Shown here: in pieces, positions 1 to 64,000 of the stretch
Layout of the letters: the number at the start of each line of letters is the position of its first letter
Numbering within the stretch: the first letter of the stretch is position 1
Sequence record: NC_048053.1
Strand: one strand, 5' to 3'
Length of the DNA: 64,000 nt
Made by a program: the position numbers and the translations under genes
Notes under the pieces: model-generated
Told to the model about the DNA's origin: nothing
Database searches by the model: none
The model's input: the letters and a program-made list of their open reading frames with translations, nothing else

Positions 1-14
1 TCAGTTCTCAGAAC

Positions 15-1325
15 ATGATGCGTTATGCGACTCGTATCTCAACTGGTATTCTCGCGCTCGATATGTATCTGGACGGCGGTATTGTTCCGGGCGGCTGGTA
101 CACATTTGCAGGCGGCGAACAAAGTTGTAAATCAACTCTCGCTATGTGTATCGCGGCAGCACTGATCAAACAAAACTTCCGTGGCACCACAAGTTATTTC
201 GACTATGAAGGTTCGGCAGATGAACAGTATGCTGCAAACCAGTTGAAAACTCTCGGTGTTAAAATCGATCCGAAAGAAATCTTTGGCGTTAAAGATGATG
301 AAACTGGCGAATGGCTGGTTCGTCCTCGTATCCGTTATTATGCGCCGGACAACGGAGAGAAATTCTTCGATTACATGTCTGGTATTCGCCGCCGTCTCCC
401 GGATAAGATCGTAGAGAAAAACGGTGAAGCATTCTTTATTTTCGAAAACACGAAAGAAAATAAAAAGCTCGTCGGCAATAACTACGATAAAAAATGGTTC
501 AGCTCACACAACCAATTCAAAGTTCCTGCTCCTGACGCGCACATGCAAAGCCTTACGCTTGTCGATTCTTATCCTGCTATGATGCCGGATCAAGTTGATG
601 ATGACGAAGGCAGTAAAGCGATGGCGTTGCAGGCGCGTATGTTCTCGGACGGAATCAAACGTTTCCGTGGCGGTATGCGTCGTAAGATGATGACCGTTGT
701 TGGCATTAACCAATTGCGTCAAAAACCTGCGACGATGTTTGGCAGTCCTGAATATGAACCGTGTGGCGATGCACTGAAATTTTATTCTGACGTTCGTTTG
801 CGTATGGCGAGCCGTGCTGTTCCGCAAGGTTGGCCTCAGTTGAAAGATGCGCCGGGTATTGTTGGTGAGGATAGCGTGACAGTAGAAGGCGGCATTGACC
901 GTTATCGCTTCATTGCAATTCGCACAACGAAAAACAAAATGGGCGGCATTCCAAACCAAACAACGTGGGTTCGTTTGTGGGAGTCCGATGGCAACGGTGA
1001 AGCGCGTGGTTTCGATCCTGTGTTCGATACGTGGCATTACATGAAAACTATCGGCCTGATCAATGGAACTCGCAACCGCATCAAGTTCAATGATCCGTGT
1101 CCTCTCGCAAGCAAAGTTGCAATCGACTGGCAGGAATTCCGTACTCTGATCAATGGTAACAAAGAACAGATTACGAAAATCTGCAAGAAGATGGGCGTTA
1201 AGCCTAACTCTCTGCGTGCGTGGTGTTTCAAATTCATCACAACTCCGAAAGGAAAAGATTTGCTGCGTAAGAGTATTATTGCAAAAGGCAAATCATCTTC
1301 TGACGATGATGGTGATGATGAGTAA
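15..1325 (+). CDS. recA: RecA/UvsX-like recombinase (frame open to window edge; true start probably upstream)
   Basis: ISTGILALD; Walker A GGEQSCKST; Walker B LTLVDS; INQLRQK; GDALKFYSDVRL (RecA GGNALKFYASVRL); KNK motif. Confidence 0.9.
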   Translation: MMRYATRISTGILALDMYLDGGIVPGGWYTFAGGEQSCKSTLAMCIAAALIKQNFRGTTSYFDYEGSADEQYAANQLKTLGVKIDPKEIFGVKDDETGEWLVRPRIRYYAPDNGEKFFDYMSGIRRRLPDKIVEKNGEAFFIFENTKENKKLVGNNYDKKWFSSHNQFKVPAPDAHMQSLTLVDSYPAMMPDQVDDDEGSKAMALQARMFSDGIKRFRGGMRRKMMTVVGINQLRQKPATMFGSPEYEPCGDALKFYSDVRLRMASRAVPQGWPQLKDAPGIVGEDSVTVEGGIDRYRFIAIRTTKNKMGGIPNQTTWVRLWESDGNGEARGFDPVFDTWHYMKTIGLINGTRNRIKFNDPCPLASKVAIDWQEFRTLINGNKEQITKICKKMGVKPNSLRAWCFKFITTPKGKDLLRKSIIAKGKSSSDDDGDDE

Positions 1326-1331
1326 TTCTTT

Positions 1332-1347
1332 GGCGGGGAAACCCGCC
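1332..1347 (+). terminator. GC hairpin with GAAA loop after recA
   Basis: ggcggg-gaaa-cccgcc followed by ttagttt. Confidence 0.55.
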
Positions 1348-1366
1348 TTAGTTTCAGGAGAAAGTA

Positions 1367-1768
1367 ATGTCTGATTTTCTTCCATCCGATATTCGTCCCG
1401 GAACGATGTTTGATAATCCGGTAGAATATGTTCCGGAACTTTCGCTCGCTCTTTTCAATCGCCTGTTGGTCGAAGTCAAAAAGAACTCAGTAACAAACAA
1501 TCGCTTTGCATTTATGGTTGGCGATGCACTGCGGGAAAGTTTTGATGACTGTCGCCGTGGCGCAAGTGAAATGCGGTTATCGTTGTATTTTGATCCGTAC
1601 ATGAAAGAACTTCCCAAAGAATATTTGGGTGTCATTCTCGGTACTCCAATTTTCGCGAACTCTGGTTTAAATCCGTATGCGCTTATTGCTGTAAGTTTCG
1701 CTGAATCTCGCGACGGCAAATATGATGCACAATATCAGACTGGTGTTGATCTCACACCAAATCTGTAA
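1367..1768 (+). CDS. hypothetical protein (133 aa)
   Basis: ORF with aggag RBS. Confidence 0.75.
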   Translation: MSDFLPSDIRPGTMFDNPVEYVPELSLALFNRLLVEVKKNSVTNNRFAFMVGDALRESFDDCRRGASEMRLSLYFDPYMKELPKEYLGVILGTPIFANSGLNPYALIAVSFAESRDGKYDAQYQTGVDLTPNL

Positions 1769-1771
1769 ATA
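1763..1771 (+). promoter_or_regulatory. CTGTAAATA boundary motif (candidate phage-sigma/late promoter)
   Basis: one of 7 exact copies, all at + strand gene boundaries. Confidence 0.5.
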
Positions 1772-1821
1772 GGTATTGAAGAATTGCTGTGTGTAGTCTT
1801 GCTCTCATAAAGAGCATTTTC

Positions 1822-1848
1822 GGGGCGCTTCGGTGCCCCATTTTTTTT
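1822..1848 (+). terminator. Rho-independent terminator
   Basis: ggggcgc-ttcg-gtgcccc + T8. Confidence 0.85.
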
Positions 1849-1885
1849 AACTCTCGATAGCCCAATGCGGGCAGGAGAAAATCAA

Positions 1886-2665
1886 ATGTCAAACTTCATT
1901 GAAGTGACCGTTATTCGCGATACTCAGGTATTGGACGGAATCATTCATGGCGCATACCGCCGCAATCGTGACGCAATGAAATCCGTTAAGGAAGCGTCAA
2001 AATTTAATAACTCGCAAGAAGTCGAATCTCTCAAGATGATGGTAAATCAAAACTTCTTCGCGTATGTCGATGTTACGAAAAAAGCTGCGGAGTCTGCAAT
2101 CTTCTCTGCGCTCAAACGTGATGACTCAGGTTTCATTACTACCGGTATTCATGTTTGCCAAAATGATTTTCGTGGAAGATCTGCGCAAAGTCCTTCCATT
2201 ATTTTCTCTGATAATCTCGAAGTAATTTCAGATCAGGATTTATCCTCGGCACTGCGTTTGATGTTTATAACGCTTTTTCGAAGTGGCGCAACATTCAAAA
2301 AGGCTTTCCGTTTTTATTGTTCCGGAAACTTCTCAGAGAAATTCTGCCGCTGTTTAGCCGAAGCATATTACAATTTTAAAATCGACGGTGTGGGTCATAT
2401 CCATCCGTACACCGGAACGAAGTCGATGCCTATTCCGGCGCAAGATCTTCACTCGCTGTTCATTGAGAATCGTACACCAAATAAAGAACTGGATAGTGCG
2501 AAATATATTGTTGTTGGCGAAGACCACGCAATTTATTATTCAGACCAGTTGATTGATCGTCTGATTCGATACTGCACTTCTCGCGATATTCCTTTGTACA
2601 TTCCGGAACAGCGCTATCGTCAATTCGTGATTGGAACTCAAATTCATTTTGGAGTAATCGCGTGA
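1886..2665 (+). CDS. hypothetical protein
   Basis: ORF; aggag RBS favours ATG at 1886. Confidence 0.75.
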   Translation: MSNFIEVTVIRDTQVLDGIIHGAYRRNRDAMKSVKEASKFNNSQEVESLKMMVNQNFFAYVDVTKKAAESAIFSALKRDDSGFITTGIHVCQNDFRGRSAQSPSIIFSDNLEVISDQDLSSALRLMFITLFRSGATFKKAFRFYCSGNFSEKFCRCLAEAYYNFKIDGVGHIHPYTGTKSMPIPAQDLHSLFIENRTPNKELDSAKYIVVGEDHAIYYSDQLIDRLIRYCTSRDIPLYIPEQRYRQFVIGTQIHFGVIA

Positions 2666-3240
2666 AAATAAATTTTGTGAACGACACAAACCCTAAAGCG
2701 TATCGTGTCGGTCTGTCTGTGTTTAGCGATTCTCCGGAAATGGAAAAACGCATTACGGACAATTTTAACAAGCAGCCCGAAAAGTTGCATTATTCTCGTC
2801 TTACTCAAATCGTTCGTGATCGCCTGTGTGAGTTTGGCGTCAATATTCCTTTTGAGTGCGGCGCTGTTTTAAATCCTGTTTATGTGATTGCATTTCGTAG
2901 CAGCTTTCTTGCCGTGCCTCTTCGCTTAGTTCAATTTATTGCGGAAGCGCATAGAGAAGTCTACGATCAGGCAGAGGCTTTTGCTGGTTGTCCTCGGCAA
3001 GAACTTGCGGCCTCTGTTACTGCAACGCTTCAAGTTCGCGCCATAGAGCTTGGATATTTGAATCTTGATTTCCGCATTAGCGATTCTATGGATCTGAATA
3101 TTCTGGCTGGATCGTATTCGGTGCATGTTGATTTTTCCAATCAGGTTTTGGAAATCACGCACGAAAAAGTTCGCCATGTCGGAACGATCGATTATATTCT
3201 GTTGGATTTATTTGGAGAACATCATGACTGTAGCCACTGA
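2662..3240 (+). CDS. hypothetical protein
   Basis: GTG start overlapping previous stop (GTGA), ggag RBS. Confidence 0.7.
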   Translation: MKINFVNDTNPKAYRVGLSVFSDSPEMEKRITDNFNKQPEKLHYSRLTQIVRDRLCEFGVNIPFECGAVLNPVYVIAFRSSFLAVPLRLVQFIAEAHREVYDQAEAFAGCPRQELAASVTATLQVRAIELGYLNLDFRISDSMDLNILAGSYSVHVDFSNQVLEITHEKVRHVGTIDYILLDLFGEHHDCSH

Positions 3241-3757
3241 AATCGTTCAAAATTTTATTTCGCATATCTCCGAAAAACTTAACGGCACTCCTGATTATAG
3301 CAACACCGATCAGGGCGTCATGGTTCAAGTTGAAATCAAAGCGTCGCAGAATCTATCGGGGAAAATTGATCTGTCTATCGCGAATGAAGACGAAATCAAA
3401 AAATCTTATCCGCATGGTTTTCATATTCTGCGCGTCTTCGATACGCAATCGTTCCTGATCGCTTCCGGTTATGGCCGACCTGAGCATATGTATGTTTTGC
3501 AATTTGAAGTTTTGGCAAAGCAAGAAAATGAAATGTCGGCAGAAGAAAAAGCCGATGAGAAAGAGCGTATTAAAAATCTCAAAGCGCAGCAACAAGTTGA
3601 GGCAGATTCTCTGGTTCTTACTTCTCTGGAAAATGGAATCGTCGATCTGATTCGTGCCAGTGATGATAAAATTCAGGCGTATGATGAAATGACGGATGCG
3701 AAAAAGAAAGTAATCCGCTCTCATTTGAACACCTTGCTGGCGCTGATGCGTTTGTAA
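3224..3757 (+). CDS. hypothetical protein
   Basis: ggag RBS before ATG 3224. Confidence 0.7.
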   Translation: MTVATEIVQNFISHISEKLNGTPDYSNTDQGVMVQVEIKASQNLSGKIDLSIANEDEIKKSYPHGFHILRVFDTQSFLIASGYGRPEHMYVLQFEVLAKQENEMSAEEKADEKERIKNLKAQQQVEADSLVLTSLENGIVDLIRASDDKIQAYDEMTDAKKKVIRSHLNTLLALMRL

Positions 3758-3837
3758 AAACTTAGCCCACTAACGATTTCCTCCATAATTTATTTTGGTA
3801 GCATAGATTTGTTACTACAATAATAAGAGGACACGTT

Positions 3838-4086
3838 ATGGCGAATCGCGGTGAAATTAGACTCGCATATAATCAGCGTCGTGATCAGTGGTTCTCTAAG
3901 GAGGAAGAAATTTCTTCTGCGAAAACCGTTGCATTCGTTGACTGCCGTATGTTTGTCCAATGCACATCTGATTGTGTTTCCGAACAATCCACCGATAAGA
4001 AAGTAATTTCTTACTACCGTGAGAATGCGCTTGTTGGTCAAGTCGTGTGGGTCGAAGAGGAAGTTCACTTTCGACTTATGATCTAA
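3838..4086 (+). CDS. hypothetical protein (82 aa)
   Basis: gagga RBS. Confidence 0.7.
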   Translation: MANRGEIRLAYNQRRDQWFSKEEEISSAKTVAFVDCRMFVQCTSDCVSEQSTDKKVISYYRENALVGQVVWVEEEVHFRLMI

Positions 4087-4093
4087 AAACCAC

Positions 4094-4130
4094 AAAGGCT
4101 ACTTTTTCTCTGGGGAAAGTGGCCTTTTTT
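4094..4130 (+). terminator. hairpin/terminator
   Basis: aaaggctacttt...aaagtggccttt + T run. Confidence 0.6.
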
Positions 4131-4151
4131 ATTTTTCCGTGAGGATTCTAT

Positions 4152-5969
4152 ATGTCTACTATTTCTTTGTCGCAGAAGAGTCAAGAGATTGCCTCTCTGT
4201 CGGCATCTGTTGCGCAAAAGGAAGCTGCAAAGTTTCTTTTTGGCAAAAACTATTTGAAGATCCTTGAGACAATCGAGAAACTTGCGAAGTCGAAAGTGGT
4301 TGTATCGCCTCAATTGCGTGGTCTGCTTCTGATGATGCGCGATGCGGAAGACGCAGAGATCATTAAGTTTCAGAAATCCGTGCCGGGTAAAGCAACAATC
4401 AAAGCCGCGCAGGATCTGCTTAAAGCAAAAACTCTGGATGCAAGTTTGAAAGCATTTCGAGGGATTAAGGTTGCGAAGAAATGGACGCAAGAGGCAAGCC
4501 AAACAAAAGACGTGACGAAGCCCGTTCCGAAAGTTAAACCTGCTCGCCAGCCTAAACCTGCGCCGGAAGAAAAACCTGTTCTGAAAGTTGGTGAACAAGT
4601 TAAGTCTGCACCGAAAATTGGAACGCCTCAAATTCCCGATCTCACCAATAAACCAAATCCGGATACCAAATTCGGCAAACTGGTTAATGACACCGTTCGC
4701 GTTATCGTGAATGCTGCATACCTGATCGATGATTCGATGATCATGCTGACCAAAAACGGCGGCTATCAAATTCGTATCTATCCAAAAGTTACTGACAACC
4801 CGCGTGAAGATCTCGCTTATGGGATCATTGTTCATAAAGACGAAACTTTCAGTTACGGTGTTTATGACAAAAACGGTATCGGTAAAACTGTTGGCAGTGA
4901 TACCAACATGCGCAAAGCAGTGTCGCATATTATTCACGAAATCGAAACCAACAACCCGACCAATGCTAACGCGTTTCAGGTTGCTTTCGGCAAAGGCAAA
5001 GCAAAAGACGATCATAAATCTGAAACCGTTCTGGTTGATGAAATTTCTGATGTGTTGCCGCAAACTCTGGATAAAAAGTTTGAGAACTATACCGATCACG
5101 TTAAAGCGATTGGCGATAACCTCAAACGAAATATTCCCGGCCTGAAAACTAAATTGCTTCCTCGCGGTCTGGAATTGATCATGGGGCAGGATGAATTCGG
5201 CACGCTGAAATTCGGTGATGGGCGTTGGTTACTCACGCCATATAAACGCGTACACAAGACGGTTGATATCGGGCAGAACTATGACGCAGGCTACGTGATT
5301 CAAACACTGAAAGATATGTTTGAGGCTGATCGTAAACGCGCTGCGCGTAAAGAAAAAACTCATGGCGTAACAGATAACCTGATGTTGAAATACAAACAGG
5401 ATATGATGAGCGCACTGGCAAGTAGCGATCTGAAACTGTTCGACGAAGTTCATAACGGAAAAGAAACCAACGACGATAATCTTGTTTGGGATATGTCGTA
5501 TCGTATGCCCGAAACTGGAATCTCGTTGCCCGTTTCTATTCGCTATAATCGCCGTCGTGGTTACAGCTTTGGATTGAATGGCGCACCTTACACGATGATT
5601 CAACCGGGCGTAGCTCAGAACATTGGTAAGTTTGTTCGCGCTCTCAAATCCACTATTGCCGCTGTTGTGAAAAGTAGCAGTAAAAAATATGCGCTTGTTG
5701 ATGGGCGTCCGTTTACTCCGGGAACTGGCGTGCTGCACGCGAAAGCGAAAGCGGTTGATATTCGCTGCACGCAAACAGCAATTTTCCTTACTGGTAATCC
5801 TGCGGCGGTTTCGACTTTGTTCGACGGAAGTTTCAAACAGCCTCTGCTGGATTCTAAAGGCACGGCAACCGTGAACCGTGCGGCACCGAACAACTATCGC
5901 ATTCTCTGCAATAATGAGGAAGTGCGTGATCAAATCCTGATGGGTGCAAACATCATCCGGAAACTGTAA
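4152..5969 (+). CDS. large basic hypothetical protein (605 aa) with K/P-rich linker
   Basis: long ORF, gagga RBS, VTKPVPKVKPARQPKPAPEEKP linker. Confidence 0.8.
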   Translation: MSTISLSQKSQEIASLSASVAQKEAAKFLFGKNYLKILETIEKLAKSKVVVSPQLRGLLLMMRDAEDAEIIKFQKSVPGKATIKAAQDLLKAKTLDASLKAFRGIKVAKKWTQEASQTKDVTKPVPKVKPARQPKPAPEEKPVLKVGEQVKSAPKIGTPQIPDLTNKPNPDTKFGKLVNDTVRVIVNAAYLIDDSMIMLTKNGGYQIRIYPKVTDNPREDLAYGIIVHKDETFSYGVYDKNGIGKTVGSDTNMRKAVSHIIHEIETNNPTNANAFQVAFGKGKAKDDHKSETVLVDEISDVLPQTLDKKFENYTDHVKAIGDNLKRNIPGLKTKLLPRGLELIMGQDEFGTLKFGDGRWLLTPYKRVHKTVDIGQNYDAGYVIQTLKDMFEADRKRAARKEKTHGVTDNLMLKYKQDMMSALASSDLKLFDEVHNGKETNDDNLVWDMSYRMPETGISLPVSIRYNRRRGYSFGLNGAPYTMIQPGVAQNIGKFVRALKSTIAAVVKSSSKKYALVDGRPFTPGTGVLHAKAKAVDIRCTQTAIFLTGNPAAVSTLFDGSFKQPLLDSKGTATVNRAAPNNYRILCNNEEVRDQILMGANIIRKL

Positions 5970-5972
5970 ATA
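5964..5972 (+). promoter_or_regulatory. CTGTAAATA boundary motif
   Basis: exact copy overlapping stop codon. Confidence 0.5.
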
Positions 5973-5974
5973 TT

Positions 5975-6004
5975 AGGGAGTGGGCGAAAGCTCATTCCCT
6001 TTTT
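5975..6004 (+). terminator. Rho-independent terminator (identical to 15789-15817)
   Basis: agggagtggg-cgaaag-ctcattccct + T run. Confidence 0.8.
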
Positions 6005-6021
6005 CAATTCTGGAGCCAAAA

Positions 6022-6615
6022 ATGTCCTCTGTTTCATGTCTGGTGATTCGCTGTAATCAAAAACAATTCGAAGCGAAAGAAATCTTTTCGTATCTTCGAA
6101 TCAAAGCAAAACTTTCTACCGTCTCTGCTGTTATGCTTGCTGTCGAAGACGCAGGACGCTATTCGTTTTATATTCTGCGCGATCTGTTTTATTTCCGCAA
6201 CGTGTCGAAATCGAAAACTGACAAGCCGTTTACTATCAAGTGGACAGAACATCCGGAACCGGTAACGCAAAACCAATTGCTTGATGGCAACCGCTGGCAC
6301 CTGACGCAGTTTTTTAATTCCGACCGTGGTTTGGATTCCGGATATATGGTTTCAGAATTGCAGACCGCAACCAATGTTAGCCTGACGCATTGCCAACGTT
6401 TCTTTGTTGATCCGGAAACCACTGTTCCGCGCAATCGCGTTAAGCGTGTTGTTGAGCGCAATCCGTTTTTGAAATCTGCTACGGTTGGTGAAATCATTCG
6501 CGAAATGAATCGCCGTGGTTATGAAATGACTTACGCACCGAAAGAGAACAGCAATGAAAAAGATGGGAACGGTAACGGTTCTGTCGTTGAAGGACAAAGC
6601 GCCGAAGAACGTTGA
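6022..6615 (+). CDS. hypothetical protein
   Basis: ggag RBS before ATG 6022. Confidence 0.7.
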   Translation: MSSVSCLVIRCNQKQFEAKEIFSYLRIKAKLSTVSAVMLAVEDAGRYSFYILRDLFYFRNVSKSKTDKPFTIKWTEHPEPVTQNQLLDGNRWHLTQFFNSDRGLDSGYMVSELQTATNVSLTHCQRFFVDPETTVPRNRVKRVVERNPFLKSATVGEIIREMNRRGYEMTYAPKENSNEKDGNGNGSVVEGQSAEER

Positions 6616-7195
6616 TTTGGATATCACGCCAGTTTCTACTGATGACGAGTGGGGCGCGTTAAGTCCTTTTAAACTTGGCCCTTGTCGAACGGCAGGCGGT
6701 ACTTTGTTTTTCAATTTCGAAAATCTCTGGCAGTACAGTAAAGTTTATCCGGAACATCTGGAATCCGATAACGATCTTCTTTGCGGCGAAGTTGCTGCGG
6801 AGTGGTTCCGCTGGCATATGAGCGGCGCACGCGAAAGAAGAGGCATTCGCTATCCTATGGGGAAAGGAGCAAAAGCAAAATTCTCCGTTTGGGGAAACCT
6901 GCGCCTTTCCTATATCTCAGCACGTAAAATGATTTACGTTCCTGAATATTCAAAACTGCTTTTGGCTAACACGAAGTTCCGAAAACTTTTAAGGCAGTAC
7001 AATAAAGGCGCTAACATTGTCATTCGTGATTACGATACTTACGATGCTTTGAAAGCGTATGCGAATAAAAAAGAACATCATCCGTTTCTTTATGCGTTGA
7101 ATAATCCTGATAAGAAATTCGGTCACGGTTTCGTTATTGGCATGGCGCTGATGTTGAACCCTGTTCCCGGATGGTATGATCAATGGGTGCTGTAA
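6554..7195 (+). CDS. conserved hypothetical protein, possible NADAR-like fold
   Basis: LSPFKLGP..GG..F.NFENLWQYSKVY echoes NADAR SNF...EHYFQAQK; RYPMG; ARKMIYVPEY. Confidence 0.45.
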   Translation: MKKMGTVTVLSLKDKAPKNVDLDITPVSTDDEWGALSPFKLGPCRTAGGTLFFNFENLWQYSKVYPEHLESDNDLLCGEVAAEWFRWHMSGARERRGIRYPMGKGAKAKFSVWGNLRLSYISARKMIYVPEYSKLLLANTKFRKLLRQYNKGANIVIRDYDTYDALKAYANKKEHHPFLYALNNPDKKFGHGFVIGMALMLNPVPGWYDQWVL

Positions 7196-7884
7196 TGTAT
7201 AACGTAAACGAACCTCTAAGCCCAATGTTGAGAAATATAAAAATGCGCTCAATGCCTATGAAAACTTTATTTATCAGCGTCACCGATTCTCAGTTTGGTT
7301 CTCATGCCGCTCGTATCACTAATGAACTGGCTAAAGTTCTCCTTGCTGATCCGGTTGAGTCCGTTTGTGTTCTACGCAAAACCAATTCTAATCTGCACGT
7401 TTTCGAAATCTATTTTTGCAAATCTGCGGAGATTGATTTCAACGGCGCAGAATACCACGTTCGTTTTGTTCCTCTTTCGCGTCCGGTAGCAACTTATCCC
7501 GGCACCGGAATGTTCGATCCGTCGATTCTGAATAGCGCTATTGAAAACGGTTCGCTGCTGAACGATCAGCTTTTCACTTCTGAAATGCAACGTGCTTCCA
7601 GACAAACGCTCTCGCCTGTTGTGATGAATGCCTCTGTTCGTCACCGCATCGGTGATTACTCTGCGCATCTGACTGCGAAAGATAACACGATTAAGGCGCT
7701 CAACGACGAACTGAATTTACATCGCGCCGTTCTGCGTAAAGACTATTGGATTTGGGAGGACGATTTTAAATCTAATGGTTTGGACTCATTGAACTGCCCA
7801 ATCTTAATTTCTCCGGAACAGTTACGCAGTCTGATTCTCGCTGCAACGCGAAGTTCAGAACTTGCTTTGGAGATTAGTGAGTAA
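7195..7884 (+). CDS. hypothetical protein with coiled coil
   Basis: ORF coupled to previous stop. Confidence 0.7.
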   Translation: MYNVNEPLSPMLRNIKMRSMPMKTLFISVTDSQFGSHAARITNELAKVLLADPVESVCVLRKTNSNLHVFEIYFCKSAEIDFNGAEYHVRFVPLSRPVATYPGTGMFDPSILNSAIENGSLLNDQLFTSEMQRASRQTLSPVVMNASVRHRIGDYSAHLTAKDNTIKALNDELNLHRAVLRKDYWIWEDDFKSNGLDSLNCPILISPEQLRSLILAATRSSELALEISE

Positions 7885-8201
7885 TGTTCAGCACAATGAT
7901 GTTTATTCGTGTCTTCGGATCTAGTTACATGATCAATCCTACTCTGATTGATGCCGGACGAAAAACTGTCGTAGTAGATCCGAAAGATTTTGTTCCACTG
8001 ATTCCCGGCTTTGTTGTCGGTGCGCCTTACGCTATTTGCCCGTTGCCTAAAATCTTGAAAAAGGTTGGGTGTGATTGGCGAGTAAAATCTTTCGAGCGCC
8101 TCGAATCGGGCAAATGGCGCTACTTGTTTCATTACCTTAATACGGAATGGACAGTAGAAATGATCGTGGGAAAAGATTATGGGAAAGTTATCAAAGGCTG
8201 A
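7884..8201 (+). CDS. hypothetical protein
   Basis: TAATG coupling. Confidence 0.65.
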   Translation: MFSTMMFIRVFGSSYMINPTLIDAGRKTVVVDPKDFVPLIPGFVVGAPYAICPLPKILKKVGCDWRVKSFERLESGKWRYLFHYLNTEWTVEMIVGKDYGKVIKG

Positions 8202-9348
8202 TCAGATTCGTCATGCGCAGGCGATGGATCTAATCAATAGTGATAAACCTCTCACGTTCGATCAGAAACTTTTTGTGTATGAAAACTATTTCGAAAGCGC
8301 TACCAGTAACGTGCGTGAACTCGGAAGTTTTCATACACCTCTTTCTTACGCGTGGGATTTTGAATTAGATATTCAAGGATATGGATCGCTCGTTGACCTG
8401 TGCGCAGGCACGGGCATTTTGTCGTTCTGCTACAGACACCGCATGAAATACTATCATCCGGATGAAGTGCCTACGATTGTTTGTGTGGAAATAAATAAAG
8501 AATACTGCGACATAGGCAAGAGACTTTTGCCCGAAGCAATTTGGGTAAACGATGATGCGTTGACTCACGATGTTTTGCAGTATCTTGATCCGTGTACGAA
8601 ATTTAAGAATGCGATAAGTAATCCACCATTCGGATATTTGAAAACGTCCGAACATATGGGAAAATATCGCGGCAAGGATTTTGAATTTCGAATCATAGAG
8701 CGTGCGTCTCAAGTCGCGGAATATGGTTCGTTCATTATCCCACAACAAAGCGCCCCGTTCACATATTCTGGAACGAGACACTATCAGGAACGAGATAGCA
8801 AAAAATATATCAACTTCCACAAAGATACTGGCATCGAATTAACGGCTGGTATCGGCGTAGATAGTTCCGTCTACAAAGATGAATGGAAAAATACTTCGAT
8901 ACTCTGCGAAGATGTACAAGCAGACTTCACGAAGGAGCCAAACAGAATGAAGCAACGATTGAAATTGATGCACGGCGACACGCTGGAAAAAATCAGAACG
9001 ATTCCTGATACCAGTGTTGACTTGGTAGTGTTCAGTACCGTTAATAAACGTTGGACAGATCCGATTCAAATGCAGGAACTCTATGAAGAGTTTATGCGCG
9101 TGAAAACTGATAACGGAATCATCATCGTTACAACCGGGCATCGTTTAGATCCTAAAACGTATCATGCGCTGATCAAAAAGCACTGTCCTAAAAATGGAGT
9201 GGTGTTAGATCCTTATATGCTGCGCGGATACACCGGATACATTTGCGCGAAACTCCAACTCAAATACATAGGCATAGAGCAAGATCCTCTGTACTATTCG
9301 ATTTGTAAAAGTTTCATTGTTGATGCGTATAAAAAGTTCAGTCAATAA
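8179..9348 (+). CDS. SAM-dependent amino (N6A/N4C) DNA methyltransferase, gamma-type motif order, with C-terminal degenerate beta-MTase-like domain
   Basis: motif I DLCAGTGIL precedes motif IV NPPF; C-terminal LMHGDTLEKIRTIPDTSVDLV...VLDPYMLRG...YIGIEQD. Confidence 0.8.
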   Translation: MGKLSKADQIRHAQAMDLINSDKPLTFDQKLFVYENYFESATSNVRELGSFHTPLSYAWDFELDIQGYGSLVDLCAGTGILSFCYRHRMKYYHPDEVPTIVCVEINKEYCDIGKRLLPEAIWVNDDALTHDVLQYLDPCTKFKNAISNPPFGYLKTSEHMGKYRGKDFEFRIIERASQVAEYGSFIIPQQSAPFTYSGTRHYQERDSKKYINFHKDTGIELTAGIGVDSSVYKDEWKNTSILCEDVQADFTKEPNRMKQRLKLMHGDTLEKIRTIPDTSVDLVVFSTVNKRWTDPIQMQELYEEFMRVKTDNGIIIVTTGHRLDPKTYHALIKKHCPKNGVVLDPYMLRGYTGYICAKLQLKYIGIEQDPLYYSICKSFIVDAYKKFSQ

Positions 9349-9361
9349 TTAAAGGGAACGT

Positions 9362-9562
9362 ATGAGGAAAACTCCGGTTGCTGTTTGTATAAATTCTGCG
9401 TTGCTTCGTGGAGCAACACTTGCCACATATTCTCCGTTTCAGGAAGAAACTTATAACTGGCATTACGTTCCTATTTCTGATGAGGAATTTCTACGTCGCG
9501 TGTTGGCAAACGGCAAGTCTGTTATATTAAAGGATCGACGATGGGTAAGCTCAAAGTTTTAG
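9362..9562 (+). CDS. hypothetical protein (66 aa)
   Basis: ORF with aaggg RBS. Confidence 0.55.
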   Translation: MRKTPVAVCINSALLRGATLATYSPFQEETYNWHYVPISDEEFLRRVLANGKSVILKDRRWVSSKF

Positions 9563-10764
9563 TTGGCGATTGCAAAAAGAGTTTAAAAAAGATTCCCGAC
9601 GCCAGTGTTCAAATGTGTGTGACAAGCCCTCCTTACTACGGTCTGCGTGATTATGGAAATCCCGCGCAGATCGGATTAGAGGAAACTCCGGAACAGTACA
9701 TTGAATCTTTGGTAGAAGTTTTTCGCGAAGTGAAACGCACTCTTAAAGATGACGGCGTGTTGTGGTTAAACATTGGCGATAGCTACTACAATCCTTCGAG
9801 AAAGAAACACAAAAATCTCAAAGGAAAAGATTTGATTGGCATTCCGTGGATGCTTGCTTTTGCTTTGCGTCAGGATGGCTGGTATTTACGTCAGGACATT
9901 ATCTGGCAGAAAACATCGCCTATGCCTGAAAGCGTTCGTGACCGCTGCACCGGAAGCCACGAATACATGTTTCTTCTCGCTAAGTCTCCGAAATATTATT
10001 TCGATAACGAGGCGATCAAAACTCCTGTTAAGCAGGATTGGGGAACACGTAATCGCAAGGATGGGAAGTATCACAACGAAGGAACCGGATTGCAGCCACA
10101 TTCCGGATTAGAAAAAAGTTATTCCAAAGCGAACAAGCGAAGTGTTTGGACGCTCGCGCCTCAGCCGTTCAAAGGCGCACACTTTGCAGTCTATCCACCG
10201 GATTTAATTCTGCCTTGTATTCTCGCAGGATCGAGAAAAGGCGATACTGTTTTAGATCCGTTTGGCGGTTCCGGAACAACGGCGGCAGTAGCGAAATATT
10301 TAAATCGCAATGCAATTCTTTGCGAACTGAATCCGGAATACGCAAAAATAATGCCGCAGCGTGTCGAGAGTGTTCTCGCAAACTACGCTGCAAAGAAAAA
10401 ATCCCCACTTACTTTATTACGCAAGCCAAAAAATTTGCGAAAAGTTAAGAAGGGAAGTGCCGATCTTGTTCTCGTAGAAAAATACGATCTGCCTATCTCT
10501 GAAATCTCACGAATCAAATCTGACAATGGTTCTGCTTTTGTCTTGGATAGAAAACTTTCAGTAAAAGAACTCACTGAACTTATTCTGTCGAACACAACGG
10601 AAGGACAAACAGTTTTCTCACCAAACATTCGAAAAGGAAGAATCGGTGTTGTGTGCGCTAAACTGAATCGTCGTCTGATTGGAATCGGTCATAAGCATTA
10701 TGATGAGGCCAAAGAGAAGATCGTTAAGAGCTATCGCAGGCACTATAAAGAACAATCCGCGTAA
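9541..10764 (+). CDS. beta-class DNA methyltransferase (N4C/N6A) with C-terminal degenerate second MTase-like domain
   Basis: VTSPPY catalytic motif, then LDPFGGSGTT SAM motif; GIPWMLAFALRQDGWYLRQDIIWQK typical of the family. Confidence 0.9.
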   Translation: MGKLKVLVGDCKKSLKKIPDASVQMCVTSPPYYGLRDYGNPAQIGLEETPEQYIESLVEVFREVKRTLKDDGVLWLNIGDSYYNPSRKKHKNLKGKDLIGIPWMLAFALRQDGWYLRQDIIWQKTSPMPESVRDRCTGSHEYMFLLAKSPKYYFDNEAIKTPVKQDWGTRNRKDGKYHNEGTGLQPHSGLEKSYSKANKRSVWTLAPQPFKGAHFAVYPPDLILPCILAGSRKGDTVLDPFGGSGTTAAVAKYLNRNAILCELNPEYAKIMPQRVESVLANYAAKKKSPLTLLRKPKNLRKVKKGSADLVLVEKYDLPISEISRIKSDNGSAFVLDRKLSVKELTELILSNTTEGQTVFSPNIRKGRIGVVCAKLNRRLIGIGHKHYDEAKEKIVKSYRRHYKEQSA

Positions 10765-10820
10765 GTCTCCCGGCGGGGAAAAGGAATGCCCCGCAAAACT
10801 CCCTTCTATCTGGCCTTTCA

Positions 10821-10878
10821 GGTCTGCAAATTGCTGTCCAAAATACCGCTCGAAACTCTCCCTTTTTCTTGATATCCT
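10821..10878 (+). promoter_or_regulatory. class-A phage promoter P1 (upstream box + -10 TATCCT)
   Basis: GGTCTGCAAA-ttgc-TGTCCAAAA; -10 starts 38 nt after TGTCC. Confidence 0.75.
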
Positions 10879-10941
10879 AAACCCTCTAGGGCGCATTGCG
10901 TCCACATACTGTCAATAACCCATATAGAAGGATTCTCCGCT

Positions 10942-11277
10942 ATGTCTACTATTTCTGACGTGAAAGGTATTGTTGCTTGCGTGCTGACTAATCCGGTTAC
11001 GCTTCCTCTAACTGTTGCGTTTGGAAGCGCCTACGTCGATCCGGAATATCAACTCGAAATCTCCGAACGTGATATGCAGGATGTAACGCCGCTCGATCTG
11101 GAAGAACAAACTGTTTTGCTTAATGCGAAGATCGATGCAAACAAAAATGTGCGTTACATTTTAATCGGTGAATGGAATGCGCTTGAATCTTTCATGAAAG
11201 AAAATTTCCGTGTGGGAAGTTATCATTCCTATATGCAGAAACTGGAAGCCGAAGATAAATACCGCAACAAAATCTAA
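10942..11277 (+). CDS. hypothetical protein
   Basis: first ORF after P1, aagga RBS. Confidence 0.75.
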   Translation: MSTISDVKGIVACVLTNPVTLPLTVAFGSAYVDPEYQLEISERDMQDVTPLDLEEQTVLLNAKIDANKNVRYILIGEWNALESFMKENFRVGSYHSYMQKLEAEDKYRNKI

Positions 11278-11337
11278 ATTGCTCTGTGCGCTCAATAGTG
11301 GGCGCACTTCTCAAACACTGTTTAAGGATAAATTTTT

Positions 11338-11817
11338 ATGTACTCATTAAATGAAATCGTTCAGAAGATCATTAACCGTTTGCCCGATGTTGCTGAAATC
11401 AGCAATCTCGAATTCGTTCACAAAAGTGGTTGTGATTATGTTTACTTCCAACTGCACGGCATTACTTATCGTGTTGATGCTGGCTTGTTTGTAGAAGAGA
11501 AAGAAGGTTCGTTTTTAGTTTCTTCTAGTGCTGCTCGCAATGTTCAGGCTGTTCTTCGCGGTGAGCGTGAGACTCTGATCAATGTTGAAGCGCGAAACAA
11601 AGCAGTGGATGCTATCGTCAACAACGCATCACACATCGAATTGCAGGAAGTTTTGATTGGTATCGGCGAACCGGAAGAAGGTACGTTAGAAGAATTGCAA
11701 AAAGCTGTGCGCGACTGGCTGCATGGTGACAGCAAATTGTTGATCGAAAAAATGGAAATCGTCTGGCTGTTCTTTGGTCACGATAAAGCTACGGCATTCA
11801 ATGAGGCGTTTCGCTAA
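11338..11817 (+). CDS. hypothetical protein
   Basis: aagga RBS; preceded by hairpin gtgcgctc-aatagt-gggcgcac. Confidence 0.75.
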   Translation: MYSLNEIVQKIINRLPDVAEISNLEFVHKSGCDYVYFQLHGITYRVDAGLFVEEKEGSFLVSSSAARNVQAVLRGERETLINVEARNKAVDAIVNNASHIELQEVLIGIGEPEEGTLEELQKAVRDWLHGDSKLLIEKMEIVWLFFGHDKATAFNEAFR

Positions 11818-12332
11818 TGAACATCGAAACCATTTTGAAACACACGCCGGATCAGTACAAAGAAAAAGTAATTGCTTGCCTGAACAAGTACGCGCCGATT
11901 GTTGAGAAATTTCAGGAAGAGATTTTCATTCGTTTAGTAGAAGTGTCCAACAAGCCTTATATAACTTCTGCTTCTGAATATCTCTTTCCGGTGAAAGGCA
12001 TTTCTATTTATATGCGCTATGGGGCGGGGCGTTGTGGTCGTTATGGTCACAATACTTTGTGCATTGCAAACATCGAAGTGCCAAAACGTATGGAACACAA
12101 AGGCTTCTTCACGGCGCTAATCTTTTCTTTGATTGCCGAATGTCAGGAACGCAAAATCATTCTTATGGTGGAGAATCCTCTTGAGAGATTCTTTCAGGAT
12201 TTTCTTTTGCGCATTGGCTTTATTTGTCCGAACAGAAACGGTTTAGGTATTGGCACGTTTCATCGTCCGATTGATGAAGGCCAGATCAGTCTTTACCCGT
12301 TCTACAATATGGATATCGAACATGCAGAATAA
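11817..12332 (+). CDS. GNAT-like acetyltransferase
   Basis: IANIEVPKRMEHKGFFTALI (motif A like); VENP..RFFQDFLLRIGF (motif B like). Confidence 0.5.
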   Translation: MNIETILKHTPDQYKEKVIACLNKYAPIVEKFQEEIFIRLVEVSNKPYITSASEYLFPVKGISIYMRYGAGRCGRYGHNTLCIANIEVPKRMEHKGFFTALIFSLIAECQERKIILMVENPLERFFQDFLLRIGFICPNRNGLGIGTFHRPIDEGQISLYPFYNMDIEHAE

Positions 12333-12747
12333 CTACGCTGTTAATATGGTCGCTGGTTTCATTCGTGAAATAGCGCGAGCGCCGCATAGAATCTTTAACG
12401 AAGTTCCAATTCGTTTTGGTTCTGGTGAAACTGTTGTATCAGTCGAGAAAGAATCTCACGCGATTGTTGCAACGATGGTTGATTGTCCTATCGAATCGCA
12501 CGAAGAACTTTTAGCTTTCGTGAACGCAACATTCAAACAGCTTTCCGGCTATCGTGTTACGTTGCGTTTTCTTGGCGGTCTGGATCTGAATCAATATGCC
12601 GATGATCATTTGCATGAAATTGCCGAACACTGGCAATGCAAATACGACATGGTGCGAACTAACTATTATTCTTTGGAAGTGTTTCGTTGTCTTCCATACA
12701 AAGAGGGGCGAAAAGTTGAAATTTCGCAAACTACTGACCCGCAATAA
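12322..12747 (+). CDS. hypothetical protein
   Basis: ORF overlapping previous end. Confidence 0.65.
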   Translation: MQNNYAVNMVAGFIREIARAPHRIFNEVPIRFGSGETVVSVEKESHAIVATMVDCPIESHEELLAFVNATFKQLSGYRVTLRFLGGLDLNQYADDHLHEIAEHWQCKYDMVRTNYYSLEVFRCLPYKEGRKVEISQTTDPQ

Positions 12748-12991
12748 AAACAGACGCTCCATTTCTGCAAGCTGTTTTATTGGACGTTTGTTTTTGGAAA
12801 TTGGCGTAGGGCGTGAACTGTGGTACTTCACGCGCTTTGGTAAAAATAACGATCATCGCATTTATCATTTGATTCACGTAGGTGTTACGCGTCTGGTGAA
12901 TCCTAGCGGCGAAGCGCATACTGATATGCTGGTGATCTCATTCCTCCTGCTAAATATTAAATTTGGTTGGATGACAATTAAGGATAAGTAA
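12716..12991 (+). CDS. hypothetical protein (TTG start uncertain)
   Basis: gagggg 7 nt before in-frame TTG; fills the gap. Confidence 0.4.
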   Translation: MKFRKLLTRNKNRRSISASCFIGRLFLEIGVGRELWYFTRFGKNNDHRIYHLIHVGVTRLVNPSGEAHTDMLVISFLLLNIKFGWMTIKDK

Positions 12992-13209
12992 TGGCTGACT
13001 ATACCAAAGAAGCACTTGAGCAAATGGACATTGCTCAATTGACAGACGTTGCTGATGAGTTTCGTTTGTATGAGGATATGAGCGACGATGATGACGCTCC
13101 GGATCAATCTGAAATGATCGAAGATATTCTGGCAGAGCAAGAACGCTTGAATCGAGCTAATGAATATGCTTTGAACCGTTTGAAAAATTCTATCTTCACG
13201 CGAGATTAA
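12991..13209 (+). CDS. small acidic protein, single Rho-N/HeH-like module
   Basis: LEQMDIAQLTDVADEFRL...DQSEMIEDIL. Confidence 0.65.
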   Translation: MADYTKEALEQMDIAQLTDVADEFRLYEDMSDDDDAPDQSEMIEDILAEQERLNRANEYALNRLKNSIFTRD

Positions 13210-13211
13210 AA

Positions 13212-13970
13212 ATGCCGAAACTCAAAAAAGAAACTCTGTTCGATTCGCTGCACGCTAAATTCTTCACAAAGAATCCGTGCGCACAAATGCAAGATATTTT
13301 GCGCATCGTCGTAGTGAAGCCTGTTAACTCTCTTCACTTTAAACTGGTCATGCGTCCTGCTGCGTGGAATCAGCACGAAGAAAACTTTCGTGAGATTTCT
13401 ATCCGACGTGCCGAACTTCATTACGTTGATATAATCTGCACGCAGGGAACTTTCGCAGATAGCACGCACGCCGAAACAATGGAACAGGCGATGGATGCAA
13501 TCTATAAGTATCTTTCTGCCAGAAGCATAACGCGCACGAAACTTTTTGATGCTGCTGCTGTTTATGCTCATACGTTGAAAAATAGTAGTGCTGCTGGCGT
13601 TTCGGTTTCTGATTGTATTGACCGGATCATCATTCGTGATTTATCTGTAAACTACTCTACAGAACTGCATATAACGCAGAACAGCAATGGCAGAATTAAA
13701 ATGTCGTTGTACGCGAACGGCGAACTTTCATTCTGCACCGAACCTCAAACGGAACAGCAACTGATAGACAAAGCAACTTATGTTTTGTTTGGCGGTGGCC
13801 CTGTTGAAGACGCGTTGCCGAAACTGCTTCGCCACGAAGTTAAAGCTGTGACTCAAATGTTGGAGAAATACAATGTCAATCTCAACGAGGACACAATCAC
13901 TTTTAAGAAGGAAGATTTTTTCTCCTTTGTTGGCGATCTTGTTCAGCACAAAACGCCGGGCAAGAATTAG
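13212..13970 (+). CDS. hypothetical protein
   Basis: 252-aa ORF in operon. Confidence 0.75.
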   Translation: MPKLKKETLFDSLHAKFFTKNPCAQMQDILRIVVVKPVNSLHFKLVMRPAAWNQHEENFREISIRRAELHYVDIICTQGTFADSTHAETMEQAMDAIYKYLSARSITRTKLFDAAAVYAHTLKNSSAAGVSVSDCIDRIIIRDLSVNYSTELHITQNSNGRIKMSLYANGELSFCTEPQTEQQLIDKATYVLFGGGPVEDALPKLLRHEVKAVTQMLEKYNVNLNEDTITFKKEDFFSFVGDLVQHKTPGKN

Positions 13971-14126
13971 TTTAGCTGTATCGTTTGTCCTGTACATCTG
14001 TTTTATTTTGTTTGACGCTTTCGTTTATCACGTCTCACAACCTGTTCGTTTGGTGGTTATATTTTTCGCGAGCATGTTTTTCGGACACGCTTTGTTTAAG
14101 GCTTTTCCGATCAGGAGTCGTCCCCA

Positions 14127-14222
14127 ATGATTGAGTACGGCGAAATAAAATTCCATATGTCAAGCCGTCGATTCTGGTTCTGGATTGCGGTTGCATTATT
14201 TCTTATAATCTCTCTTAACTGA
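14127..14222 (+). CDS. 31-aa membrane peptide (absent from ORF track)
   Basis: aggag RBS; MIEYGEIKFHMSSRRFWFWIAVALFLIISLN. Confidence 0.5.
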   Translation: MIEYGEIKFHMSSRRFWFWIAVALFLIISLN

Positions 14223-14236
14223 GGAAAGGTACTAAA

Positions 14237-14830
14237 ATGAAAAACTTCTTTGCAAAATTCTTCGATCTTCGCGCTTACGACAATTGGAATCTCGGCGCGT
14301 TTTTCATTCTCTTCATTGTCTACGCTGTTATGGATGTTTTCATTCCGGACGGTTACGAGACTCTGTATCTGATTCTCGCAATCGGGCTTAACATTGCAGT
14401 GCTTGTTTTCGATCAGAATGAATTGCGTAAAGCCGAAGCCAATGTTCCGTCTGCGTGGTGGATTCTTTTGATGCCTGTTTACGTTTACATGCGTGAGAAA
14501 AAGAATTCTAAAAAGAATCTGCGTGTAGCTCATGCGTATCTTGTGCTTATGATTGCCTCTATGCTTTTCGGTTTCAGTGCGGATAATTCTCGCAATCCGG
14601 AACGTGTTGCTTCTGATGTGTGTCCAATCGTTGACACGATTGATTTGTATCGCAACGCTCATGTTACTTGCACGCGTGCATACAATTTCACTGAACAGTA
14701 TGACGGTTTCTGGAAAGGGCGTGTCCATCTTTCAAATAACATGATTGTATCTGTTACTGCCGATTACAATCAGAAAGAAGGTTCTGTTTACGTTCAGACG
14801 CAGGGGTTATCAGATGACGCAGGCTACTAA
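14237..14830 (+). CDS. inner-membrane protein (about 4 hydrophobic segments) with C-terminal soluble domain
   Basis: hydrophobic stretches; FDQNELRKA..VPSAWWILLMPVYVYMR. Confidence 0.75.
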   Translation: MKNFFAKFFDLRAYDNWNLGAFFILFIVYAVMDVFIPDGYETLYLILAIGLNIAVLVFDQNELRKAEANVPSAWWILLMPVYVYMREKKNSKKNLRVAHAYLVLMIASMLFGFSADNSRNPERVASDVCPIVDTIDLYRNAHVTCTRAYNFTEQYDGFWKGRVHLSNNMIVSVTADYNQKEGSVYVQTQGLSDDAGY

Positions 14831-15164
14831 GAAACGCTACTGCCCCGAAACGGGCGTTGAGTTGCGCGAGGCAATCGGAATTCCGTGTATCGTGATCGTA
14901 TGTCATGTGATCGAACGCGAGCGCGGAGTGGGTAAACGTCCTGATGGTTTCGTTTACTGCGAATGCAAAGAAAACTTGGAGAAGTTCAAAGAATTTCTCC
15001 AACAACAAAAATCCTCTTCGCGAGGTGAGTGTTATTCCGAAATCACCAACACTGAGTTAGTTCAGGTAAGCGAAGAGTTTGTCAAAGAACTTTCCAAACA
15101 CCGAAACGATCTTCATCGTCCGTGGATTTGGGAAAATTCAAGCAAACACAATTCTATTGTGTGA
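14814..15164 (+). CDS. hypothetical protein
   Basis: agggg RBS before ATG 14814. Confidence 0.65.
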   Translation: MTQATKKRYCPETGVELREAIGIPCIVIVCHVIERERGVGKRPDGFVYCECKENLEKFKEFLQQQKSSSRGECYSEITNTELVQVSEEFVKELSKHRNDLHRPWIWENSSKHNSIV

Positions 15165-15172
15165 GGTGAGCC

Positions 15173-15523
15173 ATGAAAATTGACAGCACCGTGATTCGAG
15201 AACTTGTATTGAAACAACACGAATTCCGCTCCGTGCTATCCAATGCCGATGCGTTGTTTTGTGTTTCTCAATTTGCGGCGTTGGCGTCAACTGGTTTTCC
15301 TGTTGTCGCTGGTTTTACTCTGGAAGAAGTTCCAGATGGTCAACGCGGAATACAAGTTGTATTTCCTGAATATCAAATCCTATCGCAAGTCACTAAAGAA
15401 GATATGCGCGAAGTTGAGAAGCGTTTTGTCGCAGACTACGATTGGGGAAGTGCTGTAATTGAACGCGGAAGTTTTTATAACGGATTTAAAGGCCGTTCCT
15501 TCCGTTTAATTCTCCTTTACTGA
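15173..15523 (+). CDS. hypothetical protein
   Basis: gaggtg RBS. Confidence 0.7.
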   Translation: MKIDSTVIRELVLKQHEFRSVLSNADALFCVSQFAALASTGFPVVAGFTLEEVPDGQRGIQVVFPEYQILSQVTKEDMREVEKRFVADYDWGSAVIERGSFYNGFKGRSFRLILLY

Positions 15524-15533
15524 GGAAATAAAA

Positions 15534-15782
15534 ATGCCAATGTCATTTCCGGATTTTGATTCATTAAAACGTCGCGCACATCAACGCAATTTTCGTCAGC
15601 CGAAAGATGGCGAAACTGAACAAGAGTTCCGCACTGCTTTTGCTGATTTCATGCTGGAAGTTGATCGTGTTGAAAGCGCGGAAATCCGAAGCGGAAAAGG
15701 TTGGGATGAAATGCAACATGATCCTGCGGCTATGTTACGCATGATGGGATTTGGCGATGTTGTAGATTCTATCCGTAAGTAA
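15534..15782 (+). CDS. hypothetical protein
   Basis: gagga RBS. Confidence 0.7.
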   Translation: MPMSFPDFDSLKRRAHQRNFRQPKDGETEQEFRTAFADFMLEVDRVESAEIRSGKGWDEMQHDPAAMLRMMGFGDVVDSIRK

Positions 15783-15788
15783 AATAAT

Positions 15789-15817
15789 AGGGAGTGGGCG
15801 AAAGCTCATTCCCTTTT
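15789..15817 (+). terminator. Rho-independent terminator (identical to 5975)
   Basis: agggagtgggcgaaagctcattccctttt. Confidence 0.8.
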
Positions 15818-15855
15818 GCGTTTCCTTGCCTAAATCTCTGGAGTCTGACCTAACA

Positions 15856-15913
15856 AGTCGGCAAATCCTTGTCCGAAAATTCGCTGGTTTTGGCTCTCTT
15901 TTTCAGGCATACT
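15856..15913 (+). promoter_or_regulatory. class-A phage promoter P2 (-10 CATACT)
   Basis: AGTCGGCAAA-tcct-TGTCCGAAA; 38-nt spacing. Confidence 0.7.
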
Positions 15914-15944
15914 AAAAGGGCACCAATTACACCAATATAAGGAA

Positions 15945-16223
15945 ATGAATATGACCACTTTAACCCCGCTTGACCGTAAAAACGTACAGACCGTGTTGAC
16001 CGTTCTTTTTGACGAAAAAGAGGCCGAACGTAAAAGAAAGAACTTGCGCGTGAGCACAAGACAATTTCTGAAATTGGCACGAATTCCTTCTGCCAGAAAA
16101 TCAGAAGCGCTTGACCTGATTAAAACCGTTTCTCGATCTGCAAAATTCAGATCAACTTTCGGTAAATGGATCATGACAATCGATCAGGCAAACACGGATA
16201 GCATTTTATTCATGCAGCCTTAA
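15945..16223 (+). CDS. small basic hypothetical protein
   Basis: aagga RBS after P2. Confidence 0.7.
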   Translation: MNMTTLTPLDRKNVQTVLTVLFDEKEAERKRKNLRVSTRQFLKLARIPSARKSEALDLIKTVSRSAKFRSTFGKWIMTIDQANTDSILFMQP

Positions 16224-16225
16224 AC

Positions 16226-16261
16226 ATTGTGAAGGGCATTCGAAAGAGTGTCCTTTGAAAT
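16226..16261 (+). repeat. 36-bp intergenic repeat, copy 1 (hairpin)
   Basis: attgtgaagggcattcgaaagagtgtcctttgaaat; identical at 16699. Confidence 0.9.
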
Positions 16262-16284
16262 GTCACCACAATACGGAAATAGTT

Positions 16285-16698
16285 ATGGACAATCTACCAA
16301 AGAAAGGCGCTGTTTTTTCTCTCATCGAAGTTGCGAAAATCTCCAAAGAAAGTAATCGTGATGTTTATTTGGGATTCGTTCCTCCGGTACGCACCGAAAA
16401 GTGTCAGTATAAATTTCTGAAACCCTCTGTTGTTGAATATCAACATATTGGATTGGATGCTTTGCTCTTAATTCCCGGATGGGCTGAAACAAAATGGCGC
16501 TTCCTTCATTTCTCACCGATAGGTTTTAATGCCTGTTTTGCCGCAATAGATAGTGAGGAAATTTCTGCTCTTTGTGAATATCAACCGCACACATTCGATC
16601 TTCTTGTGGATAGCGTGTGTTCGTTTCCGCTTAACACTGATTTCAAACAATCGCCTCCGTATGATCCTGCGATTCATGGTCGATTGATTCCACAATAA
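16285..16698 (+). CDS. hypothetical protein
   Basis: acggaaatagttATG leader matching that of 16762. Confidence 0.7.
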   Translation: MDNLPKKGAVFSLIEVAKISKESNRDVYLGFVPPVRTEKCQYKFLKPSVVEYQHIGLDALLLIPGWAETKWRFLHFSPIGFNACFAAIDSEEISALCEYQPHTFDLLVDSVCSFPLNTDFKQSPPYDPAIHGRLIPQ

Positions 16699-16734
16699 AT
16701 TGTGAAGGGCATTCGAAAGAGTGTCCTTTGAAAT
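16699..16734 (+). repeat. 36-bp intergenic repeat, copy 2
   Basis: identical to 16226-16261. Confidence 0.9.
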
Positions 16735-16761
16735 TTTACCAAACCCAATAAGGAAATAGTT

Positions 16762-17106
16762 ATGTCTTCTACCACTCAAATCAATTTCGTTTTTCCTTCT
16801 CTGCATTCGTTTGAAGTAACACTCGGTTCCGGCGCTGTTGCAAATTTCTTCGGCGTTCGTGAGAACGAACAGCATTCCTTCTACGGGGAAGACGCGCTCC
16901 GCACAATGCAGAATTCAAATCTGATTGGTGCGCTGCCTCCGTTTGATCAGGCGATTGTGAATCTGCTGATCTCAAATCAGGTTCAACGCGACGAACTTAT
17001 CTATGAGCGTGCGCGTCCTCAAGTTCATTACTTCGAAGTTGAATCTGATGAACCGAATCATAATAAGCATGAAGGCGTGCTTCTTGTAATTCACCACTTC
17101 CGTTAA
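16762..17106 (+). CDS. hypothetical protein
   Basis: aagga RBS. Confidence 0.75.
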   Translation: MSSTTQINFVFPSLHSFEVTLGSGAVANFFGVRENEQHSFYGEDALRTMQNSNLIGALPPFDQAIVNLLISNQVQRDELIYERARPQVHYFEVESDEPNHNKHEGVLLVIHHFR

Positions 17107-17187
17107 TATCGATGTGGTTGTTAAGGGCGTTCTTCTGAGCGCTCTTAGAAACCAATATCTTTTAACCCAAACACAAGGAAAAGTAAT

Positions 17188-17601
17188 ATGACATTCCCAA
17201 CTCGCGGCAAAACCTACACCTTCGAACAACTCAATGATATGGAACTGCGCGATTCTCCTTTCCTGCGCTTCCGTACCAAAAACATTAATGGTGAAGATGT
17301 TATTGCCGTTATCCAAACATCGCATGTGACCGACGAACAGCTTGCATCTATTCCCGGTTTCTCTGAATCGCTTTGGACGTTTCAGTATGAAACTGATGAG
17401 TGGATTCCTCTGTTCATGTTTGCTGAGAAATCTCCTATCGAAGATCTGGTTGATTGTGAAGAAGCAATTGATCCGTACCGATGGGAGGAAGTTGGTGTTT
17501 ATGCAACGCCGAAAGGTTTTCCGTGCGAGCAATATTATTATCGCGACGAGCACGGTGTAATTCGTCGCCGTCATGATGGCAAACGCCACGACGAATATTA
17601 A
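17188..17601 (+). CDS. hypothetical protein
   Basis: aagga RBS; upstream hairpin. Confidence 0.75.
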   Translation: MTFPTRGKTYTFEQLNDMELRDSPFLRFRTKNINGEDVIAVIQTSHVTDEQLASIPGFSESLWTFQYETDEWIPLFMFAEKSPIEDLVDCEEAIDPYRWEEVGVYATPKGFPCEQYYYRDEHGVIRRRHDGKRHDEY

Positions 17602-17646
17602 TCTTCTTGCCGCTCGAAAGGGCGGCATCCATTTAAGGATAAAGAA

Positions 17647-17937
17647 ATGTCTATTAGTGAAGATATGGCAAAGAACAACGGTTCATTTACTCGCACTGAA
17701 AGCAGTACGCATTGTTGTTCACTGTGGCACATTCCGGGAATGTGTGAATATCATCGCGCAAAATCTGTTGTCGTGTTCTTCAACAACGAACAGGATGCAG
17801 AAAACTTTTGCCGTCCTAATTCAATGCCTCCGGAAATGTGCGAGGTTTACGATCTTTCAAATAAGATTTGGAACGATCATTTTTCTATGGCTAAATACGA
17901 CGAGAATGGTATCTTCTCGGATGAAAATCACTGTTAA
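17647..17937 (+). CDS. hypothetical protein
   Basis: aagga RBS; upstream GAAA hairpin. Confidence 0.7.
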   Translation: MSISEDMAKNNGSFTRTESSTHCCSLWHIPGMCEYHRAKSVVVFFNNEQDAENFCRPNSMPPEMCEVYDLSNKIWNDHFSMAKYDENGIFSDENHC

Positions 17938-17946
17938 GGAATTGCT

Positions 17947-18738
17947 ATGAACAGCAAACTTGCTCTCATTGCCGCTATCTGTATTGAAGCGTTTACCACG
18001 AACGAAACAGATAACATCGCCACCATTACCATTCGTGCTTTGCTGCACTCGGCAAACATCACAATCACGCCGACCACAATCACTTTTGAAAGTGAAGATT
18101 TTTCAGATGACTGTGTTATCACTGCTGAACTTTCTTGTGCTGACGAAAACATTCGAATTCACTCTAAGGTATCTGATGAATTCGCAGATGATTTTGAAAG
18201 CGATGATGAACGCACTGTTGTTTTTGCCGAAGCAACACACGCACTTCAATTTGTGTGTTCGCAGTTGGCAGGTTTAACTCTCGATCCTGAATTCAGTATT
18301 GTTCCTCTGGAAGATTCTCGGATAAGTGGCATGAGAACTTCCGGCGACTCGCTTTCCGAAGATAGCGAAGAAGATGCTTATGAAAACATGTTTGATCAAA
18401 TCGGCGGATCTGATTTTCTTCAAACAAAACGCACAAGTTTCTTGGATAAGCATTTTGGTTCTGCTGCTTTTATCAAAATGTGCAGTGAACTCGAAGTGCC
18501 TCCGTTCGAAAACAAGCAGGCTGCGTTGGCTTACTTTGAACTCAAGGAGAATGATCCTGAATTGCAGGAGAGCGTTGTTGATACATTCGAAATGTACATG
18601 GAATTGGATACTTCCAGCTACGCTTGGGATGACTATTACGATTTGATGGAATCTATCATTGAAGAGATAGATAAAAAGCTCAAAGCAAAAAGTGATCGTA
18701 AATGTCTGCTGCGTCGCATAGGGGAATGGTTATCATGA
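17947..18738 (+). CDS. acidic hypothetical protein
   Basis: aagga RBS; D/E rich. Confidence 0.75.
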   Translation: MNSKLALIAAICIEAFTTNETDNIATITIRALLHSANITITPTTITFESEDFSDDCVITAELSCADENIRIHSKVSDEFADDFESDDERTVVFAEATHALQFVCSQLAGLTLDPEFSIVPLEDSRISGMRTSGDSLSEDSEEDAYENMFDQIGGSDFLQTKRTSFLDKHFGSAAFIKMCSELEVPPFENKQAALAYFELKENDPELQESVVDTFEMYMELDTSSYAWDDYYDLMESIIEEIDKKLKAKSDRKCLLRRIGEWLS

Positions 18739-19052
18739 ATAGTTTCAATGATTATCTCGTTGCACTTACCTGTCTGATTGCCGCAATAACGGTGATTAAT
18801 ATAATCAATCCAGAAGTGCGCTACGGCTTGTTGCGTTTCTTTACTGGGGATTCTACTGACGCAATCCAGAAAGATTTTTGGGATCATGCCTTGAATGTCC
18901 CTATAGGAATGCGCTGGGGCGCACTCTGTGAACAGGTTGAGGAAGGAAGGCTTTCTTTCCCGGTAAAAATCAATCCTATCTACATTGATAAAAATCTTGA
19001 ATCCGTTCCTCAAGAAGTTGTTGATAGGATTAACGCGAGAAAGCTGCAATAA
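18735..19052 (+). CDS. membrane-anchored hypothetical protein
   Basis: N-terminal hydrophobic helix YLVALTCLIAAITVINII. Confidence 0.65.
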   Translation: MNSFNDYLVALTCLIAAITVINIINPEVRYGLLRFFTGDSTDAIQKDFWDHALNVPIGMRWGALCEQVEEGRLSFPVKINPIYIDKNLESVPQEVVDRINARKLQ

Positions 19053-19166
19053 AGAAACAAAGCGTATTCCTGTGATGCACTGACTGCGCAGAAGATCCTG
19101 AACAAAGAAAGATTGATTAAAACTGCGCAGGTTTCGGCCTGCGTAAAACTGAAATGGAGATTTGTT

Positions 19167-19838
19167 ATGATTCCTGCTACTCGCGTACCAACAACCGAAG
19201 GCAAATTCTTTAACATCGACAATCGCTGGCAAGAGCGCTATATTTTCGTTCTGCCAGTTAAAATTCTCAAGGAAGGTTCTGAGCCTAAACCTATCTTTAT
19301 TTTAGTGCAAGCCGACAAAGATACGCCCCGCGCAATTCATGAATATGTGTTTCCTTCTTTGCATGTTCATTATTCTGATGAAGGAATTGCAAGTATCGAA
19401 GCTGTCCGTTTGGCGGTTCGTGCTCGTCTGTTTTTCCCGTTACCTTATGTAACCAGTCCTTTTGCATACATGGGTATGCTTCCGGATGTACGCGCAGCAA
19501 GAGAAGGAGAACATTTTCTTGTTCCTTTTCTGTGTGAACAGGATGGATTATTTTCTCATAAAAATGCAGCGCGTCCGGCAATTAAGGTTTTAGCGGATTC
19601 AAACACACGTCTGTATTCGCCGGAAGTTGATCGTTTCTACTCTGAGACTCTTCCTTTATGGGAAGATCCTGTCGATAGTTCGTGGACGGATATCTGTAAA
19701 TCTATTTCTGAGGGACGCATTGAATTAGATTTCAATTGTCCTGTTCCTTCCGAATTTCTGCAAATGGAAAGCGATATAATTCCGCAAGAACTTGTCCACC
19801 ACGTTTTAACTGAGCGCCGGAAAAGGAACATGTTATGA
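19167..19838 (+). CDS. hypothetical protein
   Basis: ggag RBS before ATG 19167. Confidence 0.7.
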   Translation: MIPATRVPTTEGKFFNIDNRWQERYIFVLPVKILKEGSEPKPIFILVQADKDTPRAIHEYVFPSLHVHYSDEGIASIEAVRLAVRARLFFPLPYVTSPFAYMGMLPDVRAAREGEHFLVPFLCEQDGLFSHKNAARPAIKVLADSNTRLYSPEVDRFYSETLPLWEDPVDSSWTDICKSISEGRIELDFNCPVPSEFLQMESDIIPQELVHHVLTERRKRNML

Positions 19839-20053
19839 ATCCATTACATGCCAGTCAAACCGCGTTCTACGTTCTTGGTTCAATCACGCTGCTGGCGCAT
19901 CTTTTCTCTCTTGTGTATCGGTATATGAAGATTGTTGAAATGCGTCAGAAGCGTCGTGCAAAAATTGCAAAACAGAAAACGCCTCTTGATAAACTTCGCT
20001 CTCGCTTGAAGCAGGCGAAACGTGAGGCGTACTATCGACCGAAGAAACTCTAA
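19835..20053 (+). CDS. small membrane protein with basic tail
   Basis: one TM helix then K/R-rich tail. Confidence 0.65.
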   Translation: MNPLHASQTAFYVLGSITLLAHLFSLVYRYMKIVEMRQKRRAKIAKQKTPLDKLRSRLKQAKREAYYRPKKL

Positions 20054-20062
20054 GGATAAATA

Positions 20063-20269
20063 ATGAGAACAAGTTTGTCTGTTGCGATCATGGCGATTCT
20101 AGCTGATCACCTTAACGTCAAAGTAGTGTGTCCACAAAGCGATGAAGAAGCGACGTGCGGTTGGTTCGAGCGTGAGGATAATAAAAGACCTGCACCACAC
20201 TGGCAGACGCGAGCGCAATACAAGAAACTTGTCTTACCTAAGAGGTCACGTAAATCTAAACGGAGATAA
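20063..20269 (+). CDS. hypothetical protein
   Basis: aagga RBS. Confidence 0.65.
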   Translation: MRTSLSVAIMAILADHLNVKVVCPQSDEEATCGWFEREDNKRPAPHWQTRAQYKKLVLPKRSRKSKRR

Positions 20270-20271
20270 CC

Positions 20272-20478
20272 ATGAAACAGTACGGAGAAAAAATTCTCGG
20301 ATTACTTTGGTTTTTCGCTGCTCTTGCTGCTGGATTATTTTTTATTTTCTGGCTGAAAGAAAATCCCCCTGTTCGCACCGCTCGCTATGTTGCGATCTGT
20401 GTAGGCTTTATCGCGCTCTTGGTTATGACAAGCCAGCGCTCTTATTTCTATTTCAGAAAAGAGAGAAATCGCAGATGA
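20272..20478 (+). CDS. small two-TM membrane protein
   Basis: ggag RBS; two hydrophobic segments. Confidence 0.7.
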   Translation: MKQYGEKILGLLWFFAALAAGLFFIFWLKENPPVRTARYVAICVGFIALLVMTSQRSYFYFRKERNRR

Positions 20479-20975
20479 ATACTTTGGCAACTCTGCTTTC
20501 AAGCATGGCTGAAATTGTCGCTAATCATGAAACCATGAGCGAAGATGAAGCACGCAATTTGTATTTCCGCCGCATTGCAAATGTGCGTGCCAAACTGTCT
20601 CGCAATTTAGATAGCACTTGGGATGATGACTCGCGTTCCTTGTTCGAGAGTTTGGAATCTGCTCGCACTCTTTCTGAGAACATAAAAGATTTTATCGCGT
20701 ATCGAATCATTTTCTTTTGCGAAAAACGATTCAAAGATTTTGATTGGTCTTCAATGTCTGTAAGAGATCTACAGGCATGGGGTTTTGTTCCCGCTGGCTT
20801 TACGCAGAACTCAAACTTTCCTATGCTGCGCATTCCTCTCTATCTGGTTCCTGTTTTTCCAAAAGGCGTTGTGGTCATGAAAGAATCTATGGACGTTGGT
20901 TATCCGTGGACAGGCCGCGAGGACTTCACTTATTCAAACGGCACCATTGATTATCGTCTGGTGTTAAGGAATTAA
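20475..20975 (+). CDS. hypothetical protein
   Basis: ATGA overlap with previous stop. Confidence 0.7.
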   Translation: MNTLATLLSSMAEIVANHETMSEDEARNLYFRRIANVRAKLSRNLDSTWDDDSRSLFESLESARTLSENIKDFIAYRIIFFCEKRFKDFDWSSMSVRDLQAWGFVPAGFTQNSNFPMLRIPLYLVPVFPKGVVVMKESMDVGYPWTGREDFTYSNGTIDYRLVLRN

Positions 20976-20976
20976 A

Positions 20977-21693
20977 ATGGCAAACCTTCTTAAACAGTGT
21001 GAACGAAAATTTATCTTTGCAGCCAACGCGGAATCCATGTCTGCAATGAGCTACACGATCCATACTGCTGAAAAATTGGATTGTGGTAAGAAAGAAATTT
21101 ACGTTGGCCTGCATTTCCAGCACGAAACAAAAGTGACTATTCATAACGAGGCCGCAATTCCTTTGAATGGTTTCGTTCGCAAACTGCGACTTCTGCATAC
21201 CAAACTGATTGAGATTGTTGACGCAATGCGCGATGAGAAGCCCGTTTGTTTCCGCGTGTGGCTCGATCAGGATGTGAAATATTTCACATCCTCTATTTGT
21301 GCAATGATTGGAGATAATGGATACGGTTTTGTTGAATTGTCTTCTTGCACAAAGACAATTCGTTTCAATCTGGACGAGCACGAAGAAATGCGTATCGGCT
21401 TTATCAACATGGCACTCTTCATTGCTGATCTTATCGGATTGTTGCAGACTCGCTACAGTAAATATTTTATTGACGTAGAAAAACTGCGTAAAAGTATTCC
21501 TAGATTGAAGCGTGTTTTCGCCGAACATGTTTCTGTCTATAACGTGAAAACCAAAGATGAATTCGAAAAAGCACTGGAGAAATTCATCTTAAAAGAATCG
21601 CGCGGCGACAATGATGCTACTTCTCTTCTGTACGAAGAGTTGGAACAGTACGCCGAAGAACTTCGAATTGAAAACGAAAATTGGGAACTCTGA
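20977..21693 (+). CDS. hypothetical protein
   Basis: aagga RBS. Confidence 0.75.
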   Translation: MANLLKQCERKFIFAANAESMSAMSYTIHTAEKLDCGKKEIYVGLHFQHETKVTIHNEAAIPLNGFVRKLRLLHTKLIEIVDAMRDEKPVCFRVWLDQDVKYFTSSICAMIGDNGYGFVELSSCTKTIRFNLDEHEEMRIGFINMALFIADLIGLLQTRYSKYFIDVEKLRKSIPRLKRVFAEHVSVYNVKTKDEFEKALEKFILKESRGDNDATSLLYEELEQYAEELRIENENWEL

Positions 21694-21935
21694 TGGACAG
21701 ACACTGCCGTGCTTTTGATCTAATCGTTCAGGAACTCAAGCGGGAATTACGCAGTGAAAATATTTCCCCTGAGAAGTTCGCTCGTATCGAAAAAGCTCTT
21801 ACTGACCTGCGCGATCTGCATATCTATCAGGCGGTAGAGTCTGGACTTGATCATAAAAATATCGCGCTTGGTTACAGCATGAGTACAGGGCGCGTTACTC
21901 AAACTCACAATTCAATGAAAAGGAAGTTCCCTTGA
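21693..21935 (+). CDS. small helix-turn-helix protein, Mu Mor/C-like candidate
   Basis: LRDLHIYQAVESGLDHKNIALGYSMSTGRVTQ resembles the Mor C-terminal HTH as recalled (RDLRIW..G..SELTTRYGVT..TVY). Confidence 0.45.
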   Translation: MDRHCRAFDLIVQELKRELRSENISPEKFARIEKALTDLRDLHIYQAVESGLDHKNIALGYSMSTGRVTQTHNSMKRKFP

Positions 21936-22393
21936 ACACTTTTCTAATGTTACCTACTGAACATAATCTGGCTTACGCTTTTGGACACAAACAATTCAAT
22001 AAGACAGATTCTGATTTAAATTTCTGGCGAGCGCATTTTAGTTCGCCTCGACTTATGGATGTTCGTTCCCATAAAAGTTTAGGCGCTCCGCAAGTTGGTT
22101 ATTCTTTTATGAGCGATCATTCTATGCTCTGCGATAACCGATTTAAAACTGAGGCCATCACATATACAAATATGATGTGGCACAATTCGCTTGATAGTTT
22201 TCGCACTGATGATCCGAACTACCCTTATGTTGTTCAGATCTGGAGTGTGGAACCTAAAGAAATGTCTGAGCGGTTTTTAGCTGCTGCTGTTATTCTTTCC
22301 TTCACGGATTATGATCTCTCTGATCCGCGCACTGGAATTGCTGTCAATGAAATGGCATTGAAGTTTGACCTGCCTTTAAAACCTTTGGAGTGA
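21932..22393 (+). CDS. hypothetical protein
   Basis: TTG start overlapping previous stop, aagga RBS. Confidence 0.65.
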   Translation: MNTFLMLPTEHNLAYAFGHKQFNKTDSDLNFWRAHFSSPRLMDVRSHKSLGAPQVGYSFMSDHSMLCDNRFKTEAITYTNMMWHNSLDSFRTDDPNYPYVVQIWSVEPKEMSERFLAAAVILSFTDYDLSDPRTGIAVNEMALKFDLPLKPLE

Positions 22394-23016
22394 TTATGTC
22401 TCATCTGTTCACGCTGACGCACCGTAGACAAAAACAGAAACCATCGAATCACGAACATTACCACGGCGATTTCTGTGAGAAACAGTATCTGATTGGAATG
22501 CGTCTCTCTGCTTATGCAAAAGAACTGCGCAAACAGATCAAGTTTAAACGCAACTCTATCGAAACGCTGCGTAGGCATCTTTGCAAAAGCGATAATCACG
22601 AACTTTATTGGAAAGAAGTTCGTGACGCCAAAAACAATCCTGTAACTCTTTCTGAGTTACGGGCTGAATTAGCGAAGACGGAAGCAATGCTCCGCACGGT
22701 TAAAGTTAACTATGAACTTGCCTTCATGGTTTCTCGGTCATTTGACCGCACGCATATTAAGAATAGAATCGTGTGGGAATCTCATCGCCTCGGAAAGAAA
22801 GTTTTCGATGCTGAGTTTCAAACAGATTTGATAATCGGAATTGCAAGCGCTAAAGATTCAGAAATCTCTGCGGTTCAAACCAAAATTCTGAAAGGTCGTG
22901 AAGTTCACTGTTCGAGTGGCGCATTCTTTTCGCTGCCTCCAGAAAATGAATTCGGAAAGCATTTGCAGTTTCCCGTAACTCACACAATTCGCATGACAGC
23001 TAAAGGTGAAAAATGA
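22390..23016 (+). CDS. hypothetical protein with coiled coil
   Basis: ggag RBS; start 22390 or 22396. Confidence 0.7.
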   Translation: MIMSHLFTLTHRRQKQKPSNHEHYHGDFCEKQYLIGMRLSAYAKELRKQIKFKRNSIETLRRHLCKSDNHELYWKEVRDAKNNPVTLSELRAELAKTEAMLRTVKVNYELAFMVSRSFDRTHIKNRIVWESHRLGKKVFDAEFQTDLIIGIASAKDSEISAVQTKILKGREVHCSSGAFFSLPPENEFGKHLQFPVTHTIRMTAKGEK

Positions 23017-23555
23017 AAGGCAGAAGTGTTGGCGTAACTTTAACTTATTTTCTTCGACACAATCCTGCGCAGATCGGATTGGAAATGGATTCGCAAGGTT
23101 GGGTCGATGCTCGCGATTTGGTGAACAAGTGCGATAAGCTGATTGATATGGATCAGCTAATCTCTATTGTGAAAAATGACGAGAAACGTCGCTTCGAATT
23201 TACAGACGATTTTAAAAAGATTCGTTGCGCACAAGGTCACTCGCTCGACTTCGTGAAAATTGATTATGAGTCTTTAGTGCCTCCGGATATTCTTTATCAC
23301 GGAACCAACATCAATAACGTTAACGATATTCTGATTAACGGCGTGCGCAGTATGAATCGAAATCTGGTTCATCTTTCTCACGATTGGGTAACGGCTGAAA
23401 ATGTCGGTTCGCGGAAGAAAGCTGTTTGCCGTGTTCTCTACATTAATGCGCGTGCGATGCACGATGCTGGCTATAAGCTGTATCGCTCAAACAACGGCGT
23501 ATGGCTAACGGATTTCGTGCCGCCTGAGTTTATCCGGGCAGACAAACCCGCGTAA
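23013..23555 (+). CDS. kptA: RNA 2'-phosphotransferase (Tpt1/KptA)
   Basis: LTYFLRH, GWV, KRRF, IRCAQGHS, LYHGT, RNLVHLS motifs. Confidence 0.92.
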   Translation: MKGRSVGVTLTYFLRHNPAQIGLEMDSQGWVDARDLVNKCDKLIDMDQLISIVKNDEKRRFEFTDDFKKIRCAQGHSLDFVKIDYESLVPPDILYHGTNINNVNDILINGVRSMNRNLVHLSHDWVTAENVGSRKKAVCRVLYINARAMHDAGYKLYRSNNGVWLTDFVPPEFIRADKPA

Positions 23556-23612
23556 CTCCGCAAATCCTTGTCCAAAAATCCGCTGTCTTTCCCTAAGCCT
23601 TTCCTGTATTCT
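23555..23612 (+). promoter_or_regulatory. class-A phage promoter P3 (-10 TATTCT)
   Basis: ACTCCGCAAA-tcct-TGTCCAAAA; 38-nt spacing. Confidence 0.78.
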
Positions 23613-23659
23613 ATAGGGGAAGGCTTTTCTCATTTAAACCCCAAATTAAAGGATTACTT

Positions 23660-24490
23660 ATGAAACCGTTAACTACTCCTGCTGAACTTCCCTCTTTCAT
23701 GAAAGAGGCGTTTGACGAACTGACAGATGCTGTCGGAACCGTAGTCGAAAAACACGGCCTGACCAATGACGAATTGATCGTTTATTTCGGAACTGGTTTT
23801 GCTCGTCTGATTGCGGATAACGGTCAAACCGAACACACCGTTATCATGAATACAACTTTGCCCGTTCGTGTTGGTCTTTTGGATGCCCACGAAGATTCCA
23901 TTGAAAGAATGGATATGGTTGATCGTGTTGACGATGAAACAATCGCTATCGCAACAAGCAAACTTACGGCGCAGGTTTTCTCAAAACCGGAAATTGCACG
24001 TAACTGGTTAAAGTTTTATCTCTGCACAAATAAAGACGAAGCGTTTCCGAAAAAACCGAACAAAACCGTAGCGCTTCCGACCGATGTTATTGTGCGTTTA
24101 CTTTCTGTCGATGCGATTGATATTGAATCTGTCGATATGGCAGTTATGCGTGATTTGCTTGTTGATGTTCTTCCGGATCGCAAAGAAGAATTTCCTCGCA
24201 TGAATCGTATGATGCTTACTGAGGAACTCGTTGAATATCTCAACGGCGTTAAACAGCCTCTGTGTGAGCCGCTGAATTTCCATTCTATTGCTCGCACGAT
24301 TGCGTCTGCGCTCAACATCACTATTAGCTGTGGTCGTGATACGGATCAGTATGATGTGCCTAAACCTGAAATGGTTTATGTGTTATCGAAACTTCTTCCG
24401 TTCCGTGCTGAACAGCTTACGCACCTGAGCGAAGAACAGTTGAAACGCCTTGTGCGCAATATTGCGATGAGCAATAGAAATAAAGATTAA
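23660..24490 (+). CDS. hypothetical protein with HeH-like modules
   Basis: IESVDMAVMRDLLVDVL..MNRMMLTEELVE; LSEEQLKRLV. Confidence 0.7.
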   Translation: MKPLTTPAELPSFMKEAFDELTDAVGTVVEKHGLTNDELIVYFGTGFARLIADNGQTEHTVIMNTTLPVRVGLLDAHEDSIERMDMVDRVDDETIAIATSKLTAQVFSKPEIARNWLKFYLCTNKDEAFPKKPNKTVALPTDVIVRLLSVDAIDIESVDMAVMRDLLVDVLPDRKEEFPRMNRMMLTEELVEYLNGVKQPLCEPLNFHSIARTIASALNITISCGRDTDQYDVPKPEMVYVLSKLLPFRAEQLTHLSEEQLKRLVRNIAMSNRNKD

Positions 24491-24531
24491 ACAATCTGCA
24501 CGATTCCTCTTGTCCAATGTAAGGAGAAATA

Positions 24532-24789
24532 ATGGCTGTAGGTTTTACAAAAGATGATGGTGTACACGACACTATCGAAAGCAACACTCAAAATGAAATT
24601 GATTTTGCTCGCGCTCAACTTATGGGCGCTGGAAGCAAACATTGTTTGGAGTGTGGGCAAGAAATTCCAGAAGCACGCCGCAAAGTAATGCCTAACGCAA
24701 AATATTGCGTAGCCCATCAAGCGGAGCATGACGGTTCTTCTTACTCGTATTACAATCGTCGTGGAAGCAAAGATTCTCAACTGAGGTGA
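24532..24789 (+). CDS. ybiI: DksA/TraR C4-type zinc-finger protein (YbiI-like)
   Basis: CLECGQEIPEARRK...YCVAHQ; C-terminal YNRRGSKDSQLR as in enterobacterial YbiI. Confidence 0.85.
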   Translation: MAVGFTKDDGVHDTIESNTQNEIDFARAQLMGAGSKHCLECGQEIPEARRKVMPNAKYCVAHQAEHDGSSYSYYNRRGSKDSQLR

Positions 24790-24791
24790 TT

Positions 24792-24929
24792 ATGTCTGAT
24801 CAAGAACAGCCGTATTCTCGCTGCACTGATTGCGGGGAAGATATTGAAGAAGGTGAAGTGTATGGCGAGTGGGATGATTTGTGCGAGTCCTGCTACTATC
24901 AACGCGAACGAGAAGGAAGGGGATCATAA
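24792..24929 (+). CDS. 45-aa acidic CxxC...CxxC zinc-finger protein (absent from ORF track)
   Basis: gaggtg RBS; MSDQEQPYSRCTDCGEDIEEGEVYGEWDDLCESCYYQREREGRGS; TAATG-coupled to next gene. Confidence 0.7.
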   Translation: MSDQEQPYSRCTDCGEDIEEGEVYGEWDDLCESCYYQREREGRGS

Positions 24930-25351
24930 TGTACCATCGAGTAATTGAACAGCCTGAGCCTGTTTCGCCAAAGCAGTTTCAAGACCTGAAAACGGAACAG
25001 AAGAAAGAACAAGAAACTTTTATTCGCAGAGCAATCAAGCGTGCTAATACTTGTCTGCTTGAAATTGCAGGCGGTGAAACTCCTTCGCCTTACTATGGTC
25101 GCGATAAAAACTATCCAAAAGAAATGGCAGAATATGCCGAATGGTTAGAAAGCGACTACGCACAAAAAGAATTCGATTTGGTTCCCGGCTTAATTCATCT
25201 TGAGTTATGCCACCTTGACTGTATCGATCCTCCCAAAGTTTACGCCGAACTGCGCCAGCGTTTCATCGATGCAGGTTGGGGCGAAAGCACACGGGTGCAT
25301 AAACGTGCTGGCCCTGAAAACATGGTATGGGTTAGTTTGGACGAAATCTAA
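24929..25351 (+). CDS. hypothetical protein
   Basis: coupled start. Confidence 0.7.
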   Translation: MYHRVIEQPEPVSPKQFQDLKTEQKKEQETFIRRAIKRANTCLLEIAGGETPSPYYGRDKNYPKEMAEYAEWLESDYAQKEFDLVPGLIHLELCHLDCIDPPKVYAELRQRFIDAGWGESTRVHKRAGPENMVWVSLDEI

Positions 25352-25368
25352 TTGTAGGAATTAGAATA

Positions 25369-25779
25369 ATGGCAGACAAGATTATTGTTACAGCCCGCGA
25401 ACTTAAAATTCTCGGCAGTCAGTACACTATCCTTTTTATGAAGGATGGAATCTATATCGACGTAGAAAAATTCTGGAAAGAAAACTGCAATATGCGCAGT
25501 GATCTTTTCCCGCCGCCTGAATATCAGATTGGCCTTTTAGCTGCTTTCGGTGATGCGATTCAGGAAATTCATATTTGCCCGCTTGAAAAACTTCACTCCG
25601 CTTTGGCATCTATTCCCGGCGGTCATCACGGTTGGCGTGACTACATTTCAAATTCAAAACTTGATCGCATGTTAAATATAGTCGATTCAATTTCCGATCT
25701 GGAATGTTTTGGAACAACGGGAACTCTTTATCTGAACTCGGATACAGTCAATAGCGGTTGGGAATACGGATATCTGTAA
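25369..25779 (+). CDS. hypothetical protein
   Basis: agga RBS. Confidence 0.7.
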   Translation: MADKIIVTARELKILGSQYTILFMKDGIYIDVEKFWKENCNMRSDLFPPPEYQIGLLAAFGDAIQEIHICPLEKLHSALASIPGGHHGWRDYISNSKLDRMLNIVDSISDLECFGTTGTLYLNSDTVNSGWEYGYL

Positions 25780-25782
25780 ATA
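25774..25782 (+). promoter_or_regulatory. CTGTAAATA boundary motif
   Basis: exact copy overlapping stop, upstream of uvsE. Confidence 0.5.
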
Positions 25783-25812
25783 GTTATAGAACGTTTTATT
25801 CTGAGGTAGTAA

Positions 25813-26775
25813 ATGCGCGTAGGGTTCGCTTGTAAATATATGGGGAAAGATGGCAAACAACCTTTCCCGTCTCGCACCGTCACGGCTTCTCGTTTATCGC
25901 TTTTGCAGCGCGACGAGCAAATCGAAAAACTGATTGAGATTGGCTTACACAACATTCGTTCCGTTCATGCAATGGCGCGTATGTTAGCGATCCGTTCAGA
26001 AACAAAACGCATGATGCGAATCACAAGCGAACTCCTACCGCTTTTCACTCACAAAGATTTCAGTGCTATTAGTCGCAAGTATGTTTTGCCTGTGATTGAA
26101 AAGCCATTGCGTGAGTTGGGGGATTTTGCTCGACTGCATCGCATTAGACTTTCATTCCATCCGGGTCAGTTTACCGTGCTTGCTAGTGATAGGCCGGAAG
26201 TCGTGGAAAACTCCATTCGCGATCTTGAGTATCACACGTTGATTGCTTCGCTTATGGGTTACGGCAGAAAATTTCAAGATTTCAAAATCAACATTCATCT
26301 AAGCGGCAAACTTGGCGCAGACGGATTCAGAAAGAACTTTAAAAAACTTTCTCCTGAGTGTCGTCGTATGTTGACTGTTGAGAATGACGAACTAACAAGC
26401 CGCGTTGAAGATTGTTTGACTCTATCCGATCTTTGCCCGGTGGTTTTAGATATTCATCATCATTGGGTCATGACGAATGAATACATTCAACCAGATGATC
26501 CGCGTGTGCAACTTGTTGTAGAGAGTTGGCGCGGTGTTCGTCCGACAATGCACTATTCTATTTCACGTCCTGAATTCGTTCCTTCTGATGTGTTTCCGGA
26601 TCAGAACAAACTATCTGTTCCGAAAACCAAGTTGCGTGCGCATTCAGATTATTTCCACAATCAACTTGTAAACGCTTGGGCGCTGTCTTTTGATGAGTTT
26701 GATATCATGTGCGAATCAAAAGCTAAAAACCTAGCGGTAGCTGATTTGTTGCAGAGGCAAAAAGTATGTCCTTAA
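25813..26775 (+). CDS. uvsE: UV damage endonuclease (UvsE/UVDE)
   Basis: MRVGFACK, RLSFHPGQFTVLAS, INIH, LTVENDE, VLDIHHH, HYS, AHSDY, IMCESKAKNLA. Confidence 0.93.
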   Translation: MRVGFACKYMGKDGKQPFPSRTVTASRLSLLQRDEQIEKLIEIGLHNIRSVHAMARMLAIRSETKRMMRITSELLPLFTHKDFSAISRKYVLPVIEKPLRELGDFARLHRIRLSFHPGQFTVLASDRPEVVENSIRDLEYHTLIASLMGYGRKFQDFKINIHLSGKLGADGFRKNFKKLSPECRRMLTVENDELTSRVEDCLTLSDLCPVVLDIHHHWVMTNEYIQPDDPRVQLVVESWRGVRPTMHYSISRPEFVPSDVFPDQNKLSVPKTKLRAHSDYFHNQLVNAWALSFDEFDIMCESKAKNLAVADLLQRQKVCP

Positions 26776-26867
26776 AAAGTTTTATTCGTTCTGTTCGTTT
26801 TCGTTTCAACAACTGGCGTATGCGTCGCCTGCATAAGCAGTGCGATAAGCTAATGACTAAAAAGTGA
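26766..26867 (+). CDS. 33-aa basic peptide (absent from ORF track)
   Basis: gagg RBS; MSLKSFIRSVRFRFNNWRMRRLHKQCDKLMTKK; stop overlaps next GTG. Confidence 0.45.
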   Translation: MSLKSFIRSVRFRFNNWRMRRLHKQCDKLMTKK

Positions 26868-27688
26868 GGCTTACCGTGAAAAACTATGCGACTCTTTCTG
26901 AGTTAGTATCTGGCGTTCGATTCGCTCTTGTGGTTGAACGTATGAACGTCACCGAAATCAATCCGGACTTTGCTAACGAGCTGGAAAAAGCAGAGGCCAG
27001 CGCCCATCCAAAAGAATTGCAGAACTACGCTATTGCTGCTCTGAAAAACTGTAAATTTTCAGTAACCAAAACTGTTCTGAATCAGGTTAGCAGTATGGCG
27101 GCAGAACATCCGTTGTTTGATCGTCCGTTTGAAATCATTTCAGACGAAGATATTAAACAGTTTCTTGTTTCTCTCCCTACAGAGAAATTGGTTACTGCGT
27201 GCCGTGCATGTAACGTTCTGGTAGATCATGGACACCTTCGCGATAGCGCGGAAGAGTTAGCGCGACTCTCTTCGATTCGTCTGCTTACTTTCATGCCGTC
27301 TGCTGAGTTGTCCGAAGTAGAATCTTTAAATCGAATGGAACTCTTCGCGTTCGCCGTAGAGCATTTTGTTTGGGTTCGTCACATTCAGAAGATCGACGAT
27401 TTTTTGAAAACGGCGTTGAGTGAGAGACAGCGCGATGACCTTATGGCGAGTATCGGCGTTGATATTACCGATGAGGATTATGAGGCAGATATTGAAGAAA
27501 ATATTTCTGCTGAATTTGTCGCGACCGGACTCGAAGTATTACAGAATGATGCTGATTGGGTTGACTGGTCTGGATGGACTCCAGAAGATCCGACGCTCGA
27601 TGTTTTCGAAGCATTGAAATTCGCGTATGAAAAACTTACGCCTGAAACAGCAAAGGCAGCGCGTGACGCATTAAAGGATATCAACTAA
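26864..27688 (+). CDS. acidic hypothetical protein with HeH-like helices
   Basis: LVSLPTEKLVTACR; VESLNRMELFAFA. Confidence 0.72.
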   Translation: MRLTVKNYATLSELVSGVRFALVVERMNVTEINPDFANELEKAEASAHPKELQNYAIAALKNCKFSVTKTVLNQVSSMAAEHPLFDRPFEIISDEDIKQFLVSLPTEKLVTACRACNVLVDHGHLRDSAEELARLSSIRLLTFMPSAELSEVESLNRMELFAFAVEHFVWVRHIQKIDDFLKTALSERQRDDLMASIGVDITDEDYEADIEENISAEFVATGLEVLQNDADWVDWSGWTPEDPTLDVFEALKFAYEKLTPETAKAARDALKDIN

Positions 27689-27695
27689 GGCAACT

Positions 27696-28307
27696 ATGAT
27701 GAAAAATATCACTTCCGAAGCAGTAATTAGTCGTTTGCTCAATGAAGGTGAATGGTGGTATGCGCTGGCTTTATTCTCCGATAAAGATCTGGCGACACTG
27801 TTGCAGTCAATGGGAATTGAAAACGCGGCCAATCAACCACGAACTAAAATTGTTCTGGCACTTTCGCAGCGTCTTTCTGAAAGCGGAAAATACATTGATA
27901 TGATCCGCGATTATTTCAACGAGCACTTTCTCAAGCCGTTCGAAATCCCTACGCATAAATCTGAACTGTGGTTCAGTTTTGGCGACTGTGAGGCGTTGAT
28001 ATCGCATCGACTGATTAACAGTGAATACGATATCAATATCGATCCGCAAATTCACAAAGATTTTGTTCTCGACGCTCTCACCATTGAGCAACTTCGTGAA
28101 GTGTATAACATCAACAATATTGCTGATGATGACTACAAAGAAAAAGATCGCGATTGGTTGATTGAACAGATCAACCAAATCGATTTTGTCGAAGAGTACG
28201 ATAGCTTCCTTCGTGACTCCGGCGAACTGTCTCATATCAAAACTGAACACGGTGCGATGATTGAATTCTTGTTCGGTTCCGCAATTGTAGAAGAGGATGA
28301 AGAATAA
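27696..28307 (+). CDS. acidic protein with two HeH-like modules
   Basis: LFSDKDLATLLQSMGI; LDALTIEQLREVYNINNI..KDRDWLIEQI. Confidence 0.72.
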   Translation: MMKNITSEAVISRLLNEGEWWYALALFSDKDLATLLQSMGIENAANQPRTKIVLALSQRLSESGKYIDMIRDYFNEHFLKPFEIPTHKSELWFSFGDCEALISHRLINSEYDINIDPQIHKDFVLDALTIEQLREVYNINNIADDDYKEKDRDWLIEQINQIDFVEEYDSFLRDSGELSHIKTEHGAMIEFLFGSAIVEEDEE

Positions 28308-30473
28308 ATGTTAGATTTCAATTTGCAGCTTCCTAAAACTGGTATGCAGCGTCAAAATGCAATCAAACAAATTGCAACGCTGTTCGGTTCCCTGATTGCT
28401 TCGGAGACTTCTCTTGTGGAAGATCAAACTCCGGAACAGACTATTCACGCATTCATGAAAAAGCAATTGCGTGCGCCTGAATATCCGATGTTCTTGGCGT
28501 GCATTTTTGATGATGGTGAGATTCCGGAAGAGTTTGCAGAATACAATATCATTACGCTGCAAACAGTTTTGGATAACGCTACTTCTGGTCGCATGATCGA
28601 ATTGAACGATCTGTTTGCGCTGGAGTCTGACGAGTCAATGATCAAACTGGCTCGCTCAATCGGCATCAATAATCAAATGCGTGCCGCTACACTCCGTATG
28701 GATATTCTCAAAACAATCTACAAAGACCTGTATACATTTGAACGATTGTTTTTGACTACTGATGCGTTGATGGAATTTTTCAGCGTGCGCTACGCATTTG
28801 ATCGTCAGGCAGAGTCGGTTCGTTGGCTGCAACTTGCCTCCCGCCTGAATGCCTCGCGTATTATCGCCGATAACCGTTCCATCTATGCGAAATTAAGTAA
28901 CATGTTTGGTCGCTGGTATAATGAGGCTGTCGAATACCTTGCCTCTATTTTGGGCGTAGAATCGTCTGCCCGATCTCATATGCTTGTATCGCGTATGGCG
29001 CAAATCGGGCCGCAAGGCATTCTCCAAAAACTTTTTGATCTCGGCCTTCTGTCTCGCGAAAAATTCGATGAATTTGTTAAATTCGAAAACGTCGAATTCG
29101 ACGCAGTATTGAAGGCTATCGTGCAAGGTTGGTTGGATGCTTTCGACGGCAAAGAACAGAATATTATTTCTGTTGACAGTATGAGCAATGATGCTCGTAC
29201 TATCATGGAACAGTTTGTATCCCATTATCGTTGTGATGATGAAGACGATGATGAAGACGATGATGAAGACGATGATGAGGAAGAGGAAGACTTCGAAGAA
29301 GAAGAGGATGAGGATGAGGATGAGGATGAAGACGTAACACCTCCTTCTAAAATTCCTCGCGGTAAGCCTTTACCTGAAGACGATGATGAAGACGATGATG
29401 AGGAAGAGGAAGACTTCGAAGAAGAAGAGGATGAGGATGAGGATGAGGATGAAGACGTAACACCTCCTTCTAAAATTCCTCGCGGTAAGCCTTTACCTGA
29501 TGATGAGGATGAGGATGATGAGGATGAGGATGATGAGGATGAAGACGTAACACCTCCTTCCAAAGTTCCTCGTCGTAAGCCTTTACCTGATGACGAAGAG
29601 GAAGAGGACGAAGATGACGAAGATGACGATGAAGAGGAATCAGGTTCTGCTTCTCAAAAAGAATTGCTCGCGCTTCTTCGCAATCATTGCGACTCTGACG
29701 ATCACTCACTTTCGTATTGGCTCAATGTACGCACCGAAGATGTGCGCCGTGCGCTGATTGACTCCGGCACCATTCCTGCGCACACTGCAAAAAGTTTGCG
29801 CCACTATCAACTGCTGGAAGTCATGGCAGAAGAAACAGATTTGGATATGGATGAAGTTTTTGAGTATTCCGAAATCGCAAACACTGCATTCAAAAACTGG
29901 CTGGAAAACTGGCGCTCCCGTTTCGAATCTTCTGGCTATAAACTGAAAGTGCTTTCTTCTATTGTGCGCGAACTTGTTTCCGGAATGGAACTTGCAGATT
30001 ACACGGTTGAGGAAATGGAAAACCAGATCGAAAGTTACATCGAGTGCATCGAATCTGTAGATGGTCTGTATAAGTTTGCAGATAAGTTTATCTCTGCGGT
30101 AGATAAATTTAAGATGCAGGCTGGATTCCATATCGATCCTGTTTCTGATTCTTCCTCTGCACCTGTATCGGAACAACATCGCCTCTTAATGGTTGAGGCT
30201 GTTGCGGCAAAGGTAGTTGATCCGTATCGCGCTCGCAATATGAGTGAGTCAGAACTTCGCGCAGCACTGGCAGAAGCGAAAGCATTAAAAGAATCTCCGG
30301 TTGCACTGGTGACGAATGAAAATTTTCGTGAAGTGATTCCTACGCTTTCTCGGCAGCAATTGATTGCAGAACTGGCTTCCCGTGGATATAGCGATAACAG
30401 TCTGCGTAAACTCGGTGCTCCGCGTCTCGCCGAAATGTTCCTGAATGCAATGGAACGTATCGTTAATAAATAA
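28308..30473 (+). CDS. 721-aa protein with central acidic tandem repeats and HeH-like modules
   Basis: D/E tract with VTPPSKIPRGKPLP repeats; TLSRQQLIAELASRGY. Confidence 0.8.
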   Translation: MLDFNLQLPKTGMQRQNAIKQIATLFGSLIASETSLVEDQTPEQTIHAFMKKQLRAPEYPMFLACIFDDGEIPEEFAEYNIITLQTVLDNATSGRMIELNDLFALESDESMIKLARSIGINNQMRAATLRMDILKTIYKDLYTFERLFLTTDALMEFFSVRYAFDRQAESVRWLQLASRLNASRIIADNRSIYAKLSNMFGRWYNEAVEYLASILGVESSARSHMLVSRMAQIGPQGILQKLFDLGLLSREKFDEFVKFENVEFDAVLKAIVQGWLDAFDGKEQNIISVDSMSNDARTIMEQFVSHYRCDDEDDDEDDDEDDDEEEEDFEEEEDEDEDEDEDVTPPSKIPRGKPLPEDDDEDDDEEEEDFEEEEDEDEDEDEDVTPPSKIPRGKPLPDDEDEDDEDEDDEDEDVTPPSKVPRRKPLPDDEEEEDEDDEDDDEEESGSASQKELLALLRNHCDSDDHSLSYWLNVRTEDVRRALIDSGTIPAHTAKSLRHYQLLEVMAEETDLDMDEVFEYSEIANTAFKNWLENWRSRFESSGYKLKVLSSIVRELVSGMELADYTVEEMENQIESYIECIESVDGLYKFADKFISAVDKFKMQAGFHIDPVSDSSSAPVSEQHRLLMVEAVAAKVVDPYRARNMSESELRAALAEAKALKESPVALVTNENFREVIPTLSRQQLIAELASRGYSDNSLRKLGAPRLAEMFLNAMERIVNK
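29253..29588 (+). repeat. in-frame tandem repeat: two exact 123-bp units plus one 90-bp degenerate unit
   Basis: 29253-29375 = 29376-29498; third unit 29499-29588. Confidence 0.9.
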
Positions 30474-30478
30474 ACTCA

Positions 30479-30510
30479 AGCTGGCCTGTTCATTCAGGCC
30501 GCTTTTCATT
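30479..30510 (+). terminator. Rho-independent terminator
   Basis: ggcctg-ttcatt-caggcc + gcttttcattt. Confidence 0.65.
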
Positions 30511-30523
30511 TGAAGAGAGAAAA

Positions 30524-31189
30524 ATGCAAAAAGTTGATCTCGACCTTGCAACCAAACTTGCGATGGTGGATGACGTTTCTATTGATCGCCTTCATCACCA
30601 ACTTGGATTTGGATATTCCAATTCTCGTATCGACAAAGTTAAACAGATTCTTCTATTTCCGGCGTGCGAAAAAGTTTTCGCACTGATGAGAAACTATATC
30701 GCAAACTTCGATAAACCTGAAAAGAAAGAAGAGAAAGAAACTTTCGATCCAAACATCGCCACGCAGTACGCCATTCATCAATCTCCCGTTCCTCTGATTT
30801 TATATCTCCGATCTTATGGATTGAGTACCGAAGAAATTCAAACTCAATTACATAAATATTACGCCAAAGCTGCTGATCGAATTCCTGCAATATCGGACAT
30901 TGCAAATATTGCTTCTTGGAAAGAATATCAGCTTGACGACAAAACCTATAACTGGTCATATACCCAAATTTATCAGGTGTGTAAAAAATATGGCCTGCAC
31001 GATTTCCATATTTTCTATGATCCTCTGTACTTCGATCAGTATCATGAATCTCAGGGCGGTTGGGGCGTTACTTTGTCGGAGAAGGATCGCAATGTATATG
31101 GCTATGGTATGATTGGTGGCGATACCATAGAGGACGCTATTCATGCCGTTACCCATACAGTGCGGAAATCCCGGACGAAGCGGCAATAA
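30524..31189 (+). CDS. hypothetical protein
   Basis: 221-aa ORF, gagag RBS. Confidence 0.7.
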   Translation: MQKVDLDLATKLAMVDDVSIDRLHHQLGFGYSNSRIDKVKQILLFPACEKVFALMRNYIANFDKPEKKEEKETFDPNIATQYAIHQSPVPLILYLRSYGLSTEEIQTQLHKYYAKAADRIPAISDIANIASWKEYQLDDKTYNWSYTQIYQVCKKYGLHDFHIFYDPLYFDQYHESQGGWGVTLSEKDRNVYGYGMIGGDTIEDAIHAVTHTVRKSRTKRQ

Positions 31190-31247
31190 ACTCCGCAAAT
31201 AAGTGTCCAAAATTCCGCTAGAAGTTTCAGTTTTATTCAGGTAGACT
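31190..31247 (+). promoter_or_regulatory. class-A phage promoter P4 (-10 TAGACT)
   Basis: ACTCCGCAAA-taag-TGTCCAAAA; 38-nt spacing; 5' hairpin 31254-31279. Confidence 0.78.
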
Positions 31248-31337
31248 TTCCAGACGGGCAGGCAATAACGCTTGCCCGTTGGGAAGCGGCATAGGCGTCT
31301 TTCCAAAGTAGGTGGTAACTTTAGAAAGGAGTCTTAC

Positions 31338-31517
31338 ATGGCAATCTCGAATCGGATCGATCCAATTCAGGCTGTACGTTATTACGAATCAAATCAGGAA
31401 ACAGAGTCGGCGAAACGACGCGCCGAAATGACTCAGACTAACTCAAGTTCAGTATCATGCAAAGTTTCTTTTTCCGATCTTTATCTCAACGCAATCGATA
31501 AACGTAAGGGGGAATAA
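31338..31517 (+). CDS. hypothetical protein (59 aa)
   Basis: aaggag RBS. Confidence 0.65.
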   Translation: MAISNRIDPIQAVRYYESNQETESAKRRAEMTQTNSSSVSCKVSFSDLYLNAIDKRKGE

Positions 31518-31520
31518 ATC

Positions 31521-31769
31521 ATGCCACATTTTTCCGTTGTAAACGCTCACGTAGAATATGTTGGAGTGGGATATTCTGGCCCGTTTATGCGTCAGATTGG
31601 ACGGCCTCACGAAATTGCATCATATCCAACTTGCGAAGAAGCTATTCGTGTCGCATGTGAATTGAAAACCGCAAGCGGTGATCAAACTGACTGGAAAGTA
31701 GTAAATGAATTCTCTGAACGTGTTATGTATGACACGACCAAACAACCTACGGAAAACATAACGGAGTAG
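31521..31769 (+). CDS. hypothetical protein
   Basis: ggggga RBS. Confidence 0.7.
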   Translation: MPHFSVVNAHVEYVGVGYSGPFMRQIGRPHEIASYPTCEEAIRVACELKTASGDQTDWKVVNEFSERVMYDTTKQPTENITE

Positions 31770-31772
31770 TAA

Positions 31773-32231
31773 ATGAAAGTTTCTAGCATTGTGTTATCAG
31801 CAATTATGTTTGCATCGGTACAGCAATCTTATGCTAGTGAGTCTGTTCCCAAAATCTTTACTCAGGATCTAGCGTTGACGAAATCTGTTGACGCTCGCTG
31901 TCAGAAAACTTATGCAGGTTTTGAGTTTCTGCAAGGCGCTGATTTAGATTTTGGTGTTAGTAGTTCTCGTTATGAAACTCGCCCTATGTGGCCTCTGATT
32001 TGTTCGCTGTCTGAAAAGGCAGTTTCGACCAAAATCACAAAGGAGTCATATGGGGTGCGTGTTGTTTACGTGCTGGAAAATGGACGCACGAACGAATACG
32101 ATTTTGTGAACACAATCGAAAACGCGTTTGAAGTTGCGGCGTTTAACGGCAACATGATGGACAACTATAAATCGCAGACTGCTTTGCTTGATGTAATGAC
32201 TGTTCTGTACAACGAAGTGATGGGGAAATAA
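31773..32231 (+). CDS. exported hypothetical protein (signal peptide)
   Basis: MKVSSIVLSAIMFASVQQSYA-S. Confidence 0.7.
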   Translation: MKVSSIVLSAIMFASVQQSYASESVPKIFTQDLALTKSVDARCQKTYAGFEFLQGADLDFGVSSSRYETRPMWPLICSLSEKAVSTKITKESYGVRVVYVLENGRTNEYDFVNTIENAFEVAAFNGNMMDNYKSQTALLDVMTVLYNEVMGK

Positions 32232-32233
32232 TT

Positions 32234-32530
32234 GTGGCAAAGATGAACCGTAAGAAAGCACTGGATGCAATGGTTAAAGCCCACAACGAAGTACAGTCAA
32301 ATACTCTCGTTCGTTTTCAAGCCGAAGGCATGGAAAGTTCTGCGCTGTTCCCGCATCGGGAAGAGATCATAGAAAAAATTATGCGCGGCGTTGATCCTGC
32401 TGTTGCGATTGACGACGCTGTTGGTGCTGCAATTCGTTTGCATCGCATTAGCCTCACCTCAAATACAAAGGTTCCTTCTTTCCGCGATCTGCTGGCTGCC
32501 GAAGACCTCGAACTTTTAAAATCATTGTGA
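32234..32530 (+). CDS. hypothetical protein
   Basis: GTG start, gggga RBS. Confidence 0.65.
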   Translation: MAKMNRKKALDAMVKAHNEVQSNTLVRFQAEGMESSALFPHREEIIEKIMRGVDPAVAIDDAVGAAIRLHRISLTSNTKVPSFRDLLAAEDLELLKSL

Positions 32531-32539
32531 GAAAATAAA

Positions 32540-32827
32540 ATGTACCAATCAACTGGAATTCCAACAAAATTGGAATTGAATAAAATTTGTCTTGAGGCTC
32601 TGACTCTTTATGCGCACGGCCTGATAAGTTTAACTGAACTGTCCGGGCGCTTGAGTGTAGAGGATGTTTCAATCTCGCATGTGACGACAACATTCACAAG
32701 CGAGTGCCTCACTATCTCAACTGGCATTAAACAAACCGATCTCTATTTCCATCTGACTAAATTTTCCGGTGAAAAAGACGAGCGCGGTTTTCCTATCAAC
32801 GACGAAGCATGTGTCGTTAATCTGTAA
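32540..32827 (+). CDS. hypothetical protein
   Basis: ORF in operon. Confidence 0.65.
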   Translation: MYQSTGIPTKLELNKICLEALTLYAHGLISLTELSGRLSVEDVSISHVTTTFTSECLTISTGIKQTDLYFHLTKFSGEKDERGFPINDEACVVNL

Positions 32828-32881
32828 ACAAAATATAGGCGTGGCATGTGCTGCGCCTTTCTACGTTATGGGGAATTATTT

Positions 32882-33322
32882 ATGGGCGTTGTTTCCACTG
32901 TAGGCTATGACTTCTTTCCGAAACAAAATGAAGAAGCGTTAAACTCTCGCGTGGAGTTTAAAATCCAATTGGCAGATAGCACAACCGTAACTTTACGTGG
33001 TGTTGTTGTTCGCAGCGATGCTGAATTGCCTTTCCGTGAAATTGTTCGTCTCGACGATGATCTGTTTGATGACGGCACTACGCACTATTTTGATTCTCGC
33101 ACTTTCAAAAACTATCCGGGTGAAGATAGCTTTATGAAAGCCGTTAATCCGGCGGCTTCCTTTGAAGGGAAAAATGCAGAAGTCTGCTATCGCTATCAAA
33201 CCGATAATCTGGTTAGCGGGAAAGTTATTTTCGACCGTGGCCCTTTAACGTTGATTCAAATTCTCGAAGGCGCGAATATAAATAAAATTGTTCATGCCAG
33301 TGAGTGTCAGTATTCAGTTTAA
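32882..33322 (+). CDS. hypothetical protein
   Basis: gggga RBS before ATG 32882. Confidence 0.7.
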   Translation: MGVVSTVGYDFFPKQNEEALNSRVEFKIQLADSTTVTLRGVVVRSDAELPFREIVRLDDDLFDDGTTHYFDSRTFKNYPGEDSFMKAVNPAASFEGKNAEVCYRYQTDNLVSGKVIFDRGPLTLIQILEGANINKIVHASECQYSV

Positions 33323-33354
33323 CTGATTGAATCCCCACTTGGAAAAGGTTCTCA

Positions 33355-33651
33355 GTGATGAAGAAAACTCGCGGCTCTAAGTCTACCATGCAATCAATTC
33401 CTAAAAATTCCTTGCAGCTTTTAAAAGCTGGTAAAAGTTTTTATGTGAGCATTTCTTCTGGTGACAAGCACGAAGAAATCAAAATGACTGACGATTACAA
33501 ATACGTTAAGTCTTGCATGGTAGCTGTTGCATATATTTCCGGTAATCCAGAAGTGCGCTTGCATTTAGGGCGCAATATTATGGATGATTCGCCGGATACC
33601 TACATCTTCGAAATCGAAGTTTCAATCAAACGTAAAAAATCAAGGAAGTAA
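33355..33651 (+). CDS. hypothetical protein
   Basis: aagg RBS. Confidence 0.65.
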   Translation: MMKKTRGSKSTMQSIPKNSLQLLKAGKSFYVSISSGDKHEEIKMTDDYKYVKSCMVAVAYISGNPEVRLHLGRNIMDDSPDTYIFEIEVSIKRKKSRK

Positions 33652-33653
33652 AA

Positions 33654-34220
33654 ATGACTCAGATCTTCACTCCGGTATCTTCGCAGATTCTGTTCAACAT
33701 TCTCCCGGATGAAAAATACAAAGCAAATTTCATCCCGCCTTCTTATGGGACTCCGTTCAGCGCCGCGCTGGATGTTATAGCGCAGGAAGATTTTTATATT
33801 ACGCACGAAACACAACTCATTCCGTTAGGTTTCAGCGCAGAATTTCCCGAAGGTACTGCTTGCCTTTTGCTTCCGCGTTCTGGCTTCGGTGCGAAGTTTG
33901 GCGTAGCTCTCGCAAATACTCTCGGCCTTATCGATCCGGATTATCGCGGCCCGTGGATGGCTGCGACTTGGTTGAACGGCGGCGGCACAAAAGTTTCGCA
34001 AACTCAATTTCCAATTATGGAAGAGTTCGAACAGAACGGACAAACCTACTCGCGTGATACAGGCAACGTTGGTCGCCGTCTTCATATTCCGCGTGGTGAA
34101 GCGTTCGCTCAATTGCTGTTTGTGAAAACCGAACGACCATTACCTAACATTGTCTCAGAATTGTCTGAAACAGTGCGCGGCGAAGGTGGTTTCGGTAGCA
34201 CCAACAAGATCGCCAAATAA
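33654..34220 (+). CDS. dut: trimeric dUTPase with insertion between motifs III and IV
   Basis: ALDV, PRSGFG, NTLGLIDPDYRG, GEAFAQL, RGEGGFGST. Confidence 0.93.
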   Translation: MTQIFTPVSSQILFNILPDEKYKANFIPPSYGTPFSAALDVIAQEDFYITHETQLIPLGFSAEFPEGTACLLLPRSGFGAKFGVALANTLGLIDPDYRGPWMAATWLNGGGTKVSQTQFPIMEEFEQNGQTYSRDTGNVGRRLHIPRGEAFAQLLFVKTERPLPNIVSELSETVRGEGGFGSTNKIAK

Positions 34221-34229
34221 TTTTACTGT

Positions 34230-34511
34230 ATGGGTCGCCACATGAGACGAGACACGCCGCTTAAAAACTTGCGTGCTGTTCTATTGTATCTGGCTCGCAA
34301 TGAGTACGAGGCGAACGAGAAATTCTTTCGTCTGCATTGTGAAAAAGCATTGCGTAAAATGCGCAGTGAAAGATTCTTTCTAGGGCGCTTATATCTCTAC
34401 AAGATTGGTCGATGGCAAATCCTTTGGATCGATCCATACAATTACGATTGTCTTGTACGTGATAGGAGGGGTATAGCAAAATACAAAAACCTTTACGGTC
34501 TGTTATTATGA
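34230..34511 (+). CDS. basic hypothetical protein
   Basis: ORF in operon, no strong RBS. Confidence 0.5.
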   Translation: MGRHMRRDTPLKNLRAVLLYLARNEYEANEKFFRLHCEKALRKMRSERFFLGRLYLYKIGRWQILWIDPYNYDCLVRDRRGIAKYKNLYGLLL

Positions 34512-34549
34512 CGGCCTAGCGCAAAACAACTAGGAGAAAATAAATTCCA

Positions 34550-35116
34550 ATGAACCTAAAACTTATTGAGGTGATCAAAAGAGGTTCCCTTGCCAGAATG
34601 TGCGTGGGACTGATCCTATCTCTAGCAATTCCTTTGACTGTAGATGCTTCCGTTTCATCTTCACAGCATATACAAGGAGAAGAACTTTTAAAGACTTCCG
34701 TTCAGAAAAAATCTGCATCGAAACGTCTGCAAAAGTTGTACGCACATTTACCGCAGCCAGAAGATCTCGGTGACGTGTTTGATAGCGCCGCTAAAAAACA
34801 TGGAATTGATACGCGACTTTTGGTTTCGTTATGTGTAACCGAATCCCAACTGCGAAAGAACGTTGTTAATCGTGGTGCCATTGGTATGTGTCAGGTTGTG
34901 CCTCGCTACCATGCTACCACGCGAAAAGAAATGATGAACTATCGCAAAAATGTGGATAAGGCAGCGGAAATCGTAGCCGACTTAAAAGCGACTTGTCGAA
35001 ACAATGTTAGGTGCATCGTGCATTCTTACAACGTGGGCAAAACAGCTTACAAGAAAGGCGCTCGTTCTCCGCAGTATTACGCTAAGGTTATGAAGCAGTA
35101 CCATCGAGACGTGTAA
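34550..35116 (+). CDS. SLT-family lytic transglycosylase with N-terminal signal/anchor
   Basis: catalytic TES, GAIGMCQV, SYNVG motifs; hydrophobic VGLILSLAIPLTVDA. Confidence 0.85.
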   Translation: MNLKLIEVIKRGSLARMCVGLILSLAIPLTVDASVSSSQHIQGEELLKTSVQKKSASKRLQKLYAHLPQPEDLGDVFDSAAKKHGIDTRLLVSLCVTESQLRKNVVNRGAIGMCQVVPRYHATTRKEMMNYRKNVDKAAEIVADLKATCRNNVRCIVHSYNVGKTAYKKGARSPQYYAKVMKQYHRDV

Positions 35117-35120
35117 ACCA

Positions 35121-35163
35121 AAAGGGAACCTGTAGGAATAACTTATAGGTTCCCTTTCGTTTA
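35121..35163 (+). terminator. Rho-independent terminator
   Basis: aaagggaacctgta...tataggttcccttt. Confidence 0.75.
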
Positions 35164-35221
35164 TCTCTGCAAATTTGTGTCCAAAATAGTGCTTGTTTCT
35201 GCCGCTTCGTTAGTTTAAGAT
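35164..35221 (+). promoter_or_regulatory. class-A phage promoter P5 (-10 TAAGAT)
   Basis: TCTCTGCAAA-tttg-TGTCCAAAA; 38-nt spacing. Confidence 0.78.
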
Positions 35222-35263
35222 AAGGGCAGGGCGCAGTATACACACATTTGCATAGGTAAACAT

Positions 35264-35560
35264 ATGAGCAAGTTAAGGACTCAAGCACAAGCGCGTAGAC
35301 TCTGGTTAGACTTCATCGCGTTTAAACTCGAACTCGACCGCGTTAAAAGACCTAACGCAACCATTACAGAAATGTCTGACAAGATTTGTGCAATGTATCG
35401 TGCGATCATGTCAAATAAATACAAAACTGCTTTAAAACTCGGTGAGGAAGTTTTGGCAGTTAGTATTAAATACAAAGCGCGTTATGAAAAAGACGCACTC
35501 CAATTTTTAAAACTTTGCAATCTCGCGGGAGAAGTTGTACGCGGTCTAAAAATTAAATGA
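35264..35560 (+). CDS. basic hypothetical protein
   Basis: aggt RBS after P5. Confidence 0.7.
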   Translation: MSKLRTQAQARRLWLDFIAFKLELDRVKRPNATITEMSDKICAMYRAIMSNKYKTALKLGEEVLAVSIKYKARYEKDALQFLKLCNLAGEVVRGLKIK

Positions 35561-35571
35561 GGAAATAGATT

Positions 35572-36084
35572 ATGAACGTAAATGCTTTACTTGATTTTCA
35601 AAACGAACTGTTAAAGCCTTTCGCTCCGTCTCAGGAATTCGCATTAATAACTCTCATCGTTCCCCACACGGACGAGGAAACTGTCGTTGAATTCTGTACT
35701 GAAATTCAGTATCGCTTTCCGCATGTTGCTTCGCTGTACGATGCCTATGCTATCAAGCGCCCCGAAAATGCGATTCCTCTCATTGTTCCTGTCGCTGACA
35801 AAACAAACGTGCGTGAAGAATTGTTTGAATTGAAAGATGGCACTGTTTGTTTGAGCGAAGATTTTTATCTTCTACTCTCCACGTTTGTTTCTCGCGTGCC
35901 GGAACACGTAAGCTCTCCTGATGAACTGCACTTAGGTGCAAGTGATCGAATTGCGAGATTGACGCTTGAAGATTTATCCGCTGCTATCATGCACGGTTTT
36001 TATTCTGGCGTACCGCCGATTATTGGCGAAACGAAACGAAAAGGCGCTGGTTTCTGGCGCACACTTTTTCCATCTGCTGCATAA
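35572..36084 (+). CDS. hypothetical protein
   Basis: gagga RBS. Confidence 0.72.
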   Translation: MNVNALLDFQNELLKPFAPSQEFALITLIVPHTDEETVVEFCTEIQYRFPHVASLYDAYAIKRPENAIPLIVPVADKTNVREELFELKDGTVCLSEDFYLLLSTFVSRVPEHVSSPDELHLGASDRIARLTLEDLSAAIMHGFYSGVPPIIGETKRKGAGFWRTLFPSAA

Positions 36085-36096
36085 GGAGAAATGATC

Positions 36097-36240
36097 ATGT
36101 CAGAGCGGGAAGAGTTTGAAGTTTGGTTCGCACGAGAAAAAGAGCCGAAGATTGATCCTTCGCAGATATTTCTTATGCGAGAAATAATGTGGGAAGGCTG
36201 GCAAGGGAAAGCCAGCAATCTCGATCCAAATAAAAAGTGA
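36097..36240 (+). CDS. 47-aa hypothetical protein (absent from ORF track)
   Basis: aaggag RBS; MSEREEFEVWF...MWEGWQG (alternative start 36091). Confidence 0.6.
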   Translation: MSEREEFEVWFAREKEPKIDPSQIFLMREIMWEGWQGKASNLDPNKK

Positions 36241-36282
36241 TCGATGGTGAGCAAAATTCTGTCTCGCCGTTAGGAGAATAAA

Positions 36283-36990
36283 ATGGAACTGCTAACCGGT
36301 ATTGAGTTTGAAGCTCGTTTGAAAAGTTTAACCAGTCAGTACAATCTCGTTGAGTATCACGAATGGATTCAGAAAAATAATTCTGTTCGTGGCACCGCAT
36401 TTTATCATTCGAACCTGCACATGGATGGCGTTGCGATGTTGTGTATGGATCTTCTTCCAGAAGAAGCGCATGATGATCGCGATGCAGTTTTTTGTTTGCT
36501 CGCTGCTGCTTTGATTCACGATATGGATCATACGCTCGGCGAATATAGCGATAACGTTAATATCCAAAATGCAATTGCGGCGCTCAGGGATTGGACGTGG
36601 GCTTCTCCCGCTGATTCCGATTTCAAACGTCTGTTGCCTGAAATCGAAAAGCTGATCTACATTACGGAATTTCCGTATATGCCGGATCGCGAACCTCAAA
36701 CGGTTTATGAAAAAGTTCTACGTGACTCCGATATTTTGTGGGGAATTTTGCCCGGTCGCGCCGTAACGATTGTGGAAGGATTACGAACTGAATTGCTGCA
36801 TTCGTTTCCTCAGTACACAAGCGACGGCTTTCGCTTAGTCAACTTCATCTATGATCGAATCGACTTCCTTCGTTCGCTGACTTGGGCGACGGAAAAAGGA
36901 AAGAAACTTTTTGATCGGTTTATTATCCAACACAAATTGGAAATGTTGGATTATATCAACTCAGTTAAATCCTACGAGGACAGAAAATAA
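36283..36990 (+). CDS. HD-domain metal-dependent phosphohydrolase (class I PDE-like motif spacing)
   Basis: FYHSNLH..V, LLAAALIHDMDH, IEKLIYITE, LRDSDI. Confidence 0.8.
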   Translation: MELLTGIEFEARLKSLTSQYNLVEYHEWIQKNNSVRGTAFYHSNLHMDGVAMLCMDLLPEEAHDDRDAVFCLLAAALIHDMDHTLGEYSDNVNIQNAIAALRDWTWASPADSDFKRLLPEIEKLIYITEFPYMPDREPQTVYEKVLRDSDILWGILPGRAVTIVEGLRTELLHSFPQYTSDGFRLVNFIYDRIDFLRSLTWATEKGKKLFDRFIIQHKLEMLDYINSVKSYEDRK

Positions 36991-37517
36991 TGTTCCCTAT
37001 CGTTAGCCTTCACGATGTTCAAAAGTTAGCTGAACTTCAAAACAATCTCGGAGACAAAGCAATTCAACGCGGAGATTTAAATCATCGCCGCGTAGATTAC
37101 CGTGTTTTCCGCGTTGAACTTTCTCCTGAACTGAATACAGAAGATGTTATTCGTACTTATTACGGCGAACTGAACTTCTTCTCTCGAACTGTCGTAACTT
37201 CTGTTTCGCGTTACTGCGAGGATGAATTGGTTATTGCTGTTCCGGCAATCGCCTCTTCTATCTCTCCATTCGACTGCGCCGTTGTTGCTAATGGTGTGCT
37301 TATTGGGATGGATATTAACTATCGCGAAATGATCGAAGAGGCAGCGAAGAATGTTCTGGATTCGAAAACTCTAATCGGCGCAATCGTCGCACATCACTGG
37401 CAGCATCAATTAAATGCGCCAGTGTTTAGTGGAGTGATTGAAGGAAGTTTCTTCAAAACGATTCGCGCCAACTTGAACCGAATAAGTTGGCCTAAAGCGG
37501 CTAAGGAGTCCAAATGA
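36990..37517 (+). CDS. hypothetical protein
   Basis: TAATG coupling. Confidence 0.7.
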   Translation: MFPIVSLHDVQKLAELQNNLGDKAIQRGDLNHRRVDYRVFRVELSPELNTEDVIRTYYGELNFFSRTVVTSVSRYCEDELVIAVPAIASSISPFDCAVVANGVLIGMDINYREMIEEAAKNVLDSKTLIGAIVAHHWQHQLNAPVFSGVIEGSFFKTIRANLNRISWPKAAKESK

Positions 37518-37966
37518 TTTACGATCCTAAAAACGGATTGTTAAACGTAAGCGGCATTGAAATGCGCACTCGTCCGGTTTTGTTTCAACATAAACTCTGG
37601 CAGAACACGGAAGAATTTTTCAAGCAGGCTGAACAAAATTTCATTGGTCGTTATAACGCAGCAAACGGAACCTCCCGTTCTGTTCTGCCGATTTCTTTTG
37701 TGTACGTTATCTCGAAAGGCGGTCATCGAGTCCGTACCTCAACTTTGCTTGAAATGTTTGGCTATGACGGCGATAAATTTGACCCGTTAGATCCAGACTA
37801 TAAATTTTTACTTGGCGAACTTTTTGCTCGCTACTCAAAGTGTTCTCCTGAACAATGTTTTGTGCAAAGTTTTAAATTGCCGGAACCCGGTCTGCTGAAC
37901 ACAATCAATTTTCTCATCCTGCCTTGCGAAGATTTCTTCGTAGGCATCGTTAGCTTAGAGGGTTAA
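37514..37966 (+). CDS. hypothetical protein
   Basis: aaggag RBS. Confidence 0.7.
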   Translation: MIYDPKNGLLNVSGIEMRTRPVLFQHKLWQNTEEFFKQAEQNFIGRYNAANGTSRSVLPISFVYVISKGGHRVRTSTLLEMFGYDGDKFDPLDPDYKFLLGELFARYSKCSPEQCFVQSFKLPEPGLLNTINFLILPCEDFFVGIVSLEG

Positions 37967-38173
37967 ATGGAAACGATCTCTATTCGTGTAAAACGTGCGG
38001 AAGTTCTTGTAGGAAACGGCGAAGATAAAGTTCTGCTGGTTACTGAACTTCCGCTAGGTGTTCATCCCTTCAAAGATGAGGGGCAGACACTCGAATTTAA
38101 AGTTGCCGCTGGTAAAGGTGCTCTTTATGTCCAGAAGCACTTTAATCTGAATCCAAAAGTCACAAGGGTATAA
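37967..38173 (+). CDS. hypothetical protein
   Basis: gaggg RBS. Confidence 0.7.
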   Translation: METISIRVKRAEVLVGNGEDKVLLVTELPLGVHPFKDEGQTLEFKVAAGKGALYVQKHFNLNPKVTRV

Positions 38174-38179
38174 GCGATC

Positions 38180-38584
38180 ATGAGTAAGAATAAATCAGTC
38201 TATGATGTTCTTCTGCAACGCACAATTTCAAGCCTGTTGAATTTAAGTCAGGCTGATACTGCTACGCAGGTTTCTATCACTGTCGCAGGAAATGCGTATA
38301 AATTTTCTCTGCCTTTTGAAAAAGAAAAAGTGCTTCGTGTTGTTGTGCGCGTTAGCGATAAAGGCAATCTGAAAATCAAAGCAACGTTAGATAAACCAGT
38401 TAAACGGTTTATCTCTGGCCTTGTTGCTCTTGCCAAAGATAGTATGGTTTCTTCTAACGATGGTCTGCGCGATTACACCAAAGTAAAAGACAAACTTTGG
38501 AAAGCGTATGTGAAGAAAGCCGAAGCTGAACTGCGTAGTAAGATCATTCGTTCAGCGCTGGCTTCCTACCAGTGGACAAAATAA
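38180..38584 (+). CDS. basic hypothetical protein
   Basis: ORF in operon. Confidence 0.7.
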   Translation: MSKNKSVYDVLLQRTISSLLNLSQADTATQVSITVAGNAYKFSLPFEKEKVLRVVVRVSDKGNLKIKATLDKPVKRFISGLVALAKDSMVSSNDGLRDYTKVKDKLWKAYVKKAEAELRSKIIRSALASYQWTK

Positions 38585-38585
38585 C

Positions 38586-38607
38586 GCGCTCCTGATGGGG
38601 CGCTTTT
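38586..38607 (+). terminator. hairpin/terminator
   Basis: gcgctcc-tgat-ggggcgc + tttt. Confidence 0.6.
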
Positions 38608-38631
38608 ACTTCTCTTTTAGGAATTGCAATC

Positions 38632-39255
38632 ATGCGTTATGAACTGAATCAGTCTTATGTTTTCTTCGCAGCACAAAGCATTTTTGAAGATGGGCGTATC
38701 ATTGAAAAGATGCACGCCTACCAATCTACAAATCCGAAAGACAAATTGAAGGATATTCAATTTGTTGTTGGTACGTGCAAAGAACACCACAAAGTTCCGT
38801 GGGATCAAGATCCGAAAGGTGAGAAGAAATACGATGGTTTTATTTTTGAACTGTCGGACGGCATCAAAGCTACGAACCAGTATCCTTCTGCAAGTTACGG
38901 TCAAATGTCTGATACGGCTGATGGTGTGATTTCTCTTTTGAGTCACTACTACGAAAAATTCGATAAAGACTTTGATCGAATTTCCGAAGCAGATGTTTAT
39001 CTCGAATACTTTTCTTTCCAGCGCCATATGGAAAACTTAGAATCAGCTATCTATAAGTTTTCTCCGGAAGGTGATAAAAACGATCCTGAATATTACGCTA
39101 TGTTGAATGAGCGCCGCACCTTGTTGATTACTGAACTGGCAAGACAGCTTAATATGGGGATTCGCTTTACTCAGTACAGCGTCACAACCAAAGATGGTTC
39201 GGTTATTGCTCCTCCCGGATTATATCGCTCAGAGTTGTTTCAACTCTGCAAATAA
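38632..39255 (+). CDS. hypothetical protein
   Basis: agga RBS. Confidence 0.72.
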   Translation: MRYELNQSYVFFAAQSIFEDGRIIEKMHAYQSTNPKDKLKDIQFVVGTCKEHHKVPWDQDPKGEKKYDGFIFELSDGIKATNQYPSASYGQMSDTADGVISLLSHYYEKFDKDFDRISEADVYLEYFSFQRHMENLESAIYKFSPEGDKNDPEYYAMLNERRTLLITELARQLNMGIRFTQYSVTTKDGSVIAPPGLYRSELFQLCK

Positions 39256-39300
39256 GTGCCTGAAATACCGCTGGTAACATTTACGCCTTTTCTGTAAACT
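39243..39300 (+). promoter_or_regulatory. class-A phage promoter P6 (-10 TAAACT)
   Basis: ACTCTGCAAA-taag-TGCCTGAAA; 38-nt spacing. Confidence 0.72.
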
Positions 39301-39354
39301 GTGGGAAAGGCGTTCCCTATCTTAAATCACATAATAGACTGCAAGGAGTTCTAT

Positions 39355-39960
39355 ATGTTCGCTATCAAAACCGTAACCGACCTGAACAACCTGATTGAAC
39401 TGCAAGACGCGGTATTATCCGAAGTGTTGGGTAAATCCTCTGACATGCGTTTGATTAAGTACCAGTGGAATCTGGATCTGTACAAACACAAATGGACAAT
39501 GATTAAAGTTCCGGTTGAGGTTTACGGTTATCAAGATATCGAAGAAACAAATATGCGTTTGCATTTTGTTCGTCAGTATCTGAAAAACTCACATTCGTTT
39601 TTGAAAAGTATCGTTTCGCCTCGCCGTATTTCATTATCAGGAAAATGGATTCCTTTCTTCGTTCCGGGTGGTTTTGATTTTTCTGATTCCGTCCGTTTGA
39701 CGAACGATAATGAAAACATTTTGACGGGCGTTTCAAAAGCTGGTCGCGCATTTCTCGAATGCAGTATCAATCCTCTTTTTCGTACAGAGTGGATGCTGGA
39801 AGATATCGTGAGTGCAATCGTGTGGGCGAAAGTTCAATACAACTTAACGCCTGAAAGTTTTAATGTCGATGTGTTTAGCGCATCGCACGCAATTCTTCAT
39901 TATGTGCGTAAAGTCCTCTGGTCTTTCGCAAATCCAAAGTTTAAAAAGGCATACGCATGA
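39355..39960 (+). CDS. hypothetical protein
   Basis: aaggag RBS before ATG 39355. Confidence 0.72.
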   Translation: MFAIKTVTDLNNLIELQDAVLSEVLGKSSDMRLIKYQWNLDLYKHKWTMIKVPVEVYGYQDIEETNMRLHFVRQYLKNSHSFLKSIVSPRRISLSGKWIPFFVPGGFDFSDSVRLTNDNENILTGVSKAGRAFLECSINPLFRTEWMLEDIVSAIVWAKVQYNLTPESFNVDVFSASHAILHYVRKVLWSFANPKFKKAYA

Positions 39961-40133
39961 GCATTTCGGAAAAACTTGCTGAACTACTTAAAAATGGCAA
40001 GGTAGCGTTTCCAACTGGAATTGATTTAGGTGACTTTGAGTTTGCTGCTCGTATGCGTGGCATTCAATTCACAAAAGCAAAAGTCGAAACATCCACTCGA
40101 ACCGTCGTCCGATATAAGGTAACAGCACAATGA
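39957..40133 (+). CDS. 58-aa hypothetical protein (absent from ORF track)
   Basis: ATGA-coupled at both ends; MSISEKLAELLKNGKVAFPTG... Confidence 0.65.
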   Translation: MSISEKLAELLKNGKVAFPTGIDLGDFEFAARMRGIQFTKAKVETSTRTVVRYKVTAQ

Positions 40134-40537
40134 AAGTTTTAGATCTGGATAAGTTTACTGGCAAGTTGGCGCTGTATGCGGCTGCTCGTAAAGTCGAAGA
40201 AGTTTTCTCGCAAGTTGATCAACATATGCAACGCAATGGTGCTATCGCGTTTCACGTTCCGATGATCGACTTCTACGCGAATGCAAATGATGTTCGCGCA
40301 GTGTTCGGCGACGGCGTGATGGTGGATCATCAATGGGATGAGGCAGAAACAACGGCGTGCATTAATCGTGTGTTGGCTTCTCCCGAATTCGCCAACTGGT
40401 TCGGTGGCTGGATGGTTGCTGATGGGACGGAGTACATGAAGAAACATGCTGTGCTACAGTCGGAAATTCCGGATCAAAAAATCTTTATCTTCATTCCAGA
40501 AATTCCGGTTCTTTCGCTGCAACAAATTTTGAATTGA
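40130..40537 (+). CDS. hypothetical protein
   Basis: coupled start. Confidence 0.7.
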   Translation: MKVLDLDKFTGKLALYAAARKVEEVFSQVDQHMQRNGAIAFHVPMIDFYANANDVRAVFGDGVMVDHQWDEAETTACINRVLASPEFANWFGGWMVADGTEYMKKHAVLQSEIPDQKIFIFIPEIPVLSLQQILN

Positions 40538-40547
40538 GGGAAGTGAA

Positions 40548-41381
40548 ATGTCTGCTGTAACAAGTCAGAATGATTTTGATGCAGTGCGTACCGCGCTGGA
40601 GAGCATTTTAAAAGCCAATGAAGATGCTCGCCGTGGACTGTACGAAAAGGGTGAGTTGTTTAACGACAACTTTTTGAAGTTTTCCGTTTCTGATTTACAT
40701 AAAAGTTTGCAGAATACTCCGCGTAGAAAACTGCCTCAGATTGTTGAGAAAGTTTTAGGCGATTTCAACTTTAGAGCAATTCACGGAGATTGGGCGTTGG
40801 TCAAACACGATGCTCCCGATTTCACAATGATTGAATTGCCTCACTCTGCAACGAATGTCGTTGGCGTTACTTTTTCAAAGAGTGGTTATAAAGGAAAACT
40901 GGTAGAATTAGGCGATACTGATTTTGCGGAACCCGTTGAGAAGGAGAAAACAAAATCTCCCGCTAAACGGCAAACAAAGAAAGTTATTGCTAAGAAGGAA
41001 GAAGTAAAAAGTAATTCCGATGTTCAGGAAGATGTTGAACCTGAACATGTAGAGAAAGCGCCTGCCTCTGTATTGGAAGTCAAAAAGAGAAGGGCGGCGG
41101 TTGAAAAACTTTCTCCAGAAGATCGGCGTCAATCTTCTGGTACTTACCAACAATTGAAATTCGTTTTGCTTTCCATGACCAAAGAAACGCTAGACGTATT
41201 GGCAGAAACATTAAACATTGGCGAGTTGGAACCAACGGTGCGTGGGGCGGTAGAAGATATTCTTCGCTTCATCGATTTCGAATCTGTTCGCGATGCAGCG
41301 GATAACATGGGAATCACTCTGAAAGCTCGCAACAATGCAGACGCAGCACTGTTAGAATTTCTGATCGTCCAATCTAAATAA
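40548..41381 (+). CDS. hypothetical protein with C-terminal HeH-like modules
   Basis: LLSMTKETLDVLAETLNI; IDFESVRDAADNMGITLKA..DAALLEFL. Confidence 0.72.
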   Translation: MSAVTSQNDFDAVRTALESILKANEDARRGLYEKGELFNDNFLKFSVSDLHKSLQNTPRRKLPQIVEKVLGDFNFRAIHGDWALVKHDAPDFTMIELPHSATNVVGVTFSKSGYKGKLVELGDTDFAEPVEKEKTKSPAKRQTKKVIAKKEEVKSNSDVQEDVEPEHVEKAPASVLEVKKRRAAVEKLSPEDRRQSSGTYQQLKFVLLSMTKETLDVLAETLNIGELEPTVRGAVEDILRFIDFESVRDAADNMGITLKARNNADAALLEFLIVQSK

Positions 41382-41398
41382 ACCCGTGGAGAAGAATC

Positions 41399-42181
41399 AT
41401 GTTAACCATTCAGCGTAAAACCAGTTTCAGCGGCATCACTTTTTCTTTCATGCGCAAAGGCAAACTGATTGCCGCGCATGTTTCTGGCCTGCTGCTGTCG
41501 CAAGCCATTGCTAAAATGTACGGCAGCGGCATGACCGTTTGTATTCAGTACAAAGACGGACGCGAAGTTGAAGATCAAGTAATCATGCGTCGCGTTATTC
41601 AGGCAGATCCGATGCAGGATTCTGAAAGTTTTATTGATATGTGTCTGTGCCTCGATTTGGGTACGGCCTTCGCCGAAGTTCCGTTGATTGCTATGCGCAG
41701 CAAAACGAAACCGGATGAAAAAGCTGTCAAGCGCGTTATCGTTCGCGATGCTGATCGCATGGAGAAGTTTTTAATAGAACAGCGTGACGCGATTGAAGCG
41801 CAATCGCTCTACGAATTCCTCGTTGATAGCGAACTGCGAAACGTGCGCCATGTTGTTCGCTTCCTCGGCCTCACTGTTGAGGGTGGCACCGAAGTTGAAG
41901 ATCATGCAGACGAGATTGTAGAAATTCCTCGTTCTGTTTGGCATGAGCGTTTCATCGAAAACGAATTGAAGTTAGATCCGGATGCGCCTCTTGTTTCTCT
42001 GGCGCAGGACGCGATTTATTATATGGAAAATAAAAATCGCGTTGACGCGTCTTTGTCGTTTGACGATGAAGACGATTTCGATTTCGAAGATGAAAAGGAA
42101 ACCTTCACCGAAGATTTTGATGGTGACAACATCGAAGAAACAATTCTTTCTGACGATAGCGGTCTGGAAGAAGATGCGTAA
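41399..42181 (+). CDS. hypothetical protein with acidic tail
   Basis: ggag RBS; D/E-rich C terminus. Confidence 0.75.
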   Translation: MLTIQRKTSFSGITFSFMRKGKLIAAHVSGLLLSQAIAKMYGSGMTVCIQYKDGREVEDQVIMRRVIQADPMQDSESFIDMCLCLDLGTAFAEVPLIAMRSKTKPDEKAVKRVIVRDADRMEKFLIEQRDAIEAQSLYEFLVDSELRNVRHVVRFLGLTVEGGTEVEDHADEIVEIPRSVWHERFIENELKLDPDAPLVSLAQDAIYYMENKNRVDASLSFDDEDDFDFEDEKETFTEDFDGDNIEETILSDDSGLEEDA

Positions 42182-42334
42182 GATTTAAGATTGTGCATTT
42201 TAGGGCGGATTGCTCTAGGCTTGAATTTGGATTTCCCTGCCGCCACGGAAGGCAGTGTTTAAACTCAAGCCAACTTTTTATGTTTCTTTGCGAGGGAACA
42301 TAAACGGTTCAACCACACAAAGAGAGGCTACGCT

Positions 42335-42685
42335 GTGAAAACTATCAAATTCCATTTTGGCGCAAGCCAGTTAAACACGCTCACACTTAACCGTGATGCA
42401 ATCAAATCTGAATCGCAAGTTAAACAGATCCTGAATATCCTGATGTGCCCTGCAAGTGTTTGGGAAGCGATTGTGTCTAACGACAACGTTAAGCAGGTTA
42501 CGCTTTTTAACAGCGCCGCAGAAATGGCTCCGTATGTTTCAGCACATCAAGCTATTCATCATTTGGACAGAAACAGCGATACTTTCACGGAAGAGTTTCG
42601 TGCGCTGCTTTCTACGCATAATGCGATCTTCCTGAACGGCACCGATATTCAGATTCTGCCGATTAGTGAAGATGAGATCGATTAA
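42335..42685 (+). CDS. hypothetical protein
   Basis: GTG start, gagagg RBS. Confidence 0.68.
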   Translation: MKTIKFHFGASQLNTLTLNRDAIKSESQVKQILNILMCPASVWEAIVSNDNVKQVTLFNSAAEMAPYVSAHQAIHHLDRNSDTFTEEFRALLSTHNAIFLNGTDIQILPISEDEID

Positions 42686-42742
42686 CTCTGCAAAACAGTG
42701 TCCAAAATAGCGATGGAATTTTGGAACACAAATCTGTAAAAT
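42685..42742 (+). promoter_or_regulatory. class-A phage promoter P7 (-10 TAAAAT)
   Basis: ACTCTGCAAA-acag-TGTCCAAAA; 38-nt spacing. Confidence 0.78.
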
Positions 42743-42834
42743 GTAGTCAGAGGCAAGTGCCTCAACAAGCGTGTAAGGATTTACGGGGTTTTCACCTTAC
42801 ATGCTTTCAACGTAAATCCCAAAGGAAACAAATC

Positions 42835-43572
42835 ATGCCTAACAACAAAACTTCCGTTCCTTCTCGCAAAGAATTCGCAGCAACTAGAGCGGCGGCAAAA
42901 ATGAAATCTGCTCCTGCTTCTGTTCGTGCGAAAAATTCAACGAAAGGTGTTGGTCGCGAAACTGATGCTGATCGTTTGGATAAATTTGTGGTTGCGGTTC
43001 TGGAAGAATGGCGTGTAGCCAAAGAGAATAATCTCGAAGGCTCCGATCAAAACATCATCAAAGTTAGTATGCGCGAAATCAATTTGCTCATGTCTCGCTC
43101 TTTGAAAAACACGCGTGTATCTCGACTGCACGATCTGATTAACGATACGTTATCCGGATTGAACATCGTAGACGTTTACGGTTCGTGGGTGTTCGTTGAT
43201 TGGGATTCTCCAGATTGTTTGTTTATCAAACTGCCGGAAACATCGACCAACGCGCTGCGTGTGAGTATTTCTTTCCCGAAAGGAAGTTCTGATTACTCGT
43301 TTCGCAAATCTACTGAGAAATTGATTGAACATGGTTTCGGTGGTGATGACGAAGACGATGATCAAACAGTAGTTGATGATGGCGACATTGATCGTGAATA
43401 TGATCGCCGTCCTGAGAATGTTCGTAAGACAGAAAAGCAATTGAGGTCTTGGACTCTTGAGCAATTACAAAATTTCGTAATTGAAAACAAGATTGAGGTC
43501 TGGGCCGGTGCTGATTCTAATTACGAGACACTTCTTGTTGCCGTGTTGGACTTCAAAACTAAACAGGCATAA
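42835..43572 (+). CDS. hypothetical protein with basic N terminus and C-terminal HeH-like module
   Basis: aagga RBS at 42835; LRSWTLEQLQNFVIENKI..NYETLLVAVL. Confidence 0.72.
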   Translation: MPNNKTSVPSRKEFAATRAAAKMKSAPASVRAKNSTKGVGRETDADRLDKFVVAVLEEWRVAKENNLEGSDQNIIKVSMREINLLMSRSLKNTRVSRLHDLINDTLSGLNIVDVYGSWVFVDWDSPDCLFIKLPETSTNALRVSISFPKGSSDYSFRKSTEKLIEHGFGGDDEDDDQTVVDDGDIDREYDRRPENVRKTEKQLRSWTLEQLQNFVIENKIEVWAGADSNYETLLVAVLDFKTKQA

Positions 43573-43580
43573 TTGATTAT

Positions 43581-43607
43581 GGGTGGCACTTCGGTGCTGC
43601 CCTTTTT
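43581..43607 (+). terminator. Rho-independent terminator
   Basis: gggtggcac-ttcg-gtgctgccc + T5. Confidence 0.85.
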
Positions 43608-43639
43608 AACTTTCTGGAGAGATTTTTAATAGGAATAAG

Positions 43640-44020
43640 ATGATGGGCTACATTGATACTCTGGTTGAAAACCACAATCTCCATCCTCAAGAGCGTCGTG
43701 ATAAATATCAAACGTTCTCGCTCAAAACTAAGCCGCGTAAAGCTGGCGGCGTTGTTAGAATTGATTTGCTTCGCGCTATGGCTTTTGTTGGTGAGACGAA
43801 TTTTAGCGAAGAGGCACAATTAAAATTCATTTCAGATTATAATTCGTTTCACTCTGAGGATCTTCATCCTCTGCTCATGTATCGTACAACTGAACCTGTC
43901 AATTCTCGGCGTGGTTGGAAACACGCAACTTACATTGTTCGTCTGCCGGATCGTGGAGATAAAATCCACGAAGCGAAAATTGATGACGGTTCAATTATTG
44001 TTGGGGAGGCAAGATTCTGA
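43640..44020 (+). CDS. hypothetical protein
   Basis: agga RBS. Confidence 0.7.
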   Translation: MMGYIDTLVENHNLHPQERRDKYQTFSLKTKPRKAGGVVRIDLLRAMAFVGETNFSEEAQLKFISDYNSFHSEDLHPLLMYRTTEPVNSRRGWKHATYIVRLPDRGDKIHEAKIDDGSIIVGEARF

Positions 44021-44385
44021 TGCCTACAATCGAAGAAGTAAAAAACAGCGCAACCATTTATCAATTTCTGCAAAATCCGTATGGTGTAGTTCGCGCCGGA
44101 TCGTACAAACCAAATCTTTTGGATTGTTGGGCGTTAGTTGTCGATACGATTCCGAAATGCTTTGTCGCGCTGTGGGGAAAAATCTGCGAACTTAGTTGGC
44201 ATATGTCGATTCGTGGTCTGCTTATCTGGCTTTTATTTACGCCGCTCTGGATTTTGATTGTTGTGCCGATGCCGCTAACGTTTTGGATTTGGGGAACGTA
44301 TGTTTATTTCTATATGCGGGGCGAACCAGAACGGCATAAGAGGATTCAGGAACGATTGGACAGAAAACTTGATTCCTTGATATAG
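44020..44385 (+). CDS. membrane protein
   Basis: hydrophobic GLLIWLLFTPLWILIVVPMPLTFWIWG. Confidence 0.7.
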   Translation: MPTIEEVKNSATIYQFLQNPYGVVRAGSYKPNLLDCWALVVDTIPKCFVALWGKICELSWHMSIRGLLIWLLFTPLWILIVVPMPLTFWIWGTYVYFYMRGEPERHKRIQERLDRKLDSLI

Positions 44386-44390
44386 ATAGA

Positions 44391-44448
44391 ACTCTGCAAA
44401 ATAGTGTCCAAAATAGCGGTTGTTTCTGCCGCTTCGTTTTGATACACT
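44391..44448 (+). promoter_or_regulatory. class-A phage promoter P8 (-10 TACACT)
   Basis: ACTCTGCAAA-atag-TGTCCAAAA; 38-nt spacing. Confidence 0.8.
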
Positions 44449-44454
44449 ATTTGG

Positions 44455-44528
44455 ACAGGGCAGCAATGCCCTACAAGATTCAACGTGAAGTGGAAACTTT
44501 TTGTAGGCAAGGAAGCCTACACTTTTTT
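44455..44528 (+). ncRNA. candidate ~75-nt small RNA / attenuator leader
   Basis: lies between P8 and terminator tgtaggc-aaggaa-gcctaca-ctttttt; 5' hairpin agggca-gcaa-tgccct. Confidence 0.4.
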
Positions 44529-44549
44529 GCAAAGTCTCCGATTAAGGGA

Positions 44550-44607
44550 ACTCTGCAAAATAGTGTCCGAAATTGCGATTGATAATATCGCTACTTTATA
44601 GCACTAT
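44550..44607 (+). promoter_or_regulatory. class-A phage promoter P9 (-10 CACTAT, -35 TTGATA)
   Basis: ACTCTGCAAA-atag-TGTCCGAAA; 38-nt spacing. Confidence 0.72.
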
Positions 44608-44672
44608 TTAATCTCACTCGGCGCAGTGCCGAAACAACAAGCCTCAACTAATATTTCTTAGGAGAAATAATC

Positions 44673-46289
44673 ATGGCAATTGCAACCTCTACCAAACTGA
44701 TCGGCAAAAACATCGTTCTGCTGGACGGCACCAAAACCAAAATCACTGACGCAATGGCAACTGGTTACAAAGTTGCTGATCGTTCTGTTCGTGTTGCGTC
44801 AAAACAAGTTGCTAAGAAAGGCGCTTGCTATTATGAGATTCCGGTTACGTCTCTGCGTGAACTGATCGATTCCGGTGAAGGTTACGTTTCTTTCGCTGAC
44901 AAAGCGATGCAGAAAAAAGTTGGCACTGACGCTTTCCTCGAAAAGCCTGCTAAAACTTCTGGCCGCAAACCGAAAGAAGAAAAATCTTCCGGTCGCAAAC
45001 CTAAAGAAGAGAAAACTTCTAACGTGCGTCCGAAACGTGGCAGCAAACCTACCAAAGAAGAAGACGACGCCGAAGATAAAGCGTCCCGCCGTGTTAAACG
45101 TCGCGGCAATAGCGATGCAGGTTACGGCGCTCTGGCTGAGTTTCTGATCAACGGCGGTAACAGCAAGAAGAAAGTTTCCCTTGCTGCTATCGATCAGGAT
45201 CTGGCAACCGTTCTTACTGAACGTCTGGTTAGCACGGTAAAAGAAACTTCGCTGGCGAAATTCGACGGCAACAACGCAATGATTCAAAACGCATTCGATG
45301 TTGGTTACTCAACTGAATTCGATGCTACTGGCGGCGACGTTCGCGTAACACTGAACATCAAATACGCGCTGGAACAGCCTGAGCCGGAAGAAGTAAACGG
45401 TGGTTTCGAAATTTCTCCGGAACTGGCGAAGAAAATCAAAGCGCGTGTTGGTAAAACCGTTGGTAAGAAACTCGCGGCTGCAATCGCTGAACACCTCGGC
45501 GTTGAAGCGTCCGATATGACGGCTGGTACTCTCCTGTCGCGTGAGGGTGAAGATGGTCAGTTTGTTTTCTGTGGCGCAAGCGGCGAAGACAATAACAAAG
45601 CTGTACTGTTTAACACCGAAAGCGAAAAATTCCGCACTGTAGGCGGCGCTTCTCTGGCTAACTACTCTATCGTTGAGGAAGACGAAGAGGAAGAAGAGTC
45701 TGAGGAAGAAGAGGAAGAAGAGATTGAGGAAGAGGAAACCGAAGAAGAGGAAGACGACGCCGAAGGCGAAGACGATTCCGAAGACGGTGATGACGATTCC
45801 GAAGACGGTGACGATGACGCAGAAGGCGAAGATGACGAGGAAGATTCTTTCGAATACGCTTCCGTAAATAAAAAGCAACTCGCTAATGTGAACAAAAAAA
45901 TCACGTCTAAAAATCTGCCGATGCTGTCTAAACTGTGGCGCGTTCCGCAAAGCGCTCTGGTCACTGGCCTGAAACTGACTGATGGTGATGATACTTTCAT
46001 CTTCATTGGTATGGATGATGACGGCGATCTGCTGGTAGTTGAAGAAGGCGCGAAAGAAGTTGTTGCGTTTGACGCTGACGATATTCAAAGCCTGTCTGAT
46101 TACTCTCCGGTTGTTGGTGAAGCAGAAGACGACGCAGAAGGCGAAGACGAAGACTTCGAAGATGACGGCGAAGATTACGACGACATGGACATTGAAGAAC
46201 TGCGCGATGTTGTAGTTCAGAAAGGTCTGGCAAAAGTTCGCGCCGCCGAAAACATGACGGAGAAAAAACTCCGCTCACTGCTGAAATAA
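44673..46289 (+). CDS. 538-aa modular acidic protein (beta-rich N domain, two internal repeats, D/E tracts, C-terminal HeH-like module)
   Basis: aggag RBS, strong codon bias; YDDMDIEELRDVVVQKGL..MTEKKLRSLL. Confidence 0.8.
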   Translation: MAIATSTKLIGKNIVLLDGTKTKITDAMATGYKVADRSVRVASKQVAKKGACYYEIPVTSLRELIDSGEGYVSFADKAMQKKVGTDAFLEKPAKTSGRKPKEEKSSGRKPKEEKTSNVRPKRGSKPTKEEDDAEDKASRRVKRRGNSDAGYGALAEFLINGGNSKKKVSLAAIDQDLATVLTERLVSTVKETSLAKFDGNNAMIQNAFDVGYSTEFDATGGDVRVTLNIKYALEQPEPEEVNGGFEISPELAKKIKARVGKTVGKKLAAAIAEHLGVEASDMTAGTLLSREGEDGQFVFCGASGEDNNKAVLFNTESEKFRTVGGASLANYSIVEEDEEEEESEEEEEEEIEEEETEEEEDDAEGEDDSEDGDDDSEDGDDDAEGEDDEEDSFEYASVNKKQLANVNKKITSKNLPMLSKLWRVPQSALVTGLKLTDGDDTFIFIGMDDDGDLLVVEEGAKEVVAFDADDIQSLSDYSPVVGEAEDDAEGEDEDFEDDGEDYDDMDIEELRDVVVQKGLAKVRAAENMTEKKLRSLLK

Positions 46290-46355
46290 AAACTAACGGA
46301 TTGGCGCGGTATTTCTGCCGCGCTTCCTCAACCTCTTTTAAAGATTCAAGGAAAA

Positions 46356-47291
46356 ATGAAAATGGCTATCACTCCTAACAAAGATCTGATTAACGTTGTT
46401 GTTCGTTTGCTGGATGGTAAAACTTCTCGCATTACTGGTATTACCAAAACCGGTTACACTGTCGAAGGCGTCGATAAACAAATTCCGATGACGGAACTTG
46501 TGCGCAAAGGCCGCGTGTTGCAGCAAATCGATCCGGCGAAGCTGAAAGATCTTCCGGCTAATCAAACCTATCTGATGAGCGACGGCTATTTGCATATCCA
46601 CACTCGCGATGCAATGCGGCGCATCAAGAAAGGCGAAACCGTTGATATCCCGCCGTCAAAAACTGAATGGCAGCGCAAAACTAAAACGGTGAAAATTGTG
46701 AAACCGAAAGGCGAAGTGAAGCCGAAAAAGATTACGCCGAACAAACCTGTTCGTGCTGATGTGTCGAAAGTTAAAACCGCTCCAAAGCGTTTGAAAACTG
46801 ACGCGCAGAAAACGAAAAAGGCTGTCACAAAATCTGTGACTAAATCAACTCCGGTTGATCGTACCGCCGAAACTACTGAGACGTTGTTCTTAGTTATCGA
46901 AAATGCTCGCTCGAATCGCAAAGCGTTCAAAGAGTTTAAAAATATCGTTTCAACTGCAATCGGCGTTACGGCAAAAGATCTGCCGGATACTGCAAACGAG
47001 ATCATCGAAAAATTCGGTGCTGCGAAAGTACGCAAAGGTCTGGCGGCGCTCTCTGAGCATTTTAATCGCCGTCGCGCAGAATTAAGTCTGCCGCGTAGTC
47101 TGAAAGCGTTTATCGCAAGCGGTCGTTTGACTCTGACTCCTGCGCAATTACGTCAGGTGTTGGAAGTGATTGCTCCGACAATTCCGAAAGAAGTTGTTGC
47201 TGATGTTGTGAAATATTATTTCAGCGGCGAATTCTTTATCGGCAAAACTCCGGATCGCAACACTCCGAAAAAAGTTAACGGTGGTAATTAA
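46356..47291 (+). CDS. 311-aa basic protein whose N domain is paralogous to 44673
   Basis: shared LLDG..IT..TGY.V..KG pattern; K-rich linker (start 46356 or 46362). Confidence 0.78.
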   Translation: MKMAITPNKDLINVVVRLLDGKTSRITGITKTGYTVEGVDKQIPMTELVRKGRVLQQIDPAKLKDLPANQTYLMSDGYLHIHTRDAMRRIKKGETVDIPPSKTEWQRKTKTVKIVKPKGEVKPKKITPNKPVRADVSKVKTAPKRLKTDAQKTKKAVTKSVTKSTPVDRTAETTETLFLVIENARSNRKAFKEFKNIVSTAIGVTAKDLPDTANEIIEKFGAAKVRKGLAALSEHFNRRRAELSLPRSLKAFIASGRLTLTPAQLRQVLEVIAPTIPKEVVADVVKYYFSGEFFIGKTPDRNTPKKVNGGN

Positions 47292-47665
47292 TGGAAAAAT
47301 CTGACGTGATCGTTAACGGAATCTTCGGTCAGGTTTATTCTCGGCTTGTTCTCGCCGCAACGCAACGCGTTCTTGTTTATTACAATGAACTGTGTCCTGT
47401 TGTTTTCGGTATTCAGTTTTCAAAAATGAATAAAGAACAGGCCGATGTGATTTGGGATATTCTGATCGAAACAATGCGTATGGACGCGAAGGCGGGGCGG
47501 CTTCCACTTGCCGCTCTTTATATCTCACGCAAATATGAAAAGAAACCCGGCGCAGGCTTTTGGTCTGCATATCACACACTATACGGCACTGCAATCTCGG
47601 AAGATGAGTGGTCTGAACTTGTGGAAAAAATCTGGAATTCTTATTCCATGCAGGAACGATCATGA
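47291..47665 (+). CDS. hypothetical protein
   Basis: TAATG coupling. Confidence 0.7.
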   Translation: MEKSDVIVNGIFGQVYSRLVLAATQRVLVYYNELCPVVFGIQFSKMNKEQADVIWDILIETMRMDAKAGRLPLAALYISRKYEKKPGAGFWSAYHTLYGTAISEDEWSELVEKIWNSYSMQERS

Positions 47666-48138
47666 AAAAGAAATCTGCTCCGAAAATACCGCGCTCGAAA
47701 GTAGTGCCTCCTAGCGAGCGTGCTGAAATGGAACAACTCGTTGCCTACTATCTCTCATCGGTAGGTAACAGCATGACGATGGTAACGCAGTTAACGTTTT
47801 TCAACGTCACGAACTACTGGCACATGACGGATATACACGATCCCGAAGCGTCCACGCCGAAGAATCACAAACTTCTGCGTGAGATAACGCAAAAGCTGAA
47901 CAAATACTGTAAAGATAATGGGAAGCCTCTTTCTTTGCTTCCGTTGCCAGATCAGCCCGGCGTTGAATTAAACGGCGAAACTGTTGTGGTGCTTCCGTGG
48001 GAATTTTTGAATACTGCGGAGTCGCGTCAAGCTGTTGATGCGTTATTTGAAATGGTATCTGCAAATGGTAATACAGATCTGGTTGCAGATGCTGATCTGA
48101 GGGATAAATATGTTTTTAGGGCACCTACTGACGTTTGA
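47662..48138 (+). CDS. hypothetical protein
   Basis: ATGA coupling, agga RBS. Confidence 0.7.
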   Translation: MKKKSAPKIPRSKVVPPSERAEMEQLVAYYLSSVGNSMTMVTQLTFFNVTNYWHMTDIHDPEASTPKNHKLLREITQKLNKYCKDNGKPLSLLPLPDQPGVELNGETVVVLPWEFLNTAESRQAVDALFEMVSANGNTDLVADADLRDKYVFRAPTDV

Positions 48139-49378
48139 AGATCGTCAAAAGCTGTTAAAACTTTATGGCTGGAAAATCATTGATACCTCTCCCAAGTATC
48201 TTGAAACTTCCAAAATGGTTTGTGGCGTTCGCCACGTTCGAACCAAGTACGGTGCGCGTGAACAAGTGTACGATGTTTTGTTTCCGCGCATTCGTGCAAA
48301 AACGGTTCTGCGTTTGTTTAAAAACTTGCGCCGTGGTCAACGTGGAATTCTGCTTGAAGAACTTTCAATTCTGTTTGAGTTGGGATTGGGTGTTCCGAAG
48401 CAGAAACAAATCGCCGATTATATCCTGCATCTTAACGATGTGGATGATCCAGAAGTCGGGATTAAGTACATTGGCAAACTGATAAAACAGTATATCGCCA
48501 ATTACAAGTTTTCGATGGATGATCATGATTACATGTACTGCGCTCAATTCACTGAGCAATTGTTGCTGATGAAGAAATTCATCGGGAAGACGAAACAGAA
48601 TGTGAAGAAATCTGTGCGCGTTCCGGAAGGAAAGCCGTGTGTCATGGTTTACTCACTAACTGATTTCAACGGTGCGAAATTCAGTTTGGTAGATGCTTAC
48701 GCTTTCTCATCAAACGGTTTTCCGATACCGATTTCAACATCTGTGATGCGAAAAGAGTTTGGTGCTGTTCCGCGCCAGTTTAACAGCTACGCGTTGAAGT
48801 CGCACGGACAGTATATGTTGGTTTTCGGCATTCTGTATTGGAACGAAGACGGCGAAGAAAACTTCCAGCACATGCAGACGCTGGACGATGATGAATACGA
48901 AGTTCTGGTTGACCATTACGATAAGTATTGTTCGAAAGAACTTCTTGCGGCTCGCAAGTACCGCAACGTTGATCGTGAAGTGCATAACGCTCATCGTCAC
49001 GCAATCGAAGTTCTGGCAGTGAAAGAAGACGCAACCAAAAAAGAAAGGCGTTTGGTGCGCGAAGCGGAAACCTATTTCGCTGAACGTGATAAAGCTGTAA
49101 AGCAACTATCACGATTGGAACGAAAGGCCGCAAGCAAACTTGCTGAATCTGGTCCGGTTGCTTCTGCTAAGTTCTTTGCTCTCGATATCGGGGCAATTGG
49201 AATTAGTCGTAAGCTGCGTACATTGGTTAGCACTCCGCCGGAAGTCCTCGCGAAAAGTTTAAACGCTTGGGGATTCACAACGGCGCTGTCTGCGAATCAT
49301 AAATGTCTATCGTCTCGGATCTATTACGGCGTAACTTCTACGCGCCGTAGCTGGCAAATTGAAACGGAGAAAAAATAA
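48110..49378 (+). CDS. hypothetical protein (422 aa)
   Basis: gaggg RBS; long ORF. Confidence 0.75.
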   Translation: MFLGHLLTFEDRQKLLKLYGWKIIDTSPKYLETSKMVCGVRHVRTKYGAREQVYDVLFPRIRAKTVLRLFKNLRRGQRGILLEELSILFELGLGVPKQKQIADYILHLNDVDDPEVGIKYIGKLIKQYIANYKFSMDDHDYMYCAQFTEQLLLMKKFIGKTKQNVKKSVRVPEGKPCVMVYSLTDFNGAKFSLVDAYAFSSNGFPIPISTSVMRKEFGAVPRQFNSYALKSHGQYMLVFGILYWNEDGEENFQHMQTLDDDEYEVLVDHYDKYCSKELLAARKYRNVDREVHNAHRHAIEVLAVKEDATKKERRLVREAETYFAERDKAVKQLSRLERKAASKLAESGPVASAKFFALDIGAIGISRKLRTLVSTPPEVLAKSLNAWGFTTALSANHKCLSSRIYYGVTSTRRSWQIETEKK

Positions 49379-52338
49379 TGAATTCCTCTCAAACTTTTGG
49401 AACGGCGTCGCACACTGCATCTGTTACCGATCAGAATCTGAATGCAGGTTCTCCGGCAACTAAAAGCACGGTAATTGTGGTGCTGTGTCCGACTGTAAAC
49501 GGCAACCAAATTTTCCGTGCGGAAAATAACGGTAATGTTTCTCAAACTGTCGCGCAGGGTAAAGCTCTCAATCGTCTGACAGATCTTCTGTCGATGGCGG
49601 GGGATAACGCTGGTCATGAACTGATGAGCGCTGCCGCTTCTATTGATGAGCGCTGCAAGCTGAAAGACAGTGCTGCGATGATTCTCCGCTATACTGTAAA
49701 TGGTAGTGTAGAGCGTCTCCAGAAAACTCTGTCTGAGGCGTTGTTTAAGGTCGGCGAAAAAGCTGCAAATGATAATACTACGTTAGCGTCGTATGCCAGT
49801 CGTTTTGGTGTTCATGCAATCGCAGTATCTGCGGAAAGTAATTCTTACGCAGTCGTTACAGCGATTCGTGATCAACTGGAAGCGTTCGACCGCAACGAAA
49901 GCAATTTTGTTGTTGCGCAGAAAGCAAGTGTTGAGCAAATCAATGCTCCGGTTATCGACTGGTCTGCAACTTCCGCAAATGTTGTTCTGGAAGGTGCTGC
50001 GTTAAGTTTTGTAGTTCGCTCGGAAAAAACCCGCGTGAATTTCCTGATTAATCCTATTAAGGGGAATAATGTTGTGAGTAACGATCAGAAAGCTCTGTCT
50101 GTTTTCAGCCGCGAGAATCAGGCTTCCGTAACTATGGAAGAAAAAGTCGCTGCACTTGAAGCACTCGGTTACGATCTCGGCGCTATGCCGGATGAAGAGA
50201 TCGCGCTGTCTTATGATAGCGAGCGTGTTGATTTTCTGGAAGGCGCAGGTGTTGAAGTGAATTCCAGCGACGAAGGCGAAACTGACGACGCCGAAGAAGG
50301 TGAAGAAGAATCCGAAGAAGGTGAAGAGGAAGAGGAAGAAGAAGACGAAGAAGAATTCTCCGCTTCTGAAACTCTGGCAGAAATTCTGACTAACGCCCAA
50401 CTGGATCGCGCTCAACTGAAAAAGCTGGTGTTCCTCGCAGGTGGTAAAGTGTTTACCACTGACACCGAAGAAAGTCTGACGGTGAAACTGCTGGAACTGG
50501 TCGAAGAAAAAGACTACAGCGAATTCTTCCAGTTTGCGCTGGACGCTAACGAACGTCTCGGCGGCGTTGATGGCTTTGCTGACTTCCTGCACGCGGAAAG
50601 CGTTCTGGCTACCGACGAAGATGAGGACGACGAAGGCGAAGAAGGCGAAGAAGGCGAAGACGAGGATGATTCTGATGAAGATGATTCCGAAGACGAAGAC
50701 GAAGATGATTCTGGCGAAGACGAAGGTGAAGACGAAGATGATTCCGAAGAAGATCTTTCTTTCAACGCTGTGGTAGAATTCATCGAACTTATCGGCGGCG
50801 ATCTGAATCGCGAAGTAATTCGCGCAATTGCTCGCTCCGAAAGTTTCGGCCTGAAAACTTACAAGAACGAAGACGCTGCTGCGATTTTCGAACGTGTAGT
50901 TGAAGTGCTGAACAACAACGAAATCTCTCCGGAAGATTTCGAACAACTGATTCACGATCTGGCGCAGATTGAAGTTGTTGCCGATGCGTATCCGGAATGG
51001 GCTGAGTACGAAGTCAATCCGACGGACTACACTGAACTGTTTGCCTACGAAGGCGGTTCTCTGACTCACGAACAGCGCGTTGCAGCGCTGGAAGCTGCCG
51101 GAAACGATCTCGAAGGTATGGGCATGGTTGCCGTGCTGAAACTTTTCGAAGACTATCGCCGTGAAAATGGTTACGGTCAGGAAAGTGAAGAAGCCGAAGA
51201 CGAAACCTATGCGCTGGATTCCGGTGAAGGTGAAACCGACGACGAAGGCGAAGAAGCTGGCGACGAAGAATCCGAAGAGTCGGAAGAAGAATCTGAGGAA
51301 GAAGAATCCGAAGACGAAAACGACGAAGCGTTTGTTTCTGAATCTTCTGAAAACGATCTCGGTACTTTCCTGCGTGTGCGTCAGGAACAAATGCTGTTGG
51401 TCAACTTCGCGCTGACTGATCGCAGTACCTTCGAAGATCTCGCCGAAGAACTTCGCGACCAGAACGGTGTTGATTATCGTGTACCAATCAACATGAACGA
51501 CGAAGCAGAAGGTTCTATGTACCTGCCGCTGACTGTCGCGAGCGATTTGCTGTCCGGTTCCGCTGCGCTTCCGTTTATGTCTGATCGCAAAACTTTCAAC
51601 GTAGAAGATTACGCTGAAAAAATGGCTAACACTATGCGCGGTCAAATCTCGGCGCTGCTGTATGAAGGCCGTCTGGAAGCTGGACAAGATCCGTATACTA
51701 GCGGTTTAGTCCTCGGTGATTTCGTCGAAGATGAAGACGAAGATCTGAATGAGGATGAACTGAGTTCGGAATATCTGAGCGAACTGGTTGGCGATCATAT
51801 TCCGATGGCTTCTCTGTATAACGCACATGTTGGCGTGCGTCCGGTTGTTGTCGATACCGAAAGCACTGTTTTGAACACTATCGTTCTTAACATTGCAATG
51901 CCTTGCATTTGGGGCATCGGCAAGAAGAAAGTAAAAGATCTGGTAATCAGCACTTACAATCGTGTGCTTGCGCACATCGGCGAAACTGATATTAAAGTCT
52001 ATGTCGGTTTCACCCTGAATGCTGGTTCTCTGGTTTCTGATGAAAACCTGCAATCGGTTGTTCGCTCTGTCGGCGAAATGGCGAGTGAAGAAATCGCTGT
52101 TCACTCCTTCACTACCAACGATGTTCAACGCATCGAAGAAAGTGAAGATCTGGTTGAAGCTGCGCATTCTGTCGGCACTGAAAATCTGCCGCTGGCGCTG
52201 TTGTCCTCCGGTATCGCTGACGCTGCATTTGCGAACGGCGGTGATCTGATTGTTATCCTGTCTCCTGTTGGTGACAGTGACGACGAAGATGATTCTGACT
52301 CTGATGAAGATGAAGATGAAGACGAGTCCGAAGAGTAA
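49378..52338 (+). CDS. 986-aa highly acidic modular protein with HeH-like modules and internal repeats
   Basis: four D/E tracts; repeated VAALEA.G.DL..M. Confidence 0.82.
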   Translation: MNSSQTFGTASHTASVTDQNLNAGSPATKSTVIVVLCPTVNGNQIFRAENNGNVSQTVAQGKALNRLTDLLSMAGDNAGHELMSAAASIDERCKLKDSAAMILRYTVNGSVERLQKTLSEALFKVGEKAANDNTTLASYASRFGVHAIAVSAESNSYAVVTAIRDQLEAFDRNESNFVVAQKASVEQINAPVIDWSATSANVVLEGAALSFVVRSEKTRVNFLINPIKGNNVVSNDQKALSVFSRENQASVTMEEKVAALEALGYDLGAMPDEEIALSYDSERVDFLEGAGVEVNSSDEGETDDAEEGEEESEEGEEEEEEEDEEEFSASETLAEILTNAQLDRAQLKKLVFLAGGKVFTTDTEESLTVKLLELVEEKDYSEFFQFALDANERLGGVDGFADFLHAESVLATDEDEDDEGEEGEEGEDEDDSDEDDSEDEDEDDSGEDEGEDEDDSEEDLSFNAVVEFIELIGGDLNREVIRAIARSESFGLKTYKNEDAAAIFERVVEVLNNNEISPEDFEQLIHDLAQIEVVADAYPEWAEYEVNPTDYTELFAYEGGSLTHEQRVAALEAAGNDLEGMGMVAVLKLFEDYRRENGYGQESEEAEDETYALDSGEGETDDEGEEAGDEESEESEEESEEEESEDENDEAFVSESSENDLGTFLRVRQEQMLLVNFALTDRSTFEDLAEELRDQNGVDYRVPINMNDEAEGSMYLPLTVASDLLSGSAALPFMSDRKTFNVEDYAEKMANTMRGQISALLYEGRLEAGQDPYTSGLVLGDFVEDEDEDLNEDELSSEYLSELVGDHIPMASLYNAHVGVRPVVVDTESTVLNTIVLNIAMPCIWGIGKKKVKDLVISTYNRVLAHIGETDIKVYVGFTLNAGSLVSDENLQSVVRSVGEMASEEIAVHSFTTNDVQRIEESEDLVEAAHSVGTENLPLALLSSGIADAAFANGGDLIVILSPVGDSDDEDDSDSDEDEDEDESEE

Positions 52339-52339
52339 T

Positions 52340-52348
52340 CTGTAAATA
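52340..52348 (+). promoter_or_regulatory. CTGTAAATA boundary motif
   Basis: exact copy just after the stop, not overlapping it. Confidence 0.5.
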
Positions 52349-52382
52349 AATGGTGTAGGGCGAAATGCCTTGCACCATTTTT
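52348..52382 (+). terminator. hairpin/terminator
   Basis: aaatggtgtagg-gcgaaatg-ccttgcaccattt + tt. Confidence 0.7.
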
Positions 52383-52393
52383 AAGGATTCCCA

Positions 52394-53146
52394 ATGTCTG
52401 ATACGCAACTTGAAGTTTTACATCGGACACTATTTTCAACGCGTCAGTCACTTGATGATAATATCATGGCACGTCGCGCAACCGAAAAGGTGTTGGATGA
52501 GCGCCTGAGTGAATTAGGCCGTTGTCAGGTTCAACTGAGTATTGCTCAAGAGCGAATTCTGAATCTCCAGACTGAATATAATAATGTTGTGGAGAATTCG
52601 GAAATCAAAGCGAAGGCTATGGAAGAAACTTTCCGTACCTCCGAAGCAAAACTGAAAGAAGAAATAGTAATTCTGAACGACAAGATTTCGGAACTGCGTG
52701 CGCTCTGCCGTGATATGCCGGAAACTCCTGCGGAACATTTGCTGGAAAACGTACTGCATAAAACTATGGCGCATCTGCATTCAACTGTGGTCTATTTCGC
52801 TGCCCTCACGTTGAATTCCAATCCGCAATCTCTGGCTGGTAAAGAGTTGCTCGCGCTGACGAAAAAGCAAACGCTGAATCCGGGCAAATTGTTTTCTCTA
52901 TCTGTAAAGGAAAAGCAGATAGTTCTCGAAAACATTCGTTCGTTTGTGCAAGCAGAACTTGATAATTCTGAATACACAAACATCCGTGCGGTAATTAATG
53001 CAATGACCGCCTCGGACAAATCGTGGAAGACGTTTCGCGATTGCCTGAAAAATTCTAAGGTGCTTTATTCCCTCGCATCTGACAAACTGGAGTTTGACTC
53101 TGCGGTAAACGCGGTCGTTGAATTCATTCTTGAACAATTGAAGTAA
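52394..53146 (+). CDS. coiled-coil hypothetical protein
   Basis: heptad-rich N-terminal half; aagga RBS. Confidence 0.75.
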   Translation: MSDTQLEVLHRTLFSTRQSLDDNIMARRATEKVLDERLSELGRCQVQLSIAQERILNLQTEYNNVVENSEIKAKAMEETFRTSEAKLKEEIVILNDKISELRALCRDMPETPAEHLLENVLHKTMAHLHSTVVYFAALTLNSNPQSLAGKELLALTKKQTLNPGKLFSLSVKEKQIVLENIRSFVQAELDNSEYTNIRAVINAMTASDKSWKTFRDCLKNSKVLYSLASDKLEFDSAVNAVVEFILEQLK

Positions 53147-53168
53147 TGAACTGGAGTTCGAAATAATC

Positions 53169-53744
53169 ATGGCTAAATCCAAGTCCACCTCACTGGTTCC
53201 GAAACGTATTGACCGCATCACGAAAAAAGCTGGCGCGATTGCGCAGGTCAAATCTAAACAAACTGATCTGGCTCACGATATCGAAATCTCGACTCGTGGC
53301 GCACACGAAGTTTCAGGTTTCGTAATCGAAACTACTGCTGACGGTAGCGTAACCATTCGCCACAAAAAAGGCGCTGGTAGCTCCAAACAGATCGTAAGCA
53401 CGTTCACCAAAAACCAAATCATTAGCTTTATCGGTGAAGCTGGTGAAATGGGTCAACTGCTGGTTGACGCATACATGGTTGTTCAGGTGATTCGCGGTCA
53501 AACTGTAAAAGTTAAAGACGATGTGATTGTTGCAACTGATATTCAGACTGGCGAAGTCACTCGCATTGCAACCAACATTCCGGGCTACGACGTTCGTGCA
53601 ATTGTTGACGAGGCTGTTGCTTCTAAAAAGTACGGCACTCCGGTTGCATCCGAAAAGAAAAAAGGCGCTAAGGCAGAAAAAATTGCCAAAGGCGGCAAAG
53701 ATAAGTCCGGTAAAAAGAAAAAGAAGTCTGACGAAAACTTCTAA
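53169..53744 (+). CDS. hypothetical protein, possible Sm/Hfq-like beta barrel, basic termini
   Basis: IEISTRGAHEVSGFVIET..VTIRH..STFTKNQIISFI. Confidence 0.55.
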   Translation: MAKSKSTSLVPKRIDRITKKAGAIAQVKSKQTDLAHDIEISTRGAHEVSGFVIETTADGSVTIRHKKGAGSSKQIVSTFTKNQIISFIGEAGEMGQLLVDAYMVVQVIRGQTVKVKDDVIVATDIQTGEVTRIATNIPGYDVRAIVDEAVASKKYGTPVASEKKKGAKAEKIAKGGKDKSGKKKKKSDENF

Positions 53745-53887
53745 TTCGGTTCCGGCCTGAATCTGTAAAGTAACGTTGAAGGACAGAATCTGTAAATCAA
53801 TTCTGTCAGACAGAAACTGTAAACAGTGAATGTCAAACGCCACTGATTAATTTCGGTGGCGTCAGTTAAAAACATTTTTCTCTTAAT

Positions 53888-53896
53888 CTGTAAATA
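53888..53896 (+). promoter_or_regulatory. CTGTAAATA motif upstream of acidic gene 53950
   Basis: exact intergenic copy; near-copies CTGTAAA at 53763, 53790, 53817. Confidence 0.55.
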
Positions 53897-53949
53897 GTAA
53901 TTGAACAAAGCGTTCATTACTGAACTTTCCTAAAAGGATAAAATGAATC

Positions 53950-54750
53950 ATGGCTAAAGCAAAGAAAACCTCTAACGTGGCAATGGAAACTCTGGCTAAA
54001 ATGGCTGGCCTGCTGGTTGAAGCGGCTGCCGATGCAGAAGTTGCAGAACTTCTCTCCGAAGCTGGTCTGACTGTTGCCGCTAAAGGTAAAGGCAAAGCTA
54101 AAGCTAAAGCTGAACCGAAAGCAAAAGGCGGCAAGAAAAAGAAAGTGACTGCCGCACAAATCGTTGAAGCCATCGAAGATGGTGAGTCCATCGAACTCGA
54201 AGGCACTGACGAAAAAGTTCTGCGCGAGGCCGTGGTCAAAGCAAAACTGACCAGTAAGAAAAAAGCGGAGAGCCTCGATGAAGAGGAACTGCTGGAACTG
54301 ATTCAGGAAGCGTTTGGTTCGTCTGACGAAGATGAAGACGACGAAGACGAGGATGATTCTTATGAAGATGATTCCGATGATGAAGACGGCGACGACGAAG
54401 ACGACGAGGATGATGAAGACTCGGACGACGACGAAGACGGCGACGACGAAGACGACGAAGACGGCGACGACGAAGACGACGAAGACGACGACGAAGACGA
54501 CGAAGATGATGAGGACGACGAAGACGAGGACGAAGATGAAGATCGTGATCTGGAAGACCTCGACGAAGACGAACTCCGCGCGTTAGCCATCGAAGAAGGC
54601 GTGTTCACCAAAGCGCAGGCCAAAAAGAAAGATGAAGATGCACTCCGCGAAGCACTGGAAGCGCACTTCGCTGGTGACGACGATGAAGACGAAGACGAAG
54701 ACGACGAAGACTTCGACGACGAAGACGAAGACGACGAAGACGACGAGTAA
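53950..54750 (+). CDS. polyampholyte protein: basic N-terminal patch, two HeH-like modules, ~75-residue near-pure D/E tract
   Basis: translation; aagga RBS; strong codon bias. Confidence 0.8.
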   Translation: MAKAKKTSNVAMETLAKMAGLLVEAAADAEVAELLSEAGLTVAAKGKGKAKAKAEPKAKGGKKKKVTAAQIVEAIEDGESIELEGTDEKVLREAVVKAKLTSKKKAESLDEEELLELIQEAFGSSDEDEDDEDEDDSYEDDSDDEDGDDEDDEDDEDSDDDEDGDDEDDEDGDDEDDEDDDEDDEDDEDDEDEDEDEDRDLEDLDEDELRALAIEEGVFTKAQAKKKDEDALREALEAHFAGDDDEDEDEDDEDFDDEDEDDEDDE

Positions 54751-54921
54751 TTAATCATCGACGGCACGCCCCGCTAAGTTAAATGACGAGCGCGGGGCAA
54801 AAAATCTTCAAAGATTTTTGAAGAAAATTTTGTAGAAGTATGTTGAACATGCTAATGTACTTCTACGCAGAAAACGAATTTCTGTTTTTCTCCACAACGA
54901 ATTTTTATACTGAGGTATATC

Positions 54922-55443
54922 ATGACTAAGAAAGTTATTTCCGGCCTGAACAAACAAATCAAATCCATCGAAAAATCCGATGCCGCTCTGGTGAAGACCA
55001 TCGAAGGTTTGCAGAAACAGCGTGAAAATCTGGCGTCTACCAAAGACGGTCTGAACGAACAGGTTGCTGCGCTGTCGGGCGAAGCTGCTCCGGTTAAAGG
55101 TAAAGCTAAGGCTGAACCGAAAGCTGCTAAAGGTAAAGCTAAAGCTGAACCGAAAGCTGCTAAAGGCAAAAAAGCTGCCGAAGAAAAACCGGCTAAAGTG
55201 AAAAAAGAAAAAGCCGCTAAAACTGAAAAGCCTGCTAAGGCTGACAAGAAAGCTGCGAAAGGCGAAGGCAAAAAAGCCAAAGCTGAAAAGCCTGCCAAAG
55301 CTGATAAGAAAGCTGCGAAAGGCGAAGGCAAAAAAGCCAAAGCTGAAAAGCCTGCTAAGGGCAAAAAAGTGAAAGGCGAAAAAGCCAGCAAGAAAAAAGG
55401 CAAAAACGCCGACGCAGGTTTTGAATTCGAACTGGACGATTAA
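54922..55443 (+). CDS. histone H1-like K/A/P-rich protein with N-terminal coiled coil
   Basis: 51 of 173 residues Lys by hand count; KGKAKAEPKAA and EKPAKADKKAAKGEGKKAKA repeats; gaggt RBS. Confidence 0.8.
   Translation: MTKKVISGLNKQIKSIEKSDAALVKTIEGLQKQRENLASTKDGLNEQVAALSGEAAPVKGKAKAEPKAAKGKAKAEPKAAKGKKAAEEKPAKVKKEKAAKTEKPAKADKKAAKGEGKKAKAEKPAKADKKAAKGEGKKAKAEKPAKGKKVKGEKASKKKGKNADAGFEFELDD
55096..55360 (+). repeat. in-frame tandem repeats (33 bp x2; 60 bp x2 plus partial)
   Basis: 55096-55161 and 55222-55360; copies differ mainly at synonymous sites. Confidence 0.85.
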
Positions 55444-55469
55444 TAGTTCCCTGCGCTGATTAAGTTGAT

Positions 55470-55501
55470 ACGGGTTAGGGATTTCTCCCTAGCCCGTTTT
55501 T
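55470..55501 (+). terminator. Rho-independent terminator
   Basis: cgggttaggga-tttc-tccctagcccg + T5. Confidence 0.85.
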
Positions 55502-55535
55502 CGTTTCTGACCGATTTTTCTCGATAGGTTTCTAA

Positions 55536-55877
55536 ATGGATCTTCACTCACGTTTCAAAAAACTTAACGATGATTTGCTCGAACTTCAAAATGCTGTTCA
55601 TCGCGTAGTTCGTATCTCTCCAACAAAATTCGCCGTTTGTTTTTATGATCGTCATGAGCAATCGCTGCGAACCAACGTTATTGACTCTCGTTCAGCACAC
55701 GAAATAAAACTCATTCAAGAAATGTCCGGTGCTGAGTTGCAGGCATACGGCAATTTCGTTTCTGCCATTCAGGAATGGTGTGAAGCTGAATCCCCCGGTG
55801 ATTTTCCTATCACGTATGACAAAGCAGACTCTGACAGCTACCGCACGCTGATTGATGCTATGACCGTTCGGGAATAG
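55536..55877 (+). CDS. hypothetical protein
   Basis: aggt RBS. Confidence 0.68.
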   Translation: MDLHSRFKKLNDDLLELQNAVHRVVRISPTKFAVCFYDRHEQSLRTNVIDSRSAHEIKLIQEMSGAELQAYGNFVSAIQEWCEAESPGDFPITYDKADSDSYRTLIDAMTVRE

Positions 55878-55879
55878 CA

Positions 55880-55937
55880 ACTCTGCAAATCTGTGTCCAA
55901 AACGTCGATAGCTTATCTAATACTTTAGTGCTAGAAT
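55880..55937 (+). promoter_or_regulatory. class-A phage promoter P10 (-10 TAGAAT), upstream of topoisomerase
   Basis: ACTCTGCAAA-tctg-TGTCCAAAA; 38-nt spacing. Confidence 0.8.
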
Positions 55938-55996
55938 AGGCGGCGGGGAAGTCCGTATATGTAGACGTGTGAGGGAATCACGTTCGGAGAAAAATC

Positions 55997-58072
55997 ATGG
56001 CAAAGAAAGCCGAAAAAATAACTGTTCTGAAAAAGAAACCTGTTTCTAAAGCAGTAGCGAAAGAAGTTAAGAGCAAGAAGAATGCTCAAGACGGATTCAC
56101 CGCGCTTTCTGCTATGGAAGGGTTGCGTAAAAACGCTGGCATGTATCTCGGCGAACCGGGCGAGGACATGGCGTATCGTAGCGTTAAAGAAGTTGTAGAT
56201 AACGCATACGATGAAGCAGTAGCAGGACGAAATAAATTAATCGAAGTCATCTTCAATGAAGACAAAGATATTTATATCGTCGCTGATGGCGCTGGCGGTA
56301 TTCCAACAACGCTGAAAAAACTTTATGACGGTACAACCGAAGCGATCATGACTTCCGCATTTACGCGTGTTCACGCTGGCGGTAAATTTGATAATGACGC
56401 ATACAAAACTTCTGCGGGTACTCACGGTGTAGGTGTTACTGCCGTTAACGCCGTATCCGAAAGAATTCGTGTGTGGTCAAACTTCGATAAGAAAACAAAA
56501 GGCATGGAATATTCCAAAGGTGAGTGCGTAACTGCAATCAAGAATTGGGAAGTCGATGCCGATGTAATGAAGCTGCTACAAGATCCGGCGAAGAAATACG
56601 GAACGATTGTTGCGTGGACACTTGATCAAACTGTTGTGAGTGTTGATGCGCGTCGTGGTAAGAAACTGCCGAAGGATTACACTCACGCAAAACTTAATGT
56701 TGAGCGCACGCGTAATTGGCTGCAAGCAATGTCGGATCTTAATCCGGGATTGGAAATTCGCTTCACGCATATCAAAGATAAAAAAGGTAAGCGTCAAGTT
56801 TTCCTGAATAAGAAAACTATGGGCGACGTTATCAAACGTATCGCCGAAGAACGCGAATTAGAACTGGACGGAAAGCCGTTTGAGTTGAAAACTGATTTCG
56901 TTAGTCTCGCGATCAGTTGGGCTGACTATCCGGATTCTGATCTTCTGCAAACGTTCGTCAACACATCGCCGACTATTGATCACGGTTGGCACGTAACAGG
57001 ATTCCGTAGCGCACTGGAAGCCGCGCTTAAACCTTTCCTGCCTACACCGAAGAAAGGAAGCAAAGCAAAACCAAAATCATTTACCGCCAGCGATTTGTTA
57101 GTTGGCGCGATTGGTATGTTCGACTGGCGAATGCACGGCGCACAATATACTTCGCAGGTGAAAGATAAACTTGCAAGTCGTGTTGAAAAAGAAGTTCAAG
57201 CGATTGTTGAAAAGCCGTTGACTGAATTCTTTGCTAAGAATAAATCTCTTGCGAAGAAAATCATTAAACGCGCAGAAGCAATGATGAAAGGTCGTGATGA
57301 ATTGAGCGCTGTTATTCGTTCAATGGCAGACACGAAGAAGAAAGTTGCAGGTAACTCGCTTCCTTCTTTCCTCGAAGCTGCGCCTCGCTGTAAACCGTTT
57401 GAGCGTGAATTAGTTGTGGTGGAAGGTGATTCCGCTGGCGGTACTGGTAAGAACGCTCGCGATCCTTTCTATCAAGAAATCATGAAAGCAGGCGGTAAAC
57501 CTCTTAACGGTTTGAAAGCTCCGCTGGCAAAAGTTCTTGTGCATAAACAGGTGCAAGGTTTGTTGGTGAGTATCGGCGCGGATTTAAAAACGCTCGATCC
57601 AAAAGCAGAAGCGCCAACGTTGAGCACGGAAAAATTGCGTATCGGCAATCTGTTGTTCCTCGCAGATGCTGACCCGGATGGCAGTCACATTAACACGCTG
57701 TTCCTTGCTGTTATTTATCGACTGTTGCCGGATATGATGCGCGAAGGCCGTGTGTGGGTTGTTGATGCTCCGCTATATAATGTGATGTACAAAGGCAAAC
57801 ACTATGGCGGCATGACGTTTGAAGAATGTCGTGCGATTGCACCTAGCGCGGTAAAAGATAGTGAGATCGTTCGTGCAAAAGGTTGGGGTGAAGTTAACCC
57901 TGATGTTCTGCGTGCGATTGCTTTCGATCCGGAAACGCGCCGACTCATTCGAATCAATCCGTTTGAGAATGCAGAGCAAGAACGTTTCTTCCGTGGTGTT
58001 GTTGCGGAGGATGCGATCTATCGCCGCCGTCTGTTAGGTCTGGTTGAAGTAAATGCAGGGGATGATGAATAA
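55997..58072 (+). CDS. parE: type IIA DNA topoisomerase ATPase/TOPRIM subunit (GyrB/ParE family)
   Basis: [51 protein letters not shown]. Confidence 0.92.
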
Positions 58073-59754
58073 TGGCAACCATTAAGCCGAAGAAAAACGC
58101 GAAGCCAGAAAAAACGAAAGTTAAACCTGCTGCGAAATCGAAAGCCGTTGCGAAAAAATCAAAAGGCATTGAAGTTGCTGATATCAAGACGGGCAAAAAA
58201 CTCAAGAAGAAAACTAATACTGCAATCAGCACTGTAGTAGAAAGTAAGTATCCGCTCAAAGGACAGAAGCAAGAAAACATTCGCGATGAAGGTTTGGCTG
58301 CTTTTACTGAGCGTGAGTTGCGTAAGTACGGATCTTACGTTGTTGAAGATCGTGCCATTCCAGATTTTCGCGATGGGTTGAAACCTGTTCACCGTGCGAT
58401 CATTTGGGCAATGTCAGATCTCAACCTGTTACCTTCTGGTGGGTATAAAAAGAGTGCGCGTGTTGTTGGTGATGCTCTCGGTAAATATCATCCTCATGGT
58501 GATAGCGCGTGTTATGGCGCAATGGTTACGGTCGCTAACACCGTGCCTCCTGCGGTAGACGGTCAGGGCAATTGGGGTACACCAACTGATCCGTTCGCTG
58601 CGATGCGTTATACCGAAGCAAAACAAAGTCGTTTCACGCAAATGTTTTTGCTGGATAAAAACTATTTGCAAGTTACACCGATGGTAAGCAACTTCTCAAA
58701 CGATATGAAGTTGCCGCTGCATCTTCCTGCGCTGCTGCCTTTCATGCTGTTTGCTGGCACCGTTCCCGCTCCGGCCTATGGTGTGAAGTGTGGGAACCCA
58801 ACGTTCACTTTTGCTAGTGTTGCGCGTGTTGTGATTGATATGCTTAACGGTGTTGAATACGATCACAAAAAACTCGCGAAGACGTTAGTTATTCAGCATG
58901 AGTTTGGTTGTAAAAATATTACTTCCAGTAGCGAAATGTTGAACCTGATGCGAACCGGGCGCGGCAAAGTAACATACGAACCGGAAATGAAAATCGATCT
59001 GAAACGCAAAACGATTGTGATTCAGACTTTCGTTCCGCTCGGTTTCGCGTCGGAAGATGGCATTGAAAAAATGCTGATGAAGTTCTCAACCATTCAGGGC
59101 GTATCAACTGCGCATTCTGTTGGCGGTGAGCGAAACCCGGACGCGGGAACTTATGGTTGTGCTGTTGAAGTTGTTGCTGCGCGTGGCGTCGATGAAGATC
59201 GATTCTACGAAATCGCGCAAGAAGTTCAAAAGCTAGTTACCAAATCTGTTTCGTATATTCTCGGTGTTACTGTTCGTCACGGCGACAAGCCGAACAGCTT
59301 TAAGTATCTCGATTATCTCTCATACTTCAAAGCATGGGTGACGTATCGCAAGAAACTTGAAGTGCGTATGCTGGATTGGTTGATAGCGCGTGCGCAAAAA
59401 GAACTTCACTTACAGGAGGTTTATTTATTCGCGGTAGAGAACAAAGACAAGTTGCTTAAAGCACTGCCTAAAGTTCTGTCCTCGAAGACTCCAGATGAAG
59501 CTCTTGCAAAAGCAATCAAACTCCCGGTTGAAGATGCAAAAATAATTTTGGATCGTCAAGTGCGTAAGTTGGCAACACTTGAAAAAGCCGATCTGGTTGC
59601 GAAGATTAAAGCGTTGAAAGCAGATATCGCAGGCTGGCAGAAAGGGCTGAAAGCTCCGGGCAAGTATGCAGCGAAAGACACCGAAGATCGTGTTGTTCGT
59701 TACTTGAAAAATCCGGATGCTAATAAGCCTAAACTCGGCTACGGAAAACTGTAA
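58072..59754 (+). CDS. parC: type IIA DNA topoisomerase breakage-reunion subunit (ParC/GyrA family), no C-terminal pinwheel
   Basis: [49 protein letters not shown] (catalytic Tyr). Confidence 0.92.
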
Positions 59755-59833
59755 ATACTAATTGGGATCTGTAGACTAGGAATATTCCTAATACTGTAAA
59801 TAATAGTAATTAGGAACTGTAAACAGATCCCTT
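59749..59833 (+). promoter_or_regulatory. cluster of CTGTAAATA motifs inside a long inverted repeat
   Basis: CTGTAAATA at 59749 and 59794, CTGTAAACA at 59817; gggatctgt...acagatccc; palindrome taggaatattccta. Confidence 0.5.
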
Positions 59834-59903
59834 TTCCGCATATCAATGTTCTGATATGCTTAGAGTCAAAGACGGCTCTCACTCTCGTTACGAGGTTATT
59901 TGA

Positions 59904-61094
59904 ATGAACTCTCCAGTTGTTGCACTACGCAACCGTATTGATGATGTTGTTGAAGCATTAACTCTCATCAAGAATGGCTCCCTGTTGAAGCGCTCCGATG
60001 TTGTCGGTGCGTTGCATGAAGCTGATGTTGAATCAGCAAAGGTTGTCAAAGAGGTGCGTAGTAGTGTCTATAAATCCTATCCTGATGTGCTCGAATGTAA
60101 AAGCGGATTCACTGCCGCGCTTACAACCTGCGTATCGCTGGCGGGAATGCTGAAATCAAAATCAATTTCACGTCCTGCTTTCTTGAAGAAAATTTCTTCG
60201 GTACTCGAAAATCTGCGCGGTATTCGCATCGACGTTGAGCGTGCGTTAACCTATCTGCCGGAAGACGAGAACAGCGATGTAGAAGACCGGGCAATCTCTC
60301 GACGTGAAGCGCGTGAGCGTGCGGCATCGTCAAAAACTTCCCGACTGTTAGAACAAATGCACGCGAAATATTCGCACAAAGTTCCGACCAAACTGAAAGG
60401 CGCGATCTATCTGACCACGCTTCCTCTTATGGCACGGTTTGGAACGTTTTCGATGAATCCGGACAATCTCTCAAAGCTCGGCTTTAAAGTTCACAACGCT
60501 GGCCTGCATTCGGCTCCTAGTTCCGATCTTGGAATCGTGCTAGAAGAACAGCTTGTGATGTTTTTTCGCATGAGCGACGCGCTAGAGAATTCAGAAGAGA
60601 CTTCGAAGAAATTTAAATCAGGCGGCGTAAACAAAGAGCGAACTGATTTGCAGAAACGACGCAATTCAGAACGCCGTGAATTACGTTTGCTTAATCAGAA
60701 TTTGGAGGGTGTGACAAATATCAATCTCAAGAAAGCGATCAATAAGCGAATTGTGAAAACGCAGAAAGCGATTGATGAACTGTCAGCAAAAATTGATAAC
60801 CTAAATGAAAGTGTGAAACAGCACAATTCAACTGCGCGTGTGGTTCGGCAAATGAATAACACCACGGAGATCAGCATACTTAATTACGCTGCGCCTATTT
60901 TGGACAGCTTGAATGCTAAAGCAAGTTCCGACTACGGATTGTTTACGACTAAGCCGTTGTCTGGACTCATGGCTGATAGCGATGTGTTTGCTCTCTGGTT
61001 AATGCCGAAGCCGACGATTAAGATGTTACTCAAACTAACGAACGGGGATACCAAATTGGATACGTGGTTCCTGCCGTGGTCTAATGGCCGCTGA
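59904..61094 (+). CDS. hypothetical protein with coiled coil (396 aa)
   Basis: gagg RBS. Confidence 0.78.
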   Translation: MNSPVVALRNRIDDVVEALTLIKNGSLLKRSDVVGALHEADVESAKVVKEVRSSVYKSYPDVLECKSGFTAALTTCVSLAGMLKSKSISRPAFLKKISSVLENLRGIRIDVERALTYLPEDENSDVEDRAISRREARERAASSKTSRLLEQMHAKYSHKVPTKLKGAIYLTTLPLMARFGTFSMNPDNLSKLGFKVHNAGLHSAPSSDLGIVLEEQLVMFFRMSDALENSEETSKKFKSGGVNKERTDLQKRRNSERRELRLLNQNLEGVTNINLKKAINKRIVKTQKAIDELSAKIDNLNESVKQHNSTARVVRQMNNTTEISILNYAAPILDSLNAKASSDYGLFTTKPLSGLMADSDVFALWLMPKPTIKMLLKLTNGDTKLDTWFLPWSNGR

Positions 61095-61626
61095 AAATAG
61101 ATTGTATGCGAATGAACGTAATGGATTAACGCAATGTTGTATTTGTGGAACGTTCACAAAAGCAATTCATTGGCACCATACGATTCCGCAATCTCTCGGA
61201 GGCAAGGACAGTCTCCAGATTCCGTTGGATGGAAATTGCCACACTGCATTGCACGCGAAAGCGAGTGCAGTTGTAAGCAAGATGCACGGAAAAAGAAAAA
61301 CTCCCGTTGGTGAATTTTGGGATGATCCGAAAGCTGAACAAGCCGCCGAAGTATGGTTAAAAATCCTTGTCGATGCGATGCTTGTTCCACCTGTCGATCC
61401 TTCATCCAAAATGATTTTGCTCCCGTCTATTCAGGTGGACGTGGAGACAAGACACGCACTTGAATTGTTGAAGCGTGATACTCCCGGCATAACATCAATG
61501 TCGCAAGTTCTCCGCTTTTGCATAGAAGCAACACTTAAAATTAAGGGTTTGAGAAACGATGAGCAGCAAGAATTTTCGCACAGTAGATCTGAAAGAAATG
61601 GTAAAAAGCACCGTGACTTGTGGTGA
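61084..61626 (+). CDS. HNH-motif protein with possible C-terminal ribbon-helix-helix
   Basis: CCICG..HWHHTIPQSLGG..NCHTALH; IQVDVETRHALELLK..SMSQVLRFCI. Confidence 0.7.
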   Translation: MAAENRLYANERNGLTQCCICGTFTKAIHWHHTIPQSLGGKDSLQIPLDGNCHTALHAKASAVVSKMHGKRKTPVGEFWDDPKAEQAAEVWLKILVDAMLVPPVDPSSKMILLPSIQVDVETRHALELLKRDTPGITSMSQVLRFCIEATLKIKGLRNDEQQEFSHSRSERNGKKHRDLW

Positions 61627-62437
61627 TTGCCGTGGCCTTAATCGTGATGTGCTTATCCCTTCCGCTACGAAGCCTTGCGAAAGTCTCGGCAAGCTGGAAG
61701 ACAGTAAGATGTGCAAACATTTTCGCACGAACACTTACGATCTGCGGCGACTGATGGAAGAGGGCGGGGATGGTCTGGTCGCTCTGTTCCAACTGTTCGG
61801 AAATATGGAAGAGAAAGATCTGCGTATCATTTCTATGATGTTGTTGCGTGAGGCGAATACACGTAAGCATGGCGTGAAAATGGGCCAGCCTGTTTTCATT
61901 CGTTATCGTGGGCGTGAATCTCGCAACTACCTGAACAATTTTATGGCGGCACGTATTCTGGATATCGACGACAAAGAAATTCGTTTGATTTCTGAAACAG
62001 GCAATATCGTGCTTACTTACCCTAACACCGGATTGGCTGGCCCGTCTGTTTATTCGAAGTCAGAATTTAAAACGCTGGCGAAGAAAATGAAAGCGGAAGG
62101 CAAGATTAACGATCCAGAACGCGAGATCAAAACCGTTAAGAAATATTTGCCAGAAGAAGATGTGAAATTTAAAGTTCCAACTATTCTGGATGGATTCTCT
62201 GTTCCCAACATGGACGAAGTTGTGAAAGGCAAGGGCGGCAAGAAGAAACGTAAGACGAACACTCTCATTGATATCGTAAGCATGATTGATAGTGGTAGTC
62301 TGATGGGCGCTCACGCTGATGACGAAGATGGTGCATTGGAGTTAGGCGAAGACCAATACCAAAGCACAACGAAAACTAAGGTCAAGCCTAAGAAGAAAAA
62401 ACGTAAGGCTGGCCCGATTGAGTTAAGTGATTATTGA
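61559..62437 (+). CDS. hypothetical protein with N-terminal Cys4 zinc site and basic tail
   Basis: TCGDC..KPC..MCKHF. Confidence 0.72.
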   Translation: MSSKNFRTVDLKEMVKSTVTCGDCRGLNRDVLIPSATKPCESLGKLEDSKMCKHFRTNTYDLRRLMEEGGDGLVALFQLFGNMEEKDLRIISMMLLREANTRKHGVKMGQPVFIRYRGRESRNYLNNFMAARILDIDDKEIRLISETGNIVLTYPNTGLAGPSVYSKSEFKTLAKKMKAEGKINDPEREIKTVKKYLPEEDVKFKVPTILDGFSVPNMDEVVKGKGGKKKRKTNTLIDIVSMIDSGSLMGAHADDEDGALELGEDQYQSTTKTKVKPKKKKRKAGPIELSDY

Positions 62438-62483
62438 TTTGATTCATTTTTGTTTTTAGCAAAATTCGTTAACAAAATCGCTC

Positions 62484-63632
62484 ATGGGGTTATTAGCAGT
62501 GAAACAAGATTCTTTGTCAAAATTTATTGAGACTAAACTTTTAATCAAACGGAATTCTTCTGCGTTTCGCGTTGTGTATGCGGCGACGGTGCGTTACTTA
62601 GCCTGCGGGTTTAAGTCCATCGCTGAGTATCACAGTATTCTGCAAAAGTACGTTGACTTTAATCAGTTTGAGTTCTCCGCTGCCGACTTCCGTATTCAGG
62701 TTGGATCGGTATGCCGTTTTGTCACGAACATTCGTTTTTATGCTTTATCCATTTGTCTTGCAAAGCAGGACAATTTAAAACGCGTTGTGCTTTCGTATAA
62801 AAAGTTTGGTGTGCGTCGCCGTGATGCACAATTAATTTGGAAGTTAATGCTGGCAGATATTCGCTGCCGTAAAATGCTATTGAAGACCGCAAAGCAAAAA
62901 CACAAAACGTTATGTGCTGCGCAAGTCAATCATCATGAATTGCAACTGCGAATGAATCAGATAAATGAACTGACTGAGGTTCTGAATAAAAACATTAAGT
63001 CGCGAGTGAAAAAGCAATTGCGTTGGGTGATGACTGCGCACAACATTACTTGGCAAGATATCGTGTGTGACGTTACGTGTAAACTGATCGTAAGCTACTA
63101 TAACAGCTTGCCGAATGCTTATTCGTTCCAACACCAACTTAACTATCTGCGCCGCTCGTTGGAAAATATAATTCATAACATGAACCATTATTACGCGGCA
63201 GATTGTCGCAAGCGTATGCAAAAATCTGGTGACGGTTTTGAATTGATCGTTATGTCAGACAATCAACTCAATCGCAATGTCGGTTTGGGTGATTCTGAAA
63301 ATGAACGAAGCTATGAAGATCTTGCGGAACCAACATCGGCTCCTGTAGAACAACTGGAAACTAATATCGCTATTGAACGTCTGCTTGCAAAAAATGCAGG
63401 CAAGAAGCGCGGTAAACTTTACAGTGTTGTTCTTGGACGCGATGAACACGGATTCTCTGAATATCTGGCGCACAATAACTTATTAGGAAAACGTCTGAGT
63501 AACGGAACGGAATGGCTCGTAGCTAAACCAATCGCAACCGTGCGTAAGGTGCTGGCGAAGTGGCTTAACGTTTCGGTAGAGGCAGTGGAAAGCGGCCTCA
63601 ATACTCTGAGAACTGCGTTACAGATTGCATGA
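62484..63632 (+). CDS. divergent sigma70-family RNA polymerase sigma factor
   Basis: region-2-like WQDIVCDVTCKL..YLRRSLENIIHN; region-4.2-like VLAKWLNVSVEAVESGLNTLRTAL. Confidence 0.55.
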   Translation: MGLLAVKQDSLSKFIETKLLIKRNSSAFRVVYAATVRYLACGFKSIAEYHSILQKYVDFNQFEFSAADFRIQVGSVCRFVTNIRFYALSICLAKQDNLKRVVLSYKKFGVRRRDAQLIWKLMLADIRCRKMLLKTAKQKHKTLCAAQVNHHELQLRMNQINELTEVLNKNIKSRVKKQLRWVMTAHNITWQDIVCDVTCKLIVSYYNSLPNAYSFQHQLNYLRRSLENIIHNMNHYYAADCRKRMQKSGDGFELIVMSDNQLNRNVGLGDSENERSYEDLAEPTSAPVEQLETNIAIERLLAKNAGKKRGKLYSVVLGRDEHGFSEYLAHNNLLGKRLSNGTEWLVAKPIATVRKVLAKWLNVSVEAVESGLNTLRTALQIA

Positions 63633-63996
63633 GGTTACAATGTATCGTTGTCTTGATTCCGAACTCGAAAAATCTGCTTTTACTTTATTCCCGCGCACGC
63701 TTGACACCGAATATAAACGTGCGTTGTGTTATGTAGTTTTTCATCACGTTAAAAAATCTAATATTGCGCAGGTGAGTCGCCTTGTTCACGATATCCATTC
63801 GAAGTACGCGTACAATCGCGAGGATATCAAAGCGGCGCTCTCTGTTTTAAAAAGTCCTTATGCGTTTCGTGCGGTAGATATGTTCATGGACAGAGATCAG
63901 AAAAATCGTCTCGTCCGTGTAGCTCGCGATGCTAATATTGCAGAGTGGCTGTCGGAAGTAGAAGAAAAATATCCGCACGTAACTTGCATGATGTAG
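63625..63996 (+). CDS. hypothetical protein
   Basis: ORF after sigma-like gene; ATG at 63640 with gagg RBS also plausible. Confidence 0.68.
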   Translation: MHEVTMYRCLDSELEKSAFTLFPRTLDTEYKRALCYVVFHHVKKSNIAQVSRLVHDIHSKYAYNREDIKAALSVLKSPYAFRAVDMFMDRDQKNRLVRVARDANIAEWLSEVEEKYPHVTCMM

Positions 63997-64000
63997 GGAT

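What the first reader, a model, noticed from the sequence alone, without database searches (positions are those of the whole stretch)
8179..10764. Two methyltransferases of different classes share the same catalytically dead MTase-like tail
Seen: the gamma-order MTase (8179; DLCAG then NPPF) and the beta-class MTase (9541; SPPY then FGGSG) each end in a ~120-130 aa domain (about 8947-9348 and 10405-10764). These tails resemble each other: SVDLVV/SADLVL, RVKTDNG/RIKSDNG, ICAKLQLKYIGIE/VCAKLNRRLIGIG, IVDAYKK/IVKSYRR. They look like a miniature beta-MTase lacking the PPY motif, the FxGxG motif and the target-recognition domain. Known: several beta-class MTases act as dimers. Inference: the dead domain is a docking or pseudo-dimer module that may join both enzymes into one DNA-modification complex, or it is a decoy for modification-dependent defences.
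Basis: partly seen in the sequence, partly recalled or inferred. Interest (0 to 1): 0.65.

Follow-up and report, generated by a model that had tools for sequence, protein, structure and literature searches.

The report
Dead mini-methyltransferase tails on two phage methyltransferases
Two neighbouring DNA methyltransferases of a Dickeya jumbo phage, from different enzyme classes, each end in the same conserved, stripped-down, catalytically dead copy of a beta-class methyltransferase core; it is a real helper domain, but what it does is not yet known.

Summary
The window is Dickeya phage vB_DsoM_JA29, a 253 kb jumbo phage.

- **The two enzymes.** gp235 (8179-9348) is a gamma-order methyltransferase. 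gp237 (9541-10764) is a complete beta-class methyltransferase.
- **The tails are homologous.** Each ends in a 119-133 aa tail. The tails match by BLASTP (E 3e-12) and by profile comparison (98.9%, E 1.4e-17). Predicted folds superpose at TM 0.81 and 2.1 Å.
- **What the fold is.** It is the SAM-binding half of a beta-class methyltransferase. Motif IV, the FxGxG loop and about 130 central residues (beta6-7 and the target-recognition region) are missing.
- **The tails are maintained.** They are under purifying selection and form one clade among beta methyltransferases, with moderate support. As fusions they occur only in these phage lineages.
- **Distribution.** Gamma+tail fusions also occur in diverged phages with no beta+tail gene within 6 kb.
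- **Dimer contacts.** The deleted region aligns with the part of CcrM that carries the canonical beta-class dimer contacts.

I therefore favour a non-catalytic accessory domain acting in cis. A bridge between the two enzymes stays possible but untested, because the complex predictor was unavailable.

One extra finding: all nine gamma+tail genes keep a Met codon with a Shine-Dalgarno-like site exactly at the junction. The scan's note s1-415664 is this same stretch read from another window.

The parts
8179..9348 (+). gp235: gamma-order MTase domain plus dead mini-beta tail (389 aa)
   Evidence: ORF list. Annotated as HOU08_gp235. PHROG 3820 covers residues 1-257. Full-length AF2 model has pLDDT 91, pTM 0.78.
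8179..8946 (+). gp235 catalytic domain. Motif I DLCAGTG is at 8395-8415 and motif IV NPPF at 8620-8631.
   Evidence: Motif positions. The fold matches M.TaqI, CamA and type I HsdM. About 250-aa stand-alone homologues exist in RB43/RB16-like phages and in bacteria.
8932..8949 (+). Shine-Dalgarno-like AAGGAG (8932-8937), a 9-nt spacer and an in-frame ATG (8947-8949, Met257) at the domain junction. This is a candidate internal start or a relic of the fused gene's start.
   Evidence: All 9 gamma+tail genes have the Met. Anti-SD pairing is -4.3 to -8.6 kcal/mol, in the top 0.5-8% of codon positions of each gene and as strong as real starts in the window.
8947..9348 (+). Tail 1: 133-aa minimal beta-class MTase core. 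Pseudo-motif IV FSTVN lies within 9016-9045, pseudo-motif I DPYMLRGYTG at 9208-9237, and the retained motif II IGIE at 9268-9279.
9362..9562 (+). gp236: small 66-aa ORF between the two genes, overlapping the start of gp237
   Evidence: ORF list. RefSeq calls it 'putative methyltransferase', but it has no Pfam or PHROG match. It is 42-45% identical to small ORFs at the same place in two relatives.
9541..10764 (+). gp237: complete beta-class MTase plus dead mini-beta tail (407 aa)
   Evidence: Pfam N6_N4_Mtase 1.9e-57 over residues 23-270. PADLOC type II MTase profile matched at positions 13-282 of 289. Closest solved structures are TTHA0409 and CcrM.
9541..10404 (+). gp237 catalytic domain. SPPY is at 9625-9636 and FGGSG at 10261-10275.
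10405..10764 (+). Tail 2: 119-aa minimal beta-class MTase core, more eroded than tail 1. Pseudo-motif IV VEKYD lies within 10459-10488, pseudo-motif I SPNIRKGRIG at 10618-10647, and IGIG at 10678-10689. pI is 10.1.

Best explanation
Each tail is a self-folding alpha/beta domain of about 125 aa, descended from a beta-class amino-MTase. It keeps only the cofactor-side half of the fold: N-terminal strand, beta4, alphaD, beta5, motif-X helix, beta1, alphaA, beta2 and a C-terminal helix. It has lost motif IV, the glycine loop, the beta6-beta7 hairpin and the target-recognition region, so it cannot methylate. This much is shown. It is kept by selection as a non-catalytic accessory domain. I infer that it works mainly in cis with the catalytic domain it is fused to, packing against that domain through a very short linker. 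I think its likeliest role is to help hold or position DNA. [quoted passage not shown] The module probably arose once, by internal deletion of a beta MTase gene that then fused behind the gamma MTase gene. The conserved junction Met and ribosome-binding-like site mark the old gene start. It was then copied onto the neighbouring beta MTase in the Salmondvirus lineage.
For: - Homology and fold are established.
- The tails are under purifying selection. Amino-acid identity is 51-81% among the closer relatives (35-42% to the most distant one tested, L002) while synonymous sites are saturated. Where dN/dS is computable it is 0.09-0.31 for the tails against 0.04-0.15 for the catalytic domains.
- The gamma+tail architecture is conserved down to 40% identity, in different phage backgrounds.
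- The full-length gp235 model has pTM 0.78. I estimate about 0.66 would be expected if the two domains were uncoupled. The junction is only about 5 residues long.
- Most tails are basic (pI 9-10; tail 2 net +13), while the gp235 catalytic domain is acidic (pI 5.5).
- The former glycine loop now carries conserved Arg/Lys.
- Tail 1 and tail 2 form one clade among 97 other beta-MTase sequences, SH-aLRT 84.
- Both tails have the same deletion boundaries.
- The junction Met and SD-like site are present in 9 of 9 fusions.
Against: - No DNA-binding or contact evidence exists. No coordinates were available, so cis packing rests on one pTM value.
- The two most diverged tails (P0011, P0012) are not basic (net charge 0). 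Only four structural residues are invariant across all 14 tails, so a charge-based DNA role is not universal.
- Clade support is moderate and both tails sit on long branches.
- Tail 1 scores higher against some canonical beta MTases (38% identity, 92 bits in two pieces) than against tail 2 (45.8 bits).
- Similar deletions arose independently in stand-alone ORFs, so shared boundaries could be convergent.
Confidence: 0.45

Rival explanations
1. Docking module. The tails pair with each other, with the gp237 catalytic domain, or with a free tail made from the internal start. This would join gp235 and gp237, or dimerise each enzyme, into one DNA-modification complex.
For: The same module sits on both enzymes of adjacent genes, and the pair is syntenic in all closer relatives. 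Beta-class MTases work as homo- or heterodimers with division of labour, sometimes with a dead partner (PMC7544214). The conserved internal Met and SD-like site could give a free tail protein.
Against: The tails lack the segment that carries the canonical beta dimer contacts. Gamma+tail fusions exist with no beta MTase or second tail within 6 kb on either side in three diverged lineages; these contigs are fragments, so a distant partner is not excluded. Tail 1 evolves much faster than tail 2. No complex prediction could be run.
Confidence: 0.25
2. Adaptor to a third component. The shared tail targets both enzymes to the same place or partner, for example the replisome, the capsid interior or a host factor.
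For: This is inference only. An identical module on two otherwise unrelated enzymes is what a common address tag would look like. The tail also persists where gp237 is absent.
Against: No candidate partner was identified, and neighbouring genes have no informative families.
Confidence: 0.12
3. Cofactor-sensing domain. Tail 1 still binds the adenosine part of SAM or SAH and regulates the enzyme.
For: In the closer relatives, tail 1 keeps counterparts of four adenosine contacts of beta MTases: the N-terminal GD, the motif-X His, the motif-I aromatic residue and the motif-II Glu. The contacts are listed for N4CMT in PMC10406627.
Against: The first glycine of the loop is Leu, and the Ser/Thr that hold the methionine carboxylate are Arg and Tyr. 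The Asp varies (D/N/E). L002, P0011 and P0012 lose several of these residues, and tail 2 has lost all of them.
Confidence: 0.08
4. Functionless remnant of decayed beta MTase genes that became fused to their neighbours.
For: Internally deleted beta MTase ORFs are common debris in phage genomes and metagenomes, for example the Staphylococcus Silviavirus 114-aa ORF, P0159, P0221 and P0237.
Against: The tails keep an intact reading frame, a confident compact fold and 35-81% amino-acid identity despite saturated synonymous sites. They are retained across lineages that differ by about 60% in sequence.
Confidence: 0.05
5. Decoy for modification-dependent or MTase-sensing host defences.
For: None found.
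Against: PADLOC matches only ordinary type II MTase profiles. Fusion to active enzymes is not what a decoy needs.
Confidence: 0.03

Closest known systems
METTL14 (with METTL3), MTA9 (with MTA1): catalytically dead beta-class MTase paralogues
   Same: They are of beta-class descent, have an eroded motif IV and serve as non-catalytic partners of an active MTase (PMC7544214).
   Different: Those are separate polypeptides that, in the structures and homology models described in that review, pair with the active subunit as MTase-domain heterodimers. Here the module is cut down to about 125 aa, lacks beta6-7, the TRD and the interface segment, is fused in cis, and also sits on a gamma-class enzyme.
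C-terminal domain of CcrM
   Same: It is a non-catalytic domain of about 90 aa joined by a short linker to the C-terminus of a beta-class MTase. It binds the non-target strand and is needed for activity (PMC6787082). gp237 has the same layout.
   Different: The CcrM domain has a SAND/PWWP-like beta fold. The tails have a Rossmann-like MTase half-fold. DNA binding by the tails is not shown.
Canonical beta-class N6A/N4C DNA MTases (Pfam PF01555; CcrM, TTHA0409, M1.HpyAVI, M.MboIIA, M.RsrI)
   Same: They give the best sequence and fold matches. The order of retained elements is the same: pseudo-IV, V/VI, X, I, II.
   Different: The tails have no (D/S)PPY, no FxGxG, none of the ~130 central residues and no TRD, so they are not enzymes.
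Internally deleted stand-alone beta MTase ORFs (Staphylococcus Silviavirus 114-aa ORF; metagenomic P0115, P0167, P0168)
   Same: They lack the same central region.
   Different: They are stand-alone ORFs. The metagenomic ones are each known from one or two short contigs, several keep DPP and/or FxGxG, and they group with canonical MTases rather than with the tails. They look like independent and probably recent deletions.
Tandem or fused double MTases (M.FokI-type, phage multi-MTase fusions)
   Same: Two MTase-fold modules lie in one chain. This includes long beta-MTase proteins with 4-5 matched stretches in the large search.
   Different: As far as is known (my knowledge for M.FokI; not checked for the hits), both modules there are complete enzymes. 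Here the second module is a dead minimal core.

Membership tests
Beta-class N6A/N4C DNA methyltransferase (PF01555), applied to the tails | Motif IV (D/S/N)PP(Y/F/W) after beta4 | tested here: not met
   Tail 1 has FSTVN and tail 2 has VEKYD at that position. No member of either tail family has PPY.
Beta-class N6A/N4C DNA methyltransferase (PF01555), applied to the tails | Motif I FxGxG cofactor loop | tested here: not met
   Tail 1 has YMLRG, with the first Gly replaced by Leu in all close relatives. Tail 2 has NIRKG in JA29 and NIGKG in relatives, with no aromatic residue.
Beta-class N6A/N4C DNA methyltransferase (PF01555), applied to the tails | Central beta6-beta7 hairpin and target-recognition region between motif VIII and motif X | tested here: not met
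   The E-INS-i alignment shows that gp237 residues ~80-210/218 have no counterpart in either tail. PHROG 67 positions ~201-294 are unmatched.
Beta-class N6A/N4C DNA methyltransferase (PF01555), applied to the tails | Pfam gathering score over the domain | tested here: inconclusive
   Tail 1 scores 37.8 bits (cut-off 26.7) but only over profile positions 169-220 of 221. Tail 2 scores 18.1 bits, below the cut-off.
Beta-class N6A/N4C DNA methyltransferase (PF01555), applied to the tails | Fold of the class I MTase core with beta-class topology | tested here: met
   For the retained half only. The top 38 PDB matches are all beta-class MTases, TMq up to 0.79.
Dead beta-class partner subunits (METTL14 / MTA9 type) | Eroded catalytic motif with a retained MTase fold | tested here: met
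   The fold is only partly retained.
Dead beta-class partner subunits (METTL14 / MTA9 type) | Dimerises with an active beta-class subunit through the MTase-domain interface | not testable with these tools
The segment aligned to the CcrM interface residues 110-134 is absent from the tails (PMC6787082), which argues against the canonical mode.
CcrM-type C-terminal DNA-binding domain | SAND/PWWP-like beta fold | tested here: not met
   The tail model is an alpha/beta MTase half-fold.
CcrM-type C-terminal DNA-binding domain | Non-specific DNA binding needed for activity | not testable with these tools
   Only indirect evidence: basic pI in 12 of 14 tails.
Gamma-class amino-MTase (gp235 residues 1-256) | Motif I before motif IV (NPPF) with no TRD between them, and a fold like M.TaqI or HsdM | tested here: met
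   DLCAGTG is at 73-79 and NPPF at 148-151. Foldseek hits include M.TaqI, CamA and type I M subunits. A DNA substrate rather than RNA is not shown.

The most novel reading that the evidence does not exclude
The mini-core is a portable, catalytically dead 'partner' module. It would be made both fused and, from the conserved internal start at Met257 of gp235, as a free 15-kDa protein. The copies would associate with each other to assemble a gamma-class and a beta-class enzyme into one two-specificity methylation machine. That would be a minimal, phage-evolved counterpart of METTL14 or DNMT3L that works across MTase classes.
Probability: 0.15. Interest if true: 0.75.

Novelty: new variant of a known kind. 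Interest (0 to 1): 0.52.

Why it matters
Dead methyltransferase paralogues that help active ones are known in eukaryotes (METTL14, MTA9, DNMT3L). A 125-residue remnant kept by selection and attached to enzymes of two different classes would show how small such a helper can be, and that phages build them too.

It also has a practical side. UniProt names gp235 an N-4/N-6 methylase, which fits the only Pfam hit above threshold, the one in the dead tail. Its real catalytic domain is gamma-type and scores below Pfam cut-offs. Class and specificity predictions for such proteins are therefore misleading.

The conserved junction start site offers a clean, testable case of a possible nested gene created by gene fusion.

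Tried and rejected
- **Complex prediction.** There is no verdict on binding.
- **Word search.** The search with tail 1 alone found no short relatives.
- **Locus search.** The search for related loci with the tail-1 family alignment had no searchable block. With single queries it found only near relatives.
- **Whole-contig search.** The genome search on the metagenomic loci is not possible, so the full contigs of P0010 and P0012 were not checked for a distant beta MTase.
- **Alignment for the tree.** hmmalign to the tail profile did not span both halves of canonical MTases. I replaced it with an E-INS-i alignment. P0011 and P0012 tails were left out of the tree because they aligned poorly there.
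- **ESM Atlas.** It gave only ordinary N6_N4_Mtase clusters.
- **Literature.** Searches for a described inactive MTase domain in phages, or for RB43-type enzymes, found nothing. The JA-phage paper says nothing on DNA modification beyond listing a 'DNA adenine methylase'.
- **Stand-alone mini ORFs.** The contexts of P0115, P0167 and P0168 are contigs of 1.5-3 kb and uninformative.
- **False leads.** P0107 is an end-of-contig fragment of a gp237-type protein, not a free tail. The Psychrobacter phage hit is a canonical full MTase.
- **Rejected readings.** Decoy (no evidence) and pseudogene remnant (selection and fold argue against it).
Full report
**Where we are.** The stretch is identical to Dickeya phage vB_DsoM_JA29 (Salmondvirus, 253 kb). 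Window 8179 equals record position 197502. The region holds three same-strand ORFs. gp235 runs 8179-9348 (389 aa), gp236 runs 9362-9562 (66 aa) and gp237 runs 9541-10764 (407 aa). The own-genome search finds exactly two tails and one complete beta-class MTase domain in the whole phage.

**The two enzymes.** gp237 residues 1-~285 are a complete beta-class amino-MTase. Pfam N6_N4_Mtase scores 1.9e-57 over 23-270, with SPPY at 29-32 and FGGSG at 241-245. A 289-position type II MTase profile is matched almost end to end. The nearest solved structures are TTHA0409 and CcrM. gp235 residues 1-256 are a different enzyme. PHROG 3820 matches them, DLCAGTG (73-79) precedes NPPF (148-151), and the fold is closest to M.TaqI, CamA and type I HsdM. 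Most homologues of this domain are stand-alone proteins of about 250-290 aa. They include the RB43/RB16 group of T4-like phages and some bacteria. In both enzymes the tail is therefore an addition to an otherwise complete protein.

- The tails align at 30% identity (E 3e-12).
- Family profiles built from related phages match at 98.9% probability, E 1.4e-17.
- Tail 1 folds confidently on its own (pLDDT 92, pTM 0.87) into strand-helix-strand-helix-strand-helix-strand-helix-strand-helix.
- Its PDB neighbours are only beta-class MTases, always with a large gap where their middle part lies.
- Among predicted viral structures, the only contiguous matches are gp235 itself and a 131-column stretch of the JA11 homologue of gp237 (TM 0.81, rmsd 2.1 Å). 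I take that stretch to be its tail. Every other hit with TMq of 0.5 or more needs about 200 or more columns.

**What is kept and what is lost.** I aligned the tails with 93 beta-MTase sequences of 190-345 aa from the large search, the gp237 catalytic domain and the Psychrobacter phage enzyme. Both tails lack the counterpart of gp237 residues ~80-215 and part of the loop after motif IV.
- Kept: the N-terminal strand, beta4, the following helix, beta5, the motif-X helix, beta1, alphaA, beta2 and the last helix.
- Lost: (D/S)PPY, the FxGxG loop, beta6-beta7 and the recognition region.
- Tail 1 in the closer relatives still has counterparts of four adenosine contacts (GD, His, aromatic residue, motif-II Glu). 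These contacts are listed for N4CMT in PMC10406627.
- The first loop glycine is Leu, and the carboxylate-binding Ser and Thr are Arg and Tyr. These residues erode further in L002, P0011 and P0012, and tail 2 has none of them.
- Catalysis is excluded. Cofactor binding is unlikely for tail 2 and uncertain for tail 1.

**The tails are functional, not debris.** Related environmental phages carry the same gene pair in the same order. Synonymous sites between them are mostly saturated. Tail identity nevertheless stays at 51-81% among the closer relatives, and at 35-42% to the most distant one tested (L002). Where dN/dS can be computed it is 0.09-0.31 for the tails and 0.04-0.15 for the catalytic domains. 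Tail 1 evolves clearly faster than its catalytic domain. Tail 2 evolves about as slowly as its own.

**Distribution.** I searched 1.84 billion representative proteins with a profile of all 14 tails. Contiguous whole-profile matches came only from the two fusion families and six short stand-alone ORFs. Three of those ORFs also lack DPPY. The stand-alone ones group with canonical MTases rather than with the tails. Each is known from one or two short contigs, so they look like independent deletions. Staphylococcus Silviavirus phages carry another such 114-aa ORF. Gamma+tail fusions reach down to 40-49% identity (P0010, P0011, P0012). P0012 lies in a T4-like neighbourhood with thymidylate synthase, ribonucleotide reductase and gp25. 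None of the three has a beta MTase or a second tail within the 6 kb read on either side. The beta+tail form was found only in Salmondvirus-like phages.

**Origin.** In a maximum-likelihood tree (109 rows, 140 columns; P0011 and P0012 left out), tail 1 and tail 2 together form one side of a branch with SH-aLRT 84. Both have the same deletion boundaries. This favours a single origin followed by copying between the adjacent genes. Support is moderate, however, and both tails sit on long branches. Tail 1 also scores higher against some canonical MTases than against tail 2, and similar deletions arose elsewhere independently.

**A junction start site.** All nine gamma+tail proteins have a Met exactly where the tail begins. 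That is also where canonical beta MTases begin. In all nine genes the 15 nt upstream pair with the anti-Shine-Dalgarno sequence at -4.3 to -8.6 kcal/mol. This places them in the top 0.5-8% of codon positions of the same gene, and it equals or exceeds real starts in the window (-2.9 to -7.0). The encoded residues differ between lineages (KE, QE, RG, PE, EG, RE) while the GGAG/GGAA/GGGG core stays. This is what a fusion by loss of the upstream stop codon would leave behind. Its retention suggests that the tail may also be made as a free protein. That is inference. The site was noticed after the fact, and purine-rich linker codons are a possible confounder.

**How it may work.** The gp235 full-length model has pLDDT 91 and pTM 0.78. 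By my estimate, two confidently folded but uncoupled domains of 256 and 133 residues would give about 0.66. The junction is about five residues long. This points to packing in cis, but no coordinates or error maps were available. Twelve of the 14 tails are basic, and tail 2 has ten invariant Lys/Arg including the former cofactor loop. The gp235 catalytic domain is acidic. The two most diverged tails are neutral, so a simple charge role is not general.

The module is shared, beta-class enzymes use dimers with division of labour (PMC7544214), and a free tail may be made. It loses from two points. The tails lack the segment aligned to the CcrM dimer contacts (Asp113, Phe130, His134). Fusions also exist that have no gp237-type neighbour. 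I could not run the complex prediction.

**Verdict.** The function is open, and I rank the readings in this order:
- a cis-acting accessory role, 0.45;
- a bridge between the two enzymes, 0.25;
- an adaptor to a third partner, 0.12;
- a cofactor sensor, 0.08;
- a functionless relic, 0.05;
- a decoy, 0.03.

Dead MTase paralogues are a known kind. This minimal, fused, cross-class form is a new variant of it. The scan's note s1-415664 is the same stretch read from another window and adds nothing independent.

Noticed in passing
window 8932-8949: A conserved in-frame Met with a Shine-Dalgarno-like AAGGAG 9 nt upstream sits exactly at the gamma-domain/tail junction of gp235. It is present in all nine gamma+tail genes even where the encoded residues differ. 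It may be an internal start that gives a free tail protein, or a relic of the fused gene's start.
   Followed up: partly
window 9362-9562: gp236 (66 aa) is called 'putative methyltransferase' in RefSeq but matches no Pfam or PHROG family. Small ORFs 42-45% identical lie at the same place in two relatives (L005:5183-5332, L008:5181-5327). Its end overlaps the gp237 start.
   Followed up: partly
window 8179-8946: UniProt names gp235 a 'DNA methylase N-4/N-6 domain-containing protein', which fits the only Pfam hit above threshold, the one in the dead tail. The real gamma-type catalytic domain scores below every Pfam cut-off. This is an annotation trap for class and specificity prediction.
   Followed up: yes
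window 6554-7195: A DUF6939 protein (Pfam E 1.1e-6) lies upstream of the MTase pair and is syntenic in the four closest relatives examined (L005-L008).
   Followed up: no
window 9541-10404 compared with P0100-P0104: The central part of the gp237 catalytic domain (the region expected to recognise the target) differs between relatives by two indels of about 30 aa each. JA29 lacks one segment, and P0100 and P0101 lack another. This hints at different target specificities.
   Followed up: no
L016:1483-1827 (Staphylococcus phage vB_SauH_SPJ2): A 114-aa ORF is an internally deleted beta MTase that keeps DPP and FIGSG but lacks everything between. Short MTase fragments lie next to it. It is unrelated in origin to the Dickeya tails.
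   Followed up: partly
L023:384-776, L025:52-453, L024:1419-2027: Stand-alone metagenomic mini-MTase ORFs (P0115, P0167, P0168) have the same central deletion and no DPPY. P0168 carries an extra 80-aa C-terminal extension. The contigs are too short to judge their context.
   Followed up: partly
L002:7163-8203: In the diverged phage contig that carries P0010, the gene after the gamma+tail MTase is a metallophosphatase-like protein rather than a beta MTase.
   Followed up: no

Follow-up and report, generated by a model that had tools for sequence, protein, structure and literature searches.

What would a large phage do with a strongly basic, histone-H1-like protein whose gene directly follows one for a strongly acidic protein and lies close to a type II topoisomerase? 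The question is raised by a 64,000-nucleotide stretch of record NC_048053.1 (the window), which comes from Dickeya phage vB_DsoM_JA29, a PaBG/Lu11-like jumbo myovirus. A sequence-only reading of the window had proposed that the two proteins and the topoisomerase make up a phage chromatin system working without a proteinaceous nucleus. Its premise about the nucleus was sound: JA29 is outside the nucleus-forming Chimalliviridae, and no chimallin nucleus has been reported for its group (PMC7412058, PMC12390700). The two reading frames, at 53950 and 54922, are also where that reading put them and are annotated as the hypothetical proteins HOU08_gp309 and gp310. They form the second and third genes of a module that runs from Lys-tailed gp308 through acidic gp309 to basic gp310:

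53169..53744, + strand: gp308, whose C-terminal tail is rich in Lys and closes with a conserved ...SDENF, directly upstream of the pair
53950..54750, + strand: gp309, acidic protein, 266 aa, net charge -97 (PHROG 30618, function unassigned)
53950-54081, + strand: gp309 N-terminal helical domain, aa 1-44
54082-54147, + strand: gp309 Lys-rich patch, aa 45-66
54148-54318, + strand: gp309 helical module 1, aa 67-123
54325-54543, + strand: gp309 poly-D/E tract, aa 126-198
54547-54672, + strand: gp309 helical module 2, aa 200-241
54679-54747, + strand: gp309 acidic tail, aa 244-266, containing a single conserved Phe
54922..55443, + strand: gp310, basic protein, 173 aa, net charge +27 (PHROG 38087, function unassigned)
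54922-55086, + strand: gp310 leucine zipper, aa 1-55
55087-55416, + strand: gp310 K/A/P/E repeat tail, aa 56-165
55417-55440, + strand: gp310 acidic/aromatic tip GFEFELDD, aa 166-173
55997..59754, + strand: topoisomerase II large (gp312) and small (gp313) subunits, by Pfam and PHROG matches
55997-56086, + strand: Lys-rich N-terminal extension of gp312, about 30 aa
58072-58242, + strand: Lys-rich N-terminal extension of gp313, about 57 aa

The anatomy of gp310 is largely as first described. Recounting gives 51 Lys, as claimed, together with 36 Ala, 7 Pro and 18 Glu among its 173 residues, and the coiled coil of about 50 residues is borne out by a heptad register that runs unbroken over residues 9-51, with Leu or Ile at each seventh position through seven heptads; positions L9, L23, L37 and L51 are invariant in the family alignment. 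The tail is encoded by tandem DNA repeats, with a 33-bp unit present in 2.3 copies at 95% identity and a 60-bp unit in 2.4 copies at 92%, and the copies differ at four codons synonymously and at one non-synonymously, in agreement with the idea that they vary mostly at silent sites. Strong codon bias had been ascribed to both genes of the pair. It is present in gp310, which ranks 14th of 341 ORFs by CAI with the major virion proteins as the reference set and has an ENC of 39.8, but by CAI not in gp309, which ranks only 151st even though it avoids rare Gly, Thr and Leu codons. The gp310 family is small, with just 10 clusters among 1.84 billion representatives, and the full architecture is present in eight of the nine family sequences that we read; the ninth, P0036, lacks the acidic/aromatic tip.

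Likening gp310 to histone H1 is justified by composition, but homology found no support. Neither the whole protein nor its parts matched linker histone H1/H5 (PF00538) in Pfam at E-values up to 10, and neither the whole protein nor the tail alone matched Hc1 (PF07432) or Hc2 (PF07382) in Pfam. A profile search of PDB sequences gave nothing significant and no histone, Pfam otherwise returned only sub-threshold generic coiled-coil matches, and neither Pfam nor NCBIfam yielded a phasin or any other family. A word-index protein search with the zipper alone produced one candidate and no match. What gp310 shares with H1 is a Lys/Ala/Pro-rich tandem-repeat tail, a likeness of composition only; where H1 has a winged-helix globular domain, the N-terminal 55 residues of gp310 form a heptad coiled coil. 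Its closer analogues in design are AlgP, PhaF and Hc1/Hc2, with their disordered polycationic tails built from Lys/Ala/Pro-rich repeats, and PhaF, compared here by description only, also joins such a tail to a leucine-zipper oligomerisation segment in its N-terminal phasin domain; the repeats of AlgP and PhaF are of the KPAA type. Unlike these proteins, gp310 is phage-encoded, carries an acidic/aromatic tip and is always accompanied by an adjacent gene for a polyacidic partner. Its tail-plus-tip logic recalls that of bacterial SSB, in which a disordered linker leads to an acidic/aromatic tip used to recruit partner enzymes. The ends are F-[DE]-F-[DE] in gp310 and ...SDENF in gp308; gp310 differs from SSB in having no OB fold, a strongly cationic tail in place of a Gly/Pro/Gln-rich one, and aromatic residues that are present in the tip but not C-terminal.

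The acidic protein contains 70 Asp and 56 Glu in its 266 residues, and the near-pure D/E tract of some 75 residues attributed to it spans residues 126-198 (73 aa, 90% D/E). A single-sequence AlphaFold2 model, of low overall confidence (pTM 0.30), contains helices only and no beta core, leaves the acidic tract without secondary structure and places two helix-short helix-helix modules at residues 88-122 and 206-241 with pLDDT values of about 87-93. Two confidently modelled helical modules thus stand from the earlier description; their likeness to HeH is one of pattern, as Pfam gave no match to HeH, SAP or Rho_N even for the isolated modules, and Foldseek found nothing for the model at E below 4, the modules being short for a fold search. 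Further acidic proteins of this sort, also raised by the earlier reading, are present in JA29: gp273, gp301 and gp306 have similar helical modules. A profile search of PDB sequences with gp309 yielded nothing significant. Nor was homology of gp309 to prothymosin or nucleoplasmin, to which it had been compared, supported, as Pfam gave no match to Prothymosin, and Pfam, PDB and Foldseek searches gave none to nucleoplasmin. As a pair of disordered basic and acidic proteins of complementary net charge, gp310 and gp309 do resemble H1 and prothymosin-alpha, which form a polyelectrolyte complex, but gp309 differs from prothymosin, a small and wholly disordered protein, in its modelled helical modules and its own Lys-rich patch, and from nucleoplasmin in having no pentameric beta-sandwich core. 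Finally, the ten-residue peptide KGKAKAEPKA said to be common to the two proteins shrinks to an 8-mer, KAKAEPKA, encoded by DNA identical at 23 of 24 nucleotides in the two genes. A shared peptide of that length arose in 18 of 2000 composition-preserving shuffles, and we rejected it as a functional motif because it is not conserved in orthologues.

The third member, gp308, has a beta-rich core at about residues 35-155 (AlphaFold2 core pLDDT 76-90 from 14 sequences). A PDB fold search with the model gave no match (best E-value 0.076, TM-scores below 0.2), a profile search of PDB sequences nothing significant, and BFVD matches only to PaBG, Alexandra and two further entries. Its ENC of 31.7 is the lowest in the window and its CAI rank is 16 of 341. 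For all three proteins, Pfam, NCBIfam and PDB profile searches revealed no homology to any DNA-binding family, and NCBIfam and Pfam searches supplied no functional names for the neighbouring genes.

The adjacency and order of a gp308-like, an acidic and a basic gene are kept in all 25 related loci scanned (from Dickeya, Erwinia and Yersinia phages, NCTB and two metagenomic jumbo contigs), and the same arrangement was found in PaBG and Lu11, which were checked separately and were reached through a metagenomic gp308-like intermediate; in all relatives the gp308 orthologue lies directly upstream of the acid/base pair. Searches by tblastn with gp309 or the NCTB orthologues returned close relatives only, because of low-complexity masking. 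The basic protein holds its net charge between +26 and +32 across lineages whose repeat units differ, which argues that selection acts on charge and not on sequence; in the main clade the acidic partner lies between -84 and -106, and two distant contigs have -88 and -55. Both genes have a dN/dS of 0.11-0.15 with the low-complexity parts and tails included, the value for gp309 being 0.15. Because gp309 and gp310 are conserved, syntenic and under purifying selection, they are a genuine pair of opposite charge and not a product of chance.

The surroundings of the pair contain a set of candidate transcription and RNA signals:

53761-53769, 53788-53796, 53815-53823 and 53886-53894, + strand: four copies of (A/T)A(A/T)CTGTAAA, promoter-like, upstream of gp309
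54768..54798, + strand: GC-rich hairpin without a T-run after gp309, kept in most relatives by alignment
54828..54870, + strand: conserved leader stem-loop of gp310 (17 bp), which stops about 50 nt short of the start codon
55470..55507, + strand: intrinsic terminator-like hairpin with a 12-bp stem, 7 GC pairs and a T-run, closing the gp309-gp310 unit

The last CTGTAAA lies 62 nt before the gp309 start codon. The motif occurs 17 times in the window, always on the + strand, where 1.55 occurrences would be expected, and genome-wide its orientation tracks the direction of transcription, with copies 36-72 nt upstream of replication genes. In JA29, CTGTAAA(T) precedes the genes for a sigma factor, SSB, primase, clamp loader, both DNA polymerases and ligase, and the motif falls to 0.15 per 10 kb in the 65-kb structural block against 1.0-2.2 elsewhere. 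Of 13 relatives, 12 have one to four copies ahead of the acidic gene, and in the Lu11 record the motif upstream of the acidic-gene orthologue is twice annotated as a 'putative middle/late promoter'. Judged by this motif, the gp309-gp310 pair is apparently switched on together with the DNA-replication genes. A promoter scan called no sigma-70 promoter just upstream of gp309 or gp310, and the hairpin at 54768..54798 was not called by the terminator scan. The gp310 leader block was considered as a promoter class and rejected because it is unique in the genome; its loop block has no second copy in JA29, and the hairpin has no Rfam family. As an RNA structure the leader stem-loop is conserved and covarying: RNAalifold gives 17 pairs, five with compensatory changes, 90.8% of cells pair where shuffles give 83.1% (none of 500 reaches the observed value), the covariation score is 0.306 against 0.172 in shuffles, and its G-U pairs form on the sense strand only.

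The proximity of the topoisomerase, put at about 0.5 kb, is real, its gene starting 554 nt downstream of gp310. The proposal that pair and topoisomerase II form one system gained no support. The link is positional only, the two units are separated by a strong terminator and the small ORF gp311, and the adjacency, although kept in NCTB and throughout the enterobacterial clade, has been lost from PaBG and Lu11 as well as from two metagenomic relatives. The Lys-rich extensions of gp312 and gp313, whose composition is conserved across five or six lineages, belong to a wider pattern, with Lys-rich tags also present on DnaB, clamp loader, primase, SSB, RecA and a third topoisomerase. Such tags on replisome proteins recur in distant relatives, one of which encodes an SSB-like protein with a poly-K tail and a ...NDDIPF end.

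Apparent expression of the pair with the replication genes suggests a charge-based organisation of viral DNA. Tails of K/A/P repeats bind DNA non-specifically in AlgP, PhaF, Hc1 and the H1 C-terminal domain, and polyanionic disordered proteins complex tightly with such tails. We tentatively favour, as plausible though short of probable, a role for gp310 as a polycationic DNA binder and for gp309 as its polyanionic partner on intracellular DNA during replication. According to this model, gp308, gp309 and gp310 would constitute an abundant, largely disordered and oppositely charged module made along with the replication genes. Dimerisation of gp310 through its seven-heptad zipper would present two K/A/P/E tails expected to bind DNA, or nucleic acid more generally, without sequence specificity, much as the H1 C-terminal domain and AlgP/PhaF/Hc1-type proteins do, while the tip may fold back onto the tail or dock a partner in the manner of the bacterial SSB tip. 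Its acidic partner, a block polyampholyte combining a Lys-rich patch and small helical modules with a net negative charge of about 100, would bind the Lys-rich tails electrostatically and could, by mimicking DNA, buffer or escort gp310, keeping it soluble and tuning its loading onto DNA; its clients perhaps also include gp308 and the poly-K-tagged replisome enzymes. The anatomy, the conservation of genes and charge, the purifying selection, the shared promoter motif and the codon bias are observed; what we infer from them is that gp310 binds DNA, dimerises through its zipper and interacts with gp309, and that phage or host DNA may be compacted. Because ribosomal proteins often have comparable Lys/Ala-rich tails, RNA is as plausible a ligand of gp310 as DNA.

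An unlikely alternative is that the proteins are packaged in the head, with gp310 and gp308 inside the capsid and ejected with the DNA, and with gp309, gp306 and gp301 acting as core or scaffold components or as acidic peptides. Jumbo phage heads contain many internal proteins, and T4, which packages basic internal proteins along with very acidic peptides, resembles JA29 as one phage encoding abundant basic proteins and very acidic polypeptides. Codon adaptation of gp310 and gp308 is just behind that of the major virion proteins, the Lu11 annotation of the shared promoter reads 'middle/late', and the terminase and portal genes follow only some 10 kb further along the same strand. Set against these points, the JA29 pair shares no homology with the T4 internal proteins and peptides and differs from them in genomic position and promoter class. 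The genes are situated among replication and topoisomerase genes, far from both the major head gene and the head protease, and CTGTAAA, which precedes replication genes, is nearly absent from the structural block. No PHROG structural category is assigned to gp309 or gp310. Moreover, the PaBG trio, with theoretical masses of 21331, 17383 and 21761 Da, fits none of the 14 virion bands identified for PaBG (Table 1, PMC7412058), a comparison that covers only Coomassie-visible bands and a trypsin/MALDI analysis that easily misses very Lys-rich or very acidic proteins.

We consider it improbable that the module serves host take-over, with gp310 compacting the host nucleoid to stop transcription and gp309 either mimicking DNA so as to titrate out nucleoid proteins or DNA-targeting defences of the host, or shielding phage DNA against gp310. 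The anatomy behind this reading is the same as for the favoured model, over-production of chlamydial Hc1 silences transcription, and phages are known to counter restriction with acidic proteins that mimic DNA; in a phage group without a protein nucleus (PMC12390700, PMC7412058), some other form of protection is plausible. Nevertheless, the promoter motif is common to replication genes and does not define a distinct early class, the idea leaves unexplained how a non-specific binder would separate host from phage DNA, and known DNA mimics are folded whereas the gp309 tract has no secondary structure in the single-sequence model.

A more ambitious version of charge-based organisation, to which we give little credence at present, is a replication compartment without a shell, in which acidic scaffolds co-condense with gp310, gp308 and DNA. 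The scaffolds would be gp273, gp301, gp306 and gp309, with their small, putatively DNA-binding helical modules, and the poly-K tags would address the replisome to the compartment, concentrating SSB, RecA, DnaB, primase, clamp loader and the three topoisomerase proteins there as a bacterial-virus counterpart of localisation signals.

A search with the gp310 family alignment was dominated by ribosomal proteins with similar tails, and only three true relatives emerged. That the module is directed at RNA or ribosomes, with the tail binding rRNA or mRNA in the manner of ribosomal-protein extensions and the leader hairpin serving as its own autoregulatory target, is nonetheless very unlikely: the covarying, sense-strand-specific leader stem-loop does bring to mind the way phage nucleic-acid-binding proteins regulate their own translation, but the matches (mainly uL4, bL9, uS17 and eS24) are compositional only, the neighbouring and co-regulated genes encode DNA enzymes, and it is proteins of DNA replication that carry the poly-K tags.

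Turning back to the charge-based organisation of DNA that we prefer, parts of it have precedents. Lys/Ala/Pro-rich 'H1-like' proteins are already known in a few bacteria, and among phages the large aquatic 'moraphages' are predicted to encode Hc1-like 'histone H1-like' Lys-rich DNA-compacting proteins (PMC12619734, which also summarises the effects of Hc1). Those proteins match PF07432, as gp310 does not, and belong to a different phage lineage with no acidic partner reported (PMC12619734). In the literature we came across no H1-like protein described as having an obligatory polyacidic partner, and no account of charge conservation across lineages with differing repeats, of such co-regulation with replication genes or of poly-K tags across a phage replisome; the jumbo-phage overviews searched do not mention histones or lysine-rich proteins. 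Should gp310 and gp309 prove to be packaged head contents instead, they would inform our understanding of charge balance in very large capsids. If the pair does organise DNA, it would show how genomes are structured or protected in large phages that have no protein nucleus, and would provide a simple, naturally occurring example of two disordered polyelectrolytes at work on DNA inside bacteria.

A sequence-only reading of this region had proposed that two neighbouring genes of JA29, both publicly annotated as 'hypothetical protein', encode an H1-like protein (HOU08_gp310, here gp310) and an acidic chaperone (HOU08_gp309, here gp309) that form a phage chromatin system together with a topoisomerase. 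Over the 7.7 kb surrounding the pair the sequence matches Dickeya phage vB_DsoM_JA29 (NC_048053.1, 253,323 bp) at 100% identity, and the window spans positions 189,324-253,323 of that record. A jumbo myovirus of the genus Salmondvirus, JA29 falls in the PaBG/Lu11 'Lupandier' group, which is separate from the nucleus-forming Chimalliviridae (PMC7412058, PMC12390700). The Lys-rich and acidic ORFs were found in all essentials as described, and lie among the following features:

53950-54750, + strand: gp309, 266 aa, 126 Asp plus Glu, net charge -97
54828-54870, + strand: conserved 17-bp stem-loop in the gp310 leader
54922-55443, + strand: gp310, 173 aa, 51 Lys, net charge +27
3' of gp310: terminator hairpin with a 12-bp stem, followed by a T-run

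Residues 126-198 of gp309 form a 73-residue tract that is 90% D/E. In the N-terminal 55 residues of gp310, Leu/Ile occupy positions 9, 16, 23, 30, 37, 44 and 51 of an uninterrupted heptad pattern, and L9, L23, L37 and L51 are invariant among its orthologues, so that the segment qualifies as a leucine zipper, more specific than a generic coiled coil. As had been noted, the gp310 tail is built from tandem DNA repeats (units of 33 and 60 bp) whose copies differ mostly at synonymous sites (four synonymous codons versus one non-synonymous). The 10-mer said to be common to both proteins could not be recovered; the longest shared peptide is an 8-mer that is missing from the orthologues.

The order of a gp308-like gene (gp308 being the Lys-tailed third member of the module), an acidic gene and a basic gene is constant in every relative examined, namely Erwinia phages Alexandra, Yoloswag and Y3, Yersinia phage fHe-Yen9-02, Dickeya AD1, NCTB, Pseudomonas phages PaBG and Lu11, about 20 IMG/VR contigs and two metagenomic contigs (203 kb and 246 kb). 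Different lineages build the basic tail from different repeat units, yet its net charge stays at +26 to +32 at all loci with a cleanly called frame. Within the enterobacterial clade plus NCTB the acidic partner has a net charge of -84 to -106; two distant contigs give -88 and -55. The basic proteins share a three-part plan in which a ~50-aa zipper leads into a K/A/P/E tail that ends in a short C-terminal tip with Phe or Tyr set among Asp/Glu, the sole exception among the sequences read being P0036, whose C-terminus deviates and lacks the acidic/aromatic tip. In all acidic partners a Lys-rich patch and a short amphipathic helical domain are combined with a long poly-D/E tail, and helical modules number from none to four depending on the relative. 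For both gp309 and gp310, pairwise comparison with three relatives gives dN/dS of 0.11-0.15, low-complexity parts included (gp310 against L013, whose start codon was guessed, is left out). When 1.84 billion representative proteins were scanned in full with HMMER, the gp310-family profile returned only 10 clusters at E < 0.001; the family is thus rare and limited to the PaBG/Lu11-like phage group.

Several public annotations touch on these loci. The NCTB orthologue of gp310 (BN7874_079, L010:7514-8098) is listed as a 'Large-conductance mechanosensitive channel', which seems wrong given that it has no membrane segment and a clear zipper and Lys/Pro/Ala-rich tail. Attached to the PaBG acidic orthologue O152_gp125 (L036:5664-6116) is the remark 'similar to Utp1 assembly factor for eukaryotic small ribosomal subunits', which probably arose from the composition of poly-D/E tracts. 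Separately, the PaBG-like metagenomic contig has a gene of 558 aa that matched an intein-splicing domain (L006:10986-12662), some 2.5 kb downstream of its acid/base pair.

Searches of Pfam, NCBIfam and PHROGs gave no named family for gp309 or gp310 (PHROGs 30618 and 38087, both of 'unknown function') and no match to linker histone, Hc1, Hc2, prothymosin, nucleoplasmin, SAP, HeH or Rho_N. PDB-sequence profile searches with gp308, gp309 and gp310 were negative. Modelled from its single sequence with AlphaFold2, gp309 reaches a low overall confidence (pTM 0.30), with an acidic tract devoid of secondary structure and two confident helix-short helix-helix modules at residues 88-122 and 206-241; Foldseek found nothing with this model. 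The modules called 'HeH-like' are predicted as helical units and matched none of the HeH, SAP and Rho_N families. The proposed likeness to H1, prothymosin and nucleoplasmin holds for composition and architecture but not for homology. The gp308 model has a beta-rich core, perhaps of two small barrels; it matched no PDB fold, and among viral proteins it matched only PaBG, Alexandra and two unnamed BFVD entries.

Strong codon bias, attributed to both genes of the pair, was evident for gp310 and also gp308, but only partial for gp309: with the JA29 major head, sheath and tube genes as reference, CAI ranks among 341 ORFs are 12 for gp301, 13 for gp302, 14 for gp310, 16 for gp308, 26 for gp306 and 151 for gp309. 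Upstream of gp309 lie four copies of a strand-consistent, promoter-like element, (A/T)A(A/T)CTGTAAA(T), and one to four copies are present in 12 of 13 relatives; none precedes gp310. Its sites include:

1761, 5962, 25772, 32820, 52338, 53761-53894 and 59747-59823, + strand: example copies in the window
L037:5565-5580 and 5643-5658: copies annotated in the Lu11 record, directly 5' of the acidic gene, each labelled 'putative middle/late promoter'

The window holds 17 sites of (A/T)A(A/T)CTGTAAA, always on the coding strand, against 1.55 expected, and across the three strand blocks of the genome its orientation tracks transcription (16:2, 5:27 and 29:3). The motif often overlaps the stop codon of the preceding gene and lies 36-72 nt 5' of replication and nucleotide-metabolism genes, including those for SSB, primase, clamp loader, two DNA polymerases, NAD-ligase, a recombination endonuclease and the phage-encoded sigma factor itself (gp222). 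No correctly placed copy was found in the 65-kb tail/baseplate/head block, where strict-motif density is 0.15 per 10 kb versus 1.0-2.2 elsewhere in JA29. GC-rich hairpins without a T-run occur among the motif copies 5' of gp309 (53836-53868) and directly 3' of gp309 (54768-54798), the latter kept in relatives; they may act in attenuation or processing. In the stem-loop of the gp310 leader, five pairs carry compensatory changes and G-U pairs exist only on the sense strand; the element occurs once in the JA29 genome and has no counterpart in Rfam. It could serve for RNase III-type processing, stabilise the mRNA or be a target of regulation, perhaps autoregulation.

The topoisomerase genes do lie downstream in JA29, but a small ORF and the strong terminator intervene. 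The link to topoisomerase II lies outside the conserved core of the module, being missing in PaBG and Lu11 as well as in both metagenomic contigs. By a criterion of at least six Lys per ten residues, no more than 40 residues from a terminus, nine real ORFs among 414 in JA29 carry poly-lysine tags. Five have a named function (DnaB, clamp loader, primase, SSB and a topoisomerase), to which a looser cut adds RecA and both topoisomerase II subunits, making the first topoisomerase the third of the tagged set; gp117, gp170 and gp175 are uncharacterised proteins with the same tag. The extensions of the topoisomerases keep their composition in five or six lineages, and in distant relatives (L006, L008) RecA N-termini are Lys/Arg-rich and SSB tails Lys-rich, one ending in ...NDDIPF. 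Other acidic HeH proteins had been suggested as possible further components of the system, and gp273, gp301 and gp306 join long acidic tracts to gp309-like helical modules. The tagged enzymes and the acidic proteins are:

gp001, gp194, gp210, gp223, gp224, gp312, gp313, gp316: poly-K-tagged DNA enzymes of JA29 (N- or C-termini)
1-1325, 55997-56086, 58072-58242, about 62350-62437: poly-K tag sites in the window
28308-30473: gp273, net -104
41399-42181: gp296, net -28
44673-46289: gp301, net -59
49378-52338: gp306, net -183

Some of these four acidic proteins have exact internal repeats and C-terminal gp309-like helical modules, and gp301 shares its N-terminal domain with the strongly basic gp302 (+31).

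The behaviour of sequences such as AlgP, PhaF, Hc1 and the H1 tail with its acidic partners is well established. The analysis shows the module's anatomy and conservation, the constraint on its charge, its promoter class and proxies for its abundance; binding, dimerisation and any compaction are inferred by analogy with those sequences. We tentatively favour a model in which the gp310 zipper dimer would display two polycationic tails for non-specific DNA binding, while polyanionic gp309 would bind the Lys-rich tails and buffer or escort them, the module acting on intracellular DNA in time with replication. It is rather unlikely that gp308-gp310 are instead packaged head proteins: the masses of the PaBG trio (21,331, 17,383 and 21,761 Da) match none of the theoretical masses of the 14 PaBG virion bands (PMC7412058, Table 1), which is weak negative evidence given a shallow proteome and trypsin/MALDI-unfriendly proteins, and the literature searched yielded no virion proteome of a close relative. 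A role in host-nucleoid shut-off combined with DNA mimicry or immunity is somewhat less probable again, and we give only a slim chance to a charge-driven replication compartment without a shell. RNA or ribosome binding is improbable.

Polycationic, H1-like nucleic-acid binders are a kind already known, and Hc1-family proteins were predicted in 'moraphages' in 2025 (PMC12619734). Histones and lysine-rich or acidic proteins of this kind go unmentioned in a 2026 jumbo-phage review and a 2021 comparative-genomics overview, and we found no description of an obligatory acidic partner, charge conservation or a poly-K-tagged replisome. The chief new result is the conserved order of gp308-like, acidic and basic genes, together with the conservation of their charge across lineages.

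Follow-up and report, generated by a model that had tools for sequence, protein, structure and literature searches.

Gp317 of Dickeya phage vB_DsoM_JA29, a probable and very divergent sigma-70-like protein encoded next to a DnaB helicase gene

Genomic setting and reading frame of gp317

Close to the gene for its DnaB helicase, Dickeya phage vB_DsoM_JA29 carries a gene, gp317, whose product is annotated as hypothetical (YP_009811431.1). A sequence-only reading of this region had described the product as a highly divergent phage sigma factor that redirects the host RNA polymerase (RNAP). We therefore asked whether gp317 belongs to the sigma factors at all and, if it does, which polymerase and which promoters it might serve. 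JA29 is a jumbo myovirus of the genus Salmondvirus and a phage of a plant pathogen. The analysed stretch, called the window in the following, comprises the last 64 kb of its genome (253,323 bp); position 1 of the window corresponds to position 189,324 of the record.

The open reading frame is located on the plus strand at 62484-63632. Translation from the first ATG at 62484 is free of stops and yields 382 aa, in which all peptides quoted in the earlier reading are present. RefSeq places the start at a GTG (62499), resulting in 377 aa. Since a GGGG is found 8 nt 5' of this GTG and the homologues of gp317 begin at the same position, GTG 62499 is the likelier start. The AF2 model of the whole protein is all-helical with a pLDDT of 74.7.

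Distribution of the gp317 family

No Pfam family matched gp317, and the protein was assigned to PHROG 19229 (phrog_19229, function unknown) with an E-value of 1e-105. Full-length homologues with 45-50% identity are encoded by the Erwinia phages Y3, Yoloswag, Alexandra and the pEa_SNUABM series, by Dickeya phage AD1 and by Yersinia phage fHe-Yen9-02. Remoter homologues were found in Phage NCTB and in the Pseudomonas phages PaBG, Lu11 and HRDY3. With a cut-off of E <= 1e-3, an exhaustive profile search returned 256 clusters (50% identity level), whose proteins almost all measure 350-390 aa. Among RNA runs, the stretch was present only in wastewater metagenome contigs.

The orthologue in PaBG is gp112 (YP_008433444.1; tblastn E 7e-20, about 28% identity), which also has the same neighbours. 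Evseev et al. (2020) called PaBG gp112 "possibly a putative sigma factor" based on an HHpred match (97.2%, E 0.2), alongside gp118 as a confident sigma factor of the same phage (PMC7412058). The idea of a sigma factor is thus not new for the orthologue, although it was never carried into annotation.

The central domain resembles sigma region 2

The part of gp317 that resembles sigma2 comprises residues ~146-243 (62919-63212, plus strand) and is equivalent to regions 2.1-2.4. It was located by structure comparison (VIA-align), by profile-profile alignment (hhalign), by matches of the NCBIfam model TIGR02937 in homologues and by an HMM of ECF sigma factors. Both peptides on which the sequence-only reading had based its ECF-like region 2 lie within this domain, WQDIVCDVTCKLIVSYY at residues 189-206 and YLRRSLENIIHN at residues 221-232. 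Conserved positions are D192, D/E196, YY205-206, P210, H217, N220, N228 and N232.

We compared the gp317 model with 48,161 PDB representatives using VIA-align. For residues ~145-248 the six best chains were all sigma factors, five of the ECF type and chain F of an M. tuberculosis initiation complex, with Z-scores of 8.6-9.9, a range in which, according to the guide of the program (Z below about 13), a match can also reflect a common helical-bundle arrangement. The highest score was obtained for RpoE (5uxx_C, Z 9.9, 82 residues, 2.3 A), followed by SigH (9.8), the M. tuberculosis chain F (9.6) and ShbA (9.5) as well as SigL and SigR (both 8.6; for SigR, 1h3l_B, 77 of 78 residues aligned). Roughly half of the 50 best rows are sigma factors, and several whole sigma factors cover residues 149-382 of gp317 with their domains in the correct order. 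From rank 7 onwards, helical proteins other than sigma factors (SRI domain, SID1, MCM) are also listed. When the whole model was searched against the PDB with Foldseek, every E-value was above 0.4; the top ranks were nonetheless mostly sigma factors.

Sequence profiles led to the same family. A profile of 123 gp317 family members was aligned with hhalign to an ECF profile of 44 sequences (RpoE orthologues and diverse Sigma70_r4_2 matches, collected by genome searches). Residues 157-249 were matched to RpoE 19-98 over 80 columns with P = 1.7e-4, while reversed controls gave P-values of at least 0.067. The alignment is in the register of regions 2.1-2.4 and pairs the D..E of region 2.1/2.2. TIGR02937 (sigma-70 family) was matched by 13 of the 123 homologues (best E 2.6e-6), and other sigma models were matched four times further, three of these in a single member (P0066), whereas each unrelated model was matched once only. 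In the five matched homologues that were examined the matches are located in the sigma2-like region. None of them reaches the curated cut-offs; TIGR02937 scores in the members examined are about 15-20 bits compared to a cut-off of 42.9. P0066, one of the members matching TIGR02937, aligns end-to-end with the JA29 protein (E 3e-23). An ECF HMM made for this analysis matched its residues 153-242 with an E-value of 2.2e-5 and did not match reversed sequences. In the ESM Atlas, the best named cluster (0.95) consists to 100% of Sigma70_r2, and 19 of the 30 matches were Sigma70_r2 clusters.

Several searches were negative. JA29 gp317 itself matched none of the Pfam and NCBIfam sigma models at any reported threshold, and among the 123 homologues Pfam returned a single Sigma70_r2 (PF04542) match at noise level (E 0.0043). 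Searching PDB sequences with the family profiles revealed no sigma factor and nothing else of relevance. Likewise, hhalign detected no match to single sequences of six E. coli sigma factors, JA29 gp222 and PaBG gp118.

The structure search, the profile-profile alignment, the sub-threshold HMM matches in homologues and the language-model neighbours agree on an ECF-like region 2, as proposed by the sequence-only reading. With these four independent lines a core of the sigma-70 family is well supported, and homology of the domain to sigma2 is very likely.

Linker and sigma4-like domain

The sigma2-like domain is followed by a linker (residues 244-290; 63213-63353, plus strand) of low pLDDT, which consists of a conserved motif and a variable acidic stretch. 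At its start (residues 244-263) we found a KRxR...G.D...SENQ-type motif that ranks among the best-conserved parts of gp317; no part of the protein is better conserved than the sigma2-like region and this adjoining motif. The acidic linker that had been predicted, ENERSYEDLAEP...EQLE, is located at residues 272-292, and the pI of residues 244-290 is 4.1.

At the C-terminus VIA-align delimits a sigma4-like domain (residues 291-382; 63354-63629, plus strand). Considering only rows limited to these residues, all matches were sigma4 domains, namely SigA region 4 (6ono_B, Z 6.7, 64 of 69 residues, 2.3 A) and sigmaA domain 4 (4g6d_A, Z 6.2, 61 of 62 residues). The domain ends with a helix-turn-helix (HTH) at residues 350-382 (63531-63629, plus strand), which includes the HTH peptide VLAKWLNVSVEAVESGLNTLRTAL at residues 357-380. 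Between the first helix pair and this HTH a conserved insertion of about 30 residues is located (residues ~321-349; 63444-63530, plus strand), in which F324 and L328 are nearly invariant. The sequence-only reading had also postulated an insertion before region 4.2, and the lengths bear this out: of the 92 residues of the sigma4-like part, 61-64 align to sigma4 chains of 62-69 residues.

In sequence comparison the terminal HTH was aligned by hhalign to the region 4.2 HTH of ECF sigma4 with P = 0.0076. As this value is no better than the cross-domain control (0.013), sigma4 is marginally supported at the sequence level. In gp317 the sigma2-like domain is followed by the acidic linker and an HTH domain that is sigma4-like mainly in its modelled structure.

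The N-terminal domain

Upstream of the sigma2-like domain gp317 contains a compact, family-specific domain of eight helices (residues 1-145; 62484-62918, plus strand) with a pI of 10.2. When modelled alone with AF2, residues 1-145 reached a pLDDT of 89.8 and a pTM of 0.84. It had been suggested that a long extension of about 170 basic residues precedes region 2. The basic character is real (residues 1-170: pI 10.1, 30 K+R compared to 12 D+E), but the notion of a loose extension gives way to that of a folded domain. The strong basicity is in part specific to JA29, with a net charge of +19 compared to a family median of +8.

The best VIA-align match to residues 1-145, a TrpR/PadR-like fold, covers residues 76-145 only, and its Z-score of 5.9 is not above the noise guide. 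Foldseek returned nothing at E < 1 for these residues, and hhalign detected neither a match to sigma2 or sigma4 nor a relation by internal repeat. The N-terminal helical domain is thus modelled with high confidence and matches no known fold in these searches.

Conserved gene order next to DnaB

Gp317 is preceded on the plus strand by gp314 (59904-61094), gp315 (61084-61626; weakly HNH-like) and gp316 (61598-62437; PHROG "DNA topoisomerase"). It is followed by gp318 (63640-63996, plus strand), a gene for a protein of 118 aa belonging to PHROG 27753 (unknown function), whose ribosome binding site overlaps with the stop codon of gp317. A search of the ESM Atlas with gp318 gave no lead. The whole block, which is strongly conserved, reads topo II, gp314, gp315, gp316, gp317, gp318, DnaB helicase (gp001), gp002 and terminase.

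The order of a gene for ~255-290 aa, the sigma-like gene, an ORF of ~118-138 aa, a DnaB_C helicase and a gene for ~250 aa is kept in JA29, PaBG, Lu11 and two distant metagenome relatives, with the terminase coming next where the contig reaches that far. The distant metagenome members with conserved order match at E-values of about 1e-13 to 1e-35; for the most distant member, P0150, the short contigs stop before DnaB. The small ORF overlaps with the sigma-like gene or directly follows it.

A promoter-like motif upstream of the operon

The sequence-only reading had named CTGTAAATA as the most plausible target of gp317. In the window this motif occurs in 7 copies, all on the plus strand, compared to 0.35 expected. 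Genome-wide we counted 19 copies, all of them in sense orientation to their own transcription block (19:0), and the core CTGTAAA is found 72 times in sense and 10 times in antisense orientation. The consensus is rAAWCTGTAAATA. It is devoid of a -35-like element, and the sites are concentrated just past gene ends. A cluster of three rAAWCTGTAAA(TA) copies (59749, 59794 and 59817; 59749-59823, plus strand) is located upstream of gp314, and a motif is present at the same position in 22 of 22 related loci, which were located by alignment of closer homologues. Gp222 is preceded by a further copy at a distance of 20 nt. At 53763-53823 and 59749-59823 the motif forms iteron-like tandem arrays. JA29 differs from PaBG in this respect: in the syntenic region of PaBG the CTGTAAA motif is absent.

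Between 59600 and 64000 neither sigma70-type promoters nor terminators are overrepresented. The cluster at 59749-59823 is the probable promoter region of an operon gp314-gp315-gp316-gp317-gp318(-DnaB). The possibility that host sigma70 recognises CTGTAAATA as an extended -10 element was rejected on the basis of the consensus, in which TG abuts TAAATA without the usual spacer base.

While the motif is genuine, its assignment to gp317 is left unsupported, as gp317 and gp222 both lie downstream of it. For the same reason the initial use of the motif cannot hinge on gp317 or gp222 alone and must rely on something that is already there. Gp317 may read rAAWCTGTAAATA, but the case for it is no stronger than that for gp222, which is an equally good or better candidate for the reader of CTGTAAATA. 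That gp317 specifically is the reader we consider doubtful. The two-tier transcription programme outlined in the earlier reading is speculation.

A second sigma factor and the RNA polymerase of the host

The product of gp222, a gene located just upstream of the window, is annotated as RNA polymerase sigma factor and is the orthologue of PaBG gp118 (E 1e-58), which itself barely attains the Pfam Sigma70_r2 cut-off. Gp317 and gp222 co-occur in 7 of 7 genomes checked. Aligning gp317 with gp222 and PaBG gp118 by hhalign (P = 0.69 and 0.22) detected no relation and hence no paralogy between gp317 and gp222. The two proteins differ in conservation: between JA29 and the Erwinia phages gp222 is 71% identical and gp317 45-50%.

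Using Pfam models we found no RNAP catalytic subunit in JA29. In line with this, Iyer et al. reported that jumbo phages of group 2 are devoid of an RNAP, whereas all of them code for sigma factors; PaBG and Lu11 were placed by these authors in subgroup 2.2 (PMC7824862). Without a recognisable RNAP of their own, phages of this clade must reprogramme the host enzyme, and a sigma factor directed at the host RNAP is the natural reading of gp317.

Alternative explanations

The resemblance to sigma factors might be a generic one, with gp317 being an ordinary HTH transcription factor or DNA-binding protein in which a helical bundle and an HTH happen to be combined. The Z-scores of 6-10 are inside the warning range for helical proteins, non-sigma proteins begin at rank 7 and all Foldseek E-values exceed 0.4, as would suit such a protein. 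However, independent sequence signals and the language model point to the same family, the sequence signals do so at the same residues, and the reversed-sequence controls were clean. We regard a merely generic likeness as very improbable. A regulator derived from a sigma factor, but not itself serving in initiation, is somewhat less improbable: gp317 could compete for the host core or occupy it as a decoy, or it could modulate gp222 or host sigma70 as a partner or in the manner of an anti-sigma factor, with the real activity carried by the N-terminal domain. Strongly eroded sigma features (no curated HMM passed, a large sigma4 insertion), a conserved extra domain of 145 residues and of unknown fold, and the constant company of the more canonical and better conserved gp222 in 7 of 7 genomes would all fit. 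Against this, the best-conserved parts of gp317 are precisely the sigma2-like region and the linker motif, as one would predict for a protein selected to bind the core and melt DNA, and both domains are kept in canonical order in the 256 representative clusters. A role as such a regulator is unlikely in our view.

The position next to DnaB suggests yet another function. Gp317 might be an origin-binding or replisome-organiser protein that reuses a sigma-like fold to bind or melt DNA at an origin, with gp318 as the helicase loader and gp001 as the DnaB-type helicase. The order gp317-gp318-DnaB mirrors the initiator-loader-helicase modules G38P-G39P-G40P of SPP1 and O-P of lambda, and it is this order that is conserved in JA29, PaBG, Lu11 and the two metagenome relatives, including the small ORF that overlaps with or directly follows the sigma-like gene. 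The iteron-like arrays of the motif would also be in line with an origin. On the other hand, Pfam, PHROG, NCBIfam and fold searches revealed no initiator-type family or fold, and every positive signal points to sigma factors. The genome-wide occurrence of the motif at gene ends and in sense orientation (19:0; core 72:10) is expected of transcription signals rather than of an origin. Nor does the position of gp317 exclude a sigma factor, since T4 gene 55 is likewise placed in a replication and recombination cluster. We judge a replication initiator to be improbable, somewhat more so than the regulator. A related and still slimmer chance, counting its two versions jointly, is that the sigma-like protein is a physical and functional part of the replication module. 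It could open or mark the origin with its sigma2-type melting domain and HTH and load DnaB together with gp318, or its N-terminal domain could tether the host RNAP to the replisome and so couple late transcription to replication, by a different route from the clamp-gp33-gp55 system of T4. If either were true, the sigma fold would be put to a use that has not been described so far.

Discussion and comparison with known sigma factors

Weighing these explanations, we estimate a probability of about 0.6 that gp317 is either a very divergent sigma-70 family member or an offshoot of that family; that it acts as a sigma factor with the host core we hold to be probable to the same degree. Gp317 would then be expressed together with the replication genes from the operon starting at the CTGTAAATA cluster, bind the host RNAP core via its sigma2-like and sigma4-like domains, and steer the enzyme to one class of phage promoters, either beside or after gp222. 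As a working sigma factor it would give each of these phages two unrelated sigma-like factors and a temporal programme that can be tested by in vitro transcription. The constant proximity of its gene to DnaB suggests that replication and transcription may be linked, which can be tested. The clade concerned comprises the Dickeya JA phages, the Erwinia phages Y3, Yoloswag and Alexandra, Yersinia phage fHe-Yen9-02, the Pseudomonas phages PaBG and Lu11 and the 256 metagenome clusters (50% identity), and PHROG 19229 offers a defined family for annotating several hundred "hypothetical" phage genes.

Among the known systems the ECF (group 4) sigma factors, e.g. RpoE of E. coli, SigH and SigL of M. 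tuberculosis and SigR of S. coelicolor, are the best structural matches to the sigma2-like domain. With its sigma4-like C-terminus gp317 would share with them the order sigma2-linker-sigma4 without sigma3, and it has a terminal HTH at the position of region 4.2. In contrast to ECF factors, which consist of sigma2 and sigma4 only (~170-220 aa), gp317 has about twice the size (377-382 aa) and contains the N-terminal domain of 145 residues, the sigma4 insertion of ~30 residues and the conserved linker motif. It also passes no curated sigma HMM, and no anti-sigma partner is recognisable. Gp222 and PaBG gp118 resemble gp317 in being divergent sigma-like proteins encoded in replication or recombination neighbourhoods, and gp222 as well as gp317 lies downstream of CTGTAAATA; gp222 is, however, much better conserved.

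T4 gp55 is a phage-encoded, highly divergent sigma2-like protein that reads the compact single-element promoter TATAAATA. In our structure search gp317 matched chain F of the T4 gp45-dependent activation complex (7d7d_F), which we take to be gp55, with a Z-score of 6.3 over 87 residues and hence more weakly than the ECF factors. This late sigma factor, whose partners are gp33 and the gp45 clamp, has no sigma4 and is roughly half as large as gp317, whereas gp317 keeps a sigma4-like HTH and adds the N-terminal domain. Because of this domain, the sigma4 insertion and the linker motif, gp317 is neither a minimal ECF factor nor a sigma2-only factor of the T4 gp55 type, and with these same three features it would widen the limits of the sigma-70 family.

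Genes flanking the sigma-like gene

The sigma-like gene gp317 is located in an operon that runs from gp314 to gp318 and may extend to the DnaB helicase gene. Two genes lie between gp314 and gp317. gp315 (window 61084-61626) overlaps both of its neighbors and matches HNH-like proteins only weakly, with an E-value of about 0.015. gp316 (window 61598-62437) has no Pfam match and receives its label "DNA topoisomerase" via PHROG 17701. For the related Pseudomonas phages PaBG and Lu11 a phage-specific topoisomerase I of the tyrosine-recombinase type has been described (Iyer et al., PMC7824862), and gp316 may be the gene for this enzyme.

On the other side of the sigma-like gene, gp318 (118 aa, PHROG 27753; window 63640-63996) is always found directly before DnaB and is probably translationally coupled to gp317. 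Family and atlas searches gave no lead for gp318; its product may act together with the sigma-like protein, or it may be a small protein that loads the helicase.

The annotated sigma factor gp222

The gene annotated as the sigma factor of JA29, gp222, lies outside the window, roughly 1.5 kb before its first position (genome 186806-187843). It is the orthologue of PaBG gp118. JA29 gp222 did not itself reach Pfam Sigma70_r2 in a six-frame scan. CTGTAAATA is located 20 nt upstream of gp222, and downstream follow SSB and a RecA/UvsX-like gene.

A candidate promoter motif and its genomic context

The motif rAAWCTGTAAATA occurs in 19 copies in the whole JA29 genome (in the window for example at 1763, 5964, 25774, 52340, 53888, 59749 and 59794), all 19 in sense orientation relative to their own transcription block. 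Its core CTGTAAA shows the same bias genome-wide: 72 copies are sense versus 10 antisense. A -35-like element was not found with the motif at its sites in the JA29 genome. rAAWCTGTAAATA looks like a compact promoter class with a single element.

Two tandem arrays of three copies each were noticed: one upstream of a gene trio (window 53763-53823), with a spacing of exactly 27 nt, the other upstream of gp314 (window 59749-59823). Both could represent tandem promoters or iteron-like sites.

The motif is also found at gene ends. According to our own ORF calls, in 8 of the 28 gene-end copies the gene upstream apparently terminates at the TAA within CTGTAAA, which would be its stop codon, e.g. at genome positions 21887, 171872, 191086 (window 1763), 195287, 215097 and 249072 (window 59749). 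Furthermore, a terminator-like hairpin with a T run begins 0–2 nt after five of the 19 exact copies (genome 14446, 24888, 30882, 195287 (window 5964) and 241663 (window 52340)), compared to 1.3% of random windows. An RNA started a few nucleotides past the motif would miss part of the 5' stem arm of this hairpin. We speculate that the hairpin could halt read-through transcripts, yet spare those begun at the motif.

The late promoter of phage T4 is TATAAATA, and it is this element that the JA29 motif is reminiscent of.
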